Origin: an uncultured Clostridia bacterium
GTDB lineage: Bacteria; Bacillota; Clostridia; TANB77; CAG-508
DNA: 64,000 bases
Assembly (NCBI GenBank): GCA_944393125.1
Contig: CALXZB010000002.1
Location: 2,412-66,411, forward strand
Direction: 5' to 3'
Shown here: in pieces, positions 1 through 64,000 of the stretch
How positions within the stretch are numbered: position 1 is the stretch's first letter
How the letters are laid out: the number at the start of each line of letters is the position of its first letter
The notes under the pieces: generated by a model
What the model was told of the DNA's origin: nothing
Seen by the model: the letters and a program-made list of their open reading frames with translations, nothing else
Database searches by the model: none
Program-made: the position numbers and the translations under genes

Positions 1-1759
1 CAACAATACATGCTGGTAAGACACGTAGAGGATCACTTGATGCAAATGGTATTGCTCCTTCTGAAATAAATGAAAGTCCCAAAATATAATTTAAAAGTGC
101 TGAACTTTTTTCTTTAGGATTGATTTTTTTAGGAAATATTGTTGCAAATATAGCTATAACAAGTGGTGCTACCATTCCTCCTGCCATTACTGCTGCCATG
201 ATGTCATAGTGTCCTTCAGCAAGCATACCAGTTCCAAAAGTATAAGCTGCTTTATTTACTGGTCCTCCTAAATCTATTGACATCATTCCTCCTAAAATTA
301 TTCCTAATATTACTTTATTAACTCCTCCCATATTATTTAAAGCGTTATTTAGCCATATATTTATCATTCCTATAAATGGGTTAATTAACATTATAATAAA
401 TCCTGTTAAGAGTATTCCAAATAAAGGATATAATAAAATTGTTTTTATTCCTTCTAAGGTCTTAGGAATTGCAGAAAAAATTTTCTTTAAGAATATTATT
501 ACATATCCTGCAATAAAACCAGCTAAAAGTGCCCCTAAAAATCCTGAACTTACTACTGTTATAGTAGTGTCTTTCAGACTTTGAATTGTAACTCCAGATA
601 TAGCAATTGCCCCACCTACAAAACCAGCGGCTAGTCCTGGTCTATCTGCAATACTATAAGCAATATATCCTGCTAAAACTGTAAGCATAAAACCAAATGC
701 TGAATTTCCAATAGTATTAAAAAATGCAGCAATAGGAGTATTTCTTCCAAATCCTGATGGATTTATTTCATAATTATCTAGTAAGAAAGAAATCGCTATA
801 AGTATTCCTCCACCTACTACAAATGGCAACATATGTGTTACCCCACTCATTAAGTGCCTATATATATTGCTTCCAATACTTGTTTTTTCTTCTTGACTAT
901 AAAAAATATCTTTTTCTTCCTTATCTGAATAATATATTTTTGCTTCACTAGATAATGCTTTTTCAATTAATTCTTTTGGTTTGTGAATTCCATCTGCTAC
1001 TCCTGTTCTTATTATTTTTTTACCATCAAATCTTGACAAGTCAACTTTTGTGTCTGCAGCTATAATTATTGCTTTTGCATTTTCTATTTCATCTCTACTT
1101 AGACGATTTTTTACACCCGATTGTCCTTGAGTTTCTACTTTTATTTTATGGTTTGTTTCTTTCCCGGCTTGTTCTAATGCTTCTGCTGCCATATAAGTAT
1201 GTGCTATTCCTGTTGGACAAGCTGTTATACATAATATTTCGTATGTTTGCTCTTTTTTAGCATCATTTATTTTTTCTTTAATATTAATTGTCTGTCCAAA
1301 TTTCGCATTTTCTGCCTCATCAATATATTTAATAAATTCATCTGGTGTTTTAGATAATTTTAGTTTCTCTCTAAATTCTTCATCCATTAATAATGTTGAT
1401 AATCTGCTTAATACATCTAAATGAATATTATCATTAGTTTCTGGTGCTGCTATTAAAAAAATTAGTTTTACCTTCTTATTGTCTAATGAATCAAAATCAA
1501 CTCCGTCAGGTATTACCATTGCAGATAAACTTGCTTTTTTTACTACATTTGTTTTTCCATGAGGAATAGCAATTTCTTCTCCTATCCCTGTGGTTCCTTG
1601 TTCTTCTCTTTTCATTACTATTTCTTTAAACTTTTCTTTATCTGTAATATTTCCTGTTTTATCTATTAAATTTATAACTTGATCTAATACATCTTGTTTA
1701 TTATGTGCTGATGCATTTAACTTAATTGATTTTTCATCCAATAAATCTGTTATTTTCAT
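1..1759 (-). CDS. fruA: PTS fructose-specific EIIABC component. It is partial: the N-terminal start is in the window and the C-terminal end runs off the left edge.
   Basis: The minus-strand translation from ATG 1757-1759 (RBS GGAGG upstream) gives MKITDLLDEKSIKLNASAHNK. This has an EIIA type-2 N-domain, an EIIB type-2 motif (ILCITACPTGIAHTYMAAEALE) and then hydrophobic EIIC segments. There is no stop before position 1. It overlaps and is coupled to the upstream 1-phosphofructokinase gene. Confidence 0.8.
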   Translation of the reverse strand, partial: MKITDLLDEKSIKLNASAHNKQDVLDQVINLIDKTGNITDKEKFKEIVMKREEQGTTGIGEEIAIPHGKTNVVKKASLSAMVIPDGVDFDSLDNKKVKLIFLIAAPETNDNIHLDVLSRLSTLLMDEEFREKLKLSKTPDEFIKYIDEAENAKFGQTINIKEKINDAKKEQTYEILCITACPTGIAHTYMAAEALEQAGKETNHKIKVETQGQSGVKNRLSRDEIENAKAIIIAADTKVDLSRFDGKKIIRTGVADGIHKPKELIEKALSSEAKIYYSDKEEKDIFYSQEEKTSIGSNIYRHLMSGVTHMLPFVVGGGILIAISFLLDNYEINPSGFGRNTPIAAFFNTIGNSAFGFMLTVLAGYIAYSIADRPGLAAGFVGGAIAISGVTIQSLKDTTITVVSSGFLGALLAGFIAGYVIIFLKKIFSAIPKTLEGIKTILLYPLFGILLTGFIIMLINPFIGMINIWLNNALNNMGGVNKVILGIILGGMMSIDLGGPVNKAAYTFGTGMLAEGHYDIMAAVMAGGMVAPLVIAIFATIFPKKINPKEKSSALLNYILGLSFISEGAIPFASSDPLRVLPACIV

Positions 1760-1761
1760 TA

Positions 1762-2694
1762 TTAACCTCCATCCTTTATTTTTGAATACTGATATAAAAT
1801 TTCATCTTTGGTCGCTAATTCTTTTGAAAAAGCACTAGCACTTCCTGCTGAAATCCCTAGTTTTAAAGCTTTTTCATAATCATCATACATAATAAATCCA
1901 GTCAGAAATCCTGCAACCATTGAATCTCCTGAGCCAACTGAATTTACTAATTGACCTTTTGGTGCTGTTGAGTATAAAATTTTTTTATCTTTTGTTAATA
2001 ATACTGCTCCAAATTGATCCATAGATATTAGTACATTTTCAGCACCATTTTCTTGTAATTTTTGTGCAAATGCTATAACTTCTTCTTTTGAGTTAATTTT
2101 AGTTTTAAATATTTCTTCTAATTCTTTTTTATTAGGCTTTACTAAAAATGGATTGTATTTCAAAGATGTCAACAAATATTTTCCTGTTGTGTCTACTACT
2201 ATTTTAATTTCCTTTTCTTTTGCTTTGCTACATATTCTTTCATATATATTTTCATTCATATTTCTTGCTATGCTTCCTGATATTACAATAAAGTCCCCTT
2301 TTTCTATTTTTTCTATTTTTTTAATTAACTCATTTACTTCTTCTTCAGAAATTTCCGGACCATCACTATTTATTGCAGTTTCTTCTATGATTTTTCCATG
2401 TGCATTTGTTTGTAGCTTTACATTAATTCTAGATGATTTATTTTTTATATATACAAAATCTGTTTTTATTCCTAGCTTCTCTATTTTTCTTTTTATTTCC
2501 TGTCCTGTAAAACCTCCTAAAAAGCCTAGTGCTATACTGTCAATTCCTAAATTTTTTAATACTATAGATACATTTATTCCTTTTCCTCCAGCTAATATTC
2601 TTTCTGCTTTTGCTCTATTTATTTCATTTATTTCTAATTTATCTACTTCTAAAATATAGTCTATAGCTGGATTAAAAGTTATTGTATAAATCAT
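1762..2694 (-). CDS. fruK: 1-phosphofructokinase (PfkB/ribokinase family)
   Basis: The 310-aa ORF starts MIYTITFNPAIDY. It has a GGKGINV motif near the N-terminus and a C-terminal VNSVGSGDSMVAGF anion-hole/ATP motif typical of PfkB-family sugar kinases. It sits immediately upstream of the PTS fructose EIIABC gene. Confidence 0.8.
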   Translation of the reverse strand: MIYTITFNPAIDYILEVDKLEINEINRAKAERILAGGKGINVSIVLKNLGIDSIALGFLGGFTGQEIKRKIEKLGIKTDFVYIKNKSSRINVKLQTNAHGKIIEETAINSDGPEISEEEVNELIKKIEKIEKGDFIVISGSIARNMNENIYERICSKAKEKEIKIVVDTTGKYLLTSLKYNPFLVKPNKKELEEIFKTKINSKEEVIAFAQKLQENGAENVLISMDQFGAVLLTKDKKILYSTAPKGQLVNSVGSGDSMVAGFLTGFIMYDDYEKALKLGISAGSASAFSKELATKDEILYQYSKIKDGG

Positions 2695-2771
2695 ATTTCC
2701 TCCTTTTTTAGATACAAAAAAATCTCGTAATAGAAATAATTTACTTTCATTATTTCCATTACGAAATTTAA

Positions 2772-4070
2772 TTATGCATTATTTTCATTTTTATAAGCTT
2801 TTACTTTTAAAATTCTTTTGTCTTCATATTCTTCTATCTTAAAAATTAGTTCTTCTGTTTCTATTACAGGATTTTCTTCATCTGTTGGAATTCTTCCTAG
2901 TTCTTCTTGTAAATATCCTGATAATGTATCATAATCTCCTTCTGGAATATTTGAAGACAATAACTTATTTACGTCATAAATTGGCATACTTCCTGATAAA
3001 ATATAAGTATTATCATCTATTTTTTCATATTCTTCTTCAATGTCATCATATTCATCAAAAATGTCACCAACTATTTCTTCAATAATATCCTCCATTGTAA
3101 TCAACCCAGCAGTTCCGCCATATTCATCTACTACAATTGCCATATGTTTTTTGTTTTTTTGTAATTCTTTTAATAATTCATTTATTAATTTATTTTGAGA
3201 TACAAAATATGCTTCTCTAACTATATTTTTTATTTTAAATGTTTTTTTATTAATATTTTTTATTATATCTTTTACATATAAGACACCTTTAATTTCATCT
3301 ATTGTTTCTTCATATACTGGTATTCTGCTATGCTTACAATCGTCTTTTATTATTTCTTCTAATAATTCACTTGGGCTCATATTTATATCAACAGCAAACA
3401 TATCTGTTCTATGTGTCATTATCTCTGAAGCTGTTATATCATTAAATTCAAACACATTATTTATAAGTTCTTTTTCTTCTTCCTCTATTGTACCATTTTC
3501 TTCACCTTGATCAACCATCATCTTTATTTCTTCTTCTGTAACTACTTCTTCATCATTTTCAGTAACTCCGAATAATTTAGAGATTGCATTTGTTGTAATT
3601 GTTAGTAATTTTACAAATGGTGAAGTTAAAGTTGATATTACTCTTATTATTCCTATTGTTGCAAAAGCTATTTTTTCATACTCCTTCATCGCTAACCTTT
3701 TTGGGACTAATTCTCCAAAAATAATTGTAAAAAATGATAATATAATTGTTATAAATACTATTGATATACTTTTCCAAATTCCTATCCCTATAGGGAATAT
3801 ATTATTTAAAGTTGGTGCAAGCATGTCTGCAAAAGTATCTGATGCAAATGCACTAGATAAAAAACCTGCTAAAGTAATTCCTATTTGTATAGTAGATAAA
3901 AATTTACTTGGATTTTCTAACATTTTATGAATTTGCTTTGCTTTTTTATTTCCTTCTTTTGCTAGTTTTTCTATTTTGTTATCATTTAATGAAATAAATG
4001 CAATTTCACTTGCCGCAAAAAATGCATTCAATCCTATTAATATTACTAATACTAAAATTTGTATTAACAT
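2772..4070 (-). CDS. Hemolysin-family membrane protein (CNNM/DUF21 transmembrane domain + CBS pair + CorC_HlyC C-domain, TlyC-like)
   Basis: The 432-aa ORF has an N-terminal multi-TM region (MLIQILVLVILIGLNAFFAASEIAF), central CBS-like repeats and a C-terminal CorC/HlyC-type domain (GRIPTDEE...ILKVKA). Confidence 0.75.
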   Translation of the reverse strand: MLIQILVLVILIGLNAFFAASEIAFISLNDNKIEKLAKEGNKKAKQIHKMLENPSKFLSTIQIGITLAGFLSSAFASDTFADMLAPTLNNIFPIGIGIWKSISIVFITIILSFFTIIFGELVPKRLAMKEYEKIAFATIGIIRVISTLTSPFVKLLTITTNAISKLFGVTENDEEVVTEEEIKMMVDQGEENGTIEEEEKELINNVFEFNDITASEIMTHRTDMFAVDINMSPSELLEEIIKDDCKHSRIPVYEETIDEIKGVLYVKDIIKNINKKTFKIKNIVREAYFVSQNKLINELLKELQKNKKHMAIVVDEYGGTAGLITMEDIIEEIVGDIFDEYDDIEEEYEKIDDNTYILSGSMPIYDVNKLLSSNIPEGDYDTLSGYLQEELGRIPTDEENPVIETEELIFKIEEYEDKRILKVKAYKNENNA

Positions 4071-4086
4071 TTATTCATACTCCTTC

Positions 4087-5013
4087 TTATAGTTGTCTTC
4101 TATCTATTGCATAGCAACTTCCCATTGTAGATTTTGCTACATGTTTTACTTGTGCTCCTATTTCTCCTATTTCCAAAATATTTGAAAATCTTCCTTTTTC
4201 TCCAATTACTACTCCTATTGAAATTGATGTTAAAGGAAATTGTTCTATAATACCTTTTCTATTTGCAACTTCTATATATCCTCTTTCTAAATCGTCATAT
4301 GTAAAAAACTTTGTAACCTCTTTGTCAAAAGTTACTATTATTTCTTGACATACTTCATCTACATTTATTGATGGTACTATTGCTACAAAGTCATCTCCTC
4401 CTATATGCCCTACAAAAGCACCATCTTCATAGAACTTATGAACACATTTTAATATTGTTTTAGCAGTAAATTCTATTATTTCATCACCTTTTAAAAATCC
4501 ATATACATCATTATATGCTTTAAAATTATCCAAATCTAAATATAGTACAGAAAATTCTCCTTTATTAGAAATTCTCTTTTTTAATTCTGCATGTATTTGA
4601 ACATTTCCTGGCAGACCAGTTAATGCGCTTATTCTTCTATTTATGTTTAATAATCTATTCAAATTTTTAATTGTATAATATAAGTAATTTGGATCAACTG
4701 GCTTTTTAATATAATATTCTACTGATTCTTCTAATACTCTTAGTCGGTGTTTTCTATCCGAATTTGATGATACCACAATTATAGGTGTTATTTTGTTATC
4801 TTCATCTGTTCTTATTTTTTTACAAACATCAACAACATCTCTATCTATTGCATCTTCATTTATTACTATTAGAAATGGTATATTTTTAAGAGCAACATCT
4901 ATTTCTTCTGTTTTTACACCTATAAATTTAAATTCTTGTTCATCTTTAAATAATTCTTTAAATATTGGCAAAGATGATTCATCATCATCTATTATATATA
5001 TTTCTTGCGTCAT
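4087..5013 (-). CDS. Response regulator with a receiver domain fused to a GGDEF-type diguanylate cyclase domain (GGDDF variant motif)
   Basis: The 308-aa ORF has an N-terminal REC-like region (IYIIDDDESS...FLIVINEDAI). Its C-terminal GGDEF domain carries HIGGDDFVAIV. Confidence 0.7.
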   Translation of the reverse strand: MTQEIYIIDDDESSLPIFKELFKDEQEFKFIGVKTEEIDVALKNIPFLIVINEDAIDRDVVDVCKKIRTDEDNKITPIIVVSSNSDRKHRLRVLEESVEYYIKKPVDPNYLYYTIKNLNRLLNINRRISALTGLPGNVQIHAELKKRISNKGEFSVLYLDLDNFKAYNDVYGFLKGDEIIEFTAKTILKCVHKFYEDGAFVGHIGGDDFVAIVPSINVDEVCQEIIVTFDKEVTKFFTYDDLERGYIEVANRKGIIEQFPLTSISIGVVIGEKGRFSNILEIGEIGAQVKHVAKSTMGSCYAIDRRQL

Positions 5014-5022
5014 ATTCTTCTC

Positions 5023-5958
5023 CTACTTATTATCAAATTTTACTTTACGTGTTTTTTGCAATCCATTCTCATTTGTTACTGTAACAATTATTCTATTTTC
5101 TTGTCCTTCTATCATAGTTATTTCACCATGGTATGTTTTCTCATTTACATCTATAACTTGTTTTTCTTCATTAAGTGTTATTGAAATTGTTTTTATATTT
5201 TCATCATCTTCAGCATCTATAACAAATGTAGCTTTTCCATTTATTAATTCTGATTTTATATTTAATGTTGGTTCTACATCTCCTACAACAGTTATTTCTT
5301 CAGTTGTTTTATTTCCAGTAACAGTTACTACTTCTATTTTTAATGTATGTCTTCCTGTTGGTGAATTCAATACTCCTTCATAATTTTTTTGTGCTATATC
5401 TATTTTTGTAATTTCTCCATCATCCCAACTATATTGTAAGTATTCTATTTCTTGTTCGCATTTTGCTGTAACTTTTACACCATTATCAACAGTATCAAAT
5501 TCTATTTGAGGTATACTATTTTCAATATACGTTTTTTCTAATTCTGTTCTTTGATTATTCTCATCTATTGCAACAACTGTTAATGTATTTTCTCCTCCTA
5601 TTAACTGTATAACTGCATTTACATTTTTACTATCTTCTGTTTCTATTTCTACTTCTTCTTCATCATTCCATCTATAAGTTAATGTTTTTATTTTTCTAAT
5701 ATTGTTGACAATAATATTTATTGTATTATCCTCATTTCTTTGTAAAGTTATTTCTGGTTTCATATTGTTTTCTACTGTTTCATTTATTTTTATTTTAGCA
5801 TACATACTTCCTATTGATATACATATTCCAAAAAGTATTATTCCAATTATAAAAAATATTACTACTGTTTTTATTGGTAATACTTTTTTTGTTTTTTTAA
5901 TTTTTTCTTTTGAATTTTTAATTACTTGTTCTTCTCCTGTAATTAATATTTGGTTCAC
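5023..5958 (-). CDS. Hypothetical membrane-anchored protein with internal ~70-aa repeats
   Basis: The 311-aa ORF has a lysine-rich N-terminus followed by one TM helix (VVIFFIIGIILFGICISIGSMYA). It has repeated modules (RWNDEEEVEIE / SWDDGEITKIDI ... TLTVVAID / TLKIEVVTV). No family could be assigned by eye. Confidence 0.45.
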   Translation of the reverse strand: MNQILITGEEQVIKNSKEKIKKTKKVLPIKTVVIFFIIGIILFGICISIGSMYAKIKINETVENNMKPEITLQRNEDNTINIIVNNIRKIKTLTYRWNDEEEVEIETEDSKNVNAVIQLIGGENTLTVVAIDENNQRTELEKTYIENSIPQIEFDTVDNGVKVTAKCEQEIEYLQYSWDDGEITKIDIAQKNYEGVLNSPTGRHTLKIEVVTVTGNKTTEEITVVGDVEPTLNIKSELINGKATFVIDAEDDENIKTISITLNEEKQVIDVNEKTYHGEITMIEGQENRIIVTVTNENGLQKTRKVKFDNK

Positions 5959-6050
5959 AAAATCACCCCATTGTTCTTTTGATACATTTACGATTATATC
6001 ATAAGCAATTTTAGTTGTAAATATTTATTTTTAGTTTTTATAATCAAATA

Positions 6051-6078
6051 AGAACCGGCTATTTTATATTCCGGTTCT
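6051..6078. terminator. Hairpin terminator downstream of adhesin gene 1
   Basis: agaaccgg-ctattttatatt-ccggttct is a perfect 8-bp stem with A/T-rich flanks. It lies just past the stop of the 6086..11659 gene. Confidence 0.5.
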
Positions 6079-6085
6079 TAGTCAT

Positions 6086-9000
6086 TTATATCACATATTT
6101 CTTTATTAAAAATATTCCAATAGCAATAATTCCTAATAATATTAAAATTAATTTAAAATATGTTTTTGCAGTACCTGTTGATATTACTAACATTACTTCA
6201 GCTATATCTATATCATCTTCTCCTTCTTTTTGATTATTAGGTGTTGAATCTCTATCAGGTACATTATATTCATTTTTATCCTCAGAAATTTCTACCATAT
6301 TTGTTTTTAATGCTAAGTTTTCAGAACCGTTTATCCAAGTTAATATAACTTCAACTGTTTTACTTTCACCTGGTTGTAATAATACATTTTCTAATTGTTT
6401 TGTAGAAACTACATTATTACCTTCATCTATCCAATTTGGATTATCATCTTGTTCAAATTTTAAACCTTCAGGTATGTAATCAGTTATTTCTGTTGCATAT
6501 CCTGGTATATCACCTTCATTTGTTATTGTAATTCCAAACCCAAATTTAACTGTAACTTCGTCTATTTTCTTTCTATGCAATTCTACTTTTACAATTGGTT
6601 CTGGATTTTCATGACCATTATATCCTGTTTTAGTAATTTTTTCTGTTCCATTTTCTTGCACTATAACTTTTGATACAAATTTTAATATTGATAAATCAAA
6701 ATATTCTACTTTTATATTTTCAATATCTTGATCATCTTCTCCATCATTCCATTTATCTGTTTGTGAATCTTTGTCTTTTATATGATTATTGTCTTTATCT
6801 CTATCATCAGATATTTGAGCATAATTTGTTATAATATACAAATTTGAATTTGGATCTTTTACTTTAAAAGATATTTTAATATCTCTGTAATATAATGTAT
6901 TTTGGTCAAATGCTGTAAGTAAATTATTTTTTCCATTTTCTTTTGACAAATATGTTGTTTTTACTTTTACAGCTTGTTCTGCATTTGCAGTTTCATTTCC
7001 GTTTTCATCATACATTTTCCACATATATTCTACATTTGTTGAATTTTCTGGCAAGTATTCTAAATATTCTGGAATATTGTCTGTTATTTCACTTGCATAT
7101 CCATCTATTTCACCTTCATTGTATATTCTTATAGTATATGTTACTATATCACCAACATGAACTGTTAAAGGTTCTTTAGTATGTTCATAAGAAATTACTC
7201 CATTTTCATTTTTTACTTGAGGGATTCTGCTTGTAATATCTTTATCTTGTACTTTTGTTATAAATTTTCTCAAAGCCAAATCAAATTCTTTCACATATAT
7301 TTTTTCAAAATCATCGTCATCTTCATTTCCTGGTACATATATATCATTTTCTAGTTCTTCCTTGTACTTTGGTAAATCTTCATCTTTTGGCAAATTTTTA
7401 TCAATGTTGTTAGACTCTGAATCTACATCTTTAGAATATACTATTTCACCATATTTGTATTCAGAAATTTCAGCTATATTAGTTATATTTTCTTTTGGAA
7501 TTGCATTTTCTAAAATCTTACATTCTATTTGTATATCTTCATAGTCTATTTTTGCTCCATCAAATGCTAGTAATTCTTTGTCTTTTAAATATGTAGTTAT
7601 TGCTATTCTTCCATCTTCTGCTATTTTCCACTTATACTTATTATTAATTGTACTATTTTCTACATATTCTAAGTATGGTGGTAAATAATCTGTTATTTCA
7701 CTTGCATATCCATCTATTTCTCCTTCATTATAAACCCTTATAGTATATATTATTTTATCTCCTGATTTTAAGCCTACAGGTACTTTTGAGTGATTATATA
7801 TAGCAGTTGTTCCTGTTTCATTTTGTAAAGGTGTTATATCTACTTTTGGCTCTCTTGAGTTTTCTAATACTTCATTATTTATTAATGTTATAAATTTTCT
7901 TAAGCTTAAATCAAATGTTTTTACACGTATTTTTTCAAAATCATCATCATCTTGTTGTCCTTCATAAAAATATTCACTATTTGATAATTCAGTTGGATTA
8001 TCATCATTTCCTTTATAATCTTCCATATTATCTTTTGATACTTTTGGATAATTTGCTGGTTCCGAGTCTATATCTTCTCCTATTTGTGTTGTTATTATTC
8101 TATTATCTTCTTTATTATATGCTTCATTTATCCAAGCAACATTTGTTAATATATTACTTTCATTAGCTTTTGCTGTATAAACTACTTTACATTTTAGCTC
8201 TATTGTTTCACTATCTAGTGTTCCATTTGTGTATGGATTTAGCTCTTGAGCTGGAGTTTCTTCTGTATTAATAATGTCAAGTATTACTTTATTTGTTGAG
8301 ACTTCATATGTTATTTTATATGTATTTTTCTTAACTCCATTTCCGTCTTTTGATATTACAGAAGTAGTTGGCATACATATTAATCCTTCTGGTAATTGAT
8401 CTATTATTTGACTAGCATATCCTGCTTTTTCACCTTCATTATATATTGTTATTGAGTAAGTTATAATATCATTTTCTTCAACTTCTAAAGGATCTTTTCT
8501 ATGCTTATATGTAGCTGTATTTTTTGTTTCAATTGTTTTTGTATCTATTTGTGGTACTCTTGTATTCATTCCTAATGTTGTAATTTCATTATTATTTATT
8601 TTTGTAATATACTTTCTTAAAGCTAAATCAAATGTTTTTTCTGGTATATGTGTATTTGTTATTATATATTTATTTTCATTATTTGAGTCTTTTTTTATTG
8701 TTGATGTATACCCTTTAACTGAAACTTCTTCAACTTCATAATTTATGTCTATTCCATTTTCTTTTACTGGTAAATCTGTAAAAATGTAATTCCAATTATT
8801 TTCTTTATTTAAAGTTGCTGATTGTACTATTTGATCTCCATTTTTTATATTTACTATTATTGATTGTGGTCTTATCTTATCATAGTCACTTTCGTCATCC
8901 CATATTTTTTCTACTTCAATACTCTTAGTTTTGGTTTCATGTTTATTTGTTATTATATATTCTGGTATAGAATTTGAATTATTATTTTTTACTATCATTG

Positions 9001-11659
9001 AAGTATAACCTTCAATTTGTTCAAGTTCTTTTACACTATATTCTATAAGTTCATTATTTTCTTTTTCTGGTAAATTTGAGAAAGTATATTGCCAATTATT
9101 ATTACTATTTAACTCAACATTATCATATTCTTCACCGTTTTTTAATAAAACTATTGTTATTTTATTTGGTCTTATTCCATCTTGGTTATTCTCATCTTCC
9201 CAAATTTTTACCACTCTTAAACTAGTTGTTCCTGGTACATATGTATTTGTTATTACATACCCTGTTTCCATGTCTCCTGTTGTTTCTGAACTATATTGAG
9301 CTGGTACTTCACTTTCTTGTACTGTGTATTCTATTTCTGTTCCATTTTCATATTTAGGTAGATTTTCAAATGTATGTTTCCAATTATTTGTAGTATTTAG
9401 TCCTATATTGTCATATTCTGTTCCATCTTTTAATAAATTCACTATTATTTCATTTGGTCTTATTCCATCTTGGTTGTTTGCATCTTCCCATATTTTTTCT
9501 ACTGATACTTCTGTTGTTTCTGGTATGTATGTATTTGTTATTACATATCCTGTTTCCATGTCTCCTGTTGTTTCTGAAGCATATTGAGATGGCACTTCAC
9601 TTTCTTGTACTGTGTATTCTATTTCTGTTCCATTTTCATATTTAGGCAAATTCTCAAATGTGTGTTTCCAAGTATTTGCATTATTTAGTTTTATACTGCT
9701 TTGTTCTTCTCCATTTTTTAATAACTTCACTGTTATTTCATTTGGTCTTATTCCATCTTGGTTGTTTCCATCTTCCCATATTTTTTCTACCTTTACACTT
9801 GTTGTTTCTGGTACATATGTATTTGTTATTACATATCCATTTTCCATATTTCCTGTTGTTTCTGAAGCATATTGAGATGGCACTTCACTTTCTTGTACTG
9901 TATATTCTATTTCTGTTCCATTTTCATATTTAGGTAAATTTTCAAATTTGTATTTCCAACTATTTGTAGTATTTAGTTTTATGCTACTTTGTTTTTCTCC
10001 ATCTTTTAGTAAATCAATTGTTATTTCATTTGGTCTTATTCCATCTTGGTTGTTTCCATCTTCCCATATTTTTTCTACCTTTACACTTGTTGTTTCTGGT
10101 ACATATGTATTTGTTATTACATATCCATTTTCCATATTTCCTGTTGTTTCTGAAGCATATTGAGATGGCACTTCACTTTCTTGTACTGTATATTCTATTT
10201 CTGTTCCATTTTCATATTTAGGTAAATTTTCAAATTTGTATTTCCAACTATTTGTAGTATTTAGTTTTATGCTACTTTGTTTTTCTCCATCTTTTAGTAA
10301 ATCAATTGTTATTTCATTTGGTCTTATTCCATCTTGGTTATTCGCATCTTCCCATATTTTTTCTACTGTTACTCCTATTAATTCTGGCTCTGCTATAAAT
10401 TCCATTGAAGTTGTTACTTCCTTTTTAGAAAGTTCTGCAATTGGCTGTTCTGCAGTTAATTTTATCTGTCCATTTTCTTCTGTTCCTTGTAGCCATAAAT
10501 TTTTATTTGCAGTATAATGAACTATTTGTATTTGGACATTTACTTTTTTTCCTATATTTTTATCTATTTTTATATAAAATCCATCTGGATTTCCTATAAA
10601 GTCATTAATACTTGCATTTTCAATTATTGTGCCATTAGAATCTGTAAATTCATAATTAGTAGAAGCTATTTCTATATTATTTTCATCAGTTAATTTCATT
10701 GAAATTTTATATAAGAAATCATTATTTTTTTCTATTACTAATGGTCCAATTATGTAATTTGAATCTTTAATATTAGTATTTATTTTATATTTTCCATTTT
10801 CTTCTATTAACTTGTCTGTATTTACTTCTATTGGTGGATTATCTATTGTGTAATTATTCTCAGCAGTATATAAATTTGCTCCTTCTTTAGCTGAACTTAT
10901 TAAATAATTATATACATCTTCAGCCATGTGTCTTCTTGAATCACCTAGTATATTATAGCTTATTGCATCTGTTGTTATATTTAACCAATTTTGGCTTTCT
11001 GTTTTGTCAAAATCTCCTCCATTTGTAAAAGTCCATATTGCAACCCTTTGAATAGCCATTATATCTGCTTCTGTAAGAGCTTCTTCTCCATAAATTTTTC
11101 CAGTAGTTGAATTATAATATTCAACTGTCCCTTCATATTCATCTTTCATAACTCCAGCTTTAGCAAGATATTCATCTTTATTTTCTTCTCCCATTATGTA
11201 CATATTGTCTAAAAGCCATAATATTTCTCTATATTGATTTCCATTTACATCTAATAATTCTTTTACTATTTCATCTTCATCATTATCATTTTCAACTAAT
11301 TTACTTAATAGTTCTTCCCTTCCTTGTTGTAAATCAAAAACTATATTATATTCTAGTATTGGACTAGAACCGGTAAAATTACCCCATGATGCACCATAGT
11401 CACCTTTTAGACAATATATATCTTTTTGTGTACTACTTAATCCTCCTTGTAAAGAATCGTATGTACTCATATGCCAAATATATTTTCCTTTATTTGTTGG
11501 GTCACCTATTCCATATCCTATACCATTTGGATTTAGTGCAGATAAATTAGTATATAATTTTCCTGTTCCTGCATATGTTGAATTTGAATAAAACATCCCC
11601 ATTAATATTGCTGATATTACTCCTATTACTATTAGTATGCTTATGACTTTTTTTCTCAT
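6086..11659 (-). CDS. Giant cell-surface adhesin (signal peptide; DUF11-type FDL[AS]LRKFIT repeats; six Cna-B-type repeats; C-terminal hydrophobic anchor with KK tail)
   Basis: The 1857-aa ORF has an N-terminal signal peptide (MRKKVISILIVIGVISAILMG). It has repeated FDLSLRKFIT...YTIRVYNEGEIDGYASEITDYLP modules (DUF11 / conserved repeat domain style). It has six ~96-aa VEKIWED.NNQDGIRPNEI...ENLPKYENGTEIEYTV units (Cna-B / SpaA-like isopeptide-fold style). The C-terminus reads VISTGTAKTYF + TM + KKYVI. Confidence 0.8.
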   Translation of the reverse strand: MRKKVISILIVIGVISAILMGMFYSNSTYAGTGKLYTNLSALNPNGIGYGIGDPTNKGKYIWHMSTYDSLQGGLSSTQKDIYCLKGDYGASWGNFTGSSPILEYNIVFDLQQGREELLSKLVENDNDEDEIVKELLDVNGNQYREILWLLDNMYIMGEENKDEYLAKAGVMKDEYEGTVEYYNSTTGKIYGEEALTEADIMAIQRVAIWTFTNGGDFDKTESQNWLNITTDAISYNILGDSRRHMAEDVYNYLISSAKEGANLYTAENNYTIDNPPIEVNTDKLIEENGKYKINTNIKDSNYIIGPLVIEKNNDFLYKISMKLTDENNIEIASTNYEFTDSNGTIIENASINDFIGNPDGFYIKIDKNIGKKVNVQIQIVHYTANKNLWLQGTEENGQIKLTAEQPIAELSKKEVTTSMEFIAEPELIGVTVEKIWEDANNQDGIRPNEITIDLLKDGEKQSSIKLNTTNSWKYKFENLPKYENGTEIEYTVQESEVPSQYASETTGNMENGYVITNTYVPETTSVKVEKIWEDGNNQDGIRPNEITIDLLKDGEKQSSIKLNTTNSWKYKFENLPKYENGTEIEYTVQESEVPSQYASETTGNMENGYVITNTYVPETTSVKVEKIWEDGNNQDGIRPNEITVKLLKNGEEQSSIKLNNANTWKHTFENLPKYENGTEIEYTVQESEVPSQYASETTGDMETGYVITNTYIPETTEVSVEKIWEDANNQDGIRPNEIIVNLLKDGTEYDNIGLNTTNNWKHTFENLPKYENGTEIEYTVQESEVPAQYSSETTGDMETGYVITNTYVPGTTSLRVVKIWEDENNQDGIRPNKITIVLLKNGEEYDNVELNSNNNWQYTFSNLPEKENNELIEYSVKELEQIEGYTSMIVKNNNSNSIPEYIITNKHETKTKSIEVEKIWDDESDYDKIRPQSIIVNIKNGDQIVQSATLNKENNWNYIFTDLPVKENGIDINYEVEEVSVKGYTSTIKKDSNNENKYIITNTHIPEKTFDLALRKYITKINNNEITTLGMNTRVPQIDTKTIETKNTATYKHRKDPLEVEENDIITYSITIYNEGEKAGYASQIIDQLPEGLICMPTTSVISKDGNGVKKNTYKITYEVSTNKVILDIINTEETPAQELNPYTNGTLDSETIELKCKVVYTAKANESNILTNVAWINEAYNKEDNRIITTQIGEDIDSEPANYPKVSKDNMEDYKGNDDNPTELSNSEYFYEGQQDDDDFEKIRVKTFDLSLRKFITLINNEVLENSREPKVDITPLQNETGTTAIYNHSKVPVGLKSGDKIIYTIRVYNEGEIDGYASEITDYLPPYLEYVENSTINNKYKWKIAEDGRIAITTYLKDKELLAFDGAKIDYEDIQIECKILENAIPKENITNIAEISEYKYGEIVYSKDVDSESNNIDKNLPKDEDLPKYKEELENDIYVPGNEDDDDFEKIYVKEFDLALRKFITKVQDKDITSRIPQVKNENGVISYEHTKEPLTVHVGDIVTYTIRIYNEGEIDGYASEITDNIPEYLEYLPENSTNVEYMWKMYDENGNETANAEQAVKVKTTYLSKENGKNNLLTAFDQNTLYYRDIKISFKVKDPNSNLYIITNYAQISDDRDKDNNHIKDKDSQTDKWNDGEDDQDIENIKVEYFDLSILKFVSKVIVQENGTEKITKTGYNGHENPEPIVKVELHRKKIDEVTVKFGFGITITNEGDIPGYATEITDYIPEGLKFEQDDNPNWIDEGNNVVSTKQLENVLLQPGESKTVEVILTWINGSENLALKTNMVEISEDKNEYNVPDRDSTPNNQKEGEDDIDIAEVMLVISTGTAKTYFKLILILLGIIAIGIFLIKKYVI
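8670..10400. repeat. Tandem 288-bp repeats (six units; four nearly identical) encoding the Cna-B-type domain repeats of adhesin 1
   Basis: Plus-strand antisense ORFs recur at 9324, 9612, ~9900 and ~10188 with a 288-nt period. Two protein repeat units are 100% identical. On the coding strand these are repeats 1-6 of the adhesin. Confidence 0.75.
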
Positions 11660-11770
11660 TTTTTCTTCCCTTCTTTTGTTTCTTTTTCAATTAAATTATA
11701 CCTTTATGTCAAAAAAAAATCAATGTTTATTTTTAGAAATTATAATTTATAAAAAATATATACAAAAAAA

Positions 11771-11796
11771 GTAATACCTTTATTTTGTGGTATTAC
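11771..11796. terminator. Bidirectional hairpin terminator between the two adhesin genes
   Basis: gtaatacc-tttattttgt-ggtattac is a perfect 8-bp stem. An A-run lies before it and a T-run after it. Confidence 0.55.
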
Positions 11797-11819
11797 TTTT
11801 CTAAAATAATTCTAATTTA

Positions 11820-14800
11820 TTATATTATAAATTTTTTTATCAATATAATTCCTATTGCTATGATTGCTAATAGTCCTAATACTAATGTAAAATATGTTTT
11901 TGCACTACCTGTTGATACTGCTAATATTACTTTTGCTATATCAATATCATCTTCACCATCTTTTTTGTTATCCGGTGTTGAATCTCTATCAGGTACATCA
12001 TATTCATTTTTATCTTCAGATATTTCTGCAGTATTTGTTTTTAATGATAAATTATTCGAACCATTTATCCATGTTAATATAACTTCTACTGTTCTACTTT
12101 CACCTGGTTGTAATAAAACATTTTCTAATTGTTTTGTAGATATTACATTATTTCCTTCATCTACCCAATTTGGATTATCAGCTTGTACAAATTTTAGTCC
12201 TTCAGGTATATAATCCGTTATTTCTGTTGCATATCCTGGTATGTCTCCTTCATTTGTTATTGTAATTCCAAATCCAAATTTAACTGTAACTTTGTCTAAT
12301 TTTTTTCTATGTAATTCTACTTTTACAACTGGTTCTGGATCTTCATGTCCGTTATATCCTGTTTCCGTTATTGTTTCTTTTCCATCTTCAATAACAATTA
12401 CTTTTGTTACAAATTTTAATAGCGCTAAATCAAAATATTCTACTTTAATATTTTCAACATCTTGATCATCTTCACCATCATTCCATTGATCTGGTTCTGA
12501 GTCTTTATCTTTTACAGGATTATTGTTTTCATCTCTATCATCAGATATTTGTGCGTGATTTGTTATAATATATGAATTTGAGTTTGGATCTTTAACTTTA
12601 AATGCTATTTTTATATCTTTATATGACAATGTATTTCCATCAAATGCATTTATTAAATTATCTTCGTTGTTTTCTTTTGACAAATATGTTGTCTTGACTT
12701 TTACTGCTTGATCTACATTTTCAGTTTCATTTCCATTTTCATCATACATTTTCCACATATATTCTACATTTGTTGAATTCTCTGGTAAATATTCTAGATA
12801 TTCTGGAATATCATCACTTACTTCATTAGCATATCCAGATATTTCTCCCTCATTATATACTCTTATTGTATATATTACTATGTCCCCTACATGAACAGTT
12901 AAAGGTTCTTTTGTATGTTCATAAGAAATGCTTCCATTTTCAATATTAGGTTGTGGTATTCTGCTTGTTATTTCTTTATCTTGAACTTGTGTTATAAACT
13001 TTCTTAATGCTAAATCAAATTCTTGTATATATATTTTTTCAAAGTCATCATCATCTTCGTTTCCTGGCACATATTCTTTGTCTATTTCTTCATTTTTATA
13101 TGATGATAAGTCTTTATCTGCTGGTAGATAACCTTTGCTCTCCATATTATCTGCTGTTGAATCTATATCTTTTACTACTGTATTTCCATTATACCTATAT
13201 TCAGATATTTCAGCTATGTTTGTTTGATTTTGTTTTAGTGCTGCATTTTCTAAAACTATACATTCTATTTTTAAATCTTCATAATCTAATGTATTTCCAT
13301 CAAATGCTTTTAATTCTTTATCTCTTAAATATGTTGTTGTAACAATTCTTCCATCTTCTGAAAGTTCCCACCCATAATTATTGTTTATTTCGCTATCTTC
13401 TATATATTTCAAATATGGTGGTAAGTAATCTGTTACTTCACTTGCAAAACCATCTATACTTCCTTCATTATATACTCTTATTGTATATATTATTTTGTCT
13501 TCAACTTGAACAGATACTGGTTTTTTAGAATGTTTATATATTGCAGTAGTATCAGTTCCATTTATTAGATTTGAAACATCAACTTCAGGTTCTCTTATAT
13601 ATTTTCCATCTTTATCTTTTAGTTCTGTTCCATTTACTGAAGTAATGAATTTTCTTAAGCTTAAATCAAAATATTGTAATTGAACTCTTTCTATATCTTG
13701 ATCATCATCTGTATCAATCCATACATCAGGTGTTGAATCTATATCTTCTATATCTTTATTTCCATCTTCATCTGTATGTTCAGATATTTGTGCATAATTT
13801 ACTAATACTCTATTTGATGTTGCTTGCTCTACAACTTTACATAGCACTTGAGCATCTATATAATCAGGATTTTCTTCGTTTATTTCTCCTTCTTTATTTA
13901 GTGCTTTTAATAAATTTGCTTGATAATTAGCATCTCCTTTTTCAGCATTTAATTCTGCTCCTTGTCCTTTTGCAAACCATGTTGTTGTTATAACTTGTCT
14001 TCCATCATCATCTATTCCATCTAAACTCCAAATACCATTATATTCTTCATTGTTTACAACAAATTCTAGTCCTATTGGTAATGTATCTTTTATTTTGCTA
14101 GCATATCCATTGATTTCACCTTCATTATATACTCTTATTGTGTATAACACATAATCTCCTGGCTCAACAGTTAGTGCAGCTTTATCATCTTGTTTATATG
14201 TAATTTTTCCTGTTTCAGCATTTATTGATTGTACAACCGGCGCTCTCAAATATACTCCATCTTTGTTTCCTGTATCTGTTACATATTCTCCATTTTCAAC
14301 TATTTGATCTTTACTTATTGCTGCTATATACTTAAATAATGCTAAATCAAATACCTTTTCTATTGGATTTATAACTACTTTTTCGAAGTCATCATCATCT
14401 TGTTGTCCTTTGTAGAAATATTCATTTTGTGATAAGTCTTCAGGATTTTCACTATTTCCTTTATAGTTTTCCATATTAGATTTATTTACAACTGCATTAT
14501 TTATTTGAGGTAATGTATATGGTTCTGAATCTCTGTCTTCTCCAACATTAGTTGTTATTGTTTTATTATCTTCTACATTATAGGCTTCATTTATCCATGC
14601 TACATTTGTTAAAATAATTTGTTCTTTTGTGTCTGCTTCTTGTGCTACTTTACACTTTATTTCTATAACTTCATAATCTAAGCCATTTGAAATTGTATAA
14701 GGTTGTAAACTTTGTGCAATATTTTCAGTTGTATTTACTATTTTTAATACTATTTGATTTGTAATTGTGTTATATGACACTGTATATGTATTTTTTGCAT

Positions 14801-16403
14801 TTCCATTTTTATCTTTTGAAGTTATTGTTGATGTTGTATTTGTTGACCTTATTAGTCCTGTTGGTAATTGATCTATTATTTCTGTTGCATATCCTGCTTT
14901 ATTTCCTTCATTATAAATTCTTATTTGATATGTTATTTCATCTCCATCTTCTACTACAACTGGATCTTTTCTATGTTTATAAGTTGCTGTTGTTCCTGTA
15001 AGAAGTGTATCTAAAGATATATTAGTTAAATTTCTTGCATTTGGTATTTCTTTTTCATTACCATTTTTATCATTTAATCCAACTATATATTTTCTTAGTG
15101 CTAAGTCGAATTCCTCTGGTTTAGATATTAGATTTATAATTGTTTCTTGTTGTTGAGGAATAATTTCTACAAGTGGTTGCTCAGAATTTAATTTTATTTC
15201 ATCTTCATTTTCTGTTCCTTGTAGCCATAATTTTTTTGAAATTGTTTTATATGATATTTTTATTTCAACATCTATGCTTTCTACTTTTTCTCTAGCTACT
15301 TTTATATAAAATTTTCCTTCTAATTTTTCTATTTCATTTTTTTCTTCATTTGTAAATACATAATCTGTATTATATTCTAGTTCTTTGCCTGTTTGATCTT
15401 TTACTATTATATCTAAATTATAATTTTGTTCATTATTTTTTTGAAGTTCTATTGGTCCTATAAAATAATTTTCTCCATCTCTGTTTGCATTTATAATATA
15501 TTTATCATTTTGTATAGTCAAACCTGATGTATTTATATTTATTGGTGCCTCATTTAATTGATAACCGTTTTCAGCAGTATATTGGTTAGCACCATTTTCT
15601 GCACCTGCTATTAAAAATTTATATAAATCCATTCCTATTGCATTTCTAGATTCACTTATTGTTTTTAATTGACTATAATTTGTCCCATCAGTTGTTACAA
15701 ATAGCCAAAGATCTTCTGCTGTTTTATCATAATTCCCACCATTTGTGAAATACCATATTGCCATTTTTTGAATTGCAATAATGTCAGCTCCTGTTAATTC
15801 TTCTCCTTGAGGGTAATCAATTTCTACTCCGTTCTCTATTTTGTAGTAATATTTTTCTCCTTCATATTCATATGAAAAGATTCCTATATTTTCTAAATAT
15901 GAATCTATATCATCTCCTGATATATATGCATTATCTAAAATCCATAATATTTGTTTATATTGTTGCCCTTCAGTGTTTAATAAATCTTTTATAATTTCAT
16001 CAGCATCATTACCATTATCTTTTAATTTATTTAATAAACTTTCTCTATCAGCTTGTAAGTCATAAGATAAATTATATTCAAGTATTTCATCTTCTTTTTG
16101 TTCAGTAAACCATGTTTGTCCATAATCAGCTTTTACACAATATAATTCTTTTTGTTCTTCACTTGTAGGTCCTGTCAAGCTATCTTGTACAAGTATATTC
16201 CATATATATTCACCTTTATTACTTGATCCTCCAACTGTTGGGTTTGGATTTCCATTTCCATATCCAACTCCATTTAAGTCTGTCTTTGATAACTTAACAT
16301 ATAATGGTTCATTTTCTACTCGTGCATATGTAATTAATTGATTAGCAATAATTGTTCCTAATACTAATAATATAATTAATATGCATATTACTCTTTTTTT
16401 CAT
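11820..16403 (-). CDS. Second giant surface adhesin, tandem paralogue of 6086..11659 (DUF11-type repeats, no Cna-B array)
   Basis: The 1527-aa ORF starts with a signal peptide (MKKRVICILIILLVLGTIIA). The N-terminal ~420 aa and C-terminal ~600 aa are collinear with adhesin 1 (e.g. YCVKADYGQTW vs YCLKGDYGASW). The C-terminus reads AVSTGSAKTYF + TM + KKFII. Confidence 0.8.
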   Translation of the reverse strand: MKKRVICILIILLVLGTIIANQLITYARVENEPLYVKLSKTDLNGVGYGNGNPNPTVGGSSNKGEYIWNILVQDSLTGPTSEEQKELYCVKADYGQTWFTEQKEDEILEYNLSYDLQADRESLLNKLKDNGNDADEIIKDLLNTEGQQYKQILWILDNAYISGDDIDSYLENIGIFSYEYEGEKYYYKIENGVEIDYPQGEELTGADIIAIQKMAIWYFTNGGNYDKTAEDLWLFVTTDGTNYSQLKTISESRNAIGMDLYKFLIAGAENGANQYTAENGYQLNEAPININTSGLTIQNDKYIINANRDGENYFIGPIELQKNNEQNYNLDIIVKDQTGKELEYNTDYVFTNEEKNEIEKLEGKFYIKVAREKVESIDVEIKISYKTISKKLWLQGTENEDEIKLNSEQPLVEIIPQQQETIINLISKPEEFDLALRKYIVGLNDKNGNEKEIPNARNLTNISLDTLLTGTTATYKHRKDPVVVEDGDEITYQIRIYNEGNKAGYATEIIDQLPTGLIRSTNTTSTITSKDKNGNAKNTYTVSYNTITNQIVLKIVNTTENIAQSLQPYTISNGLDYEVIEIKCKVAQEADTKEQIILTNVAWINEAYNVEDNKTITTNVGEDRDSEPYTLPQINNAVVNKSNMENYKGNSENPEDLSQNEYFYKGQQDDDDFEKVVINPIEKVFDLALFKYIAAISKDQIVENGEYVTDTGNKDGVYLRAPVVQSINAETGKITYKQDDKAALTVEPGDYVLYTIRVYNEGEINGYASKIKDTLPIGLEFVVNNEEYNGIWSLDGIDDDGRQVITTTWFAKGQGAELNAEKGDANYQANLLKALNKEGEINEENPDYIDAQVLCKVVEQATSNRVLVNYAQISEHTDEDGNKDIEDIDSTPDVWIDTDDDQDIERVQLQYFDLSLRKFITSVNGTELKDKDGKYIREPEVDVSNLINGTDTTAIYKHSKKPVSVQVEDKIIYTIRVYNEGSIDGFASEVTDYLPPYLKYIEDSEINNNYGWELSEDGRIVTTTYLRDKELKAFDGNTLDYEDLKIECIVLENAALKQNQTNIAEISEYRYNGNTVVKDIDSTADNMESKGYLPADKDLSSYKNEEIDKEYVPGNEDDDDFEKIYIQEFDLALRKFITQVQDKEITSRIPQPNIENGSISYEHTKEPLTVHVGDIVIYTIRVYNEGEISGYANEVSDDIPEYLEYLPENSTNVEYMWKMYDENGNETENVDQAVKVKTTYLSKENNEDNLINAFDGNTLSYKDIKIAFKVKDPNSNSYIITNHAQISDDRDENNNPVKDKDSEPDQWNDGEDDQDVENIKVEYFDLALLKFVTKVIVIEDGKETITETGYNGHEDPEPVVKVELHRKKLDKVTVKFGFGITITNEGDIPGYATEITDYIPEGLKFVQADNPNWVDEGNNVISTKQLENVLLQPGESRTVEVILTWINGSNNLSLKTNTAEISEDKNEYDVPDRDSTPDNKKDGEDDIDIAKVILAVSTGSAKTYFTLVLGLLAIIAIGIILIKKFII

Positions 16404-16535
16404 ATTTAATCTCTCCTAATACAAACTTTTATACATTATCTATTATACCTTTTTTACACTCTAAAATCAACATTTTTGTAATATTTTTTTGAAATTGTCA
16501 TATGTTTTAATAATTGATTTTACAGGAGGCTTATA

Positions 16536-17786
16536 GTGAAACTTTATAAAGTATTTTTAGTGTTTGTTTTTGTTGTTTTATCTTTTAATTGTTTTGTATT
16601 AGCTGATGATGAAAATGAAGAAATAGTAAATAATGTATCTTCACTTATTGAAGTTTCATCTAATATTACGGAAGAGCCTACTATCAATTCTAGATCTGCT
16701 ATTATCTATGATCGTACTTCTGGTTCTGTTTTATACGGAAAAAGTGAAAATGAGAAAAGAAAGATGGCTTCAACTACCAAAATTATGACTGCTATTATTG
16801 TTATTGAAAATTCAAATCTTGATGATATTGTAACAATTTCCTCAAAATCTGCGGGAACTGGTGGTTCAAGACTTGGTCTTCATACAAATGACAAAATTTC
16901 TGTTAGAGATTTACTTTATGGATTATTATTATGTTCTGGAAATGATGCAGCTGTTGCTCTGGCAGAATATGTTGGTGGTGATGTATCAAATTTTGCAACT
17001 TTAATGAACAATAAAAGTAAATCACTTGGGCTATATTCAACTCATTTTGTTACACCTCATGGTTTAGATAATGATGACCATTATACTACTGCATATGAAC
17101 TTGCCGTTATAACAGATTATGCTCTAAAGAACGAAATTTTCTCAAATTTTGTTGGCACAAAGAATCATACTGTCTATATTAACGGTAATCCAAAAAATCT
17201 TTCTAATACAAATGAACTTCTAGGAAATTTAAATGGTGTATATGGAGTAAAAACAGGCTTTACTAATGGTGCTAATAGATGTCTTGTAACAGCTGTAAAA
17301 CGTAATAATATGGATTTAATTTGTGTAGTTCTTGGTGCAGATACAAAAAAAGATAGAACACAAGATAGCATTAAGTTAATTGAATATGCTTTTAATAATT
17401 TTGAAATGGTTAATATTAAAGATAAAATACTAAATGAATTTGAAAATTGGAAATTGTGCAATTCTTCTAGTTTTGTTGTAAAAAAAGGATTATCTAATAA
17501 TATAGATATTTTTTTAGCAGATTTACCTTTTGATTTTTTTCCAGTAAACAGTAATCATATTAATGATATTAGCATATATATATATTGTAAGAAAAATTTT
17601 GAAGCACCTTTACAATCTGAAACTGCAATAGGTTATCTTACTGTTAGTGTTCATAATAAAAACATACTTAGTTTAGATATATTTAATTCCAATGAAATTT
17701 TACATAAAAGCTGGATGAATTTTTACAATACTATGTTCAAAGATTATATTTTACATTTAGAATCTTTACTGTATGAAAAAATTTGA
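16536..17786 (+). CDS. D-alanyl-D-alanine carboxypeptidase (S11 / low-MW PBP5-type, with a PBP5 C-terminal domain)
   Basis: GTG start. It has a signal peptide, SxxK (ASTTKIMT), SxN (CSGNDAA) and KTG (KTGFT) motifs in canonical order, plus a C-terminal extra domain. Confidence 0.8.
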   Translation: MKLYKVFLVFVFVVLSFNCFVLADDENEEIVNNVSSLIEVSSNITEEPTINSRSAIIYDRTSGSVLYGKSENEKRKMASTTKIMTAIIVIENSNLDDIVTISSKSAGTGGSRLGLHTNDKISVRDLLYGLLLCSGNDAAVALAEYVGGDVSNFATLMNNKSKSLGLYSTHFVTPHGLDNDDHYTTAYELAVITDYALKNEIFSNFVGTKNHTVYINGNPKNLSNTNELLGNLNGVYGVKTGFTNGANRCLVTAVKRNNMDLICVVLGADTKKDRTQDSIKLIEYAFNNFEMVNIKDKILNEFENWKLCNSSSFVVKKGLSNNIDIFLADLPFDFFPVNSNHINDISIYIYCKKNFEAPLQSETAIGYLTVSVHNKNILSLDIFNSNEILHKSWMNFYNTMFKDYILHLESLLYEKI

Positions 17787-17848
17787 TATTTATAGTATTG
17801 ACAAATTTTAATTATTTTGTTATTATTATTAAGTCATTGATAAATTTT

Positions 17849-17922
17849 GCAGGTATAGTTTAGTGGTAAAACATAACCTTGCCAAGGTTGAGTTACGGGT
17901 CCGATTCCCGTTACCTGCTCCA
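17849..17922 (+). tRNA. tRNA-Gly (anticodon GCC)
   Basis: The gene is 74 nt. The 7-bp acceptor stem gcaggta/tacctgc is followed by discriminator t and an encoded CCA. The anticodon loop ttGCCaa, the D-loop agtttagtggtaa and the T-loop ggtccgattcc are all present. Confidence 0.85.
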
Positions 17923-17937
17923 GCTAATTTATTAAAT

Positions 17938-18011
17938 GGCGACATAGCCAAGTGGTAAGGCACGAGTCTGCAAAACTCTGATCCCCGGTCCGAATCCGGG
18001 TGTCGCCTCCA
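17938..18011 (+). tRNA. tRNA-Cys (anticodon GCA)
   Basis: The gene is 74 nt. The acceptor stem ggcgaca/tgtcgcc is followed by t and CCA. The anticodon loop is ctGCAaa. The T-arm is ccggtccgaatccgg. Confidence 0.85.
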
Positions 18012-18015
18012 ATTT

Positions 18016-18050
18016 AAAAATACTGTTCTGTAAGACAGTATTTTATTTTT
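18016..18050 (+). terminator. Rho-independent terminator after the tRNA pair
   Basis: atactgtt-ctgtaag-acagtat is a hairpin followed by a tttatttt U-run. Confidence 0.6.
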
Positions 18051-18054
18051 ATAT

Positions 18055-18321
18055 TTGATACAAAATATCATAGATTATTATAAAATAATGAATATTAATG
18101 AAAGAGATATTGTTTATGGAAAAGATGATTTGAAAATAGCTATAAAAGATATAGAAAACGGCGACAATTTAATTGAAGTAGAAACAGTATCAAATAATGT
18201 TAATATTGATACAATAGAAAAATTAAAAAAGAAAATTATTAATTTGCAAATTCCTGTTAATGCTAGCAATTTTTTTGTAAAAAAAGCAGAAATAAAATTA
18301 GATAAAATACTTAAAAGATAA
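18055..18321 (+). CDS. Hypothetical small lysine-rich protein (88 aa from TTG, or 78 aa from the internal ATG). This is a doubtful gene.
   Basis: An open frame of 267 nt is notable in stop-codon-rich AT DNA. However, no Shine-Dalgarno precedes either start and no family was recognised. Confidence 0.3.
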   Translation: MIQNIIDYYKIMNINERDIVYGKDDLKIAIKDIENGDNLIEVETVSNNVNIDTIEKLKKKIINLQIPVNASNFFVKKAEIKLDKILKR

Positions 18322-18425
18322 ACCTTTTAATTTAATATTGAAAACTAAAAGTTGACAAGCATTTTTATTTATAAGAAATAATGCAAGTGTTTTTGTATAC
18401 AAATGTAAAAGTTATTGGAAAATAT

Positions 18426-18454
18426 TTGACAAATATAAAAAAAAATGTTATTAT
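18426..18454 (+). promoter_or_regulatory. Strong sigma-A-type promoter with an extended -10
   Basis: TTGACA (18426-18431), then a 17-nt spacer, then TGtTATTAT (TG at 18446-18447, -10 at 18449-18454). Confidence 0.55.
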
Positions 18455-18460
18455 ATAGTT

Positions 18461-18537
18461 ACATTAAACAAAACATTCAAAGTTCTGCGAATGTCATTTG
18501 TGCTTGTATGTGTATCACAACTACACATACTTTTTTT
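18461..18537 (+). ncRNA. Candidate ~75-nt small RNA (an orphan promoter-to-terminator unit with no ORF)
   Basis: The transcript is predicted to start ~7 nt after the -10. It ends at the intrinsic terminator gtatgtgt-atcacaact-acacatac (8-bp stem, 18506-18530) plus a T7 run (18531-18537). The only ORF is 20 codons and has no RBS. Confidence 0.35.
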
Positions 18538-18544
18538 ATATAAA

Positions 18545-18573
18545 ACAGGATAGACCACAACATTCTATCCTGT
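18545..18573. terminator. Hairpin terminator serving the convergent 41-aa gene
   Basis: acaggataga-ccacaacat-tctatcctgt is a perfect 10-bp stem with A/T runs on both sides. It lies 13 nt below the stop at 18586. Confidence 0.5.
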
Positions 18574-18585
18574 TTTATAATATTA

Positions 18586-18711
18586 TTATGTATCATTCAC
18601 TTTGTTTTTTTCATCTTTTGTATTTGCTTTCATAGATTTTAATGCTTCAATTTCTTCTTTTTGTTTTAATAATTTATCTACTAATTGCAAAATTAGTTCT
18701 GCATTTGTCAT
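18586..18711 (-). CDS. Small 41-aa protein (MTNAELILQLVDKLLKQKEEIEALKSMKANTKDEKNKVNDT). It is below the ORF-track size cut-off.
   Basis: The ATG is preceded by GGGAGGAAGCACAT (a strong RBS at 8-nt spacing). The product is helical and amphipathic. The gene is followed by a terminator. Confidence 0.4.
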   Translation of the reverse strand: MTNAELILQLVDKLLKQKEEIEALKSMKANTKDEKNKVNDT

Positions 18712-18913
18712 ATGTGCTTCCTCCCTTCCGTCCTTATGTAAAAGACTACCTTATGACAAGAAAGGTTGATAATATACTACTATATTTTACATAAAAAAAC
18801 AAGCAAACATAGTAAAAATTTACAATTAATTTTTAGTTTAAGTAGATATTATTATAAAATAAAACAAGTTAATTTTATGTATAACATTTGTAAATTATAA
18901 CACAGAAAAAAAG

Positions 18914-18980
18914 ACTAACAGAACAAAAGGTTAGTATTTTTTTCAATATTAAAGACCAGGAAAACAATCCTAGTCTTTTT
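18914..18980. terminator. Two adjacent hairpin terminators downstream of gene 19060..19683
   Basis: The first is actaac-agaacaaaag-gttagt, with an A-run before it and a T8 run after it. The second is aagaccagg-aaaacaat-cctagtctt followed by ttttt. Confidence 0.45.
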
Positions 18981-19059
18981 GTTTAATTATCTATTTTATT
19001 GAAAATCAAAAGAACAATGACTTATATAGTTTTTACAAATTATAATTTTATATTAAATA

Positions 19060-19683
19060 TTATCTCTCATCTCCGTCTTTACTATCAAGACTATTATCTT
19101 GTTCCCTCATTTCAAACATATAAAAGAAATCCTCATGCATATTTCTAATAACATCTATATTTTTTGCTCTTTCATAAACAAATCTTGCAACATCATAAGC
19201 ACTTAAAACAGTTTCATTAGAGTCTGTAATAATATCTACTTTTGATTTATCAATTCCCATTGGCAAAGAAACATCATATCCCGTCAAACCTCCAATTTGT
19301 GCTTTGGCAATTTCATCTTCATCAAGTTGTACTCTAAAATATACTTCATCTTTCAACTTTCTAGCCATTGCTTTGCAAGCAACATCTCTACTAATAGAAT
19401 TACTTAATTCAAAATCAGATATTTCCAAGAAATATTTTCTATATTCTTCTGGTATTTCAGATGTTTTTAATTCTCTTGAAAATTTATAAATAAAAGAATT
19501 TATAATTCCTATAATTCCTTTTCCACCTTTTGAAACAGAAACATTTGATGCATCTCCTACTAATTTACTTGCTGTTCCAACTGATGGTCTTAGTCCATTA
19601 TTTAATATACTATCTACATTTTTTCTATTAGAAAAGTGAAAATAATCATTATTTATATCACAATTTTTTATATCTACTATCAT
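19060..19683 (-). CDS. Hypothetical protein (207 aa from MIVDIKN). Its N-terminal motif YFHFSNRKNVDSILNNGL is faintly reminiscent of the ADP-ribosyltransferase-fold / DarT (DUF4433) N-termini.
   Basis: AGGAGG lies 9 nt before the internal ATG at 19681-19683; the longer ORF-track start lacks an RBS. No confident family could be assigned. Confidence 0.55.
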   Translation of the reverse strand: MIVDIKNCDINNDYFHFSNRKNVDSILNNGLRPSVGTASKLVGDASNVSVSKGGKGIIGIINSFIYKFSRELKTSEIPEEYRKYFLEISDFELSNSISRDVACKAMARKLKDEVYFRVQLDEDEIAKAQIGGLTGYDVSLPMGIDKSKVDIITDSNETVLSAYDVARFVYERAKNIDVIRNMHEDFFYMFEMREQDNSLDSKDGDER

Positions 19684-19777
19684 TAGTAATTTCCTCCTAG
19701 TTCTTAACAAATCTCATCCAATAGTGTTGATTTAAAATTATGATAACATATTTTTTCTTTTAAGTAAATAATAATTT

Positions 19778-19924
19778 TTATACTACTTTTTTATTTCTTC
19801 TATAATATTCTGCAATTAATTCATCAAGTTCAATGCTTAACTGATAAATTATGCTATAATCTTTGCCAGTAACAATACTTTCATTAAGTTTATCTCTTAA
19901 TTTACAAATTTCTTCATTTAACAT
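19778..19924 (-). CDS. Spo0E-like sporulation regulatory protein (aspartyl-phosphate phosphatase family), 48 aa. It is below the ORF-track cut-off.
   Basis: The translation is MLNEEICKLRDKLNESIVTGKDYSIIYQLSIELDELIAEYYRRNKKVV. The pattern L..IE.LR..L......D..Y......S..LD.LI..Y matches the Spo0E family signature. GGAGAG lies upstream of the ATG. Confidence 0.6.
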   Translation of the reverse strand: MLNEEICKLRDKLNESIVTGKDYSIIYQLSIELDELIAEYYRRNKKVV

Positions 19925-20147
19925 ACAGCATCTCTCCTTTTTTACAATTATTTGTCAGTACACTTATAAATTAACATATTTTTACAATTGGGTCAATAAA
20001 ATATTTCAAATATTTGCTTTTTCGTATGACCTTTTTCTTTAGATTTCACTGTATTTTGACATTTTATAACATAATATACCATAGTTTCACATTTTTTATA
20101 TTACTTTTTTGTGTATTTTTTATTACATTAATGCAATTTGATTACAA

Positions 20148-21422
20148 TTAAGACTTTTTTATTACAGAAAGCACCATTTTTGTGTCATCAAAAACACTTT
20201 TTAAAACTTGATCGACATATTGCTCATTAATTATTAGCATTTCTTCTAAATAATCAAAACTATTTATTTCTTTAAAAAAGTCCGCCAAAAACATTCTTGC
20301 AATATTTGATACATCGTTATATTCTTTAATATATTCACCATAAATTCTTTTCTTTATTCTATTAAATTCTTGTGAATCTATTGTAGTATTTTTCATATTA
20401 TTTACTTGTTGTTTAATTTTTTCATATACTATTTCTGGTTTAGGAGATTGTCCTGTTATTAAAATGTGAGCATAGTCTTTAGAAAACTCATAATCTAAGC
20501 TTGGTGTCGCATATAGCAATCCTTCTTCGTATAATTCTTTATATAGTTTTGAACTTTTTCCAATAATCATATTTAATAATATTTCTACTGCTATATGTTT
20601 ACGAACTCTTTCTTTCGTATCCGCTATTTTGTCTTTTATTCCTATTACAAATAAAGGTTGGCTTACATCCATTTTTTCTTCTACTTTATTTTTTACAATA
20701 TCTTCTTTTTCTTTTGGATATATTCTTTTTATCTCTCCGTTTGCTTCTTTATTAATTAGCCTTTTCTTTATTTCCTCAAGTAATTTTTCAGGTTCAAAAT
20801 CTCCACAAACTACCATAACCATGTTTGAAGGATTGTAAAAAGTATTATAACATTTATACAAAATTTCTTTATTTATGTGACTTATTGTTTCAATAGTTCC
20901 TGTTATATCTAGTTTTATAGGATGTTCATAATACATTGCTTCTAATGCATTTAGATATACTTTCCACTCTGGATAATCGTCATACATCATTATTTCTTGT
21001 CCTATTATTCCTTTTTCTTTTTCAACATTTTCATCTGTAAAATATGGATGTTGTATATAATCCATTAATTCATCTAAAGCAGGATAAAAATTTTCTGTAC
21101 ATTCAAATAAATATGCAGTGTGATCATTTGTAGTATATGCATTTGCTTCTACACCTAAAGCTGTAAGTGTGTCTAAACTATTTAATCCACTTTCTTGTTC
21201 AAACATCTTATGCTCCAAAAAGTGTGCCACACCTTTAGGGACTTCAGTTTCTTTATCTTCGCCTGGTACAATAAACTTACTATCATTTGAACCATAATTT
21301 GTTCCAATAATTGCATATTTTTTTTGAACTCCTTTTTTAGGAATAATCATTACTGTTAGCCCATTTTCAAGTTTTTCTACATAAACTTTTTCTTGTACTT
21401 TTAAATTTTCTATAATTTGCAT
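20148..21422 (-). CDS. M16-family zinc peptidase (pitrilysin/insulinase-like, active subunit)
   Basis: The 424-aa ORF has the inverted zinc-binding motif HFLEH (HxxEH) near the N-terminus. Confidence 0.85.
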   Translation of the reverse strand: MQIIENLKVQEKVYVEKLENGLTVMIIPKKGVQKKYAIIGTNYGSNDSKFIVPGEDKETEVPKGVAHFLEHKMFEQESGLNSLDTLTALGVEANAYTTNDHTAYLFECTENFYPALDELMDYIQHPYFTDENVEKEKGIIGQEIMMYDDYPEWKVYLNALEAMYYEHPIKLDITGTIETISHINKEILYKCYNTFYNPSNMVMVVCGDFEPEKLLEEIKKRLINKEANGEIKRIYPKEKEDIVKNKVEEKMDVSQPLFVIGIKDKIADTKERVRKHIAVEILLNMIIGKSSKLYKELYEEGLLYATPSLDYEFSKDYAHILITGQSPKPEIVYEKIKQQVNNMKNTTIDSQEFNRIKKRIYGEYIKEYNDVSNIARMFLADFFKEINSFDYLEEMLIINEQYVDQVLKSVFDDTKMVLSVIKKS

Positions 21423-22712
21423 TTATTTGTCCTCCTTTGATGTTTTATTGTCTTTTAAAAAATATATTGTATTTATTGTAACAGCTTTTGCAATTTCAAT
21501 TATTTCTTCTTTTGTTACTTTTTGAATTTTCTTAATATATTCATCTAACGAAGTTTTAGAATCTGTTAATTCTTGTCCAAAGAAATAAGTAATTTCAGTA
21601 TCTTGTTCATCAGCTATTCCTTTAATTCCTGATATTATTCCATTTTTAGCATTTATAATATCTTCATCAGTAAATATTCCATTTTTCATATCTTCTAATT
21701 GTTTGCGTATTATTTCCATTGTTTTTTTATAATTCTTTATTTCAATTCCACATTTTATAAATATATTACTTTTATATTTTACATAACTTGAACTTGCTGT
21801 ATAAGCTAAACTAGCTTTTTCTCTTACTTCTTGAAACATTTTTGAATTTGCAGTTCCACCTAATATTGCATTATATAGCATTACATGATATTTTTGTTCT
21901 TCGTTTTTTAGATGCACATCTAATCCTATTGTTATTTTTCCTTGTACTACATCCATTTCTTCTATAATTTCTTGTTCTTCTATATCTTCTTTTTCTTCTA
22001 GTTTGTTAATTTTATATTTTGCATCTCTTTCTTGTAATTTTTTTATGTTTTCATTTTTCTCTAATATTTCTTTTAAATTTTTTACATTTCCTGAAATAAA
22101 TATATCTATTTTACATTGAGATATCATTAATTTGTAATAATCATATAGTTCTTTTGGTGTAATAGCTTTTAAATCTTCTATATAGCCATATTTATATAAT
22201 CCATAAGGCTTATCTTTATACATTTCTTCAATACATCTTTCTAATGCATATCCAGCTTTATTATCTGATTTTCCTTCTATAATCCTTTTGATGTTTTCTT
22301 TTTCTTGTTCAACATATTCCTTTTTAAATGCATCATTTTCTACCAAAGGATTAAATACAATTTCAAGTATTTTTTCTATTCCAGATTTTAATATATTTTC
22401 AGACTTTTGAGGAATAAAATTGTCATTTATACTTTCTAAATAAAATTTTAATATGTGGTTATCTCCCATTTTATCTAATCCACAGTCAAAACTTGCTCCA
22501 TACATTTCTTCTAGCTCTTGGCTTATTTTTTCTTGTGTTGGCATATTTTTGCTTCCTCTTCTTAAAACTGCTGATATTAAGGCATTTTTAGTTACAGTTT
22601 CTTTTGATATAGGCATACTCAAAAATATTGCAATTAAATTTGTTTTAAACTTATCTGTTTCTATTTCATGTAGTTTTATTCCTTTTTTTATTTCTTTTCC
22701 ATTATATCGCAT
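21423..22712 (-). CDS. M16-family peptidase paralogue, the probable non-catalytic partner
   Basis: The 429-aa ORF abuts the previous gene (the stop and start are adjacent). It has M16 fold-like organisation without a clear HxxEH. Confidence 0.8.
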   Translation of the reverse strand: MRYNGKEIKKGIKLHEIETDKFKTNLIAIFLSMPISKETVTKNALISAVLRRGSKNMPTQEKISQELEEMYGASFDCGLDKMGDNHILKFYLESINDNFIPQKSENILKSGIEKILEIVFNPLVENDAFKKEYVEQEKENIKRIIEGKSDNKAGYALERCIEEMYKDKPYGLYKYGYIEDLKAITPKELYDYYKLMISQCKIDIFISGNVKNLKEILEKNENIKKLQERDAKYKINKLEEKEDIEEQEIIEEMDVVQGKITIGLDVHLKNEEQKYHVMLYNAILGGTANSKMFQEVREKASLAYTASSSYVKYKSNIFIKCGIEIKNYKKTMEIIRKQLEDMKNGIFTDEDIINAKNGIISGIKGIADEQDTEITYFFGQELTDSKTSLDEYIKKIQKVTKEEIIEIAKAVTINTIYFLKDNKTSKEDK

Positions 22713-22759
22713 TTTATACCATTCCTTTCCATTTATTAGTATAATATTTTTTAGAATAT

Positions 22760-24076
22760 TTATTCAATTCCTATAGTAATTAATTTGTCAATATATTCTG
22801 CCATAAATATAGGTATATTTAATATTTTACCACTTTTATCTAAATTTCTTGCTGAAAACCTAACAGAAATTTTATTTTCATTCAATTCATTAAATTTTGT
22901 TAAACTTACATTGTTTATATTTTCGCTCGACTTAACCTCTATAGGTATAATTTCATTTTTATGTTGTATAATAAAATCTATTTCGTGCCTATCAAACACA
23001 TAGTAATTAGGCTTGTTTTCAAATTTGAACATCAACATATTTAATATAAAATTTTCCGTTAATGCTCCTTTAAATTCCTCAAATAATTTATTTCCTTGAA
23101 TAACTATTTTAGAATCTAAATTTGCTTTTCTTCTTAATAATCCTACATCTAACATATATAATTTAAAACTACTTAAATCTGTGTATGCATTTAGTGGAAA
23201 ATCTGGTTTAGTTACATTAAATATTTTATTTACAATATTTGAATTATTTAACCAATCTATTGCATCTTCATATTCTCTTGCTCTAGCTCCTCTTTTAGCA
23301 ACTTGGTACAAAAATTTTTTATTTTCCCTTGCAAGTTGTGATATTATACTTTCCCATATAATAGATATTTTTGATTGCATATTTGTAGAATCTGTGTGTT
23401 TTCCAAAATCATCTTCATAGCCTCTTAAAATTTGTTTTTGTATTCTATTTACTTCTTCTATATCTTTTGTTGATACCCACGTTTGTACTACTTCTGGCAT
23501 GCCTCCTACTATAAAATATGATTTTATTTTTTCGCTTAATTGATTAAATATCATATCTGGTATTTTTTCAATTTTAGTTATTGATTCCATATATTCTACT
23601 AAATTTTTTTGATTATCTGCCAACAAAAATTCTGTAAATGTCATAGGATACATTTCTAAATATTCTACTTTTCCTACAGGAAATGAAGTATGTGATAATT
23701 TAATTCCAAGCAAGCTTCCCGCACAAACTATATGATACTCATTAGCTTCTTCTTGAAAGTATTTTAATGAATTTAATGCATCTGGACATTCTTGCACTTC
23801 ATCAAATATAATTAATGTTTTACCTGGTTTTATTGCTTTTCCTGTTGCAAATACTAATTGTTCTAGTATTCTTTTGGGATCCTTTGTATTTGCAAATAAT
23901 TCTTTAAGTGTTTCATCATGATCAAAGTTAAAATAGGCTATATTTTCGTATTCTTCTTTTCCAAATTCTTTCAATATATATGTTTTACCAACTTGTCTTG
24001 CACCTTTTAATATTAAAGGCTTTCTATCTATTCTATTTTTCCATTCAATTAGTTGTTCTTTTATATATCTACGCAT
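22760..24076 (-). CDS. AAA+ ATPase with a C-terminal DUF4143 domain (COG1373-type predicted ATPase)
   Basis: It has a Walker A motif (GARQVGKT) and a Walker B motif (LIIFDEVQ). The C-terminal region resembles DUF4143. The start is taken at MRRYIK (AAGAGG 8 nt upstream) rather than the GTG of the ORF track. Confidence 0.75.
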   Translation of the reverse strand: MRRYIKEQLIEWKNRIDRKPLILKGARQVGKTYILKEFGKEEYENIAYFNFDHDETLKELFANTKDPKRILEQLVFATGKAIKPGKTLIIFDEVQECPDALNSLKYFQEEANEYHIVCAGSLLGIKLSHTSFPVGKVEYLEMYPMTFTEFLLADNQKNLVEYMESITKIEKIPDMIFNQLSEKIKSYFIVGGMPEVVQTWVSTKDIEEVNRIQKQILRGYEDDFGKHTDSTNMQSKISIIWESIISQLARENKKFLYQVAKRGARAREYEDAIDWLNNSNIVNKIFNVTKPDFPLNAYTDLSSFKLYMLDVGLLRRKANLDSKIVIQGNKLFEEFKGALTENFILNMLMFKFENKPNYYVFDRHEIDFIIQHKNEIIPIEVKSSENINNVSLTKFNELNENKISVRFSARNLDKSGKILNIPIFMAEYIDKLITIGIE

Positions 24077-24378
24077 TGAAATCACCTCTTTGTATTATAT
24101 GTGTATTTATATAATATTATACACCTGTATTCACATTTTTGCAAGTTTTTCAAGATGTTTTATCACACTTTTTCAATTATTTTTCTATATTTTATCACAT
24201 TTTTGTTTTTTGAAACTTTTGATAATTTCACACATATTTCCTATCTTATATTTAATTTTAGACTAAAGCTTGTTTAATTAAGCAAATCTCTACCTGCTGT
24301 AATCAACGTGTAACAATTTTGCTTAAAAATTAGAGGAAAAGCACCTTTTAAAATCTATCAAATGCTTTGTTTTATTCT

Positions 24379-24423
24379 TGGTTGCGGGGGTAGACTCGAA
24401 CTTACGACCTTTGGGTTATGAGC
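24379..24423 (-). pseudogene. 3' half (about positions 31-76) of an initiator tRNA-Met-like gene. It is a tRNA remnant; no intact 5' half is present.
   Basis: The minus-strand sequence is gctcataacccaaaggtcgtaagttcgagtctacccccgcaacca. It has a CAT anticodon loop, a GGTCG variable/T-stem junction, a TTCGAGT T-loop and a CCCCGCAACCA end. This parallels the E. coli tRNA-fMet 3' half (…GCTCATAACCCGAAGGTCGTCGGTTCAAATCCGGCCCCCGCAACCA) as recalled from memory. The T-stem has a 1-nt deletion. The upstream 31 nt cannot form acceptor or D arms. Confidence 0.55.
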
Positions 24424-24683
24424 AAAACCTAACCACTTTTTGGAAGTTTGTGAAAATTAGACTTTTTGTTGGTATTTCAGTATTTATAAAATTTTTTATA
24501 CACAAAATATTTATGCATTTTTTGAGAAAATTTTACCCAATGTTTACCCAATTTGTATAGTATTTCTGTTCTAGTATTTTAGACTTTTGTAATGATTTTC
24601 AAAAAATTATTGGTGTTGTTTAATCTTAAATATTTTAAAAGAGGGCATCCTAAATAGGACACTCTCTTTATTTTTATTAATTA

Positions 24684-24854
24684 TTAAAATTTTCTTTTTC
24701 TAGCAGCCTCTGATTTTTTCTTTCTCTTTACACTTGGTTTTTCATAATGTTCTCTTTTACGAACTTCTTGAAGAACCCCATTTCTTGCACATTGTCTTTT
24801 AAACCTTTTTAGTGCATCTTCTATATTTCCATTATTAACTTTAATTTCTGACAT
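24684..24854 (-). CDS. rpsU: 30S ribosomal protein S21
   Basis: The translation is [56 protein letters not shown] (56 aa). GGAAGGAGGGG lies before the ATG. The ORF-track N-terminal extension is rejected. Confidence 0.9.
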
Positions 24855-24980
24855 TAATATTCCCCTCCTTCCGGCGTTTAGAACACTGTATGTGGGATTT
24901 TCCATCTCCTATATACGCTAATTATTATACATTATTTGGATATAGGTTGTCAAGCATTTTAGGAAATTTGTTTCGCTATT

Positions 24981-25502
24981 CTAAATATCATATGGAATAA
25001 CTTTATGCACCTTTAAAGATTGTGGTACATCTATTATTCTTTGATTTGAAGAACCTCTAAATTTCAAGTTCAAATCTTTTTTATCTTCTTCAAATTTTCC
25101 ATCTACAATTACATCAATATATGACATTAATTCTCTTGTTTCTGGCCAATTATCAAACATGTTTCCCATTACATCTTTGTCAAAAGTATATCCTGTGTAA
25201 CACCAAATGTCTTTCTCTGGAAATTTTTCTTTTACCTTTTTTAATAATGGTAATAAACCTTGTTGGTTAGTATATTCTAATGGTTCACCACCTAGAAGTG
25301 AAAGACCAGCTACATATGGATGATCTAATTCTTTTATTATTCTATCAATATCTTCTTCTGTAAATTTTTTCCCATAGTTAAAGTCCCATGCTTGTGCATT
25401 AAAACATCCTTTGCAATGATGATTGCAACCACTTACAAATAGTGATACTCTAACTCCTTTTCCATTTGCTACATCTGCTATTTTTATATCTGCATAGTTC
25501 AT
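24981..25502 (-). CDS. nrdG: Anaerobic ribonucleoside-triphosphate reductase activating protein (radical SAM)
   Basis: It is collinear with E. coli NrdG: MNYADIKIADVANGKGVRVSLFVSGCNHHCKGCFN ... DIWCYTGYTFD. It has the CxxxCxxC cluster motif. Confidence 0.85.
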   Translation of the reverse strand: MNYADIKIADVANGKGVRVSLFVSGCNHHCKGCFNAQAWDFNYGKKFTEEDIDRIIKELDHPYVAGLSLLGGEPLEYTNQQGLLPLLKKVKEKFPEKDIWCYTGYTFDKDVMGNMFDNWPETRELMSYIDVIVDGKFEEDKKDLNLKFRGSSNQRIIDVPQSLKVHKVIPYDI

Positions 25503-25530
25503 TTTTTTGCCTCCGTTTAATTACTATTTT

Positions 25531-27186
25531 TTAGAAGTTCATAATATAATTACTCTTATATTGTGCTTCTCTTTCTCTTCCTAGTGCTGTATAAAATACT
25601 TGTGCTAATTTTTCATTTCCACTATCTTTTTGCTTTTGTATATAATCATATATATCATCATATGCTGTAACATTATCTTGCATTATAATACTTTCATATG
25701 AAGCATCATAATTCTGTAAAGGATAATAATATCTAGATTCACTATTATTATTAGTAATTAGTTTTCTTTTAAAATCTAAATTTAATCTTCCTGCACTTAT
25801 GTTTCCACCATAAGTAGAATCTCCTATATTATCTTGTCCAGCAGTTCCTTCCAAACTTTTATCTCCAATTCTATGGTAATAATGGTAATAACCATCTGTT
25901 CCTAAAATATAAATATTATTTTCAAGAACAACTTCTTTGCTCTCAGTATTTGTTACTATTGTATATCCATTATAAATTTTTCCACCTATATGTAATCCTT
26001 GTAAGAAACTTATTAAAGATATATTATGTGTTATATAATCCCATTCGTCTTCTTTTAGCTCTGGCATTTGGAAATAATTAGTTGAACCTGAGAATTCATT
26101 ATAATTTGCTATTGCAATTGATAAATTTGATTCTATTACATGTCTTATTACAGCTAATCTATGTATATTAAAATTAGATAATTCGTTTTCAATATGTTTA
26201 GAATCTTCAAATATTTTAGTAGTATCATCTGGCCATATAGGTTGTCCATTTGCATCACAAGCATTAGCATAAGTTAAACTTGTTAAGTTTAGAGTGTTTT
26301 TAACTTTATCTGTAAATTCTTTTGCTTTTCTGTAATATTCTTTTGCTTGATTGTTATCATTTATTAATTTTTCATATTCAGCATATTGGTCATCAGGATA
26401 GTTTGCTGTTTTTTTACATTGTACAGTTACTGTTCCATTTGATAAATATACAATTGAATCAATTCCATTAATATTAGCTATATAGTATTTAGTTCCATTT
26501 ATTTTCGCATATGGATATGTTGTATTAGCATTAGATCCAGGTAATGGTACATATTCTTTTAGACTTTCATTTTGAATCTCTATTCCATTATATGTTATTT
26601 TATCTCCAGTTATTTCAATTCCATCTATTAAATATCCACTTTCATTAATATAATTTACTCCATCAACAGTTCCTTGTATTGTTATATAATTATCTAATGC
26701 ATAAGTAATTACTATATCAATGCTTTCTTTTATATATCTACAACTATATGGTATATATGGTTTTAATCCATATTGGCTTGTATAATTTCCATCTAAGTCT
26801 GGATTTCCACTCTCATCTACTGAATTTTGATATGGCGAATATATATAAAATCCATCATACATTGTATATACTAATGCTGGTATATAGTTATCTAGTTCTT
26901 CCTCTGTATATCCATTCAATCTAAATGCAGACATTATTGAATTCCTAAAAGTCGAAATTGATGCTTCAATATCTCTTATTTTTGAGTTTGCTAATTCTGA
27001 TGTTGTACTATTTTCTGCATTAATTTGATATGCTTTTATCGCATCATAGGTTGCTGCAGTTAATTGTGTATCATATAATGTTTGTGTATTTAAAGTTTGG
27101 ATTTGATATTGTGCATACGCTGAAAGTACTAATGAGATAGGTAATATTATTATGACAAATATTATTGCCAGTTCTTGTATTTTCAT
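25531..27186 (-). CDS. Hypothetical secreted/membrane-anchored protein (551 aa)
   Basis: It has an N-terminal signal anchor (MKIQELAIIFVIIILPISLVLSAYA) and an N/Y/T-rich extracellular body. No family was recognised. Confidence 0.5.
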   Translation of the reverse strand: MKIQELAIIFVIIILPISLVLSAYAQYQIQTLNTQTLYDTQLTAATYDAIKAYQINAENSTTSELANSKIRDIEASISTFRNSIMSAFRLNGYTEEELDNYIPALVYTMYDGFYIYSPYQNSVDESGNPDLDGNYTSQYGLKPYIPYSCRYIKESIDIVITYALDNYITIQGTVDGVNYINESGYLIDGIEITGDKITYNGIEIQNESLKEYVPLPGSNANTTYPYAKINGTKYYIANINGIDSIVYLSNGTVTVQCKKTANYPDDQYAEYEKLINDNNQAKEYYRKAKEFTDKVKNTLNLTSLTYANACDANGQPIWPDDTTKIFEDSKHIENELSNFNIHRLAVIRHVIESNLSIAIANYNEFSGSTNYFQMPELKEDEWDYITHNISLISFLQGLHIGGKIYNGYTIVTNTESKEVVLENNIYILGTDGYYHYYHRIGDKSLEGTAGQDNIGDSTYGGNISAGRLNLDFKRKLITNNNSESRYYYPLQNYDASYESIIMQDNVTAYDDIYDYIQKQKDSGNEKLAQVFYTALGREREAQYKSNYIMNF

Positions 27187-27327
27187 ATGTATTCATCTCA
27201 CTTTTTTTATTGTTTCATATATTATAATTACTACATTTATCAAATTTTGTCAATAGATGATTTTGGTAATCTTACCACCAAAAAGCTTAAAAGAGTGTAT
27301 AAATACACCCTTTTAAATTTTATAAAT

Positions 27328-29133
27328 TTATTCTGAAAAAATTCGGTCAAATTCTTCTCCTTCAATTTTTTCTTTTTCTAATAATACACTTGCTACTGCA
27401 TGAAGTTTATCTACATGCTCAGTTAAAATAGCTTTTGCTCTATTATATGCAATATCTACAATTTTCTTAACTTCTTCGTCAATTATTCCTGCAGTTTCTT
27501 CAGAGTAATCTTTTGTTTGTGCAAAGTCTCTTCCTAAAAATACTTCTCCTTGACCTCCACCAAACATTATTGTTCCTACTCTTTCACTCATTCCGTATTT
27601 TGTTACCATGTTTCTTGCAATTTGAGTTGCTCTTTCAATATCATTGCTAGCTCCTGTAGATATATCATTTAATATAATTGCCTCTGCAACTCTACCACCA
27701 AGTAGTGATACTATATTTTCTTCCATTTCTGTTTTTGACATAAAAGATTTATCTTCTGTTGGTCTATACATTGTATAACCACCAGCCATTCCTCTTGGTA
27801 TTATTGAAATTTGATGTACAGGATCTTGTGTTTCAAGATATCTACTTACTACTGCATGGCCTGCTTCATGATATGCTACTAATCTATTTTCTTTTTCACT
27901 TCTTACTCTTGTCTTCTTTTCAGGTCCCATAGTTACTTTTACCATGGCATCTTCAATTTCTTTCATACCAATTTCTTTATAATTTTTTCTTGCTGCTAAT
28001 AATGCAGCTTCATTTAATACATTCTCTAAATCTGCTCCTGCAAATCCTGATGTATTTTTTGCTATTACTTTTAAATCTACATCATCTGATAATTTCTTTT
28101 TACGTGCATGAACTTCTAGTATTTGTTCTCTTGCTTTTACATCTGGGCTTGATACAACTATTTGTCTATCAAATCTTCCTGCTCTTAATAAAGCTTTATC
28201 TAGTACGTCTGGTCTATTTGTTGCCGCTAAGATAATTACACCTTCATTATCAGAGAATCCATCCATTTCAACTAATAATTGGTTTAATGTTTGCTCTCTT
28301 TCGTCATGTCCTCCACCTAGTCCTGCACCTCTTTGACGCCCTACAGCATCAATTTCATCTATAAATATTATACATGGTGCAGATTTTTTGGCTTGTTCAA
28401 ATAAATCTCTTACTCTTGAAGCTCCAACACCTACAAACATTTCAACAAAGTCTGAACCACTTATTATATAAAATGGAACTCCTGCTTCTCCTGCTACTGC
28501 TTTTGCAAGTAATGTTTTTCCTGTTCCTGGTTGGCCAACTAGTAATACACCTTTTGGAATTCTTGCTCCCATGTCTGTGAATTTCTTTGGATTTTTTAAG
28601 AATTCTACAATTTCTTGTAATTCTTCTTTTTCTTCGTCAACTCCTGCAACATCATCAAATGTTACTCTATTTTTCTCTCCTGCATTTACAAGTCTTGCTT
28701 TGCTTTTTCCAAATGACATACTTCCTCTTGCACTATTTTGATTTCCTCCACTTAACATTAAAAACCAGAAAATAAAAAATATTATTAACAATCCAAATGG
28801 TGTTATTAAACTTAATACTGTTATCCAGATTGATTCTTTTTCTTCTTCTAATGAAAATTCACCTGTTTTTAAGTCTTCTTCTATATAATTCATAAAACTA
28901 TCAACACTTGGCAAATTAACTTCTCTTTCTAATTTTGAGCTTTTCAATTTAACTGTAGCTAAATTACCATCTGATGAAATTTTTATGTTTTCAACTTCTC
29001 CATTTTCAATGTTAGTAATTAATTCTGAATAAGTCATTTTAGAACTACTATTTTCCATTATCGATGATAATAGTATTATAACTATTACTCCTATTATTAG
29101 CCACATTGCTAATGTTTTTATTCCTTTTTTCAC
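27328..29133 (-). CDS. ftsH: ATP-dependent zinc metalloprotease FtsH
   Basis: It has an N-terminal TM, an AAA module ([18 protein letters not shown], a Walker B motif and SRF) and the HEAGHA zinc motif. Confidence 0.92.
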
Positions 29134-29274
29134 TTTTTTTAAGTCCTCCTACTTCATTATTATACATTTGAAAATATAACATACCTTTTATAAATTTTCA
29201 ATAGTTTTTTCGTGACTTTTTTGTGTCCTTTTCATTACATCTTTTAAAGTTTTCTACGGTTTCTCATTTTAGAG

Positions 29275-30255
29275 TTATATTTTGTTTATATATATTTTTT
29301 TATTTTTTATTGAAAATTTTATATACTTATTTGGTGTTAAATATTTATTTCCTATATTATTATTATATAGTTTTATTATATCTTCTATGTGAATTTTCTC
29401 AATGCCTTGTGTACCACCATTAATTTTTTTTACTGCTAATAAAATTATTCTACTTTTAATTACTTTATTCTGTTTATTGAATTCTTTTAAATTTAATATT
29501 ATTTGATTTTCAGTTTCTTGGATTAATAATTTATTGTAGACTTCTTTTGCTTGTAATTCTATATAACTACTTTCTTCCGTAGCGACTTGTGACAATCTAT
29601 CTATTGTTTCAATAATATTTGGATTAAATTCCTTTTTTATATACGGAATAACGATATTACGAATTTTATTTCTTGTATAGTCATTTTCAAAATTTGTTTT
29701 ATCTATTCGTGGTTCTAGTTTGTTTTCTTCGCAATATTGCTCTATTTCCTGTCTTTCACATTCTATTAATGGTCTAATATATTTGTTGTCTCTTTTAGGT
29801 TCAATTCCTTTAAGTCCTGAAACCGAACTTCCCCTAAGCAAATTCATTATTATTGTTTCTATTTTATCATTTTTATTGTGTGCTATCGCAATTTTATTTG
29901 CATCAACTTTTTGTAAAACTTCTTCAAAAAAATCATAACGTATTTTTCTTCCAGTTTCCTCTGTCCCTAATTTTTTTGCTTTTGCAATTTGTTCAACATC
30001 TGCTCTTTTTACAAAAAATTGTATGTTATTTTTTTCACAATATTTTTGTACATATCTTTCATCTTCATCTGCTTCTTTTCTTATCATGTGATTTATATGT
30101 GCTACATATATATCAAAATTCAATTCTTCTTTAATTTCATTTAAAATATTTAGCATGGAAATAGAATCAGGTCCTCCTGAAACACCCAGTACTATTTTAT
30201 CACCTGATTCTATTAGTTTATATTTTATTATAGTATTAATTACTTTATTCTTCAT
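29275..30255 (-). CDS. tilS: tRNA(Ile)-lysidine synthetase
   Basis: It has an N-terminal PP-loop (LGVSGGPDS) and is 326 aa. It sits next to ftsH as in other Firmicutes. Confidence 0.8.
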   Translation of the reverse strand: MKNKVINTIIKYKLIESGDKIVLGVSGGPDSISMLNILNEIKEELNFDIYVAHINHMIRKEADEDERYVQKYCEKNNIQFFVKRADVEQIAKAKKLGTEETGRKIRYDFFEEVLQKVDANKIAIAHNKNDKIETIIMNLLRGSSVSGLKGIEPKRDNKYIRPLIECERQEIEQYCEENKLEPRIDKTNFENDYTRNKIRNIVIPYIKKEFNPNIIETIDRLSQVATEESSYIELQAKEVYNKLLIQETENQIILNLKEFNKQNKVIKSRIILLAVKKINGGTQGIEKIHIEDIIKLYNNNIGNKYLTPNKYIKFSIKNKKIYINKI

Positions 30256-30273
30256 TTATTATTACTCCATATA

Positions 30274-31608
30274 TTAGTCATCAAATCTTCTTTCCAAATT
30301 AGCAAATTTTGTATAATTACCCATCCATAATAATTCAACTGTTCCTGTTGAACCACCTCTTTGTTTAGCTATTATAACTTCTGCTATATCTTTTTTCTCA
30401 CTTTCTTTATTATAGTAATCATCTCTATATAAAAACATTACTATATCAGCATCTTGCTCTATTGCTCCTGATTCACGTAAATCCGAAAGCATAGGTCTAT
30501 GGTCAGGTCTTTGTTCAACAGCTCTTGATAACTGTGATAGTGCAATTACAGGCACATTTATTTCTTTTGCTAATATCTTTAAAGATCTACTTATTTCAGA
30601 TATTTCTTGTTCTCTGCTTCCTGCTCTTTTATTGCTTCCTTGTACTAGCTGTAAATAATCTATTACTACTAGTCCTAAATTTTTTTCCATTTTTAGTTTT
30701 CTACATTTAGTTCTTATTTCCATAACGGAAATTCCTGGTGTGTCATCTATATATATTTCAGATTCTGATAGCGGTCCTATTGCTCCTGCTAGTTTTACCC
30801 AATCATCTTCTTCTAGTTTTCCTGTTCTTACTTTATTACTATCTACCATTGCTTCACTACATAAAATTCTGTTTACTAATTGTTCTTTTGACATTTCTAA
30901 ACTAAATATGGCAACAGGTGCATTTCCTCGTAAAGCAGCATTTGTTGCTATATTTAAGGCAAATGCTGTTTTTCCCATAGCAGGTCTTGCTGCTACTAAT
31001 ATTAATTCTGAACCATGTAATCCCGCTGTTTTATAATCTAATTCTACAAATCCTGTTGGCACTCCTGTAACATGTTGTTTTCTATTATATAATTCTTCTA
31101 GTTTTGTAAAGCTTTCTACTAATACATCTTTTATTGGTGTATACCCTTTTTGATTTTTGCTTTGCATAATATCAAAAATTTTCTTTTCAGCACCATCCAT
31201 TATGTCTTCAACATCTTCTGTTGGATTATAGCCTAATTCAATTATTTCGTTTGCCGTTTTTATTAATTTTCTTAGTAACGCTTTTTCTTCTACTATTTTT
31301 ATATATTTTTGAACATTTGCTGTTGTTGGAACTTTGTCTGGTAAGCTTGCAAGATATTCATATCCTCCAACTTGCTCAAATTTGTCCATAGATTCTAATT
31401 CATCTTTTAGTGTTATAATATCTATTGGTTCTGATTTATTATATAAATTAATTATTGCCTGATATATTGCTTGATTATCATTTCTATAAAAAGCATCTTC
31501 TTTTAGTACTTCTATTGCTGAATTTACTGCGTCTTTGTCTGTTAACATACTTCCTAGAACTGCTTGCTCAGCATCTATATCATGTGGTGGTATTTTCCCT
31601 AGTTCCAT
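30274..31608 (-). CDS. dnaB: Replicative DNA helicase (DnaB family; called DnaC in Bacillus nomenclature)
   Basis: The 444-aa ORF shows an N-terminal DnaB domain (PHDIDAEQAVLGSML), a Walker A motif (AARPAMGKT), a Walker B motif (LVVIDYLQL) and the conserved rplI-dnaB neighbourhood. Confidence 0.92.
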   Translation of the reverse strand: MELGKIPPHDIDAEQAVLGSMLTDKDAVNSAIEVLKEDAFYRNDNQAIYQAIINLYNKSEPIDIITLKDELESMDKFEQVGGYEYLASLPDKVPTTANVQKYIKIVEEKALLRKLIKTANEIIELGYNPTEDVEDIMDGAEKKIFDIMQSKNQKGYTPIKDVLVESFTKLEELYNRKQHVTGVPTGFVELDYKTAGLHGSELILVAARPAMGKTAFALNIATNAALRGNAPVAIFSLEMSKEQLVNRILCSEAMVDSNKVRTGKLEEDDWVKLAGAIGPLSESEIYIDDTPGISVMEIRTKCRKLKMEKNLGLVVIDYLQLVQGSNKRAGSREQEISEISRSLKILAKEINVPVIALSQLSRAVEQRPDHRPMLSDLRESGAIEQDADIVMFLYRDDYYNKESEKKDIAEVIIAKQRGGSTGTVELLWMGNYTKFANLERRFDD

Positions 31609-31626
31609 TTTTTGCTCCTTTTAAAA

Positions 31627-32076
31627 TTAACTTACAACATCAATTTTAATTTTTCCTGATACACCTTCATATAGTTTTACATCTATATTATGAGCTCCTA
31701 ATGTTTTAATTGTTTCTTTTAAGTCAATTTTCTTTTTGTCTATTTTAATATTATGTTGTTTTTCCAAATTTTCAGATATATCTTTTGCAGAAACTCCTCC
31801 AAAAATTTTTCCATTTTCTCCTGCTTTAACTTGGATTCTTACCATTATTTTAGTTAATTTTTCAGCAATCTTTTTTGCATCTTCTTTTTCTGTGTCTTTT
31901 CTATATTGATTTGCATCTTTTTGTGCTTTTAATTTACTCATATTTTCAGAATTAGCTTCAACTGCTAAGTTTTTTGGAAATAAGAAATTACGAGCATACC
32001 CATCTGATGCATTTATTATTTCATCTTTTTTTCCTACTCCTTTTATATCTGCTTTTAAAATAACTTTCATATTCAT
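31627..32076 (-). CDS. rplI: 50S ribosomal protein L9
   Basis: It is a 149-aa L9-like sequence (MKVILKADIKGVGKKDEII...). It sits between gdpP and dnaB as in the Bacillus yybT-rplI-dnaC arrangement. Confidence 0.9.
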   Translation of the reverse strand: MNMKVILKADIKGVGKKDEIINASDGYARNFLFPKNLAVEANSENMSKLKAQKDANQYRKDTEKEDAKKIAEKLTKIMVRIQVKAGENGKIFGGVSAKDISENLEKQHNIKIDKKKIDLKETIKTLGAHNIDVKLYEGVSGKIKIDVVS

Positions 32077-32099
32077 CTTCCTCCATTTATGTTAGCATA

Positions 32100-34109
32100 T
32101 TATTCTTTTTCTGAAAAATATTCTTCTATTTTTTCAATTAATTCTTTTTTAGCTTCTTCAATAGTTTTATTTTCTAGTTGTGCACCAGCTAGAGTAATAT
32201 GTCCTCCGCCTCCAAGTTTTTCAAGTATTACTTGAACATTTATATCTCCTATTGAACGGCCACTTATACATATTTTGTCTTCCATTGTTCCTAAAACAAA
32301 TGATGCTGTTATATTACCAATAGTAAGTAGTTCATCTGCTGATTTTGCACATATTAAACTTGTATCTTTTTCTTGTGTTTCATATGTTGCTATTGCTATT
32401 GTGTCATGTATTACTTCTGCTTTTCTAACAATTTCTGATATTTTATTATAAGTTTCTAAATCACTTTGGAACCATTTTTTTACTTTTATTATATCAATTC
32501 CACATCTACGTAAATATGCTGCTGCCTCAAATGTTCTTACACCTGTTTTAAAAGTAAAGTTTTTTGTGTCCATCATTATTCCTGCATATAAAGCTTCTGC
32601 TTCTATTGTTGGTAATTCAATTTCATTTTGAGTATATTGAATTAATTCTGCAACTAATTCTGATGCTGATGAAGCATATACTTCTTGGAAAGTTAGTATA
32701 CTTTGATCTATAAAGTCTGTTCCTCTCCTATGATGGTCTATTACTACTATTTTATTTGTTTTATCTAATAATTCTGGTACTTCTACATATGATTTTTTGT
32801 GTGTATCTACAATTACTAATAATGTTTCATTATCTATTTTGTCAAGTGCTTCATCTTTATTTATTATCACATTTTTATATTCTTCTTCTATATTTTCTAT
32901 AAATGTTTTTATTGATGTTGATTCATTATTTACTATATAAGTTTCTTTTCTTAAACTTGTTGCAATTCTATATATCCCTAATGCTGAACCCATTGCATCT
33001 ATATCTGGATTTATATGTCCCATTATTATTACTTTTTCACATTCTGATATTAGTTCTTCTAGTGCATGTGCTACAATTCTTGCTTTTACTTTTGTTCTTT
33101 TTTCAACTTCTTCTACTTTTCCTCCAAAGAATTGGTATTTTCCATCTTCTCTTATTACTGCTTGATCTCCACCTCTACCTAATATTACATCCATTGCAGA
33201 AGATGCTGATTTATATACTTCTTTATCTGTGTTTCCTTCGTTTGATATTGCAATACTTAATGTTAATTGAATTTTGTCTTTTCTTACTATATCTTTTATA
33301 GAATCTAATATTGCAAATTTGTTTTCTTTTAATTGTTCTAAATATCTTTGTTCAAATATATATACATAAGTATCTCTATCTTCTTTTACTAATATTCCAT
33401 TTGTTTCATTTACCCAGTCATATATTGTGCTTTCTACTTTTGCCATTAATTGTGCTTTTTGCTCTGTGTCTACCCTTTGCATTACTTCTTCATAGTTGTC
33501 TACCATTATAATTCCAACACAGGTTTTTTTATTTTCATTTTCTTTTTGTAGCTCATATTTTTCTGTTTCATCTATGAAATATAAAATAAGCATATATTCT
33601 GCAACTTTTTTTCTTTCACTTCTTTTTGTTTTTGCAAATTCAGCTTGTATTTTATATTGTTTTTTACCTATTTCTAAGTTTTTTATTATTGATTTCTTTT
33701 TTTGATCTTTGTCTTTTTCAATTTCTGCTTTAATATCTATTATTAAATCACTTATGTAATTGTTTATATCAATATTTGCAAATTCAGTTATAAATTTTGA
33801 ACTTTTCCATATAATGTTTCCATCTGTTTCTAGTATTAGTAATGGAAATGGCGCATTTATTAAACTGCTTTTTGCAGCTGAGTCTACATTTAGTGTTAAG
33901 TCTTGTAATTGCTCAGATATCTCACTTCTTCTTTTGTTGTTTGCAAAATATGTATATGCTAGTATTGCTATATAAAATATTATTGATGGTATTATCATGT
34001 ATTTTTTTAAACATGATAATATTACTAATAATATAAATATTATTACTAGATATATTTTTGTTCTTGATACTAAATTATCAAATAATTTTCTATTACTATT
34101 TCCTGACAT
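32100..34109 (-). CDS. gdpP: GdpP/YybT-type c-di-AMP phosphodiesterase (2 TM + PAS-like + degenerate GGDEF + DHH/DHHA1)
   Basis: The 669-aa ORF has N-terminal TM helices. It carries the DHH motif (VIDHHRRG) and a DHHA1 GGGH signature (GGGGHITLAGAQ). Its position upstream of rplI is conserved. Confidence 0.8.
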   Translation of the reverse strand: MSGNSNRKLFDNLVSRTKIYLVIIFILLVILSCLKKYMIIPSIIFYIAILAYTYFANNKRRSEISEQLQDLTLNVDSAAKSSLINAPFPLLILETDGNIIWKSSKFITEFANIDINNYISDLIIDIKAEIEKDKDQKKKSIIKNLEIGKKQYKIQAEFAKTKRSERKKVAEYMLILYFIDETEKYELQKENENKKTCVGIIMVDNYEEVMQRVDTEQKAQLMAKVESTIYDWVNETNGILVKEDRDTYVYIFEQRYLEQLKENKFAILDSIKDIVRKDKIQLTLSIAISNEGNTDKEVYKSASSAMDVILGRGGDQAVIREDGKYQFFGGKVEEVEKRTKVKARIVAHALEELISECEKVIIMGHINPDIDAMGSALGIYRIATSLRKETYIVNNESTSIKTFIENIEEEYKNVIINKDEALDKIDNETLLVIVDTHKKSYVEVPELLDKTNKIVVIDHHRRGTDFIDQSILTFQEVYASSASELVAELIQYTQNEIELPTIEAEALYAGIMMDTKNFTFKTGVRTFEAAAYLRRCGIDIIKVKKWFQSDLETYNKISEIVRKAEVIHDTIAIATYETQEKDTSLICAKSADELLTIGNITASFVLGTMEDKICISGRSIGDINVQVILEKLGGGGHITLAGAQLENKTIEEAKKELIEKIEEYFSEKE

Positions 34110-34323
34110 TTTTATCTCCTTTTATACTATTCTAGTATACTTCTAAATAGGCTTTTTGTCAAGTTTTTAATAGCCAAAAGAATAGGTCTACTCAATCTTT
34201 TATTTGATGCTGTTTCTTCTACTATGCTATTTGCTAAAGAAACTTTTTACGGTTTTTATGCTCATCTATCACAAATAAAAGTACAAAATTGGCCCTACAA
34301 ATTATATATTTGTATCACTTTCT

Positions 34324-34354
34324 AAAAAAAACCACTATTTCTAGTGATTTTTTT
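34324..34354 (-). terminator. Weak hairpin terminator after surface-protein gene 34378..35592
   Basis: An A8 run, then cacta-tttc-tagtg, then a T7 run. The stem is short. Confidence 0.35.
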
Positions 34355-34377
34355 AGATTTTTATATACCGATATTGC

Positions 34378-35592
34378 CTATCTTATATCTCTATATTTTT
34401 TAAAATTTATTCCAATTACTATAATAAAGATAACTAATCCTGCAATAATAAAGAACATTATATTATTTAATCCTGCTTTTGGTAATTCTGTAGTTGCAAC
34501 TGTATTATCTTTATCCTTATTGTTATTTTGTTCTTGTGTTACTGTTTCTTCTTGAACTGGCTCATTTGGTGTAATAGTTTCAGGTATTTTTCCTATAGTT
34601 AATGTTATTGTTTCTAAAGTTTCATTTCCTGTATTTTCTTCAACTGTAATGTAAATTGATTTTTTCTCCTCACCTATATACAAATATCCTTTTGCCTCTC
34701 CTACTTCGATTGCAGTTATTTCCGAATAATCGTTGGTAAATTCTACACAACTACCATTATATAATCCGTGACCTGTAATTTTTTCAGTTGTTTTAATTTT
34801 ACACTTTTGCCCTACTTTTAATGTAATTGTATAATCTGCATTTTCTTTTGTTATATCACTATATATAAAAGAATCCACAATTTCTTTTAATTTTGAAAAA
34901 TCAGCATCAGTATTTACAGTTAATGTAGCTACTAATTTGCAAGATGTTTCTGTCATATCTTGTTTTTCAACTGTAAATACATAAGAATTTGCTCCTTTAG
35001 CATCTGATATATTTTGTGTTTCTGGATAAATAGCATTTACATATTCTATTACTCTATCTCCAAATTCAGATGTATAAATAGTATTTTGATTATTTGATTC
35101 TATTATAGTTCCATCTTCTGTATTTAAATCATCAATAATAATATATGAATTGTTACTATCTAAAGAACCATTAAATGAACTTTCTAAATATGAAAGCAAG
35201 AAATATATGCTTGCATCTTCAAATTCTACTCCTTGAATATTAGCAACTGCTATATATCCAAGCATAGGTAAAATCAAATTATCTGTTTGTTTTTTAAATT
35301 CCTCATAACTCATACCTTTTTCAATAGGAAGTTCAAATGAAAATGTAGGCTTATCTGTCAAGTCATAATTTAAAACATAATTTTCATTATCTATAGTTAT
35401 ATTTATGACATTATTTGATACTGAAATGTTGTAATTATCTTTATTAGCTTCTGATGATTCAAATTTTTCAAATGTATCAGTTAAATTCTCATCTGTTACA
35501 GGTATAAAAGTAGCAAAACAAGTTGTATTTAATTGAATAAGTATTGCCGTAAAAAGTAAAATAGTTATTAAAATGTTTTTGTTTTTCAACAT
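34378..35592 (-). CDS. Cell-surface protein with a signal peptide and a C-terminal LPKAG + TM + charged-tail (sortase-substrate-like) region
   Basis: The 404-aa ORF starts MLKNKNILITILLFTAILIQ. Its C-terminus reads TTELPKAGLNNIMFFIIAGLVIFIIVIGINFKKYRDIR. Confidence 0.6.
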   Translation of the reverse strand: MLKNKNILITILLFTAILIQLNTTCFATFIPVTDENLTDTFEKFESSEANKDNYNISVSNNVINITIDNENYVLNYDLTDKPTFSFELPIEKGMSYEEFKKQTDNLILPMLGYIAVANIQGVEFEDASIYFLLSYLESSFNGSLDSNNSYIIIDDLNTEDGTIIESNNQNTIYTSEFGDRVIEYVNAIYPETQNISDAKGANSYVFTVEKQDMTETSCKLVATLTVNTDADFSKLKEIVDSFIYSDITKENADYTITLKVGQKCKIKTTEKITGHGLYNGSCVEFTNDYSEITAIEVGEAKGYLYIGEEKKSIYITVEENTGNETLETITLTIGKIPETITPNEPVQEETVTQEQNNNKDKDNTVATTELPKAGLNNIMFFIIAGLVIFIIVIGINFKKYRDIR

Positions 35593-35660
35593 AAAATCCC
35601 ACCTTTCTATATTAGACTCTCTTAATTTTTATTATAACATAACATTTGTAAAAATACACC

Positions 35661-37085
35661 TTAATATATGTCCCACACATTATATGTTTGGTCTCCTCCA
35701 TATTGTGTTGTCCATCCTCCTGTTACTGTCTTCGTTCCTGCTTTTGTCGCTGTGAATTGGACATTAGACTTTAGAGAAACTACGGCACGCACCCCATAAG
35801 CATTGCTGCTGTTGTCGTGCACATAGCCTCCTAAGCTCGAGGACACTAAATAAAGGTATCTGGTGTAGCTAACAGAGGAAAGCCAGTAATTTGAGTAGTT
35901 ATCAATCATGTTTTGGTATTTTGTGTATGGTTCTTGGTATATTTTTCGGAATGTTGCAGTTGTATTTGTATCTGCATTTGGTGAATCTGTATATTTTGTG
36001 TACCAGGCATCTAACATTGCTTTTGTTAGTACTCCTGCACTTTCTCCGTATTGGCTTGTATTTACATACATATCCCAATTTCTTTTTTGATATGTTTCTT
36101 CTGCTGTACTTCCAGCACTCCAACTACTGTTTATATTTCCTGTTAATATATATTCACTTATATATCCATAATTGGTTCCACTTGAGTGTCTATAATCCTC
36201 TGGGTTTCCTGCTGATATTAATGTTACCATATCTCCTTCTACATCAAATATTCTCCATCCTGTTATTGCTTCTCCTGTTTCTTTATCTTTTACATAATTA
36301 TATGTTGTATTATATGGTGTCGCATTTCCATTTCTACTACTTCCTGCTGTAAATCCTCCAAATTGGAAGACTGTATTTGGTTTACTTGTACTTCCATTTG
36401 CTGTTACTAAACTTGTTTTTAATCCTGTTTGTATTGAGTTTATTTCTTCTTCTGTCCAGGTTCCTGCATCATAATTTACAAAATCTCCTATGTGTAATCC
36501 ATCTGGATTTTCTCCTGTTGGGTCAAATAGTTCACTTGGTGTTACTGGTGTTGGCAATTCTGGTGGCAATGCTCCTGATGTTCCTTCTTCTCCTGGTTGT
36601 ACTGGGGTTGCTTCTATTATTGCTGTTATTTTTGCTGTTTCATCCTGTGTTTTTGGTACTTTTATTAGTTCAACTCTTACTACTATTTTTGCTTCTTCTC
36701 CTGCTTTTAAACTTGTTTTCTCTAATTCTGCTATTGTACTAAAATATTCTTCATTATTATTTCCTATTGCTATTGCTATATCTGCTGATAAATCATCACT
36801 CATATTTTTCATAATATATGTTGCTGTTACATAATCTGATTTTGTTACTAATCCTCTTACTTCTAATGTTGCATGTGTATCATCTACTACTTCTGCTGTT
36901 ACTTTTCCTGAATCTGATACTTCTGTGGTTTCTAGAAATTTTACTATAAAATTTGATTGGTCTGGATTTGCTACTGTGTTTCCTGTTATGTTTAATTGTG
37001 TACTTGTTATTGCTGCAAATCCTACTCCTATTAGTAATACTACTGATACTAAAGCTATTAGTATAAGTCTGGTTCTACTTATCAT
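35661..37085 (-). CDS. Hypothetical secreted protein (474 aa). It has an N-terminal signal/anchor and a G/S/T/Y-rich C-terminal domain.
   Basis: It starts MISRTRLILIALVSVVLLIGVGFAAITST. It has a Pro-rich linker (PPELPTPVTP). Its 3' ~200 nt are markedly more GC-rich than the surrounding sequence. Confidence 0.55.
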   Translation of the reverse strand: MISRTRLILIALVSVVLLIGVGFAAITSTQLNITGNTVANPDQSNFIVKFLETTEVSDSGKVTAEVVDDTHATLEVRGLVTKSDYVTATYIMKNMSDDLSADIAIAIGNNNEEYFSTIAELEKTSLKAGEEAKIVVRVELIKVPKTQDETAKITAIIEATPVQPGEEGTSGALPPELPTPVTPSELFDPTGENPDGLHIGDFVNYDAGTWTEEEINSIQTGLKTSLVTANGSTSKPNTVFQFGGFTAGSSRNGNATPYNTTYNYVKDKETGEAITGWRIFDVEGDMVTLISAGNPEDYRHSSGTNYGYISEYILTGNINSSWSAGSTAEETYQKRNWDMYVNTSQYGESAGVLTKAMLDAWYTKYTDSPNADTNTTATFRKIYQEPYTKYQNMIDNYSNYWLSSVSYTRYLYLVSSSLGGYVHDNSSNAYGVRAVVSLKSNVQFTATKAGTKTVTGGWTTQYGGDQTYNVWDIY

Positions 37086-37230
37086 TTTTCTCCTCCTCTT
37101 TTCTTTCTTTTTTTAGTATATCATTTTGTTATTTTTTTGTCTAGATTTTTATTTTAAAATACCAAAAATCTCCATTGATTATTTATACAGAAAATTATAC
37201 AATTTATTTAGTAGGGGGATAAAATTATTT

Positions 37231-37713
37231 ATGAAAAAAAACAGAGAATTTTGGATAATAGTTAAAGATATATTAAGTAATGAAACAGTTCAAAGCTTAC
37301 AAATTTATAAACATCACTATGGATCTAATCGTTATGAGCATAGCCTTTCTGTTGCTTATTATTCTTACAAAGTTTCTAAATTTTTAGGACTTGACCATGT
37401 TTCTTGTGCAAGAGGTGGCTTACTTCATGATTTATTTTTGTATGACTGTAGAGATTCAAATGCTAAACCAAAAAATCACATTAAAGAACATCCTAAAACA
37501 GCACTAGATAATGCAAAAAAATTGTTTATTTTAAATGACATTGAAGAAGATGTTATTTTAAAACATATGTGGCCTATTACTTTTTCTAAACCTAAATATT
37601 TAGAAAGTTTTACCGTTACTTTTGTTGATAAATATTGCTCTATTAAAGAATTTTTTGATTATACTAAATATGTTTTATGGAACTGGTATTTTTCAATGCT
37701 TTACATAGAATAA
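37231..37713 (+). CDS. HD-domain phosphohydrolase (160 aa)
   Basis: It has an H...HD metal-binding pattern (YEHSLSVAYY ... GLLHDLFLYD). AGGGGGA lies upstream of the ATG at 37231. The longer ORF-track start is rejected. Confidence 0.7.
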   Translation: MKKNREFWIIVKDILSNETVQSLQIYKHHYGSNRYEHSLSVAYYSYKVSKFLGLDHVSCARGGLLHDLFLYDCRDSNAKPKNHIKEHPKTALDNAKKLFILNDIEEDVILKHMWPITFSKPKYLESFTVTFVDKYCSIKEFFDYTKYVLWNWYFSMLYIE

Positions 37714-37880
37714 TTTCGTTTATTTTCTTCTTCGCCCTCAGTTCCAGTTGTTAATGTGACTTAATAATAAACTGTATTTTCAGGTTTTTTAGCAACAAAG
37801 TCAACTTCTAATTCATCATATTTTCCTATGAAAAATATAATTCCAGACTATGCATTACATTTGAATTTTAGAATGTCTTA

Positions 37881-37950
37881 TAAAGTTTACAAATTATTCA
37901 CATAAAATTATAGTAATTTGACAATATTTATGATATACTATTTATAAATT
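37881..37950 (+). promoter_or_regulatory. Promoter/operator repeat copy A. It has a 41-nt core identical to copy B, contains the TTGACA and extended -10 TGaTATACT elements, and has an imperfect inverted repeat tacaaatta/taatttga.
   Basis: The 41-nt stretch taaagtttacaaattattcacataaaattatagtaatttga is identical at 37881-37921 and 38690-38730. The next 28 nt are ~80% identical. It lies 20 nt upstream of the P1 ATG. Confidence 0.5.
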
Positions 37951-37969
37951 TAAAAGAGAGGAGAATATT

Positions 37970-38182
37970 ATGTCAAAAGTAATAGACAGAATGCAAAAGA
38001 TTGTTTCTGAACTTCCTCAAGATTACTTTGACAACATGGATGAATATGCAACAGTAGGCGCACTTATTGATTTATATTTAAAGAAATATGGTGAAGATGA
38101 AACAACTTTAATTCCAGGTACAAATACACATATGAATTATGAATATTTTAAAAATCTTTATAATAAGTTTAAAAAAAATTAG
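37970..38182 (+). CDS. Small protein P1 (70 aa), paralogue of P3
   Basis: It has an RBS (AGAGAGGAGAA). It shares the pattern MS..ID....K.I.SLP.D...........KKY.E with P3. Confidence 0.5.
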   Translation: MSKVIDRMQKIVSELPQDYFDNMDEYATVGALIDLYLKKYGEDETTLIPGTNTHMNYEYFKNLYNKFKKN

Positions 38183-38194
38183 GAGGTTAAAAAT

Positions 38195-38383
38195 ATGTTT
38201 TTTTTACAAAATGCATTAAAATCAATTAATTTACAAAATGATTCTTTATATGATTTTCTTTATGATATGGTCTTATTTATAGGATTACAAAAAAGTGAAG
38301 AAGATATTAAAAATGGTAGAGTTATGACTATTGAAGAATCAAAGGAAAGGATGAAAGTTACTTATGAATATCTTGATATCTGA
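38195..38383 (+). CDS. Small protein P2 (62 aa), paralogue of P4. Its C-terminal motif G..xT.EE is typical of TA antitoxin tails.
   Basis: AGGAGG lies 8 nt before the ATG, which is 12 nt after the P1 stop. It has YDFLYDMVLFIGLQKSEEDIKNGRVMTIEE, which compares with P4's YDCLYNLYVLLGIVKGVNEINLENGIPLDD. Confidence 0.5.
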   Translation: MFFLQNALKSINLQNDSLYDFLYDMVLFIGLQKSEEDIKNGRVMTIEESKERMKVTYEYLDI

Positions 38384-38689
38384 AAGTGCTCACCAAAATA
38401 TTAGTAATATATAATTATGTATTTTATTTCTGAAAAAGAAAATTTTATTAATATTCGTTATGTTTTAAGTGATAGGCAAAATCGTACTCAATTCTTAGAA
38501 TTACATAAAAAAGAAATTTTTGATATCATAAATTTTTTAAATCAATTTATTTAAATCCCGTTTTGAATAAATCCCAAAGTCACTACATATTTTCAAGTTT
38601 TTTCAAAATTATGCAAAAACTTTGTATTTTTGTATATTTTTTCATTTTAATAACTCAATTATAATATAGCATTCTTTTTATATCTCACT

Positions 38690-38759
38690 TAAAGTTTACA
38701 AATTATTCACATAAAATTATAGTAATTTGAGTATATTTATGTTATACTATTAGTATATT
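38690..38759 (+). promoter_or_regulatory. Promoter/operator repeat copy B (extended -10 TGtTATACT)
   Basis: See copy A. It lies 18 nt upstream of the P3 ATG. Confidence 0.5.
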
Positions 38760-38776
38760 TTAATGAAAGGAGGTTT

Positions 38777-39004
38777 ATGATGTCAAATATTAATGATAAT
38801 TTTATAAAAGCTATTGGATCGTTGCCTTATGACATTGATGAAGAAATAAAAATTAAAGATATCATTGTAATTCTTCAAGATGTAACAAAAAAATATATTG
38901 AACTTTTTGGAACTAACGATTTAAATGAAAATGATAAGACATGCATTCAAAGTATTTTGACTGCCCATACAGCACAAAATATATTGCAAGAAAAAAATAA
39001 CTAG
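38777..39004 (+). CDS. Small protein P3 (75 aa), paralogue of P1. It is the first gene of a P3-P4-ParE cassette.
   Basis: The RBS is AAAGGAGG. It starts MMSNINDNFIKAIGSLPYDIDEE. Confidence 0.5.
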   Translation: MMSNINDNFIKAIGSLPYDIDEEIKIKDIIVILQDVTKKYIELFGTNDLNENDKTCIQSILTAHTAQNILQEKNN

Positions 39005-39021
39005 AAAGGATTGATTTTAAT

Positions 39022-39243
39022 ATGAAAGAACCTAACGAAAAAATTCAAATAGAAAAAATTGTTGATATGCTAAAAAATTCAGAGCAAAATGTAACATTTT
39101 ATGATTGTCTTTATAACTTATATGTACTATTAGGTATTGTCAAAGGTGTGAATGAAATTAATTTAGAAAATGGTATTCCTTTAGATGATTTTTTGACAGA
39201 AAGAGAGGCTTTATATGAAAATTATAATAGAAAATCTAGCTAA
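39022..39243 (+). CDS. Small protein P4 (73 aa), the putative antitoxin partner of the downstream ParE/RelE toxin
   Basis: It lies immediately upstream of the toxin gene and overlaps it by 29 nt. Its C-terminal NGIPLDDFLTEREA resembles ParD/RHH-antitoxin C-terminal tails. There is no recognisable RHH N-terminus. Confidence 0.5.
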   Translation: MKEPNEKIQIEKIVDMLKNSEQNVTFYDCLYNLYVLLGIVKGVNEINLENGIPLDDFLTEREALYENYNRKSS

Positions 39244-39559
39244 AAAAGGACTCGATGATATATTTTGTTATAATATACAATATTCTATAGAAAATGCTAT
39301 AAATACCGATTATGCTATAACTGAATATATTAAAACTCTAATTACTTCCCCATATATTGGAAGATGCATTCCAGAGATGAAAAATAATCATTTTAGGGAA
39401 ATTATATATCAAAAGAATCCAAAATCTTCATATCGTATTATGTATTACATACATGATTCTAAAAATTCTATTCATATCTTTAATATTATGAATTCTAAAC
39501 AAGATTTTAATCATATTTTAACAATGCACAATTATTTCCAAAACTATTTTGAAATTTAA
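39215..39559 (+). CDS. ParE/RelE-superfamily type II toxin (114 aa)
   Basis: It has ENLAKKGLDDIFCY near the N-terminus. It has LITSPYIGRCIPEMKNNHFREIIY in the middle. It ends with SYRIMYYIHDSKNSIHIFNIMNSKQDF. These match the RelE/ParE pattern A..DL..I..Y ... P..G......R......YRIIY.v.......I.rI.H.kd. Confidence 0.7.
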   Translation: MKIIIENLAKKGLDDIFCYNIQYSIENAINTDYAITEYIKTLITSPYIGRCIPEMKNNHFREIIYQKNPKSSYRIMYYIHDSKNSIHIFNIMNSKQDFNHILTMHNYFQNYFEI

Positions 39560-39697
39560 TCAATATTCATTACACTTTTTTATTTACACATACTAATCTT
39601 AAAAAATATTTAATCTTATTAATAATATTTTTCACAAAATAAAACAAGGCAGAAAACCTTAAATTTTCCACCCCGTTATTGAAATATATTCAATTAT

Positions 39698-42600
39698 TTA
39701 TTCATTTACTGTTTCAGTAACTACTTCATTATTTTCAGTTGAAGTTTCTTTTTCGTCTTCTCCTTCAACTTTAATTTGTACATCTTGATATACTTTCATA
39801 CCAGTACCTGCTGGGATAAGTTTACCAATAATTACATTTTCTTTTAGTCCAATTAAGTCATCTTCTTTACCTTTAATAGCTGCTTCTGTTAATACTCTAG
39901 TTGTCTCTTGGAATGAAGCTGCAGACAAGAAGCTATCTGTTGCTAAAGATGCTTTAGTAATACCTAGTAATACTCTCTTACCAGTTGCAATACGTTTTCC
40001 TTTTTCTTCAGCCTTTTTATTATTTTCTTCAAAGTCATACATATCAACTAAAGAACCTGGGAACATACCTGTATCTCCGCCATCTTCAACTCTAACTTTT
40101 CTAAGCATTTGTCTTGCAATAACCTCAATGTGTTTATCATTAATATCAACACCTTGGTTTCTATATACTTTTTGAACTTCAGAAATTACATATTCATAAA
40201 CTCCTTCTGGTCCTTTAATTGCAAGTATTTCAGCTGGATTTATAGAACCTTCTATAAGTGGTTGTGCAGCTTTTACTTCATCTCCATCTTTTACTTTTAA
40301 TTTTGAACCAAATGGTATAGTATATGTTCTAGAATCATCTTTAGATGTAACAATAATTTCTTTTTTCTTCTTTGTTTCAGAAATTTTAACTTTACCATCA
40401 ATTTCTGTTATAACAGCTAATCCCTTTGGTTTTCTAGCTTCAAAGATTTCTTCAACTCTAGGAAGACCTTGAGTGATATCTGCAACACCTGCAACACCAC
40501 CAGAGTGTATAGTTCTCATGGTTAACTGTGTACCAGGTTCACCAATTGATTGTGCTGCTATAATACCAACAGATTCTCCTATTGAAACTTCTTCTCTTCT
40601 TGCTAGTCCCATACCATAACATTTTTGGCATACACCATGCTTACTTCTACATCCAATTACTGAACGAACATAAACTTGTGTTATACCAGCATCTACTATT
40701 TGTTTTGCTATATTTTTATTTATCATTGTATTTGTATCTACAATCAATTCTCCTGTTTCAGGATGTACTATATCATTTAATGGGAATCTACCTTCTAATC
40801 TTTCTTCTAGTTTTTCAACTACTTGATTTCCATCTTTAATATCTTCTAGCATTAAACCTTCATGTGTTCCACAATCATGTTCTCTTACTATTATGTCTTG
40901 TGATACATCAACAAGTCTTCTTGTTAAATATCCAGAGTCAGCTGTTCTTAAAGCTGTATCTGATAAACCTTTACGTGCACCATGTGAAGAAATGAAATAT
41001 TCTAGAGCATCTAGTCCTTCACGGAAACATGATTTTATTGGTATTTCAACAGCTTTACCAGTAGTACTTGCCATAAGTCCACGCATACCTGCAATTTGTC
41101 TTAATTGGTTCATATTACCACGGGCTCCTGATTTAACCATCATATATATTGGGTTTAAGTCATCAAAATTTTCTTCCATTGCCTTACTTACATCGTTTGT
41201 AGCTTTATCCCAAATATTAACAACTGTTTTATATCTTTCATCATCAGTTATCAAACCTCTTCTATATTGGTTTCTAACTTTTTCTACTTGTTTTTCAGCA
41301 TCTGCTAATATGTCTTTTTTTGCAGCAGGTACTTCAACATCTGCTACTGAGAATGTAATACCAGCTAATGTTGAATATTTGAATCCTAATTCTTTAATAT
41401 AATCTATTACTTCTGCTGATTCAGTTAAGCCATGTTTTTCTATAACTTTATCTATTATTGTACCCATTGATTTTTTCATTACAGGAAAATCTATTTCATA
41501 TTGGAATGGATCTTCGTTTCTATCTATAAATCCTAAATCTTGTGGAATACCTTGGTTAAATATAATTCTACCAACACTTGTAGGGATTTTCTTTGATTTC
41601 ATTTCGCCATTTATCTCTTTTGTTATTTTTACGAAAATCTTTGCATGTATTCCTACTGCATTATTTTGAAATGCCATTATTGCTTCATCAGGATCTTTAA
41701 AATATTTTCCTTCTCCTAATTCACCATCTAATGTCATTGTTAAATAATAGCTTCCTAAAATCATATCTAGTCTTGGTACTGCAACTGGCTTACCATCTTG
41801 TGGTTTTAATAAGTTATTTGTAGCTAACATTAAATATCTTGCTTCCGCTTGTGCTTCTGGTGTTAATGGTAAGTGAACTGCCATTTGGTCACCATCGAAG
41901 TCTGCATTAAATGCTTCACATACTAATGCATGTAGTTTTATTGCTCTACCTTCTACTAAAACAGGTTCAAATGCTTGAATACCTAATCTATGTAATGTTG
42001 GAGCACGGTTAAGCATTACAGGGTGGTCTTTAATTACTTCTTCAAGTATTCCCCATACTTCTGGGCTTAATCTTTCTACCATTCTTTTTGCACTTTTTAT
42101 ATTATGTGCCATATGTCTTCCAACTAATTCTCTCATTACAAATGGTTTGAATAATTCAATAGCCATTTCTTTTGGAAGTCCACATTGATATATTTTTAGT
42201 TCTGGTCCTACAACAATTACAGAACGTCCTGAATAGTCAACTCTTTTTCCTAATAAGTTTTGACGGAATCTACCTTGTTTTCCTTTTAATAAATCAGATA
42301 AAGATTTTAAAGGTCTGTTTCCAGCTCCTGTAACAGGTCTTCCTCTTCTTGAATTATCTATTAATGCATCTACTGATTCTTGTAACATTCTTTTTTCATT
42401 TCTTACAATAATCTCTGGTGCACCAAGTTCAAGTAATCTTTTTAATCTATTATTTCTGTTTATTACTCTTCTATATAAGTCATTTAAGTCTGATGTTGCA
42501 AATCTTCCACCATCTAATTGCACCATTGGTCTTAAATCTGGTGGAATTACTGGTACAACATTCATAACCATCCATTCAGGTCTATTCCCTGATTTTCTAA

Positions 42601-43249
42601 ACGCCTCTACTGTGTCTAACCTTTTAACTAGTTTTGCTTTTCTTTGTTCACTAGCAGATTCTAAATCCTTTTCAATTTCTGCAGTTAATTTTTCTAAATC
42701 TATTTCTTCAAGTAATTTTCTTATTGCTTCTGCACCCATTTCAGCTTTAAATGATTTTTTACCATATTTTTCTTCTGCTTCATGATATTCTTTTTCATTT
42801 AAAACTTGAGCTTTTTCTAGTCCTGATGTTCCTTTGTCTGTAACAATATATGATGCAAAATATATTACTTTTTCAAGATTTCTTGGTGATATATCTAGCA
42901 TTAATGCTATTCTACTTGGAATTCCTTTAAAATACCAAATATGTGCAACTGGTGCAGCTAATTCAATATGTCCCATTCTCTCTCTTCTAACTTTTGATTT
43001 TGTTACTTCAACACCACATCTATCACAAACAATTCCCTTATATCTTACTCTTTTATATTTACCACAATGACATTCCCAGTCTTTTGTTGGTCCAAATATT
43101 TTTTCACAGAATAAACCATCTTTTTCTGGTTTTAATGTTCTATAATTTATTGTCTCAGGTTTTTTTACTTCACCTTTTGACCATTCTCTTATCTTTTCAT
43201 CTGATGCAATTCCTATTTTTATTTTGTTGAATATCTCTAATTCTTCCAT
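39698..43249 (-). CDS. rpoC: DNA-directed RNA polymerase subunit beta'
   Basis: The 1183-aa ORF has the zinc finger [21 protein letters not shown], the NADFDGDQM catalytic motif and overall collinearity with RpoC. Confidence 0.95.
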
Positions 43250-43297
43250 CTTTATTAGATGTCCCCCTTCTTAATTTTATTGGGTAATTCCAAAACA

Positions 43298-43326
43298 GTT
43301 ATAATAGCTGTCCACTGCTCTTGCAA
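43298..43326 (-). promoter_or_regulatory. Candidate sigma-A promoter for rpoC inside the ORF-rpoC spacer
   Basis: On the minus strand it reads TTGCAA (43321-43326), then 17 nt, then TATAAC (43298-43303). It overlaps a 17-nt near-palindrome, acagttataatagctgt. Confidence 0.4.
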
Positions 43327-43365
43327 AATATTTTGTCGCTATATAACTTTTTGGAATTTATTTAA

Positions 43366-43896
43366 TTATTTTTCTAATTCTTGCATTTTTAACACTTTTT
43401 CTATTGCTAACATAATATTTATTTTATCTACTTCTTGTTCTCTAAGAGTAAATTTACTTTTTAAACTGTCAGCTGTAACTTTTACTTTTTGTTCTTCTAG
43501 TTCTTTTGCATATGTGTTTACTCTATCTACAAACATTTGCAATGTATCACTAGCTCTTTTATGTGCTTCTCTATCAGTTTCTCTTTGTATTCTAAAAAGT
43601 CTACTATATTTTGCTATAATATTTCCTTTTTCGTCAATTCCAAACTCATAATTTTCTCCAGATAAAAGTTCTTTAATATATTGTGCAATTTGTTGTTTAT
43701 GCATTTGTAAGCCTAAATTGTTTGCAATATAATCTACTATTTCAACTAAGTTTATACTTTCTCCATTTTGAGGATTAATTTCATCAATTCTTCTAAATAA
43801 TTGTTTTTTTATAGATTCTTGGGCTATTTCTATTTGGCCTTGATCATCTTCTTCATATCTTAGTCCTCTTAAAAATTTTTGATTTCCCTTAAACAT
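43366..43896 (-). CDS. Hypothetical charged, helical protein (177 aa from MFKGNQ) encoded between rpoB and rpoC
   Basis: A 546-nt open frame in AT-rich DNA. GGAGGA lies 7 nt upstream of the second ATG. It is 31 nt downstream of the rpoB stop and co-oriented with rpoB and rpoC. The sequence is coiled-coil-like (…EELEEQKVKVTADSLKSKFTLREQEVDKINIMLAIEKVLKMQELEK). Confidence 0.6.
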   Translation of the reverse strand: MFKGNQKFLRGLRYEEDDQGQIEIAQESIKKQLFRRIDEINPQNGESINLVEIVDYIANNLGLQMHKQQIAQYIKELLSGENYEFGIDEKGNIIAKYSRLFRIQRETDREAHKRASDTLQMFVDRVNTYAKELEEQKVKVTADSLKSKFTLREQEVDKINIMLAIEKVLKMQELEK

Positions 43897-43927
43897 TTCA
43901 ACATCCTCCATTTTGTCAACAAGTCTA

Positions 43928-46900
43928 TTACATTATATCATTTTCATCATCTAGATTATCTTCTGCTAAATCATTATCATAAATACTTTCTTCATCTTCT
44001 AAGTCATCATCAAACAACTCATCACTATCTTCATCATCAAGCATTTCTTCATCTGCTTCTGAGTAGCCATCTTCAAGTTCTTCATGAATAAGCACATCAT
44101 CTTCTGTTAGTGCTCTTCCTTCTGCTGTTTCATCATATTCAATTCCATCTTCAATATTTTCTTTTAGTTCAAGTTCTTCATTATTATCAGCAAATAATTT
44201 TATATCTAGACCTAATGCTTGAAGTTCTTTTACTAAAACTTTAAAGCTTTCTGGAACTCCTGGTTCAGGAATATTTTCTCCTTTAACTATAGCTTCATAA
44301 ACTTTTACACGTCCAATAGTATCATCAGATTTTACTGTTAATATTTCTTGTAGTGTATAAGCTGCACCATAAGCTTCAAGTGCCCAAACTTCCATTTCTC
44401 CAAAACGTTGTCCACCAAATTGTGCTTTACCTCCAAGTGGTTGTTGTGTTACTAATGAGTATGGTCCTGTTGAACGAGCATGTATTTTATCATCTACTAA
44501 ATGATGTAGTTTTAACATATACATTACTCCTACAGTTATTGGACTTGCAAATGGTTCTCCTGTTCTTCCATCATAAAGAATAGATTTACCATCTGGTGTT
44601 AATCCAGCTTCTTGTAATAATTCTTCAATTTCTTTTTCTGAAGCTCCATCAAATACAGGTGTTGATATTTTATATCCTAATGCTCTAGCTGCTGCACCTA
44701 AGTGAACTTCTAATACCTGTCCTAAGTTCATACGTGATGGTACACCTAATGGGTTTAGTAATATGTCTATTGGTGTTCCATCTGGTAAGAATGGCATATC
44801 TTCTGTTGGTAATATTCTTGAAATTACACCTTTATTACCATGACGTCCAGCCATTTTATCTCCAACAGAAATTTTTCTTTTTGTTGCTATATAACATCTT
44901 ATTACTTGATTTACTCCAGGTCCTAATTCTTCTGAATTGTCTCTTGTGAAGATTTTTACATCTACTATAGTTCCTGCTTCTCCGTGTGGTACACGTAATG
45001 AAGTATCTCTTACTTCTCTAGCTTTTTCTCCAAATATTGCACGAAGCAATCTTTCTTCTGCTGTTAGCTCTGTTTCACCTTTTGGTGTTACTTTACCAAC
45101 TAATATATCTCCAGGTCTTACTTCTGCACCAATTCTTATTATTCCATTTTCATCTAAGTCTTTTAATGCGTCATCTCCAACATTTGGAATATCTCTTGTT
45201 ATTTCTTCTGCTCCTAATTTAGTATCACGACATTCACAATCATATTCTTCAATATGTATTGATGTAAATACATCTTCTTGTACTAATCTTTCATTTAAAA
45301 GAATAGCATCTTCATAGTTATAACCTTCCCATGTTGAGAATGCAATTAATACATTTTTTCCTAAAGCCATTTCTCCATCTTTTGTTGATGGTCCATCTGC
45401 TATAGCTTCTCCTTTTTTAACTTTTTCGCCTTTTTCTACTATTGGTTTTTGGTTAATACATGTTCCACCATTTGTTCTTTTAAATTTACGCAATTTGTGT
45501 ACAACAGTTTTTCCATTATTATATTTCATTGTTATACTGTCACCAGTAACTTTTTCTACAATTCCATCATCTTCAGCTAATACTAAGATTCCTGAGTCTT
45601 TTGCAGCTCTATATTCAATACCAGTTGCAACTATTGGTGCTTCTGTTACCATTAGTGGAACTGCTTGACGTTGCATGTTTGCACCCATTAGAGCTCTTTT
45701 TGCATCATCATGCTCTAAGAATGGTATCATTGCTGCAGCTATTGATACAAGTTGCTTTGGTGATACATCTATATATTGTACTAATTCTTTGTCAACTTCT
45801 GTTATTTCGTTTTTATGTCTTACACGTATACGTTTATTTATAAATTCTCCATTTTCATCCATTGGTTCAGATGCTTGTGCTATTATATAATTATCTTCAA
45901 CATCTGCACTCATATATTCTACAATATCTGTTACTCTATGTGTTTCTGGATCTATTTTTCTATATGGTGTTTCAATAAATCCATATTCGTTTATATTTGC
46001 AAATGAAGATAATGCAGAAATTAGTCCTATATTTGGTCCTTCTGGTGATTCTATTGGACATAGTCTACCATAATGTGTATAGTGAATATCACGTACTTCG
46101 AATCCAGCTCTTTCTCTTGAAAGCCCTCCTGGTCCTAATGCAGAAATTCTTCTTTTATGTGTTAGCTCTGAAAGTGGGTTTGTTTGATCCATGAATTGTG
46201 ATAATTGTGAACTTCCAAAGAATTCTCTTATTGATGATGTTATTGGTTTAGTATTTATCAATGTTTGTGGTGTTACAACATCTAAGTCTTGTATTGTCAT
46301 TCTCTCACGAACAACTCTTTCAAGTCTTGTTAGTCCAATTCTGAATTGATTTTGTAATAGTTCTCCTACACATCTTATTCTACGATTTGCTAAATGGTCT
46401 ATATCATCTTTTTTTCCTAATCCTTGATGTATATTTAATAAATAACTTACTGAAGCAATAATATCTTCTGTAGTTATATGTTTTGGAACTAATTCATCAT
46501 ATCTTTCACTTAAAGTTTTTACTAAGTCTTCTTCACTTGTATTTTCCATAATGTTTTTTAGCACTTCATAATTTACATTTTCTTTAAAATGTAATTTACT
46601 TAAGTCAACATTTGGTAATACTTTATAGATGTTTACTGTTCCATTTCCTATTACTCTTATTTTTTTGTCTCCAAGTTTAATATCTACAATGTTTATTCCT
46701 GCATTTTGAATGTTTTCTGCAACTTCTGGTGTTATTATTTCTCCTGCTGTTACAAATACTTCTCCTGTTTCCTTGTCCATTATGTCTTCAAATGCAACTT
46801 GATTTTTTATTCTATTTGCTATACTTAATTTTTGGTTAAATTTATATCTTCCTACTTTTGCTAAATCATATCTTCTATTGTCAAAAAATAATCCGTTAAA

Positions 46901-47674
46901 TAAACTTCTTGCAGCTTCAACTGTTGGAAGTTCTCCAGGTCTTAATTTCTTGTATATTTCTATTAAAGCATCTTCACCTGTTTTTATTGGGTCTTTTTGA
47001 ATTGTTGTTTCTAGTAAGTTTTCTTCTCCAAATAATGTTCTTATTTGGTCATCTGATATTAATCCAATTGCTCTTAATAATGTTGTTACAGGTATTTTTC
47101 TAGTTCTGTCTACACGCACCCAAAACATATCATTTCCATCTGTTTCATATTCAATCCATGCCCCTCTTAATGGCATTACTGTTGATGTATATGTTTTCTT
47201 TCCTGTTTTTGTGTCAAAAATTTCATCATAGTAGCATCCAGGTGAACGTACTAATTGGCTTACTACAACTCTTTCTGCTCCATTTATTATGAATGTTCCA
47301 CTTTCTGTCATTAGTGGAAAATCTCCTAAGTATATTTCTTGTTCTTTGATTTCACCTGATTCTCTGTTTATTAATCTTACTTTTACATGTAATCTTGTTG
47401 AATATGTTGCATCTCTTTCTTTTGCCTCTTCCTCTGTGTATTTTGTTTTGTCTTCCATGTAATAATCGAAGAATTCTAATACTAAGTTTCCTGAATAGTC
47501 AACTATAGGTGAAATATCTTTTAATACTTCTCCAAGTCCTTCTTCTACAAACCAGTCATATGAATCTTTTTGAACTTTGATTAGGTTTGGCATTTCAATA
47601 TAATCGCCAACCTTTGAAAAATCCTTACGAGTTGTTCTTTCGAACTTAACTTCTTTGATTTCCAAACAAATCAC
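43928..47674 (-). CDS. rpoB: DNA-directed RNA polymerase subunit beta, with a long acidic C-terminal tail
   Basis: The 1248-aa ORF has conserved RpoB blocks (e.g. [30 protein letters not shown]). The last ~90 aa are D/E-rich. Confidence 0.95.
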
Positions 47675-47880
47675 TCCTTAAAAATTATTAAGCAGATAGG
47701 TAATTTTTTATAACCTTTATTTGAAATTTTATTTAGAAAAATCCCTTCTTAATATATATTTTCATAAGTTTTCGAATTTTGTCTGCTTTACAATCTTCTA
47801 CATCTTACTTCCATATATTTAATTCTTATTTTTCTAATTTTTAACTATTGTGAATTAATTTTTTGACTTTTTTTAATAGA

Positions 47881-47904
47881 ATAAAAAATGGCAAAAAAAG
47901 CCAT
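47881..47904 (-). terminator. Hairpin terminator downstream of the DUF2207 gene, upstream of the rpoB leader
   Basis: atggc-aaaaaaa-gccat with an A-run on the low-coordinate side (a U-run in the minus-strand RNA). Confidence 0.45.
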
Positions 47905-47954
47905 CTTCCGTAAAGTCATACAGTATTAATAATAACATAATTTATTTGCTTTTG

Positions 47955-49706
47955 TCAATAGTTTTTGGCTACTTTCGAAAGAAAAAAAGTGCCGTTTAGA
48001 CACTTTTTATTTAACGGAAGCCTCCGGCCTCCTCCTCCACCTCCGAAGGAGCCACCTCCACCTCCTCCAGAAGAGAAACCTCCACCTCCTGAAGAATAAC
48101 TTTGAGCTCTTGCTCTTGCATTGTTGGCACTATATATTCCTCTTGTTGCACATGCATTTATAAATATTATATTATCATAAGAATAAAAATTTGATTGTTC
48201 AATTACTTCTGGATATAAATCTTTAAACTCTTTTGCTACTTCTTTTGCTATTCCTAATATTTGTGCACATATTAAATAGTCTTCAAATAAGTGTACTTCA
48301 ATTGCTTTTCTTTCCTTAATATATGTATAGTCTAGTAAATAGCGTTTTAGTCCTGCAATTTGTTCTGCAGTCTCTTGTAATTCTTGTGTTGCAACATATT
48401 GTTTAGTTTTGAAAATTTTTAATATTTTCTTTTCTTTTTTTACAATTAAACCTTTTTCTATTAATTTATTTTTTTCAGCATTTATTATATCATCAAACCA
48501 AGGTAAAATCCTTGAATAACTTTTTTTGCACCACTTTTCAAATTCTTTGTTTTCTAATATTCCATCTTGGCTAGCTTCTAATAGCATTTTAAACAAAAGT
48601 CTTTCTTTAGAATTTTCTATTGCTTCTGGTTTTGTTTCATTTAAAACTATTCTTGTATCATCTCTCTTAAAAATTACTCCAGTTTCTTTTTGTTCTATTC
48701 TTATTAAAGATTTTTTTAACCAACTTAGTATTACTGCTCCTAATAAATCTGTTTTATTTTTGATTAATCCATATATATAAGATATATAATAAATTCTATA
48801 TATATCATTCTCACATGGAATATCTCTAAAATATGGTACATCTTTTGATATCTTTTTTACACCAACTTTTGAATTTTTATTCATTACTATTATTAATATT
48901 GAAAGTATTATTAAAATGTAAATTATTATTGAAGAAAATAATTGTAAAAATGATGTTATATATGAACTTTCATTTTTATATGTAGTAGCACCTTCTTGTG
49001 CTAATTCATAATAATAATTAAAGTCTTTTTTTAATTCATTTTGTGAATTAAATGTGTTTAAAGGAAATTTAACTAATATAGTCATATATTCATCTTTTCT
49101 TAAACTTCCATCAGATTGCATTTCTATATACCCATCATATACATATGCTGTTCCACCATAGTTTCCATATCCCCAAACCTCTATATCTTTAGGAATATAA
49201 AAGTCTGTATAAATTTTAATATATACATTTCCAATAGTATTTGAAAAATCATATGGTATTAATGTCCAATAAATCATTTGAGAATCTGTTAAGGTAGAAA
49301 CAAAATTTGTGATTTCATAACTAGCTATATAAGTATGGTTTCCATATTCACTTATTCCCCAGCATAATTCAACACCATTAGAAATTTTATTAATTCCACA
49401 TTTATATGCTTTACTCTCTAAAGTTCCTGATGTTTTCCATGAGTTTAAGCTAGTATAGTTTTTACCATTTTCACTAACACAAAAATTTATTATTTCTGAA
49501 TTTCCTAAATTATAATATGGATGATAGACTTCTGTTCCTTGGTTTGTATTGCATTTCCATGTTTCAGTTATTTTTGCATTCCCATTTTCGTCAACATATA
49601 TTTCCATAGAAATACTACTAATTGAATTAGCTTCTGCATTTTCCCCTATGCTAAATAATATTAGACAAAATATAAATAATATTGTTATTTTTAATATTTT
49701 TTTCAT
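47955..49706 (-). CDS. DUF2207-family membrane protein (signal peptide, extracellular domain, TM helices, Gly-rich C-terminal tail)
   Basis: The start is taken at MKKILKITILFIF (AAGGGG RBS). It has a mid-protein TM cluster and a C-terminal SYSSGGGGFSSGGGGGGSFGGGGGG tail characteristic of DUF2207 proteins. Confidence 0.65.
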   Translation of the reverse strand: MKKILKITILFIFCLILFSIGENAEANSISSISMEIYVDENGNAKITETWKCNTNQGTEVYHPYYNLGNSEIINFCVSENGKNYTSLNSWKTSGTLESKAYKCGINKISNGVELCWGISEYGNHTYIASYEITNFVSTLTDSQMIYWTLIPYDFSNTIGNVYIKIYTDFYIPKDIEVWGYGNYGGTAYVYDGYIEMQSDGSLRKDEYMTILVKFPLNTFNSQNELKKDFNYYYELAQEGATTYKNESSYITSFLQLFSSIIIYILIILSILIIVMNKNSKVGVKKISKDVPYFRDIPCENDIYRIYYISYIYGLIKNKTDLLGAVILSWLKKSLIRIEQKETGVIFKRDDTRIVLNETKPEAIENSKERLLFKMLLEASQDGILENKEFEKWCKKSYSRILPWFDDIINAEKNKLIEKGLIVKKEKKILKIFKTKQYVATQELQETAEQIAGLKRYLLDYTYIKERKAIEVHLFEDYLICAQILGIAKEVAKEFKDLYPEVIEQSNFYSYDNIIFINACATRGIYSANNARARAQSYSSGGGGFSSGGGGGGSFGGGGGGRRLPLNKKCLNGTFFLSKVAKNY

Positions 49707-49827
49707 AATTTTCCCCTTTTTAAGAATTATCTCATACTGTAAAAAAAATATCAATATTTTTTTTATAACCTTGACTTTTTTTTACAATATAGTAAAATAT
49801 AGTATAAGTAATTTTAAGGAGGAAAAT

Positions 49828-50388
49828 ATGGCAAGTTTACCATTAATTGTAAAGTATTTATTAGTTTTTTTTGTATCTATGGTTCCAATAATAGAATTAA
49901 GAGGTGCTATTCCTATTGCTGAAACTCTTAAATTGGATATATTTTTATATTATCCTATAGCTATTATAGGAAACATGCTTCCAGTTCCAGTTATTTATTT
50001 GTTCGCACGAAAAGTTCTTGAATGGGGAAAAGATAAAAAATTAATTGGTTCATTTTTTACATGGTGTTTAGAAAAAGGCCAAAAAGGTGGGGAAAAGTTA
50101 AAAGAAACTGCTGGAAATCAAGGCATATTTTTTGCTTTATTAATATTTGTTGGCATTCCTTTACCTGGTACTGGTGCTTGGACAGGAACTCTAGCTGCAA
50201 GTTTTTTAAATCTTGATTTTAAAACCAGTATAACTGCGGTAACTCTTGGTGTTTTGCTAGCTGGAATTATAATGTCTTTAGGAAGTAAAATTGTATCTTT
50301 TTTAGGATGGTTCGGGTTATTTGCAATTATTGCTGTAATTTTAATTATTTTAGTAATTTCAGTCATTTTAAAAAAGAGAAAAAAATAA
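49828..50388 (+). CDS. Small integral membrane protein (COG2426 / putative small multidrug-export-type family)
   Basis: The start is at MASLPLIVKYLL (AGGAGG RBS). It has 4-5 TM helices and a GIPLPGTGAWTG motif. The upstream part of the ORF-track frame overlaps the DUF2207 gene and is rejected. Confidence 0.55.
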   Translation: MASLPLIVKYLLVFFVSMVPIIELRGAIPIAETLKLDIFLYYPIAIIGNMLPVPVIYLFARKVLEWGKDKKLIGSFFTWCLEKGQKGGEKLKETAGNQGIFFALLIFVGIPLPGTGAWTGTLAASFLNLDFKTSITAVTLGVLLAGIIMSLGSKIVSFLGWFGLFAIIAVILIILVISVILKKRKK

Positions 50389-50477
50389 TAATTTAATTAA
50401 TTATATTATGCACCTATATTTGGGTGCATATTTATTTCTTTTTATGTTATAAAATTATTGCATAAGGAGGAAATTTA

Positions 50478-50678
50478 ATGGATAAGTTAAAAATACCAGA
50501 AAATCATAGTGGAATAAGTAAAACTTTACGATTACCTGAAAATATCGTAGAAGATGTTCAAAACTTAGCAAACTTAAAAAATCTTTCTTTTAATAGAACT
50601 ATTATTTCTTTGCTAGAGTTCAGTTTAGAAAATCTTGATGATAATGATAAAATAGCTTTAAATAATAAAAGAATTTAA
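50478..50678 (+). CDS. Small ribbon-helix-helix-like protein (66 aa)
   Basis: AAGGAGG lies upstream. The segment KTLRLPENIVEDVQNLANLKNLSFNRTIISLLEFSL fits a beta-strand, helix, helix RHH (CopG/Arc) layout. Confidence 0.45.
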   Translation: MDKLKIPENHSGISKTLRLPENIVEDVQNLANLKNLSFNRTIISLLEFSLENLDDNDKIALNNKRI

Positions 50679-50701
50679 TATGTATTAAATTCCCTGTTTT
50701 C

Positions 50702-50745
50702 AAAAAAACTAAGACTCTCAATTTGAGAAAATCTTAGTTTTTATT
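50702..50745. terminator. Bidirectional hairpin terminator shared by the convergent genes 50478..50678 and 50746..51015
   Basis: An A7 run, then ctaaga-ctctcaatttgagaaaa-tcttag, then a T-rich run. Confidence 0.55.
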
Positions 50746-51015
50746 TTATATACTAATTTCTATTTCTGTATCATTATCTAAAAATAAAATAATTTTGTTT
50801 TCACTGATTTCAATTTGATATACTTGATTTAAATTTAATGCAAAATATTCATCTTTAATTTTATCTTTTATATTTAATATATCATTTTGTATTTTATATA
50901 TTAGCTTATCAATAAAAAATTGACTTATTATAAATCCTTTTTGTTTTATTCTTACTGGTCTTTTTCCTAATTTATTTAAACATTTTTCTATTTTTACAAT
51001 CATTTCATTGTTCAT
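50746..51015 (-). CDS. Hypothetical 89-aa protein
   Basis: The ORF has AGGGAAAAAA upstream. No family was recognised. Confidence 0.4.
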   Translation of the reverse strand: MNNEMIVKIEKCLNKLGKRPVRIKQKGFIISQFFIDKLIYKIQNDILNIKDKIKDEYFALNLNQVYQIEISENKIILFLDNDTEIEISI

Positions 51016-51216
51016 TTTTTTCCCTCTTTCTTATTTATATTTTATCTTTTTTAAAGATTTTTATACCTTTCACCTCATCTCTTTGCGCACAGTAAAAACT
51101 TACAAATTTGATTCGTGCTTATTTTTACTTGATTGTAAATTTGTATAGAAAAAAACTCATGGTATTTTTTACCATGAGTTAATCTTAGCATTTTTTATTT
51201 TCTTTTTCAATACTTT

Positions 51217-52356
51217 TTACTTATATTTCTTTTGAATTTTGTAATCTAAAAAATCATTTACAATTATTTTTAAAACAGCAATTACTGGCACTGCTAAGAA
51301 CATTCCTAATACTCCAAAATATGCTCCGCCAACTGTTACTGCAAATATAACAAGAATTGGACTAATTTCTAATGAATTTCCAATTATTTTTGGATTTATT
51401 ATATTAGCATCTATTTGTTGCAATATTATTACTATAATTGCCATTATTATAGCTTGAGATAATCCTCCTGTAATTATAGTAATTAATATACTTATTCCTA
51501 CTGCAATGATAGCTCCAAAATATGGTATTATATTAAATAAACCAATTATAAATCCTAATAATACAGAATATTTTACTCCAATTATACTCATAGCTATTGT
51601 TACTAATATTCCTACTACAACAGCATCAATTAATTGACCACTTATAAATCTGAAAAATACTGTATTTGTGCTATTAACATATTTGCTAATTTTTTTACAT
51701 GTTTTTCCATCAAACATTGCTAATCCCAATTTTTTCCCGAAATTCACTATAGAACTTCTTTGTAATAGAATGTATACTGAAACAACTATTGTTACAAATA
51801 CATCAAATATTCCACTTGCTACTCCTAATACACTTTTTACATATAAAGTAATTCTATCTGGATTAATATATTCTTTTAAATCTATATTTTGAATTGCATT
51901 TCCTATATTTTTAACAATATCATCTACTGCTTTACTTTTTAAAATAGAATCTTCAGGTAATGCATTTAATCTATTTATAGCAGAATTCCAGTATCCTTGG
52001 AAATTATTTACTAATTCTACAATACTATCTGTAACAACTGGTAATATTACTTTTATAACTATCATTATTACTAATATCGCTAATATATATGTAATTAATA
52101 CACTTATTCCTCTTGCTTTCTTTTTCCAAAGCTTACTCTTTTTCTTTAAAAATATTTTTTCTATCCTTGATGCTGGTATATATAGTAAATATGCCAATAA
52201 TGCTCCTACAAAAAACGGTGTTATAACATTAAAAAAATTTCCTATTGCTCCTCCAATTGCACCAAAGTTATCTAACACTTTGTAAATAATAATAAGTGAT
52301 AGTCCTAATAAAAACCAGTACATCCATTTCGATAGATTTCTTTTTATTTCTCTCAT
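51217..52356 (-). CDS. AI-2E family transporter (UPF0118/PerM-like)
   Basis: The 379-aa ORF is a polytopic membrane protein with the characteristic family layout. Confidence 0.75.
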   Translation of the reverse strand: MREIKRNLSKWMYWFLLGLSLIIIYKVLDNFGAIGGAIGNFFNVITPFFVGALLAYLLYIPASRIEKIFLKKKSKLWKKKARGISVLITYILAILVIMIVIKVILPVVTDSIVELVNNFQGYWNSAINRLNALPEDSILKSKAVDDIVKNIGNAIQNIDLKEYINPDRITLYVKSVLGVASGIFDVFVTIVVSVYILLQRSSIVNFGKKLGLAMFDGKTCKKISKYVNSTNTVFFRFISGQLIDAVVVGILVTIAMSIIGVKYSVLLGFIIGLFNIIPYFGAIIAVGISILITIITGGLSQAIIMAIIVIILQQIDANIINPKIIGNSLEISPILVIFAVTVGGAYFGVLGMFLAVPVIAVLKIIVNDFLDYKIQKKYK

Positions 52357-52390
52357 ATTTAAAACTTCCTTTCAATTCAAGATTTTATTT

Positions 52391-53146
52391 TTAAATTTCT
52401 ATTTCTAGTCCAACTGGGCAATGGTCACTCCCTAATACTTCAGGATAGATTATTGCAGATTTTATATTTTTTTCAATATCTTTTGATGTTATAAAATAGT
52501 CTATTCTCCATCCAATATTTTTTTCTCTAGCTCTACCCATATAAGACCACCAAGTATATGAATCTGTTTTTTCTGGATATAAATATCTAAAACTGTCTGT
52601 AAAACCTGCTTGTAAAAGTTCCGTCATTTTTGTTCTTTCTTCATCCGTAAATCCTGCATTTCCTCTATTTGATTTTGGATTTTTTAAGTCTATTTCTTCA
52701 TGTGCTACATTCAAATCTCCACACATTATTACAGGTTTATTTTTATTTAAACTTAATAAATATTTACGTATTTCATCTTCCCATATCATTCTATATTCAA
52801 GTCTTTCTAATTCTCTTTTTGCATTTGGTGTATATATTGTTACGATATAGAATTTTTCAAATTCTAATGTTATTACTCTTCCTTCTTTATCATGTTCTTC
52901 TATTCCAATTCCATATGTTACTTTTAACGGTTCTTTTTTACTAAAAATTGCTGTTCCAGAATATCCCTTTTTTTCTGCACTATTCCAATAACTTTTATAA
53001 CCTTCGAATTCTAAATCTATTTGATCTTTTTGACACTTAGTTTCTTGTATACAAAATATATCTGCATTTATATCTTTAAAAAAGTCTGAAAAGCCTTTTG
53101 TTATACATGCTCTTATTCCGTTTACATTCCATGAAATTAGTTTCAT
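52391..53146 (-). CDS. xth: Exodeoxyribonuclease III (AP endonuclease family 1)
   Basis: It starts MKLISWNVNGIRA and ends in SDHCPV, with conserved ExoIII/APE1 blocks. Confidence 0.85.
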   Translation of the reverse strand: MKLISWNVNGIRACITKGFSDFFKDINADIFCIQETKCQKDQIDLEFEGYKSYWNSAEKKGYSGTAIFSKKEPLKVTYGIGIEEHDKEGRVITLEFEKFYIVTIYTPNAKRELERLEYRMIWEDEIRKYLLSLNKNKPVIMCGDLNVAHEEIDLKNPKSNRGNAGFTDEERTKMTELLQAGFTDSFRYLYPEKTDSYTWWSYMGRAREKNIGWRIDYFITSKDIEKNIKSAIIYPEVLGSDHCPVGLEIEI

Positions 53147-53295
53147 ACTTTTGTTTTTCTCCTTTTGCTTATATTTTGTTTTTATTATAACATATTTGTT
53201 TTGTTTTTCAAATAGCTTCTACATAATTAATTTTAATTATTCAACCAAAAAAAGAAACTAGGCAATATACGTTTCCTAATTTCTTTTTTGTTTTA

Positions 53296-54171
53296 TTATT
53301 GAAGTTGTTTCATAACTTCTTCTGCAAAGTTTTCTTCTTTCTTTTCGATTCCTTCACCTTTTTCAAATCTTGCAAATTCTACTACTTTAGCATCTTTTAA
53401 AATTTGAGATACTTTCATGCTTGGATCTTTTACAAATTCTTGATCTACTAAGCAAATTTCTTCATAGAATTTATTTATTCTTCCCATAACAATTTTTTCT
53501 GCAATTGCTTCTGGTTTTCCTTCATTCATTGTTTGTGCTTTTAATATTTCTTTTTCTTTTTCAAGTCTTTCTGCTGGAACTGCATCTCTATCTATAAATT
53601 CAGGTCTAGCAGCAGCTATTTGCATACAAACATCTTTTGCTAATTCTTTGTTTGCATTTTTCATATTTACTAACACTGCAATTTTTCCATCTCCATGAAT
53701 ATATTTTTCAACTAATCCATCTGTTGTTTCAAATCTAGCAAATCTTCTTATTGTCATGTTTTCTCCAATTGTTGCTATTTTATCTACTAATACTTCATTT
53801 ACTGTTTTTCCTTCAACAGCTATTGAAGGTTCTGCTAGTAATGCTTCAACTGTTGCTGGATTATTTTTTACTACTTGTTTTGCAACATCCATTACAAATG
53901 TTTTAAATTCTTCATTTTTTGCAACAAAGTCTGTTTCTGCATTAACTTCAACAATAGCTCCTACTTTTCCATCTTCTGAAATAAATGCTTCTACTAATCC
54001 TTCTGCTGCAACTCTTCCAGATTTTTTTGCAGCTTTTGCTATTCCTCTTTCACGTAAAAGTTCTGCAGCTTTTTCTAAGTCTCCATCTGTTTCTGTTAAA
54101 ACTTTTTTGCAGTCCATCATTCCTGCTCCTGTTTTTTCTCTTAGTTCTTTAACTAATGATGCTGTAACCAT
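53296..54171 (-). CDS. tsf: Elongation factor Ts
   Basis: It has LVKELREKTGAGMMDCKKVL and ENFAEEVMKQ. It is collinear with B. subtilis EF-Ts and sits downstream of rpsB. Confidence 0.9.
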   Translation of the reverse strand: MVTASLVKELREKTGAGMMDCKKVLTETDGDLEKAAELLRERGIAKAAKKSGRVAAEGLVEAFISEDGKVGAIVEVNAETDFVAKNEEFKTFVMDVAKQVVKNNPATVEALLAEPSIAVEGKTVNEVLVDKIATIGENMTIRRFARFETTDGLVEKYIHGDGKIAVLVNMKNANKELAKDVCMQIAAARPEFIDRDAVPAERLEKEKEILKAQTMNEGKPEAIAEKIVMGRINKFYEEICLVDQEFVKDPSMKVSQILKDAKVVEFARFEKGEGIEKKEENFAEEVMKQLQ

Positions 54172-54238
54172 TTTTTATTCCTCCTTTATAAAATAAGAGT
54201 AGAGCAGTTAGAGCCCCACTCTTTTATTTAAAACTTTT

Positions 54239-55018
54239 TTATTCTTCTACTTTTTCGTCTGCTTCTGCAACTACTTGTTCCATTGATTCTGTTTCTTCTG
54301 TTACATCTTGTTCTTCTGTAGTTGTTTCAAAGCTTTCACCTTGTTTTCCTTCAATAACTGCATTAGCCATAACATCTGCTATTAGTTTAACAGCTCTTAT
54401 TGCATCATCATTTCCTGGAATTGGATAGTCTAAATCTTCTGGATTACAGTTTGTATCTACAATTCCTACTACTGGAATTCCTAATTTTTTAGCTTCTAAT
54501 ATAGCTATTCTTTCTTTTTTAGGATCTACTATGAATAATACTCCTGGTAATTTATTCATTTCTTTAATTCCACCAAGGTTCTTTTCTAGTTTTTCCATTT
54601 CTTTTTTTAGTAATATTACTTCTTTTTTTGGTAATACATCAAATGTACCATCTTGTTCCATTGTTTCTAAGTCTTTTAATCTTTGAATTCTTTTTTGAAT
54701 TGTATCAAAGTTTGTTAGCATTCCTCCTAACCATCTTTGATCTACATAGTACATTCCGCTCTTTATTGCTGCATCTTTCATGCATTCTTGAGCTTGTTTT
54801 TTTGTTCCGACAAATAGAACTGATTCTCCATTTTCTACTTGTTCTTTGATGAATTCATATGCTTCATCAATTTTCTTTGAAGCTTTTTGTAAGTCTATGA
54901 TGTGAATTCCGTTTCTAGCTTGGAATATGTATTCTGCCATTCTTGGATCCCATCTTCTTGTTTGATGTCCGAAATGAACACCTGCTTCTAGTAATTGTTT
55001 CATTGCAACTACTGCCAT
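54239..55018 (-). CDS. rpsB: 30S ribosomal protein S2
   Basis: The start is at [25 protein letters not shown] (GAGGAGG RBS). The ORF-track N-extension is rejected. Confidence 0.9.
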
Positions 55019-55203
55019 TTTTAATTCCTCCTCTTTGTTATTACTTCCATAAAGTTTCAACATCTATATAGACTCTATTTTTATAGAGCACTCCTATATA
55101 AACTCATCTCTATGTGTTTATTCAACGTATAGTATTATATCATATTTTTATAAAAAATCAAGTATTTTAAGTGAATTTTATTAGTTTTTTCCATTTTTAT
55201 TTA

Positions 55204-56124
55204 TTAAAGTATACAATTTTCTAATAATTTTATTTTTATTTCTTCTTTTGTATCTATTTTTGCTTTTATTCCTATTGGTATAACCGTTTTTTTCTCTATA
55301 TGTCCAAAATTTTCAGATTTTATAATAGGTCCTTTAAATGTTTCTCCAATTACATCTAATAATATTTGTTCTAGTGTTATTCCACTTTCATGTGTATAGT
55401 TTCCAATCCAAATTCCTTTTATTTGTTCAAATATTTTATTTTGTTTCATATAATAAATAAAGTTACTTGCTAAAGCAGGACCAGTTTCTAAACCTAATTC
55501 TTCTAAAAATAAAATTTTATTTTTAAAATTCACTTTATACTTTCCTGCTACTAAACTTCTGGTTAAACTTAAATTTCCACCTACTAATTGTCCTTCTGCA
55601 TTCCCTTCTTGTATAGTTGTAAATTCATCTTCCTTGACTCCTAATTCTAAGTTATTACTTGTAAATCTTTTTAATGCTTCTTTTAAGCTATAATCTGTTT
55701 CATCTGTAGCAATTGTTTTAAAATTTGTTCCACTAAAAGTTATTAGTCCTGTTTTTTCTGTAATAATATTAGTTATTGAAGTAATGTCACTATAACCACA
55801 AATTATTTTAGGATTTTTTTGGATTTTTTCATAATCTAAATATTCAAATATTGAATTACTATTTTCTCCACCTTTTGCACACCATATCATTTTTATTTGT
55901 GCATCTCCAAACATTGTGTTAATGTCTTCTGCTTTTTCCTTTGCTGTTGCACTATAACCATTAGTATTTGAAAATAAATTTTTTGAAAATTTGACTTTAT
56001 AACCAATTTTTTCTATTATTTTTTTAGCTTTTTCTATTTCTTCTATATTATCACCTATTATCGGATTTGATGGTGCAACTACACCAATTGTATCTCCTTT
56101 TTTTAGTTTTTCTGGTATTAACAT
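55204..56124 (-). CDS. LD-carboxypeptidase (peptidase S66; LdcA/MccF-like)
   Basis: The 306-aa ORF has the GYSDITSI Ser-nucleophile motif. Confidence 0.75.
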   Translation of the reverse strand: MLIPEKLKKGDTIGVVAPSNPIIGDNIEEIEKAKKIIEKIGYKVKFSKNLFSNTNGYSATAKEKAEDINTMFGDAQIKMIWCAKGGENSNSIFEYLDYEKIQKNPKIICGYSDITSITNIITEKTGLITFSGTNFKTIATDETDYSLKEALKRFTSNNLELGVKEDEFTTIQEGNAEGQLVGGNLSLTRSLVAGKYKVNFKNKILFLEELGLETGPALASNFIYYMKQNKIFEQIKGIWIGNYTHESGITLEQILLDVIGETFKGPIIKSENFGHIEKKTVIPIGIKAKIDTKEEIKIKLLENCIL

Positions 56125-56972
56125 TTGATACCTCCATTACTGTTTTTTAATTCAATTATTGCTGTTCCTAGTCCATAATTTTCTTTTTCTACTCTGAAAG
56201 AATGTATTAAATCTGAGTTACATACACTACAAATTCCACAATCTATTATATTTTCTTTTTTTAGTCCTGCCTGTATTAAAATTATTTTATTTATTTCAAC
56301 TGTATCTATTTTCCATTTGTTTTCATTTGGAACAACTGTTATAAGTTCTTCTATTTTATTTAATTTTTTAAATTCTTTGCTATATAGTTCTTGTACATCA
56401 GCATGTACCTCAAAATGGCATTTTCTTATACTAGGGCAAATACAACAAATAATATCTGCTGGGTTGCAGTTGTAATCTTTTTTCATTTTTTCTACTGCTT
56501 GTACCGAAATTCTTTGTAATGTTCCTCTCCATCCAGAATGTACATTACCTATTACTTTTTTTATTGGGTCAAAAAGTAATAAAAGTATACAATCTGCATT
56601 AGTTGTAGCTAATGCTATATTTTCTTTGTTTGTTATTAAACCATCTGTTGATTTATATTCTTCTTGTTGAAAATTTACTTTATCTGAATTATTTTTTTTG
56701 ATTACTTCTTTTATATTATTAGTATGCTCTTGGCATGGTTTTATAATGTCCTTGTAATTTATTCCTATTGCTGTACATAAATCTTCATAATCTTTTATTG
56801 CTTTATTATATACTTCACTACCATTAGATTTTGTAGTTCTATAATTTTTATTTATTCCTATTCCATATGCATGATTTATTATATCACCATATTCTAATAA
56901 TTTTCTAAATTGTATATATTCTGTTTCTCCTTTTTTTACATGTATTATATTTTCATTTGATAAGTTTTTCAT
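56118..56972 (-). CDS. pgeF: Peptidoglycan editing factor / purine nucleoside phosphorylase YfiH (DUF152, laccase-domain family)
   Basis: It has the His/Cys/His motifs of the family (…TTNADCILLLLFD… VHSGWRG…). Confidence 0.75.
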   Translation of the reverse strand: MKNLSNENIIHVKKGETEYIQFRKLLEYGDIINHAYGIGINKNYRTTKSNGSEVYNKAIKDYEDLCTAIGINYKDIIKPCQEHTNNIKEVIKKNNSDKVNFQQEEYKSTDGLITNKENIALATTNADCILLLLFDPIKKVIGNVHSGWRGTLQRISVQAVEKMKKDYNCNPADIICCICPSIRKCHFEVHADVQELYSKEFKKLNKIEELITVVPNENKWKIDTVEINKIILIQAGLKKENIIDCGICSVCNSDLIHSFRVEKENYGLGTAIIELKNSNGGIKC

Positions 56973-57037
56973 TATTTCCCTCTCTTTTTTCTTAATTGGT
57001 AGTAGTATTCCTCATATAGCTGTAAATATCCATAAGA

Positions 57038-60000
57038 TTATATTTGTTCGTTTTGTATTTTTATTTTATTTAAAATTTGTTCTTTAGTTTTTGTTTCAAT
57101 ATAATTGTATTTATTTTCACAACCTCCCATATTAAATCCACAAATACTCTTGTAGTCACAATATCTACAAGGTGTTTTTTTATTTTTATAATATGGTTTT
57201 AAATCAATTTTTCCACTAAGTATTTCTTTAGCAATTTGTTTTATTATAATGTCTATATATTTTTGTAAATTTTCAAATTCTTCTGCAGTAAGCCCACTCG
57301 TTCTTTTTTCATTTAGATTTCCTTCTTTATCAATATAAGCAGGAACTAGATTTGAACTTCCTTTTTCAATATTTTTATCATGTAATTTTACAACATTTAT
57401 ATCTGCTAAAATAAATCCTTTCATTTTGAAGTTTGCTCTTATTTTTTCTTCTATTTCTTCTTCTTCCAATTTTTTATTAGATTTTATCATTTGTTCTAGC
57501 ATATTGAAATATAACATTCCTGCTGGCATTAAGTCTTCTTCCTTACATGCAGATTTCAAATATGTCAATAACTGTATTTGTATTCCTGCATAAACTTCAT
57601 TTAAATCTATATTTTTTACTGAAGATTTATAATCTATTATTCTTAGGTATTTACCATTTTCGTTTTGTGCTGTATCTATTCTATCTATTTTGCCTATTAT
57701 TTCAACTTTTTTTCCATTTTCTAATGTTAAATTTATTGGTTTATATTTACCTTTTTCTCCAAATTCTAATTCTGTTCCTAATACTTGAAATCTACTATTT
57801 ACAATTGTTTCAATTATATGTTTTAATGCTTTTTTTATTATTTTCTTTAAACGTATTACTAATGCTCTGTATCTTGCAGTAGATGTAAATATGTAATTTT
57901 TATTTTGTTGTAGTTTTTCATCTATTATTTTATCTATAATTGTTGACAATTGTTCTTCTGTAATTTCTTCTAATTTTATTTCTTCTTGTTTTATATCAGT
58001 AAAAAATCTGTCTATTACTTCATGTATAAATGTTCCCGTATCTATTGTTTGAATTTTTAGTTCTTGCTGTGGTTTTATTTTTAGTCCATATTGTAAATAA
58101 TATGAAAAAGGACAGCTCCTATATCTTTCTAATTTAGATATACTTGTTACTAATGTATTTCCATATAATTTATCAATATTTTTTTGTTCTATTTTTTCAG
58201 GAATATTTGTATATTCTAAGCCTTTTAAATCTTGTTGCATTTTTTCATTCCACTTGTTATCTTTTTTATAGTAATCATATACGTATGCCCAAATTTTTTC
58301 TATATTTCCAGTTTCTTTTGCTATATATATGTTGTGTATTAGTTCTTCATAGGTTGTATTTTTGTCTAATATTTCACTGTTTTTTTCTATGATGTCACTC
58401 TGTTCTTTTAATTTTATATACATTTTTTTTATTTTGTTTATTAACATAGATGGTCTTAGCGCTCTTCCTTGCATGTCTGAAGATGAGTATAACAAATATA
58501 ATTTTTCTTCTGCAGTGGTAAATGCTTTATAAATATTAAAATTTTCTTCATATAATTTATCAATTGTGTCTTTAGCTAGTTCTATACCATCTTCTTTTAA
58601 TATTTTTCTATCATTATCATTTATGAAGCCTTCATCTTTATTTATACTTGGAAATTGCCCATCATTTAATCCTATAATAAATATAGCTTTTACTTTATGG
58701 CTCCTTGACCTATCAACATCACCCATTATTACTTGATCTTGTGTTCCTGGAATTTTTGTTAAACTACTGTTTTTTAGTCCAACCTTTAATATTTGTGCAT
58801 ATTTATCTATTGTTAATTGTTCTCCTCTAAATATTAGTACAATTTCATCTAATATATCTATTATTGTTTGTATACTGCTTTTATATTCATTTACTAAATC
58901 TACTTGCCCTATTTCTTCAAGTTCTTCTATTTTCTGTAATATTTTTTCCTCTATTTTTTGATTTATTAAAAAATCATATATTGCTTTTGATATTCCTTCT
59001 GCTGTTTTATTTTCATCTATTTGCTTTTTTAAATTTATAAGTGGATTTACTATTATTTTTCTTATTGTTTCAAGTCTTTCAGTTTCTTCTTTTTGTGTAT
59101 CATTACCATATATAAATTGTTTTTTCCATTTGTTTTGTTTTATTCCCCATTTTAAGCAATAACTTTCTAACTTAAATATATCATCTTCCTCTAAATCTGC
59201 AAATCCTGTTTTTATATAATTAAATACTGATTCATAAGACCAATTTTTATTAAATATTTCTAATATTGCTAAAACATATTGAATAATTACATTTTGCTTT
59301 AAATCTCTATTTTCATCAATAAATATAGGTATACTATATTTACTAAATATAGCTCTTGCTAAACTTGAATAATTTTCTAAATTTTTTGTTATTATTGAAA
59401 TATCTTTATATCTATACCCTTCATCTCTTACTAATTTGAGAATATTTTTTGCAACTTCTTCTATTTCTGAATATTGTTTTTGAGCTAAAAATAGACTTAA
59501 ATTAGGCGTTTCACTTTCATATTTTTCATATTTATTTTTATATAAATTTTGTTCTAGATATTGCAATTCTGAGCTTTTAAATCTGTATGTGTTTTCTAGT
59601 TTTAGTTCTTTTATTTCTAAATTTTCTTTTTTAGCCAGTTCTAATAATTTATTTACTGTAATTTGGTTTGAATAAAATATATCTGTATCTGGATTTTTCT
59701 TGCTTTGTAATTCATCTGTACATATCGTTATTGTAACTTCTTTTGCTATTTTTAATAATTTTTGTATTACTTCATATTCTACTTTTGTAAATCCTGCAAA
59801 TTCATCTATATATATTACTGAATCTTTAAACAATGTAGTATGATCTAAATTTTCTGCAAGAATTGTTAAAAGGTCCGCATCATCTATATATTTCCCTGAT
59901 ATTTGATTTTGAAAATTCTCATATATTATACAAATATCTTGTAATTTATTTTTTAAATATTGATCTTCTTGTTTTTCTATTTCTTCTTTTAATTGTTGAA

Positions 60001-60391
60001 CACTTATCCCATGTTTTTTAAATTCTGTTATTGCAGTATCAAGCATTTCTATATTTTCGTCATTTTTTCCTAAAAATTTTAGTTTCTTTTTATTATTGCT
60101 TAAAATTGAATATATCAGCATTGCTTTTCCACATTTTGTTAAATTTGTTGTATTTTTTCCACCAATTTCATTTATAACTCTATATGCCATTCTACTTAAT
60201 GTTACAACTTCTGCATTTAAAACCGCTTCTGTGTTTATTGCTTCCATTAGTTTTTTTTCAGCAGTAAAAGAAAATTGCTCTGGAGTTATTATTAATATTT
60301 TATTTTCTGTTTTTATTTTTTGAGCAATTTCTTTATAGCAATATTCACTTTTTCCAGTTCCAGATCTTCCATAAATTATTCTTAGTCCCAT
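57038..60391 (-). CDS. addB: ATP-dependent helicase/deoxyribonuclease subunit B (AddB/RexB)
   Basis: It has an N-terminal Walker A motif (GRSGTGKS). Its C-terminal nuclease domain has the Fe-S cysteines (CPFSYYLQYG ... CRYCDYKSICGF). It is 1117 aa. Confidence 0.85.
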   Translation of the reverse strand: MGLRIIYGRSGTGKSEYCYKEIAQKIKTENKILIITPEQFSFTAEKKLMEAINTEAVLNAEVVTLSRMAYRVINEIGGKNTTNLTKCGKAMLIYSILSNNKKKLKFLGKNDENIEMLDTAITEFKKHGISVQQLKEEIEKQEDQYLKNKLQDICIIYENFQNQISGKYIDDADLLTILAENLDHTTLFKDSVIYIDEFAGFTKVEYEVIQKLLKIAKEVTITICTDELQSKKNPDTDIFYSNQITVNKLLELAKKENLEIKELKLENTYRFKSSELQYLEQNLYKNKYEKYESETPNLSLFLAQKQYSEIEEVAKNILKLVRDEGYRYKDISIITKNLENYSSLARAIFSKYSIPIFIDENRDLKQNVIIQYVLAILEIFNKNWSYESVFNYIKTGFADLEEDDIFKLESYCLKWGIKQNKWKKQFIYGNDTQKEETERLETIRKIIVNPLINLKKQIDENKTAEGISKAIYDFLINQKIEEKILQKIEELEEIGQVDLVNEYKSSIQTIIDILDEIVLIFRGEQLTIDKYAQILKVGLKNSSLTKIPGTQDQVIMGDVDRSRSHKVKAIFIIGLNDGQFPSINKDEGFINDNDRKILKEDGIELAKDTIDKLYEENFNIYKAFTTAEEKLYLLYSSSDMQGRALRPSMLINKIKKMYIKLKEQSDIIEKNSEILDKNTTYEELIHNIYIAKETGNIEKIWAYVYDYYKKDNKWNEKMQQDLKGLEYTNIPEKIEQKNIDKLYGNTLVTSISKLERYRSCPFSYYLQYGLKIKPQQELKIQTIDTGTFIHEVIDRFFTDIKQEEIKLEEITEEQLSTIIDKIIDEKLQQNKNYIFTSTARYRALVIRLKKIIKKALKHIIETIVNSRFQVLGTELEFGEKGKYKPINLTLENGKKVEIIGKIDRIDTAQNENGKYLRIIDYKSSVKNIDLNEVYAGIQIQLLTYLKSACKEEDLMPAGMLYFNMLEQMIKSNKKLEEEEIEEKIRANFKMKGFILADINVVKLHDKNIEKGSSNLVPAYIDKEGNLNEKRTSGLTAEEFENLQKYIDIIIKQIAKEILSGKIDLKPYYKNKKTPCRYCDYKSICGFNMGGCENKYNYIETKTKEQILNKIKIQNEQI

Positions 60392-60548
60392 TTTTATTCC
60401 TCCACATGTTGATAATATATTATTTTATATATCTTGTCAATATCTATATAAACTTGTGTTTGTTTTATTTTATTGTATAAGTTTTAAATTTTGGAAAATA
60501 CTATATATGAATATTTATATTTTTATAATTAATGTGAAAGGAATACAT

Positions 60549-61634
60549 ATGGAAAACACAAAAATAGGTAGTAAAGAAGCTATTGCATTATTAGTAACTG
60601 TTATTTTTAATCATATTATAGCAAATATGACAAAATCTATTATTGATACTACATCATCTGCTTCTTTAATTAATATTTTATATATAGGAATAATAGCAAT
60701 AATTTATACTTGCATAATTTGTTATTTTCTTAACAAATTTCCTACTTTAGATTTAATGGATATTTCTGAATATTTAGGTGGAAAATTTCTTAAATGGGGA
60801 GTTGGAATTTTGTTTACAATTTATTTTATATTTTTTGCAGGTGTCTTGCTTCATATGTTTGCATCTTGTTTAGAAATAATGTATTTTCAACTAGTGAAAA
60901 TAGAATATATAGTTTGCTTATTTGTAATTTGTGCAACTATTTCTTGCTTGATGAAATATAATGCAGTCTATAGGGCAAATTTAATAATTTTCCCTCTTTT
61001 AATAATAAGCACTTTATTTTTATTTTTAGCTGACTTTCCTTATATGATTGTTGAAAAAATGTATCCAATCCTAGGTAATGGTTGGTATGCTACATTTGTA
61101 GAGGGATTAAGTAATATGTTTGTTTTTCAGGGAATAGCATATATTTATTTTATTCCTTCTAAATTAAAAGAACCTAATTTATTAAAAAAAATATGTGTAA
61201 ATTCAATTGTTTTTTCTTGTCTTTTCCTACTTATAAGTGTTGCCATTGTACTATTTATGTTTAATGGCTTTGTTGAAACAGACGAACTACTTCCATTATA
61301 TTCTGCTGTAAAATATATTGAATTTGGTTCATTTTTTCAAAAATTAGATTCAGCTTTTGTATTAATTTGGATTATAGGAATTGCTAGTTATTTAAGCATA
61401 ACATTAAAATTTTCTAGTGCTATTTTGAAAAAGATTACTAAAATTGAAAATGAAAATATTTTTATATATTTACTTGCACTTATTCTTTTTGTAGGAAGCA
61501 TTTGGCAAAAAAATTATGCTACTTCTATTTTTTTAGTAAATACAGTATATAAATTTTCTTTTTTTATATTAGTAATTGCTTTTAGTTTTATTATATTATT
61601 ATTGGCTAGCATAAAAAAAGTAATAAAGAAATGA
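60549..61634 (+). CDS. Spore germination protein, GerAB/GerKB family (APC-superfamily permease-like)
   Basis: The start is at MENTKIGSKEAIALL (AAAGGA RBS). It has ~10 TM helices and a conserved FFQKLDSAFVLIWII block resembling GerAB. Confidence 0.7.
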   Translation: MENTKIGSKEAIALLVTVIFNHIIANMTKSIIDTTSSASLINILYIGIIAIIYTCIICYFLNKFPTLDLMDISEYLGGKFLKWGVGILFTIYFIFFAGVLLHMFASCLEIMYFQLVKIEYIVCLFVICATISCLMKYNAVYRANLIIFPLLIISTLFLFLADFPYMIVEKMYPILGNGWYATFVEGLSNMFVFQGIAYIYFIPSKLKEPNLLKKICVNSIVFSCLFLLISVAIVLFMFNGFVETDELLPLYSAVKYIEFGSFFQKLDSAFVLIWIIGIASYLSITLKFSSAILKKITKIENENIFIYLLALILFVGSIWQKNYATSIFLVNTVYKFSFFILVIAFSFIILLLASIKKVIKK

Positions 61635-61641
61635 GGTTTTT

Positions 61642-62955
61642 ATGAGCAAAAGTTTTATTAGTATAATTGTTTTTTTGGTATTATTAGTTATTTTTATAAA
61701 TGGCTTTTCTGCTTCTTATACATCTCGTCAACTAGGAAATTTAGCTTATGTACTAGCTATGGGAATTGATGTTGGAGAAAATTCTAAAATGAAAGTTTCA
61801 GTTCAGTTTACAAAAACCAACTCTGTTTCATCTTCTTCTAGTAGTTCTTCTGAAGATTCTAGTAATGTTGTTCTTGTTTCTGGTGAAGCTGATTCTATTT
61901 TTAGTGCAATAAATTTGCTAAATAGTTACATTGGAAAAGAAATAAACCTTTCTCATTGTAGTATTTTAGTTTTTTCTGAGGATTTTGCTAGAAACGGTAT
62001 CTCAACTGAAATATATAGTTTAATGAATAATGAAGAAGTTAGGCCAACTACTAATTTAGTTATTAGTAAATGTGATGCTTATGATTATTTGAGTAATTCC
62101 AATCCTAATATTGAAAAACTAACTACACAGTATTATGAAACTTTTTCAATTACAGGAAGGTTTACTGGTTATTTTTCTCATGTTACTATTGGAGAATTTT
62201 TTAATTCTTTATCTGAAAAATCTAGTGGCTCTACTGCTATTTTAGGTGGACTTAATGCCACTGCTCGAAAGGAAAACTCTAATAATAAATCTGATAATTC
62301 TAGTAAAGATGATTCTTCTAATTCTACTAACTCTAGTGAACTTGGAGAAAATGAAAATGTTGTTATCAATCCAGAAAATTTAATAGCAGGTAACAGTTCC
62401 GTTACAGGTAAAAGAGGAACTGAAAATTTTGGTTTAGCCGTTTTTAACAATGATGTTCTATGTGGCGAATTAACTGCTGTTGAATCTATTTGTCATTTAT
62501 TAATTGTAAATGAGTTAGATTCTTGTATAATATCTATAGATAATCCTCTTTTAGAAGATGAAGCAGAAAAAATGGAACTACTTATTTTCCCAACAAAAAA
62601 ATCAAAAATTAATGTAGATATAAAAGATGATATTCCTCATATTTCATTGAAACTTTCTTTAGACGCTGATATTATGACTATTAATAATAATATTGATTAT
62701 GAAGATGAAAATGTTCTTTTAAAAATTTCAGATTCTTTAAATAAATATCTAAAAACTCAATTAACTAATTATTTAACTAAAGTTTCAAAAGAATATGGTG
62801 TAGATATTGATTCTTTTAGTACAAAGGCTTTATCACATTTTTCTACTATTCCTGAATGGGAAAGCTTTGATTGGAATAATAAGTTTAAAGAAGCTACTTT
62901 TGATGTGTCTACTGATATTAATGTTTTGTCTACAATGCTTATTACAAAAACCTAA
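61642..62955 (+). CDS. Spore germination protein, Ger(x)C family (no lipobox Cys; N-terminal TM anchor)
   Basis: Its ATG is 8 nt after the gerAB-like stop, indicating coupled translation. It has LAYVLAMGIDVGENSKMKVSVQF, which resembles the GerAC N-domain. Confidence 0.7.
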   Translation: MSKSFISIIVFLVLLVIFINGFSASYTSRQLGNLAYVLAMGIDVGENSKMKVSVQFTKTNSVSSSSSSSSEDSSNVVLVSGEADSIFSAINLLNSYIGKEINLSHCSILVFSEDFARNGISTEIYSLMNNEEVRPTTNLVISKCDAYDYLSNSNPNIEKLTTQYYETFSITGRFTGYFSHVTIGEFFNSLSEKSSGSTAILGGLNATARKENSNNKSDNSSKDDSSNSTNSSELGENENVVINPENLIAGNSSVTGKRGTENFGLAVFNNDVLCGELTAVESICHLLIVNELDSCIISIDNPLLEDEAEKMELLIFPTKKSKINVDIKDDIPHISLKLSLDADIMTINNNIDYEDENVLLKISDSLNKYLKTQLTNYLTKVSKEYGVDIDSFSTKALSHFSTIPEWESFDWNNKFKEATFDVSTDINVLSTMLITKT

Positions 62956-62982
62956 ATTTCACCTGCATTCAGGATGCGAAAA

Positions 62983-63014
62983 CACTGGCAAAATTCAAAT
63001 TTTGCCAGTGTTTT
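62983..63014. terminator. Bidirectional terminator between the gerC-like gene and the YitT-family gene
   Basis: cactggcaaaat-tcaa-attttgccagtg is a perfect 12-bp stem followed by tttt. Confidence 0.6.
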
Positions 63015-63016
63015 AT

Positions 63017-63868
63017 TTATCTTTCTTTGAAGCCTTTTCCTAAAACTTCAGTTGCATTAGCCACTACAATAAAGCTTTTTTTGTCTATTCTTCTTGCTAA
63101 TTCTTTTATTTTATATAAGTCCCCTCTTGAAGCCGCACAAATTAATATTAGTTTATCTTTATTATGATACATCCCTTTCCCATAAAGTCCTGTTACTCCT
63201 CTTTTAACTTCATTTTTTATAGCTTCAGAAATTTCCTCATTTTTATCTGATATAATAATTAGTAATTTAGTATAATATACTCCTTCAAAAATTATATCAA
63301 TCATTTTTCCGTAGAGATATATTGCAATAGCAGAATATAATCCTACTTCTATATGTTTGAAAAATATTACATTTAACAAAATTATCACAATATCTATTAT
63401 TGTTAGATATTTACTTATTGAAATGTATGGGTTATAGTTTTTAATTAAATTTGCTACTAAATCTGTCCCTCCTGTTGAAGAACCAACTTTTAAAATTATA
63501 GCTGTACCAACTCCTATAATAGCACCTCCATAAATAGAAGCTAAAAATCTGTCTGTTGTTACAGGTGGATATTTATCTAATATATCTATAAATATTGATA
63601 AACTTACTGTTCCTAATATTGATTTTAAAAAAAATTCTTTTCCAATTTTATATCCTGCAAATATAAATAATGGTAAGTTTATTATAATTATCATCATTCC
63701 CATTGGAATGTTTAATAAATAGTACGTTATTGTTGCTATTCCAGAAACTCCTCCTGATGAAAGCTGACTTGGTAATAGAAATGAGGCTACTCCAAAAGCT
63801 ATAAACATTGCACCTATTATTGTTCCTATTGATTCTATAACTATTCTCTTTGCTGTATATTTACTCAT
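63017..63868 (-). CDS. YitT-family membrane protein (DUF161 + DUF2179)
   Basis: The 283-aa ORF has multiple TM helices plus a C-terminal soluble domain typical of YitT/YqfU. Confidence 0.65.
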   Translation of the reverse strand: MSKYTAKRIVIESIGTIIGAMFIAFGVASFLLPSQLSSGGVSGIATITYYLLNIPMGMMIIIINLPLFIFAGYKIGKEFFLKSILGTVSLSIFIDILDKYPPVTTDRFLASIYGGAIIGVGTAIILKVGSSTGGTDLVANLIKNYNPYISISKYLTIIDIVIILLNVIFFKHIEVGLYSAIAIYLYGKMIDIIFEGVYYTKLLIIISDKNEEISEAIKNEVKRGVTGLYGKGMYHNKDKLILICAASRGDLYKIKELARRIDKKSFIVVANATEVLGKGFKER

Positions 63869-64000
63869 AAAAATCCCCCATAATACAATTATTTGTATTA
63901 TAGGGATAAATTATACTATCTATATTAGATATTGATTTTATTTTTAAAGCACAATTTTTTCGCCTGTATTTGGGTTATAATACTCAGTAACACTTTGAGG

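Follow-up and report, generated by a model that had tools for sequence, protein, structure and literature searches.

A stranded tRNA-fMet 3' half beside a DUF4143 ATPase gene in an uncultured Clostridia bacterium, read as a degraded and relocated attR-type junction

In the genome of an uncultured Clostridia bacterium, a piece of a tRNA-fMet gene lies between rpsU and a gene for a DUF4143 ATPase, which raises the question of how half a tRNA came to stand there. The original prediction, made on the 64,000-nucleotide stretch of DNA that was analyzed here as a whole (the window), had left two origins side by side, a scar of an integrase that targets tRNA genes or the remnant of a decayed tRNA. We consider it likely, with a probability of roughly 0.8, that the 45-nt piece is a displaced tRNA-fMet 3' fragment within a degraded attR-type junction that was made elsewhere, was relocated, likely together with a block of DNA, and is now non-functional.

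The piece occupies positions 24379-24423 on the minus strand and reads GCTCATAACCCAAAGGTCGTAAGTTCGAGTCTACCCCCGCAACCA, a 45-mer that corresponds to the anticodon-loop-to-CCA half of a tRNA-fMet gene, with the CAT anticodon within CTCATAA and CCCCGCAACCA as its 3' terminus; the identification made previously is borne out by the sequence and by a 44/45 match to the tRNA-fMet of the clade. The sequence directly 5' of it, GGTTAGGTTTT, contains neither a D-arm nor an acceptor strand, and from the 5' side of the tRNA only G31 is kept, in agreement with the claimed absence of a 5' half. Past G31, the bases upstream of the piece cannot supply the partner strand of the anticodon stem, which makes it a stranded 3' half. 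The original prediction had named a full-length tRNA and a simple multi-copy repeat as the findings that would speak against it, and neither was encountered. ARAGORN called only a tRNA-Gly and a tRNA-Cys in the window (17849-18011) and no functional tRNA-fMet cloverleaf at the scar, and an Rfam search of positions 24000-24750 returned no tRNA even at E≤10, only noise with E>3. The 45-mer is present as a single copy in the 64-kb window when up to 3 mismatches are tolerated and was matched by 0/100 shuffles, which, together with its 44/45 identity, leaves no credence for a chance resemblance or a dispersed simple repeat. The gap in which it lies (24077-24683) had been described as free of open reading frames, which holds apart from three spurious-looking plus-strand ORFs of 58-60 aa, one of which is the antisense of the tRNA piece.

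When one genome per species was searched with a degenerate pattern of the 3' half, at least 119 loci were obtained, mostly in metagenome-assembled genomes of uncultured gut Clostridia (L010-L128). All 119 copies listed have one base more than the window copy, and two of them have two more. Their T-stem reads GTAAG…CTTAC in nearly all cases, and the 3' strand of the window's T-stem reads CTAC, so that one T is missing. The single-nucleotide T-stem deletion noticed in the first reading is real, since the related copies carry the extra base and the deletion was found again in L002, L004, L005 and L006, four independently made metagenome assemblies from this species. There was no 44-nt version of the block among the 119 matches listed, the deletion-bearing variant had 0 matches in JGI metagenome contigs and the window's exact 45-mer had 0 matches in IMG/VR. 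With one copy in the window and the deletion variant absent from both collections, the behavior of a dispersed repeat or MITE was not observed.

The copies are scorable at 115 of the 119 loci listed, the remainder being cut by the end of a contig. Around the block, a complete tRNA-fMet gene with the 5' half CGCGGGGTGGAGCAGTTGGCAGCTCGTCGGG was found in 63 of these 115 copies and a stranded half in the other 52. Stranded tRNA-fMet halves thus make up nearly half of the block copies listed in the species representatives, which makes this tRNA a heavily frequented hot spot of integration in uncultured gut Clostridia. The similarity to the tRNA ends exactly before CTCATAA in 39 of the 52 stranded halves listed and one base earlier, as in the window, in 7 more; the half in the window, which begins at G31/C32, therefore breaks as 39-46 of the 52 do. 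A break that recurs at one precise position in the anticodon loop is a signature of site-specific recombination, not of random decay. In IMG/VR, the exact block occurs as a stranded half on five contigs as well, three of which have an integrase alongside it.

Both flanks of the half were informative. The parts of the junction, all on the minus strand, are as follows.

24424-24572, minus strand: remnant of the P arm, the island side of a tRNA-fMet-integrating element, delimited by BLASTN and alignment with L085, L030 and L086
24532-24551, minus strand: direct repeat TTGGGTAAA-CA-TTGGGTAAA, putative arm-type integrase binding sites
24379-24423, minus strand: identity block O, the tRNA-fMet 3' half, which begins with G31 and the anticodon loop, ends at CCA and has lost one T from the 3' strand of the T-stem
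24250-24378, minus strand: B', the chromosome-side flank of tRNA-fMet, delimited with L057, L056 and L037 and containing a decayed terminator hairpin at 24337-24368

When the gap was compared with the related loci by BLASTN, the 150 nt upstream of the half turned out to be homologous to the arm that lies upstream of stranded halves there; the match to L085 extends over 206 nt including the block with 78% identity (E=1e-40), and L030 and L086 match too. The homology of this P arm is moderate (75-80%, in AT-rich DNA). Its TTGGGTAAA doublet is located at -129/-118 in the window and at -140/-129 in L085, with TTGGGG variants in L030 and L086, and from this arrangement we regard it as a pair of putative arm-type integrase sites. 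The same doublet is also found downstream of the block, at +140/+151, in six loci (L042, L047, L066, L070, L103 and L111), five of which (L042, L066, L070, L103 and L111) have homologues of the int86 integrase at +304 to +438, the sequence of L047 ending about 255 nt past the block. A search for the arm doublet in IMG/VR gave 0 matches. On the other side of the half, the 115-130 nt downstream of CCA are homologous to the post-block flank of L057 (80% over 163 nt, E=5e-32), L056 and L037. L057 carries a tRNA fragment; L056 and L037 each have an intact tRNA-Met(CAT) with no integrase adjoining. Significant homology of B' stops about 115-130 nt past CCA, and the distal 40-60 nt toward the edge of the ATPase cassette are not significantly similar. 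The genes that flank tRNA-fMet in L056 and L057 have no homologues in the window, and the junction segment had no match among GenBank phages. The order of element arm, identity block and native tRNA flank makes this an attR-type junction.

An enzyme that could make such junctions is encoded close to the block in related genomes. A protein of about 304 aa with a Phage_integrase domain (PF00589) and a SAM-like N-terminal domain is encoded near the block in about 40 of the 119 loci listed, with the gene on the opposite strand at a distance of 190-440 nt past the block, after intact tRNAs and stranded halves alike. In 26 loci among those listed it follows directly after a stranded half, a layout that suggests tandem elements or attP forms that were assembled as such. 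In L085, L086, L030 and L019, a conserved 97-aa gene without a Pfam match is located beside the arm, on the other side of the stranded half. Behind this gene follows the cargo. That of the island in L085 (2683-7052) comprises AAA_21 and RloB genes and a gene for a 782-aa protein without a Pfam match, and that in L086 (2471-5090) a DNA methylase gene and one for a 358-aa protein of no assigned family, so the cargo of these tRNA-fMet islands appears, from its predicted domains, defense-like. The IMG/VR contigs with block and integrase, taken together with the loci in metagenome-assembled genomes, indicate that several families of elements use this segment of tRNA-fMet as their attachment core. 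As stated in the first reading, no integrase is encoded in the window; neither a homologue of the int86-type integrase nor one of the 97-aa arm gene was found there, nor was an integrase among the genes called within about 9-10 kb on either side in L001 and L002. There is likewise no second copy of the block and no intact, regenerated tRNA partner in the 64-kb window, and no fragment of the block with a length of at least 12 nt turns up elsewhere in it.

The window therefore lacks two features of an att scar, a direct-repeat partner tRNA and an associated tyrosine integrase, the latter of which is present at about 40 of the loci listed, and has three others, the canonical start in the anticodon loop, a 5' flank homologous to an element arm and a 3' flank homologous to the native downstream region of the tRNA. 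The reading as an att scar is supported, on sequence comparison, by a break point like that of the 52 halves listed, by the island-arm and native tRNA flanks and by the integrase at about 40 related loci. A tyrosine-integrase element would have recombined its attP with the segment of a tRNA-fMet gene from the anticodon loop to the 3' end, supplying a new 3' half to the gene and leaving the original 3' half stranded at its far end. About 150 nt of the island arm would survive from this element here, its integrase and cargo and the regenerated tRNA having been lost.

The 26 stranded halves listed that are directly followed by an integrase gene, in a tandem or attP-like arrangement, bring up the idea that the sequence downstream of the half in the window is the other arm of a second element instead of a chromosomal flank, with the ATPase cassette as what remains of that second island; the ATPase matches a candidate defense family (PDC-S01, see below), and defense genes are typical island cargo. 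We regard this as unlikely, since the downstream flank matches that of intact tRNAs without an adjoining integrase (L056 and L037), no integrase remnant is found in the window, the arm repeat that tandem loci have at +140/+151 is absent downstream of the window block, and the cassette is found alone elsewhere with the same boundaries.

We next consider where the degraded attR-type junction lies. The features that bound it, again all on the minus strand, are as follows.

24645-24662, minus strand: intrinsic terminator of rpsU, host sequence left of the insertion, kept in all same-species contigs
24272-24578, minus strand: strain-variable segment of about 305 nt, extending from the proximal P arm across O and through most of B', from an alignment of seven same-species sequences
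22760-24205, minus strand: DUF4143/AAA_14 ATPase cassette, consisting of a 129-nt promoter region and the ORF 24076-22760
22738-22767, minus strand: native promoter of the M16a peptidase gene, TTGAAT-18-TATACT, at the right edge of the insertion and overlapping the stop codon of the ATPase gene

Nine contigs (L001-L009) encode exactly the ATPase of the window and represent the same species with the same gene order. The corresponding loci of sister species were traced through M16a homologues of 78-87% identity in four lineages (L129; L130/L131; L132/L133; L134/L135). In all four, only 98-153 nt separate rpsU from the M16a gene that comes next, this interval contains neither a tRNA nor an ATPase gene, and the M16a promoter is kept directly after rpsU (L129, L130, L132 and L134). 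From this adjacency and the conserved promoter it follows that the sequence from about 24600 to 22760 is an insertion of about 1.9 kb, which consists of the arm remnant, the block, the tRNA flank, about 45 nt of further sequence and the ATPase cassette. The rpsU gene itself (24684-24905, minus strand) has a mechanically defined ORF of 73 aa; the gene callers start it at an internal ATG in all related contigs, giving 55-56 aa, and the Pfam S21 match spans residues 20-73.

It is this comparison that separates the two origins left side by side in the original prediction. A tRNA-fMet gene native to this position, its 5' half destroyed by insertion of the ATPase or by a deletion, would account for a downstream flank that resembles native tRNA-fMet flanks. 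With rpsU and M16a adjacent and no tRNA in four sister lineages, with a homologue of the island arm and not random sequence 5' of the break, and with the break at the canonical crossover position of the integrase, as in the 52 other fragments listed, we hold such a remnant to be extremely improbable. The att scar thus stands, backed by its break point, both flanks and the related integrases, and the decayed native tRNA does not.

Judged from the sister species, the scar is ectopic: its junction does not lie at a tRNA locus and would have been made elsewhere. A tyrosine integrase acting at a secondary site places target DNA to the right of the crossover. We considered integration at a secondary site here and rejected it, as the crossover would have left target DNA at the right and not a tRNA 3' half with its native flank. 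The presence of that half and flank right of the crossover implies that the junction was formed at a real tRNA-fMet gene and then moved. We infer this history from homology to other genomes: the junction would most likely have arrived, or have been relocated, in a DNA block from a genuine tRNA-fMet locus, and would now belong to the 1.9-kb insertion that separates rpsU from the M16 peptidase operon, with a mobile ATPase cassette immediately downstream. A target-site duplication was also considered, in the form of a copy of the M16a promoter after the rpsU terminator in a MAFFT alignment, and was dismissed as a chance product of AT-rich sequence, because 99-464 of 500 shuffles scored as well.

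Within the species, the scar and the ATPase gene part company. The 608-nt gap of the window is shared by L002, L004, L005 and L006, which are 99.3-100% identical to it there and have the 1-nt deletion too. In L001 and L003, the strain-variable segment (about 305 nt) is replaced by about 60 nt, and the ATPase gene and its promoter are unchanged; the scar is therefore dispensable and its presence independent of the ATPase. That L001 and L003 might retain a piece of the island arm more distal than the one in the window is weakly supported, by a local score of 43 where shuffles had a mean of 28.7 (sd 4.4) and a maximum of 46. The comparison of the locus among relatives that the original prediction had proposed thus yielded an ATPase gene that is absent from the sister species and, within the species, a scar that varies next to an unchanged ATPase gene. 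What is new relative to the first reading is that the scar is ectopic, that it shares an insertion of about 1.9 kb with the ATPase cassette and that it varies independently of the ATPase.

The scar has decayed as well. In L057 the T-arm folds and the 13-bp terminator hairpin has -21.7 kcal/mol (z=-2.6), whereas the T-arm of the window copy does not fold and its hairpin, with two mismatches, has -9.8 kcal/mol (z=+0.7). With a base of the T-stem lost, the terminator hairpin decayed and the segment deleted in part of the population, the scar is now non-functional sequence. The anticodon-loop part of the block is still intact and 44 of 45 positions are kept, and tandem arrays in relatives demonstrate that stranded halves are re-used as targets, so that the scar might be imagined as a still usable secondary attachment site, a pseudo-attB or landing pad for tRNA-fMet integrases. 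This appears quite improbable to us, given that nothing is integrated there in any of the seven same-species sequences and that the loss of the segment from L001 and L003 shows it to be dispensable.

The gene downstream of the scar (22760-24076, minus strand) had been described as a DUF4143 AAA ATPase. Pfam agrees, with full-length AAA_14 and DUF4143 domains above the cut-offs (110 and 109 bits), and DUF4143 is listed in the PD-(D/E)XK superfamily (PMC3424549). Measured against ATPases of the AAA_14 plus DUF4143 type (COG1373; PDC-S01), the neighbor thus has both domains in full, and its match to the PADLOC candidate family PDC-S01 is very strong (E=5e-173, 574 bits). An experimental anti-phage test of the PDC-S01 family was not found in the literature searched, and the ATPase is a computational candidate for a defense gene of this family, present independently of the scar. 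Its promoter, TTGCAA-17-TATAAT, lies at 24144-24116 (minus strand), in an upstream region of three to five tandem units of about 33 nt (TTGCAAAAATGTGATAAAA), the last of which forms the promoter. From 129 nt upstream of the ATG (24205) to the stop codon, the cassette is 83-87% identical at the nucleotide level to loci L136-L157. The same boundaries recur in solitary copies in three further chromosomal contexts, namely between genes for an FtsX-type permease and unknown genes, between those for a cation ATPase and mfd, and among VanW, tRNA-Lys(CTT) and ABC-F genes with variable Fic or Bro-N genes beside the cassette, which together with the window makes at least four unrelated contexts. The G+C content of the cassette is 24-27%, compared with 29-32% in the flanks of the other contexts, and no transposase, integrase or terminal repeats were seen at it. 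These properties fit a predicted single-gene module that is exchanged horizontally.

In L144, L145 and L150-L157 (for example L154, 5317-5503), about 110 nt separate the end of the ATPase gene from the 3' end of an intact, oppositely oriented tRNA-Lys(CTT), and beyond this tRNA there are genes for Fic, Bro-N or a 175-aa protein of no assigned family, varying by sample, in what resembles a small variable islet at a tRNA. Another copy of the ATPase gene, in L140, is followed at about 6440-6700 by a long inverted repeat (…CCCTGAAATACCTGTGAATGATATTTT … AAAATATCATTCACAGGTATTTCAGGG…) that is nearly perfect and may be a MITE-like insertion.

Sequence derived from a tRNA adjoins the cassette in two of the four contexts, the tRNA-fMet flank here and tRNA-Lys(CTT) in L144-L157. 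One could speculate that the cassette is itself a mobile element of small size, inserting into the 3' flanks of tRNA genes and able to take adjacent att DNA along, and that it would thereby distribute portable landing pads for islands that target tRNAs to new positions in the chromosome; we hold this to be very unlikely. No homologues of the ATPase were found at the 119 tRNA-fMet loci listed, a donor layout of tRNA-fMet followed by the ATPase cassette was found neither among these loci nor in JGI metagenome contigs, and a search of the JGI contigs for the block followed after 160-190 nt by the ATPase promoter repeat gave 0 matches.

The degraded attR-type junction has clear counterparts among known systems. 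Islander (PMC4383910) uses a regenerated target and a displaced fragment to mark the ends of an island, and the displaced 3' tRNA fragments described there at tyrosine-integrase islands and prophages have the same identity block from the anticodon loop to the 3' end, which places the scar with the anticodon-loop class of tRNA integration sites. As in its attR class, the arm is on the 5' side and the native tRNA flank on the 3' side, and related junctions come with a PF00589 integrase; unlike in that class, the scar is without partner tRNA, integrase and cargo, at a locus that never held a tRNA in the sister species. The nearest relatives are the tRNA-fMet islands of L085, L086, L019 and L030, to which the window is linked by arm homology over about 150 nt, by the TTGGGTAAA doublet and by the same block. 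Characterized by an integrase of about 304 aa, the 97-aa arm gene and a cargo of restriction-modification or AAA_21 plus RloB genes, these islands differ from the window, which keeps only the last approximately 150 nt, truncated before the 97-aa gene. Fragments of tRNA genes have been mis-called as tRNA genes in prokaryotic annotations (PMC9897764). Like those fragments, the scar in this bacterial genome is derived from a tRNA, incomplete and without function; unlike them, it is called by neither ARAGORN nor Infernal, so that it poses no annotation risk. The scar is an orphan attR-type junction of an ordinary, well-known class and involves no new mechanism. It marks past island traffic and its value is one of annotation: an att junction can come to lie at a locus where there is no tRNA gene, and island finders that pair tRNA fragments with tRNA genes would mis-handle such an orphan junction. 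The solitary, widely shared DUF4143 ATPase cassette is a more open question than the scar.

Two other regions of the window deserve mention. On the minus strand, 6086-11659 and 11820-16403 are adjacent giant paralogous ORFs of 1857 and 1527 aa that share segments of 75-88% identity, the larger one (6086-11659) with four to six tandem 288-nt repeats; their relatives have weak CLIPPER, LytR_C and SpaA matches, and both are, by these predictions, probably surface proteins. On the plus strand, 37866-39559 contains two pairs of small genes in succession, encoding 70+62 aa and 75+73 aa, with a 114-aa ORF after them. In front of each pair is a promoter region of 98 nt, and its two copies share 84% identity. 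These pairs are located just upstream of an ORF of 1183 aa (39698-43249, minus strand), which by eye we take to be the beta' subunit of RNA polymerase.

Follow-up and report, generated by a model that had tools for sequence, protein, structure and literature searches.

A probable pair of adjacent three-gene ParE toxin-antitoxin modules, one with a disrupted toxin gene, in an uncultured Clostridia bacterium

INTRODUCTION

To our knowledge, very few examples of tripartite ParE systems are known. Two paralogous copies of such a system, paaR2-paaA2-parE2 and paaR1-paaA1-parE1, are carried by the genome of E. coli O157:H7, each with three co-oriented genes and the ParE-family toxin last (PMC4803016, PMC8630535). 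In the tripartite type II systems pasABC (plasmid pTF-FC2) and SpoIISABC (Bacillus), the third small protein aids or duplicates neutralization and is not a regulator (PMC4803016, PMC4926146).

Here, we describe a locus within a 64,000-nucleotide stretch of DNA from an uncultured Clostridia bacterium (contig CALXZB010000002.1; the whole stretch is referred to as the window), which is probably composed of two adjacent members (types C1 and C2, corresponding to cassettes 1 and 2), long diverged from each other, of one family of three-gene ParE modules, with the genes designated A, B, and T. The likeness to paaR-paaA-parE lies in an extra first gene, a small (about 63 to 73 aa) helical middle protein without a DNA-binding domain, a ParE toxin in last position, and two paralogous copies in one genome, and the solved ParE2 structure (5cw7_B) is among the best PDB matches of the T family (E = 0.005); however, B is not homologous to PaaA, as no such homology was found when it was looked for. 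The third protein of pasABC and SpoIISABC could serve as a possible model for A, but these systems differ in gene order (pasC comes last, and the SpoIISA toxin is a membrane protein), have no detected sequence relationship to A-B-T, and, in pasABC, rely on PasA as a DNA-binding repressor, whereas neither A nor B has a recognizable DNA-binding domain. In canonical ParD-ParE pairs, likewise, the gene of the ParE-fold toxin is preceded and overlapped by that of an acidic protein of antitoxin size, whereas B lacks a ribbon-helix-helix (RHH) domain and its AF2 model is all-helical. Finally, omega-epsilon-zeta systems of Firmicutes mobile elements show a similar order of regulator, helical acidic antitoxin, and toxin, but the toxin families are unrelated (zeta kinase versus ParE), omega is an RHH repressor, and no homology between omega-epsilon-zeta and A-B-T was detected.

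RESULTS

Five small plus-strand ORFs (P1 to P5), convergent with rpoC (39698-43249, minus strand), were found as the original prediction had described them. In cassette 1, A1 (P1; 37970-38182, 70 aa), encoding an acidic helical first-gene protein of the C1 subfamily, is followed by the candidate antitoxin gene B1 of the same subfamily (P2; 38195-38383, 62 aa). Cassette 2, also on the plus strand, comprises A2 (P3; 38777/38780-39004, 75/74 aa), encoding a compact helical protein of the C2 subfamily for which the second ATG at 38780 (74 aa) is the start position of homologues; B2 (P4; 39022-39243, 73 aa), a candidate C2 antitoxin with three predicted helices; and T2 (P5; 39215-39559, 114 aa), an intact ParE-family toxin gene whose 29-nt overlap with B2, noted previously, is evident from the ORF coordinates.

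The pair P1-P2 had been taken for a toxin-less orphan or decoy duplicate, separated from P3 by a 300-bp spacer. This spacer, 3' of P2, is however occupied by an overlooked ParE toxin pseudogene (38364-38554, plus strand), and sister strains carry an intact 115-aa toxin. The pseudogene begins with the N-terminal 15 codons (MNILISESAHQNISN), the first 20 nt of which overlap B1; a deletion of 157 nt at about 38407/38408 then shifts the frame, and the C-terminal 45 codons (38417-38554) complete the pseudogene. Since BLASTP of the 45-aa ORF against P5 gave no significant match, the pseudogene was established by DNA alignment with the intact 115-aa genes of the related loci L009 and L015, to which the window is about 100% identical over cassette 1 except for the 157-nt gap. 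Judged by this alignment, cassette 1 is a full module recently disarmed by the deletion in its toxin gene; the frameshift makes the opposite course, with the 115-aa gene arising by insertion, unlikely.

Three haplotypes were found at this one chromosomal site, namely, C1 intact and alone (L009 and L010), C1 with a deleted toxin gene plus an intact C2 (the window and 10 contigs), and, the reverse of the window, an intact C1 plus C2 with a deleted toxin gene (L015); among those sampled, no haplotype had both toxins intact. The segment missing in the single-cassette strains L009/L010 extends approximately from 38652 to 39632 (plus strand) and contains cassette 2 with its promoter, which shows the variable presence in related genomes that had been proposed as a check. 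The two copies had also been regarded as an old duplication in place. Because some strains lack cassette 2, and because types C1 and C2 each also occur separately in other genomic contexts, such an origin is unlikely, and the two copies probably do not represent an old in situ duplication.

Beyond this site, the order A, B (overlapping T), T was kept in every relative examined, and the predicted architecture of three genes, two for small proteins and then one for the toxin, with the second gene overlapping the toxin gene, was real. A-B-T synteny was observed in at least 16 distinct modules from several genomic contexts, all with short gaps or overlaps (A and B are separated by 7 to 17 nt or overlap by 4 nt) and with one upstream promoter region. 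Among uncultured Clostridia, the A-B-ParE family is widespread: B-type sequences fall into at least 135 clusters at 90% identity, and A-type sequences into about 33 clusters at 50% identity. In a contig scan with P4 alone as the confirming query, seven loci were confirmed. Typically, a large serine recombinase gene lies ahead of the module, with its stop codon about 70 to 100 nt away. A remnant of about 40 nt of such a gene is kept by cassette 1 (37831-37871, plus strand), covering the last ~13 codons and the stop (..KNIIPDYALHLNF versus ..QDVIIHWNF*), with the stop removed by a 1-nt deletion, and it aligns with the 3' ends of the recombinase ORFs (521 to 551 aa) located ahead of the module in L026, L036, L051, and L033. 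A phage or plasmid origin was without support, given that tblastn of A against phage and plasmid collections gave no match and that no B relatives were found in IMG/VR.

One copy of a 98-nt repeat (37866-37963 and 38675-38772, plus strand; 84% identity) lies ahead of each gene pair, and direct reading showed an exact 41-nt core within it (37881-37921 and 38690-38730), in agreement with the near-identical segment and perfect core reported originally. A candidate promoter, TTTACA-N17-TATAGT, sits within the exact core of both copies (-35 at 37886-91 and -10 at 37909-14 in copy 1; -35 at 38695-700 and -10 at 38718-23 in copy 2). The extended -10 (TGATATACT at 37931-39 in copy 1 and TGTTATACT at 38740-48 in copy 2) and the imperfect inverted repeat (CAAATTA-N17-TAATTTG) were also present as predicted, and candidate ribosome-binding sites follow (GAGAGGAG at 37954-61 and AAAGGAGG at 38761-68). 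In this AT-rich region, promoter-like hexamer matches were not enriched (27 found versus 21.5 expected from shuffles). A 40-mer of the core had only two matches in the 64-kb window with three mismatches allowed (0 expected by chance), and a genome-wide repeat was rejected on this basis. A degenerate 22-mer had 21 matches in metagenomes, 7 of which, in AT-rich Clostridia-like contigs with downstream TAGTAATTT/TGATATACT blocks, precede A-B-T modules, while the remainder, among them a family of GC-rich contigs, matched by chance and are unrelated. Both searches support the expected specificity of the repeat to the modules. RNA explanations for the repeat were ruled out by the lack of an Rfam match at E≤1 and by leader/repeat folding no better than that of shuffles (z of -0.5 to +0.9).

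The shared promoter had been treated as a peculiarity of this locus in need of a special explanation, a view that no longer holds, since the core also lies upstream of diverged C1-type and C2-type modules in other metagenomes. The repeat appears to be the conserved intergenic region that follows the serine recombinase gene, kept ahead of both cassettes. Between L026 and each of L036, L042, L045, L051, and L053, this region is 81 to 84% identical versus 61 to 65% for recombinase third codon positions; for L026 against L017 and L033, which have diverged intergenic regions, the value is 56 to 58%. Because L017, L033, L035, L001, and L005 are close relatives with diverged upstream regions, the conserved element is not indispensable. 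Moreover, L036 and L042 are 95% identical across the recombinase 3' end and the intergenic region up to a point 9 nt ahead of the A start codon, beyond which they are unrelated, so part of the promoter similarity between modules is due to recently shared element backbones and not to selection. Mosaicism was also evident between L045 and L051, with identities of 99% upstream, 97% in A, 69% in B, and 54% in T; here, A follows the promoter, whereas B follows T. The sharp breakpoints between promoter and A suggest that the swapping of toxin-antitoxin cargo between mobile elements is anchored in conserved regulatory DNA.

Both A and B are acidic (median pI, 4.7 to 5.1), and A, B, and T are under purifying selection (dN/dS, 0.08 to 0.53). 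A1 is homologous to A2, and B1 to B2, between types C1 and C2. The claim that these form recognizable paralogue pairs at the protein level stood for P2/P4, which were matched by BLASTP (37% over 30 aa, E = 6e-5) and, in a comparison of family profiles, by hhalign (E = 4e-8, 95% probability); for P1/P3, which had no BLASTP match to each other, it stood at the profile level only (hhalign, 84% probability, E = 8e-6, N-terminal 45 columns). Consistent with the original prediction, P1 to P4 matched no known antitoxin family, and the check for well-known families outside toxin-antitoxin biology was equally negative: comparison with Pfam, NCBIfam, PHROGs, PADLOC, and PDB placed A and B in no known family or fold, with zero PADLOC matches and nothing significant in PDB profile searches with either family. 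No DNA-binding fold was detectable in A (P1/P3). The suspected absence of an RHH domain from P4 was borne out by its AF2 model, which has three helices and no strand, including no N-terminal strand, and by the absence of RHH, ParD, or CopG Pfam matches in 50 B-family members. Likewise, B matched none of the ParD, Phd, and RelB families in Pfam and NCBIfam (a weak, subthreshold DUF2683 match occurred in 15 of the 50 members), and the components are indeed unlike these canonical partners. B is likely the antitoxin, and A would be a regulator or accessory protein, with a transcriptional (co-)regulator being the favored reading.

P5 had been called a ParE-family toxin, and it scored 26.9 bits against Pfam PF05016 ParE_toxin (cutoff, 23; E = 7.5e-6). 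Four P5 homologues were also above this cutoff, homologues scoring 28.7 to 43.6 bits, and P5 matched phrog_2455 (E = 1.3e-13). By its score above the curated gathering value, P5 is assigned to the ParE/RelE superfamily; T is basic (pI of about 9). The top PDB match of the T-family profile was 7etr_C, labeled RelE/StbE (E = 0.0025), and the solved ParE toxins 5cw7_B (ParE2), 7r5a, 8c24, and 3kxe ranked above E. coli RelE entries, with all PDB E values being marginal (0.0025 to 0.4). In PMC11980606, the Pfam ParE_toxin family is described as not splitting gyrase poisons from mRNA-cleaving members.

DISCUSSION

The account that we consider probable is that of two adjacent A-B-T type II toxin-antitoxin modules, of which cassette 1 is disarmed, with a shared promoter from the recombinase intergenic region. 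T would be a basic ParE-fold toxin, and B, which is small, acidic, and helical and is encoded by a gene overlapping that of T, would neutralize T by direct binding. A, a small, acidic, and compact helical protein, may act as a regulator or co-regulator at the conserved promoter, which is favored, or alternatively as an accessory helping B. In related genomes, the module would be the terminal cargo of integrative elements, and the intergenic region would provide a complete promoter of the sigma-A type (TTTACA-N17/18-TATAGT) and, after it, an extended -10 (TGnTATACT); the conserved spacers would be the presumed operator. Cassette 2 is intact and cassette 1 disarmed by the frameshifting deletion within its toxin gene; because the two share one promoter core, the prediction is that both are transcribed and regulated in the same way.

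Two other roles for A deserve consideration. It is possible, if somewhat doubtful, that A, instead of regulating, serves as a second, accessory antitoxin or as a stabilizer that binds B and/or T, comparable to PasC and SpoIISC, with the promoter read by host factors only or not autoregulated. The same promoter stands ahead of A proteins that are merely ~25 to 30% identical, which is awkward for A as a sequence-specific binder; however, recombination has separated A from B-T and left it with the promoter (L045 versus L051), and A is always present and the best conserved of the three genes, while proteins that bind a toxin specifically tend to diverge along with it. Fusions of A and B do little to help the accessory role, as P0177 was found in one 1.4-kb contig only, and the widespread A::B hybrid P0201 is located in a toxin-less relic; the "Rosetta-stone" argument from P0201 was dropped because the toxin is absent at that locus. 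Very improbable, in our estimation, is a role for A in the mobile element, e.g., as the recombination directionality factor of the serine recombinase, with B-T as an ordinary two-gene system. At most loci, the module starts about 100 nt past the end of a serine recombinase gene, and P1 has a nonsignificant match to a PHROG recombination directionality factor (E = 0.29), both of which would fit such a role, but A is intact and under purifying selection (dN/dS, 0.14 to 0.23) where no recombinase is nearby (the window, L001, L005, and L029), is translationally linked to B by the close spacing given above, is retained with B in the toxin-less relics L004 and L015, and, in L034, has moved to another position along with a copy of the promoter that belongs to the module.

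The exact identity of the 41-nt core is unlikely to stem from recent gene conversion over a short tract between the cassettes, which lie 809 bp from each other, instead of from operator selection. The window copies are identical at 41/41 positions while the core of other modules differs at 1 to 5 positions, the C2 copy of the window reads ..TTTGA like the C1 lineage where its C2-lineage relatives (L042 and L029) read ..TTTAA, the C1 copy has AAAG.. without the extra A of its nearest relatives L039/L045/L051, and the modules are demonstrably mosaic. Against this, the core is already conserved at about 36 to 40 of 41 positions across independent elements, so that little more is needed to account for 41/41; lineage-specific differences persist in the flanks of both copies, and the 3' halves of the copies each cluster with their own lineage, which argues against wholesale local gene conversion. 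In addition, the intergenic region exceeds recombinase third codon positions in conservation in five of the seven L026 pairings.

The account of two A-B-T modules under a shared promoter leaves current understanding of toxin-antitoxin biology in place. A more far-reaching proposal, to which we assign a low probability, is that A and B are two undescribed families jointly replacing a single DNA-binding antitoxin and that the invariant promoter is a docking end for A-B-T cargo swapped by homologous recombination, with co-resident cassettes sharing one regulatory input and with A acting by a non-HTH, non-RHH recognition of DNA or RNA polymerase. If this were true, the invariant promoter beside the serine recombinase would mark a hot spot at which the mobile elements of gut Clostridia exchange cassettes of addiction or defense modules. 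In any case, the locus would define a tripartite ParE family in uncultured gut Clostridia, with two small partners that match nothing in the databases searched. Moreover, the three haplotypes at one site may be viewed as a natural experiment on the decay of redundant toxin-antitoxin modules and on possible cross-regulation of cassettes that share a promoter. As indirect evidence for a type II toxin-antitoxin function, the toxin gene has been repeatedly and independently inactivated with A-B retained (in the window, L003/L030, L004, L015, and L032), and the relic at L057-60 retains just an A::B hybrid ORF.

A three-gene ParE module and its homologues

The locus lies in a window with a G+C content of 26.9% and comprises five small plus-strand ORFs between an HD-domain gene (37126-37713, plus strand) and rpoC (39698-43249, minus strand), the 3' end of which faces them. 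These are P1 (37970-38182), P2 (38195-38383), P3 (38777-39004), P4 (39022-39243), and P5 (39215-39559, overlapping P4 by 29 nt), in full agreement with the original prediction. P5, proposed to be a ParE toxin, passed the HMM check against Pfam ParE_toxin with 26.9 bits (gathering score 23) and also matched phrog_2455 (E = 1e-13); P1 to P4, the partners left unassigned, indeed gave no matches in Pfam, NCBIfam, PHROGs, or PADLOC.

Homologues of P2, P3, and P4 were found in at least 135, 10, and 38 clusters, respectively, none with a Pfam annotation, and the homologous loci sit in MAGs of uncultured Clostridia. Their contexts always consisted of a first small protein of 65 to 77 aa (A), a second of 62 to 75 aa (B), and then a ParE protein of 113 to 115 aa (T) overlapping B, a constant synteny that bears out the proposed three-gene module. 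The modules were divided into two types, C1 (P1-P2-like) and C2 (P3-P4-P5-like), and profile-profile comparison of C1 with C2 revealed homology for A (84% probability, E = 8e-6, N-terminal 45 columns) and for B (95% probability, E = 4e-8), with no relationship between the A and B profiles. An exhaustive A profile search of 1.84 billion representatives yielded 33 clusters only, indicating that the A family is small and lineage restricted. dN/dS values of 0.08 to 0.53 across A, B, and T pointed to purifying selection, including on A at recombinase-free loci. Moreover, the toxin was lost independently, with A-B kept, in L003/L030 (stop codon), L004 (deletion), and L032 (loss), and an A::B hybrid ORF is the sole remainder of the module in L057 to L060. 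Decay of this kind, in which the toxin gene is inactivated again and again while A-B persists, is what one expects from a toxin-antitoxin module.

Several rearranged loci were also observed. The 94-aa hybrid ORF (P0201; L057 to L060, 3001-3285) consists of the first 44 residues of A fused to the last ∼50 of B and occurs, with the toxin gene absent downstream, on at least 93 contigs as a widespread module relic, while a full-length A-B fusion of 154 aa (P0177) was seen on one short contig only. L034 (2800-3930) has its genes in the order B-T-A rather than A-B-T, and the promoter segment (CTAGACAAA..ATGATATAATTTrGGTrTATTAAAAGTGATA) occurs twice, before B and before the relocated A. At L005 to L007 (135-2077), the gene for FBPase_2 (class 3 fructose-bisphosphatase) is spread over three overlapping ORFs of 118, 319, and 236 aa, and this split, identical in three independent samples, may represent a conserved pseudogene or programmed frameshifting.

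Toxin loss at the rpoC-adjacent site

The 300-bp stretch 3' of P2, formerly taken as a spacer, was found on translation to hold two ParE-like pieces, namely, MNILISESAHQNISNI*, which begins within the 3' end of P2 as P5 begins within P4, and a 45-aa ORF (38417-38554) similar to the C terminus of P5. When public assemblies were queried with the exact P1 protein, this chromosomal locus was recovered from further samples, and in L009, L010, and L015 the gene that comes after the P1-P2 pair is a ParE gene in intact form (115 aa; Pfam, 28.7 bits). DNA alignment with these sister alleles showed cassette 1 (P1-P2 and what follows) to be essentially identical in the window but for a sole gap of 157 nt, inside the toxin gene. 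Since 157 is not a multiple of three, the toxin remnant is frameshifted, which makes cassette 1 an A1-B1-pseudo-T1 module with a recent toxin loss.

Haplotype 1 at this site (L009 and L010) carries cassette 1 alone with an intact toxin, lacking cassette 2 (P3-P4-P5; ∼38652-39632 in the window) and continuing directly into the rpoC terminator. Haplotype 2 (the window and ten independent contigs) has T1 deleted and cassette 2 intact, and haplotype 3 (L015) has T1 intact and the cassette 2 toxin cut to fragments by deletions. No contig with both toxins intact was present among those sampled, which, the sample being small, is an observation rather than a rule. At the population level, the pattern is one of reciprocal toxin loss. 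While the original prediction was right in proposing a ParE toxin, a three-gene module with unassigned partners, and a specific promoter element, its view of P1-P2 as an orphan or decoy pair was wrong, because a ParE pseudogene with a 157-nt deletion relative to intact sister alleles follows the pair, and its ancient in situ duplication of the cassettes is probably wrong.

In addition, a 181-aa ORF without a Pfam match (43366-43911, minus strand) lies between rpoB (43928-47674) and rpoC, and it recurs, at 176 aa, in the sister contigs L009 to L012. It is unusual for these two genes to be separated by another.

The promoter region and its link to serine recombinases

Each cassette is preceded by a copy of a 98-nt direct repeat of 84% identity (37866-37963 before P1 and 38675-38772 before P3), the exact core of which spans 41 nt by direct reading (37881-37921 and 38690-38730). 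With three mismatches allowed, the core occurs in the 64-kb window at these two sites only (chance expectation, 0), in agreement with a specific promoter element. A promoter candidate within the core, TTTACA-N17-TATAGT (37886-37914 and 38695-38723), matches the consensus at 10 of 12 positions, and the extended -10 TGnTATACT noted originally lies 25 nt downstream of it. The hexamers are 17 or 18 nt apart among relatives, and spacer and hexamers are equally conserved, suggesting a putative operator. An RNA-level explanation of the repeat was unsupported.

When JGI metagenomes were scanned with a degenerate 22-nt version of the core, the element was found ahead of A-B-T modules of both types, C1-like in L036, L039, L040, L045, and L051 and C2-like in L042 and L053; the remaining matches were without downstream conserved blocks and without any module. 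Seven GC-rich (52 to 55%) contigs among the pattern matches (L038, L044, L046, L048, L052, L055, and L056) have a conserved stretch in common, ACaCATCTCATTTGCAAATTATTAACATAAAAACCACACTC, and after it an inverted repeat (CATCTGGTCATACCAGATCATCCCAGATG) just before an ATG; this feature is unrelated to the modules and came up solely through the degenerate core pattern.

In most loci, the module follows a gene for a large serine recombinase (521 to 551 aa; Resolvase, Recombinase, Zn_ribbon_recom, and DUF4368 domains) with a highly conserved C terminus (..DIVNSFIDYIEIGEKDK..QDVIIHWNF*), starting 70 to 102 nt past its stop codon. The window repeat is this recombinase-module intergenic region. Positions 37831-37871, 5' of cassette 1, read ..KNIIPDYALHLNF and align with the last ∼13 codons and stop of the recombinase, a 3' remnant indicating that cassette 1 is the cargo end of a mobile element that was left stranded here. 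Among C1-type loci, the most abundant (L017 to L021, 1122-5357; P0145, 474 contigs) has A-B-T between two large, convergent serine recombinase genes that encode 521 and 535 aa. In L026 to L028 (∼3510-3770), the end of the recombinase-A-B-T element adjoins a truncated Mn_catalase (cotJC-like, 84 to 86 aa), beside which L028 has CotJB/CotJA, and an intact 208-aa copy adjoins the module in L023; the L026 to L028 arrangement looks like a serine-recombinase element within a sporulation coat gene and recalls skin-type intervening elements.

Recombination and selection both contribute to the identity of the promoter region. Upstream identity was not coupled to protein identity among the modules compared: L036 and L042 are 93% identical upstream, but their A, B, and T proteins are 27%, 41%, and 44% identical. 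Aligned over L036 3121-4754 and L042 1-1654 (reverse complement), they share 95% identity starting at the recombinase 3' end and reaching to within 9 nt of the A start codon; A, B, and the first half of the T gene then show no similarity, and identity returns, at 76%, in its second half. This is a clean cargo replacement within a common backbone. The switch between L045 and L051 falls between A (97%) and B (69%). These comparisons provide evidence for cargo swapping behind a conserved promoter. In favor of constraint, identity between L026 and L036, L042, L045, L051, and L053 is 81 to 84% in the intergenic region and 61 to 65% at third codon positions of the adjacent recombinase, and the core differs at just 1 to 5 of 41 positions among independent elements. 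The intergenic region of L026 is merely 56 to 58% identical to those of L017 and L033, and upstream regions have diverged in some close relatives (L017, L033, L035, L001, and L005). The 3' half of the C1 repeat copy in the window is like L039/L045/L051 and that of the C2 copy like L029/L042; each thus resembles its own lineage, so the two were not homogenized wholesale, and a short conversion tract may have produced the 41/41 core identity.

Roles of A and B and relation to known systems

B is most readily interpreted as the antitoxin, considering its position, toxin overlap, size, acidity (pI ∼5 versus ∼9 for T), and lower conservation, all typical of antitoxins. Its AF2 model consists of three helices at moderate confidence (pLDDT 72.6), a search with it found no structural neighbor, and no RHH was detected in B; weak subthreshold DUF2683 matches over the SLKESEEDIKNGRVMTIEES motif were obtained for 15 of 50 family members. 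A may be the regulatory protein of the module, as its gene invariably comes first, it shows the highest conservation among A, B, and T, and it cosegregates with the promoter across recombination breakpoints, with a DNA-binding domain in neither B nor T, although its charge and fold, and the service of one promoter to A proteins merely ∼25 to 30% identical, fit a regulator poorly. Alternatively, by analogy with PasC/SpoIISC (PMC4803016; PMC4926146), A could be an accessory neutralizer or stabilizer. A role in recombination directionality is unlikely, because A is kept under selection where the recombinase is absent and, in L034, took a duplicate of the module promoter with it when it moved.

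The closest analogue is paaR-paaA-parE of E. coli O157:H7, which is tripartite and ParE terminated, encodes an antitoxin that lacks a DNA-binding domain, and coexists as two paralogous copies without cross-neutralization (PMC4803016; PMC8630535). However, the module partners differ from those of that family, with no detectable relationship between B and PaaA2 and no hallmarks of a DNA-binding repressor in A. The locus probably works like a tripartite ParE system, yet it does not appear to be a paaR-paaA-parE family member. PDB matches of the toxin family include ParE2 of paaR2-paaA2-parE2 (5cw7_B, E = 0.005), and the Pfam ParE family is described as holding both gyrase poisons and mRNA cleavers (PMC11980606).

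Follow-up and report, generated by a model that had tools for sequence, protein, structure and literature searches.

A 176-codon open reading frame (ORF) between rpoB and rpoC of an uncultured Clostridia bacterium is a genuine, clade-specific protein-coding gene within the rpoB-rpoC operon. The chances were judged about even that its product is a clade-specific accessory protein of RNA polymerase, one that would bind the enzyme and affect transcription. We infer this function only from genomic context and a modest fold similarity; the carriers are uncultured and the clade is narrow. Few gene pairs in bacteria are as stable as adjacent rpoB and rpoC. The window is the whole stretch of 64,000 nucleotides that was analysed, and the features of the locus are given below in its coordinates.

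43928-47674, minus strand: rpoB (beta subunit), 1248 codons from the listed GTG (ORF list).
43931-43975, minus strand: last 15 codons of rpoB with the terminal acidic motif (comparison of rpoB C-terminal ends).
43897-43927, minus strand: rpoB-ORF spacer of 31 nt, with the RBS GGAGGA at 43909-43904 (sequence).
43366-43896, minus strand: ORF between rpoB and rpoC, 176 codons plus stop, member of an unnamed family.
43825-43896, minus strand: ORF codons 1-24, poorly ordered N-terminus, hypervariable within the species-level group.
43606-43848, minus strand: ORF codons 17-97, predicted winged-helix domain.
43369-43602, minus strand: ORF codons 99-176, basic helical C-terminal half (model and alignment).
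43286-43358, minus strand: hairpin upstream of the rpoC RBS (43279-43358 in the covariance-model match).
43262-43267, minus strand: rpoC RBS GGGGGA (sequence), kept in related loci.
39698-43249, minus strand: rpoC (beta' subunit), 1183 aa (ORF list).

Coding evidence and operon structure

The open frame spans 43366-43911, which is 546 nt including the stop and 181 codons from the first ATG. This in-frame ATG at 43911 was rejected as the start: the RBS overlaps it, and in locus L090 it is not in frame. The true start is the second ATG at 43896, with GGAGGA 7 nt upstream, and the close homologues are all 176 aa long with the N-terminus MFKGN. The protein is therefore 176 aa (20.7 kDa, pI 5.9), not 177 aa as given in the preliminary description, whose other measurements (GGAGGA at 7 nt, 31 nt to the rpoB stop codon, and 116 nt to rpoC) were exact. 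A same-strand frame of 546 nt had also been called long for such AT-rich DNA, and this was borne out: in DNA of 26.9% GC, a run of 176 codons would stay open by chance with a probability of about 8e-9, and a frame that long appeared in none of 5000 shuffled versions of the 678-nt interval. The interval holds the ORF alone, with no second gene alongside. GC content at the three codon positions of the ORF was 45/23/10%, like that of rpoB and rpoC, and GC3 was 9.7% for the ORF, 10.6% for rpoB, and 11.2% for rpoC. Eight independent contigs encode an identical protein, always with rpoB and rpoC on either side, which excludes a frameshift or misassembly. The ORF was also rejected as a split-off piece of rpoB or rpoC, as both genes are complete and family members have no similarity to either. 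Both are full length with all Pfam domains present; Rpb2 domains were detected on the rpoB orthologues in L094 and L102, and Rpb1 domains on the identical rpoC product in L082. The C-terminal tail of rpoB is acidic and about 110 aa long.

The RBS context in most homologous loci read was GGAGGATG(T/C/A)(T/A)(G/A)AAA(A)ATG, with the exceptions of L093, which has GAGGGATG, and L101, which differs. Ten architectures were read, and in eight of them 20-31 nt separate rpoB from the ORF; the spacer is longer in L096 (88 nt) and in L101 (about 155 nt). A terminator scan returned no terminator-like site on either side of the ORF. Judged from the conserved RBS, the short spacers, and the lack of a terminator-like site, the ORF is probably co-transcribed with rpoB and rpoC, in line with the preliminary description.

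Family and distribution

Exhaustive HMMER search placed the ORF in an unnamed family that comprises 28 clusters at 50% identity; a word-indexed profile search gave only 8 proteins. The genomic context was rpoB-rpoC in 12 of 12 family members with readable context, including members just 26-31% identical to the window protein. Frame length was 175-193 aa across the family (two members have 245 and 264 aa), and dN reached about 0.7. The family is confined to a narrow Clostridia clade in which rpoC is about 86% identical and ORF identity falls to 26%. The sample or MAG labels of some relatives suggest poultry gut or anaerobic digester.

Sequence searches of Pfam, NCBIfam, and PDB with the single protein and the family profile gave just sub-threshold inconsistent matches, in line with the preliminary description, which could not assign the product to any family. 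The best of the sequence matches, a 3eeq CbiG-like stretch at E = 0.002, was judged spurious. No match was obtained in IMG/VR and JGI metagenomes using patterns from the closest six members, in GenBank phages and PLSDB plasmids using tblastn, or in PADLOC; matches in PHROGs were scattered and inconsistent, all above E = 0.009, and a BFVD fold search of the ORF product gave no informative match. No second copy of the ORF was present elsewhere in the window, and the literature searched gave no relevant description of a gene at the rpoB-rpoC junction.

No ORF homologue was present at the 80 other rpoB-rpoC junctions listed from Bacillota-like genomes. The two genes were 0-155 nt apart at 71 of these and up to 496 nt apart at the rest. 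The L070 junction holds a candidate 73-aa frame that is unrelated to the ORF family. These comparisons support an evolutionary addition of the ORF to the rpoB-rpoC junction. The ORF is absent from L002-L004 (the sister group) and from L005, a nested ORF-less relative that groups with the ORF-bearing L094 and L106 at 80-83% bootstrap, and loss in L005 is probable. Given this loss and the absence from L002-L004, the gene would be dispensable.

Evolutionary rate

From pairwise comparisons, the ORF was shown to evolve unusually fast. In close pairs, its dN/dS was 0.26-0.36, with 0.09-0.12 in the C-terminal half versus 0.38-0.54 in the N-terminal half. In distant pairs, dN/dS was 0.6-0.8 and nominally about 1 for the most distant, values that are unreliable at such AT content and saturation. 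Between near-identical strains, dS was 0.03 for rpoB versus 0.18 for the ORF, with 12% amino-acid differences; nucleotide divergence in a near-identical pair peaked at 13% in the 5' part of the ORF, with flanks at about 0.7%. Among 21 close homologues, 12 of the first 20 sites vary and just 3 of 56 do so in residues 121-176, the variable sites being clustered in the N-terminal 24 residues. The C-terminal half is the most constrained part in close comparisons and carries the best-conserved family motif, W-I-x-L-A-I-x-K-V-L. C-terminal fragments of rpoB (155-205 aa) were 79-93% identical in four of five pairs, with the ORF at 26-50%; in the fifth pair (L100), the rpoB fragment was 66% and the ORF 31% identical.

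Predicted fold and comparison with delta

The product had been described as coiled-coil-like. The AlphaFold2 model (mean pLDDT 85) instead predicts a winged helix (H17-40, E47-49, H50-61, H64-78, and hairpin E85-87/E92-95) followed by a helical half formed by residues 99-176. The pLDDT was 49-56 for residues 1-20, 83-96 for residues 101-170, and 74 for the last six. The N-terminal half has a pI of 5.0 and the C-terminal half (residues 99-176) a pI of 9.0. The delta subunit was the top match in PDB using Foldseek (9a6y_A), with 2krc and 8x6g_E also listed. Alignment of the family profile with a delta N-terminal-domain alignment using hhalign gave P = 5e-4 and a score of 27.9, placing family residues 42-83 on delta 25-68; 200 column shuffles scored 12.1 on average and 23.7 at most, and the reversed profile scored 18.4. 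The resemblance of the predicted winged helix to the delta N-terminal domain is modest, and a relationship between the two is tentative.

Delta (RpoE) of Bacilli and Mollicutes and the ORF product are alike in size (173 versus 176 aa) and in a two-part build with an N-terminal winged-helix-type domain, and both are small proteins of low-GC Gram-positives with a genetic or physical tie to RNA polymerase. The differences are several. The delta domain is the HARE-HTH domain PF05066, whereas the ORF product had no match to PF05066 (window protein at E <= 10; the 25 most-matched families over 24 members at E <= 1) or to delta in NCBIfam. The C-terminal domain of delta is acidic and disordered, whereas that half of the ORF product is basic and helical, and the long acidic tail in the ORF-bearing clade belongs to beta itself. 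Delta is encoded elsewhere in the genome, and the ORF lies inside rpoBC, is restricted to one narrow Clostridia clade, and appears to evolve far faster than delta, the rate being taken for the ORF side alone. Epsilon (RpoY) and omega (RpoZ) are likewise small, core-associated, and lineage-restricted, but differ from the ORF product in size and predicted fold; to our knowledge, neither is encoded between rpoB and rpoC, going by gene order in B. subtilis and E. coli. Neither was matched in Pfam or NCBIfam, where only sub-threshold unrelated matches appeared. Matches to ScpB, cullin WHB, MarR/IclR-type regulators, and Z-alpha cover the winged helix only, and these generic winged-helix proteins resemble the ORF product neither in the C-terminal half nor in sequence or genomic context. 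The true Clostridia have no rpoE (PMC8655204). [quoted passage not shown]

Proposed role and competing readings

An accessory role at RNA polymerase would fit the following course of events. The gene would have been acquired after the rpoB stop codon and ahead of an rpoC leader hairpin that was already there, and vertical descent would have followed, at least one loss being probable. Its transcript would probably be the rpoBC message and its translation would start from a strong RBS of its own, so that beta, beta', and the ORF product would be synthesized together. The protein may bind the core enzyme via beta', as delta does; an alternative contact would be the conserved acidic C-terminal motif of beta. 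This motif, DLA(N/E)DNLD..D(I/M)(I/M), usually with a final E after it, ends rpoB in every ORF-bearing locus. It is missing from the ORF-less L003, L004, and L005, and a similar motif is present in L002. L005 has neither ORF nor motif; because the motif is partly present in ORF-less L002, the co-occurrence argument rests on a single case.

For this accessory role speak the rpoB-rpoC context of all 12 members that could be read, the operon structure, the low dN/dS of the C-terminal half, which points to selection on the ORF, the modest fold similarity to delta, and the retention of the final 15 beta residues in every ORF-bearing lineage. It fits less well that the C-terminal half is unlike the acidic, disordered tail of delta, that the gene changes much faster than expected of known core-associated subunits, and that it is dispensable. 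The preliminary description had suggested either an RNA polymerase-associated factor or a selfish insertion. The former is the best-supported guess; the latter is not supported, as the ORF has native codon usage, with no foreign composition, no other context among the 12 read, no match in the phage, plasmid, and defence collections above, and no mobility or partner genes.

A possible but doubtful reading is that of a conflict-driven or passenger gene which would exploit the strongly expressed rpoBC message and serve a purpose other than routine transcription, for example as a guard or decoy against phage proteins targeting RNA polymerase, as an immunity-like factor, or as a tolerated young orphan. 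The very fast evolution (ORF identity of 26-50% against about 86% for rpoC), the divergence peak between strains, the variable N-terminal 24 residues, and the patchy presence with probable loss in L005 are what such a gene might show. However, PADLOC and PHROGs gave the results above, no partner gene or mobile-element feature was found, purifying selection is clear in the C-terminal half, and the high dN/dS values come from distant pairs, where they are unreliable. The strictly fixed position through the family history argues for a link to the operon and not for free-riding.

Less probably, conflict and an accessory role would both apply, in a clade-evolved accessory subunit whose basic C-terminal domain sits on the acidic motif of beta and whose N-terminus is under diversifying selection. 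The N-terminus would then owe its hypervariability to a place on the polymerase where host and parasite meet; phage-encoded polymerase inhibitors might target it, for instance, or it might guard against them. If true, an arms race would be shaping a polymerase-bound protein whose gene lies in the most conserved of the cell's operons.

Hairpin upstream of rpoC

The interval between the ORF and rpoC contains a conserved structured cis-element whose base pairs are kept by compensatory changes. It is a hairpin that begins 7 nt past the ORF end (MFE -24.1 kcal/mol, z = -3.4; conserved structure by RNAalifold). About 21 bp form the stem, and the apical loop, some 29 nt long, encloses a small inner hairpin. 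In the stem alignment, 94.2% of cells were paired and 12 of 14 pairs had compensatory changes on both sides; 0 of 500 shuffles were as good, and slid registers fell to 34-58%. The covariance model of the hairpin matched this clade only, ORF-less relatives included, and also found L105 and L106, both outside the model-building set. The loop core GAC...TTG...GC..TGG is common to the ORF-bearing loci and the ORF-less L002 and L005, and the ORF-less L004 has a more diverged hairpin. Since it occurs in these three loci, the hairpin predates the ORF or is independent of it. Rfam 15 had no match to the hairpin: 43200-43960 at E <= 10 gave nothing relevant, and at the gathering score only two tRNAs were found in the window. 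A match to a snoRNA on the opposite strand, from a permissive E-value Rfam scan of the interval, was rejected as chance. The hairpin was rejected as an intrinsic terminator, as it has no U-tract.

In E. coli, the ribosomal-protein/rpoBC unit has an rplL-rpoB attenuator and an RNase III site. Such structured leaders and processing sites likewise place a conserved stem-loop in the rpoBC message upstream of a polymerase-subunit cistron. Unlike them, the hairpin described here lies between rpoB (or the ORF) and rpoC, has no U-tract and no Rfam match, and is specific to its clade.

The ORF product may instead be a nucleic-acid-binding autoregulator that uses its winged helix on the rpoC hairpin (as RNA or DNA) or on the promoter of the operon, thereby tuning the ratio of beta to beta', a role we regard as improbable. 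Many DNA- and RNA-binding proteins have a fold like the predicted winged helix, the gene ends immediately before the hairpin, and the sequence-conserved apical loop suggests a putative binding site. Against this, ORF-less L002 and L005 keep the same loop core, so hairpin function does not require the protein; a fast-changing protein is a poor fit to a near-constant loop in a specific protein-RNA pair, and the N-terminal half is acidic.

It is highly unlikely that the spacer holds a sigma-A promoter over an operator-like palindrome which gives rpoC its own regulated promoter, as the preliminary description had proposed. The hexamers are present at the spacing given (TTGCAA at 43326-43321, a 17-nt spacer, and TATAAC at 43303-43298), the inverted repeat exists, and TTGCA is conserved in most ORF-bearing loci. 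The function as a promoter is not supported, because the hairpin contains both hexamers, TTGCAA in its conserved apical loop and TATAAC in its covarying 3' arm, and the conservation is that of a base-paired stem. The -10 hexamer in that arm differs in every lineage (CAATAA, TTAGAC, and TTCTTA in L090, L091, and L093), TATAAC is without the invariant final T, a consensus scan did not return the site, and other family members have no usable -10 at such spacing. ORF-less relatives have TTGTTC instead of TTGCAA, and promoter-like matches in the region were at the chance level (8 found, 5.5 +/- 2.5 expected). Finally, a non-functional open frame or annotation artefact, which would agree with an ORF outside every described family and with the high dN/dS of distant comparisons, is already effectively refuted by the shuffles and the chance value, by a frame of similar length open in all 12 contexts read (at least 10 distinct clusters at 50% identity), by the constrained C-terminal half, by the confident predicted fold, and by the identical protein on eight contigs.

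Significance

A protein whose synthesis keeps pace with that of beta and beta' would be an obvious candidate, either as a small polymerase subunit or as an assembly factor, and this candidate occurs in Clostridia, a class reported to lack delta and epsilon. For control of beta' synthesis, the hairpin ahead of rpoC, itself specific to the clade, offers another candidate that is independent of the ORF. The sharp within-species divergence peak in almost invariant DNA makes rapid evolution at the transcription machinery open to test in a concrete case.

Gene between rpoB and rpoC

The rpoB-rpoC interval in the window was 678 nt long and contained an open frame at 43366-43911 (minus strand). The positions of the genes are as follows.

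43928-47674, minus strand: rpoB (beta)
43366-43896, minus strand: the ORF, from its start ATG
39698-43249, minus strand: rpoC (beta')

A GGAGGA RBS at 43909-43904 is followed after 7 nt by the ATG at 43896, which was taken as the real start because all close homologues are 176 aa and begin with MFKGN, and because an earlier in-frame ATG overlaps the RBS and is out of frame in the orthologue at locus L090. The open frame of the preliminary description was therefore kept and its product shortened from 177 to 176 aa (20.7 kDa, pI 5.9); the stated distances, 31 nt from the rpoB stop and 116 nt to rpoC, were exact. The frame had also been called long for such AT-rich DNA. The probability of 176 open codons, computed with a stop-codon frequency of 0.10, was ~8e-9, and 5000 shuffles of the interval never gave a frame of that length. 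GC at codon positions 1, 2, and 3 was 45, 23, and 10%, the same pattern as in rpoB and rpoC. Eight independent contigs encode the identical protein, flanked every time by rpoB and rpoC, which rules out misassembly or a frameshift as the origin of the ORF. The ORF is a real, selected, clade-specific gene with native composition.

Genomic context was read for 12 family members, picked to cover the full range of identities (the window protein, P0001, P0021, P0022, P0025, P0028, P0036, P0038, P0040, P0041, P0050, and P0053). Every readable flank had the rpoB end upstream and the rpoC start downstream; three short contigs stop before rpoC, and one has just the last 13 rpoB codons. The RBS context GGAGGATG(T/C/A)(T/A)(G/A)AAA(A)ATG was conserved in most loci read, with GAGGGATG in L093, and the rpoB-ORF spacer was 20-31 nt in 8 of 10 architectures read (88 nt in L096, ~155 nt in L101). 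The rpoB-rpoC interval of the window showed no terminator-like site, and the ORF is probably transcribed and expressed together with beta and beta'.

At 39698-49754 in the window, rpoB-rpoC lies outside its usual ribosomal-protein context, with a DUF2207 membrane protein gene upstream of rpoB in place of rplJ-rplL and rpsL-rpsG-fusA not present downstream. Directly downstream of rpoC and convergent with it are five small ORFs (37970-39559, plus strand, 62-114 aa), the first four resembling two similar pairs and the last with a weak ParE-toxin match; these are likely toxin-antitoxin-type modules. Two very large ORFs (1857 and 1527 aa) lie side by side at 6086-16403 (minus strand).

Family and distribution

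Pfam, NCBIfam, and PDB sequence searches with the ORF protein gave nothing above noise. A word-indexed search of 5.8 billion proteins returned three clusters only, 86-94% identical and none named, and HMMER, run exhaustively on 1.84 billion representatives, returned 29 clusters at 50% identity (E <= 1e-3), of which one, a 458-aa protein (E = 7.5e-4), was probably a false positive, leaving 28. Full-length members are mostly 175-193 aa, six of the clusters listed are fragments of 75-124 aa, and identity to the window protein falls to 26%. The best-conserved motif, W-I-x-L-A-I-x-K-V-L, is close to the C-terminus. Two members are longer, P0041 (245 aa, L101) and P0053 (264 aa, L105/L106). The family profile matched P0041 in two stretches, which suggests a possible internal duplication of the C-terminal module; at L105, rpoC appears as two separate calls, and that contig may contain a frameshift. 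No family name or matching curated model was found in the sources consulted, and a literature search found no paper describing a gene between rpoB and rpoC.

At least 80 rpoB-rpoC junctions from GTDB species representatives, fetched via the rpoC N-terminus, were compared. None of the 80 listed encodes a relative of the ORF, and in 71 of them the spacing is 0-155 nt (longest 496 nt). The 496-nt spacer belongs to an unrelated Clostridia MAG (L070, CAKVFI010000001.1) and holds a putative 73-aa open frame, MDKENDNQIYLDL..., with no similarity to the ORF family. The closest four species among the matches listed (L002-L005, 87-89% identity over the first 300 rpoC residues) have spacers of 125-230 nt without the ORF. 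A tree of full-length rpoC placed the window with L094 (86% identical), sister to ORF-less L002, L003, and L004; the L094 ORF, at 26% identity, is one of the most divergent in the family. With the N-terminal 240-330 rpoC residues, ORF-less L005 grouped with ORF-bearing L094 and L106 at 80-83% bootstrap. The 125-nt spacer of L005 (contig CAZHCX010000169.1, 466-590) retains the hairpin described below and is missing the ORF, and together with this grouping it points to a probable clean secondary loss. Most simply, the gene would have been gained once in a narrow clade and afterwards lost at least once.

Hairpin upstream of rpoC

A stem-loop was found directly upstream of the rpoC RBS by minimum free energy and covariation. 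Its positions in the window and in other loci are as follows.

43286-43358, minus strand: hairpin in the window (covariance-model match 43279-43358)
L002 9891-9964, L004 9899-9977, L005 485-566: covariance-model matches, ORF-less loci
L094 6608-6693, L105 1912-1988, L106 1295-1382: covariance-model matches, ORF-bearing loci

The stem is ~21 bp, with an apical loop of ~29 nt enclosing a small inner hairpin (MFE -24.1 kcal/mol, z = -3.4). Orthologous spacers form the same hairpin from differing stems (CCAAAAAG/CTGTTTTGG, CTTAAAAG/CTGTTTAAG, GTAGAATG/TGATTCTAG) and keep the loop as (G/A)CGAC-N7-9-TTGCAAGAGCnnTGGAnAG. In the alignment 94% of cells pair, with compensatory double changes in 12 of 14 pairs; none of 500 shuffles was as good, and slid registers dropped to 34-58%. 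A covariance model built from 11 sequences, with L105 and L106 left out, matched all ORF-bearing loci with a downstream spacer (L105 and L106 at 61-71 bits) and also ORF-less L002, L004, and L005. At E < 0.01 it had no match in the other 77 junction loci; the sole other match, at chance level, was on the opposite strand of L060 and not at its junction. The hairpin lacks a U-tract and matched nothing in Rfam. Given the covariation and the matches in ORF-less loci, it is a clade-specific rpoC-leader element, present with or without the ORF, and a candidate for processing, stability, or translational control of beta'. By spacer comparison, the gene was added between the rpoB stop and the TAATTAAATAA preceding the hairpin.

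The preliminary description had proposed a possible rpoC promoter here, overlapping a near-palindrome. The TTGCAA-17-TATAAC hexamers are exact (43326-43298), and the inverted repeat is real, being the stem of the long hairpin. The promoter is not supported: TTGCAA lies in the conserved loop, TATAAC lies in the 3' arm and varies with its pairing partner, and none of the orthologues offers a usable -10 with this spacing.

Rate of evolution and the beta tail

The ORF evolves exceptionally fast and has a hypervariable N-terminus. At an rpoB-based dS of ~0.55-0.6, ORF identity is only 33-50% versus 88-93% in rpoB C-terminal fragments, and dN/dS (Nei-Gojobori) is 0.6-0.8 versus 0.07-0.16; for the most distant pairs, saturation makes the values near 1 unreliable. 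In close pairs the ORF dN/dS is 0.26-0.36, indicating purifying selection, which is concentrated in the C-terminal half (0.09-0.12 versus 0.38-0.54 in the N-terminal half). Across 21 close homologues, variation affects 12 of residues 1-20 and only 3 of residues 121-176. The family looks ancient by sequence and young by organism. Between the window and L102, almost the same strain, full-length rpoB has 3 nonsynonymous changes and the first 340 rpoC codons have none, and 12% of ORF residues differ; dS is 0.18 in the ORF, 0.03 in rpoB, and 0.075 in rpoC. A sliding comparison over 7.7 kb gave a ~0.7% background with a single 13% peak at 43751-43900. From the raised dS, old alleles or recombination in the 5' portion of the ORF seem likelier than relaxed constraint alone.

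Beta ends in an acidic tail that varies within this group. Its last 15 residues carry the following motif.

43931-43975, minus strand: DLA(N/E)DNLD(N/D)xxD(I/M)(I/M), usually with a final E

The motif was retained in all ORF-bearing loci, even with the ORF at 26% identity (motif-bearing rpoB 3' ends: the window, L001, L090, L091, L093, L096, L098-L102, L105, and L106). It is missing from ORF-less L003, L004, and L005, and L002, also ORF-less, retains a similar motif (DLSEDNIEDENL). As L005 is apparently nested among carriers, gene and motif were seemingly lost together there. The association, a single co-loss with one partial exception (L002), is a lead and not a result; hypothetically, the basic, constrained C-terminal domain could bind the acidic beta tail.

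Predicted structure and function

An AlphaFold2 model from the family alignment (mean pLDDT 85) has a poorly ordered N-terminus, a predicted winged helix (H17-40, E47-49, H50-61, H64-78, hairpin E85-87/E92-95), and a long helix (99-135), after which come short helices and a final helix (158-175). The two halves differ in charge, with a pI of 5.0 (acidic) for the N-terminal and 9.0 (basic) for the C-terminal half. Foldseek in PDB listed B. subtilis RpoE (delta) first (9a6y_A), with 2krc and 8x6g_E also listed, none significant (E = 0.41). For profile comparison, the B. subtilis delta sequence was checked against PDB entry 7f75_L and delta homologues were collected. The hhalign match of the family to delta N-terminal domains was weak (probability 30.6%, P = 5e-4, score 27.9), aligning family residues 42-83 to delta 25-68; 200 column-shuffled profiles scored a mean of 12.1 (sd 2.7, maximum 23.7) and the reversed profile 18.4. 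PF05066, the delta HARE-HTH model, did not match the family. The similarity of the N-terminal winged helix to the delta N-terminal domain is a real but weak signal that would fit a delta-like (HARE-HTH-like) winged helix and does not establish membership. The C-terminal half is basic and helical, opposite to the acidic, disordered tail of delta. The family was not placed with delta.

True Clostridia have no rpoE, with helD the only one carried (PMC8655204). Clostridia also lack epsilon, and in delta the N-terminal domain is located at the beta' jaw/clamp (bioRxiv 10.1101/2021.06.06.447298). These absences and this position make a delta-like accessory protein plausible in this lineage, and an RNA polymerase accessory role was given an even chance. 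A conflict-driven or passenger gene merely using the operon is unlikely. The preliminary idea of a selfish insertion was not supported, the ORF having native composition and being fixed inside the rpoBC operon without mobile features; the window outside the ORF matched no family member, GenBank phages and plasmids had no family match, IMG/VR and JGI metagenomes had none to patterns from the closest six members, BFVD and PADLOC had none, and PHROGs had no consistent one. Slightly less probable again is a nucleic-acid-binding autoregulator, and the small remaining share falls to the promoter idea or a non-functional frame.

The preferred reading, a role with RNA polymerase, concerns a narrow, uncultured carrier clade. 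The position of the ORF and its evolutionary behaviour would surprise a transcription specialist. We infer that the protein works on RNA polymerase or together with it, and the most fitting class for the family is that of small, lineage-specific winged-helix proteins with a tie to that enzyme.
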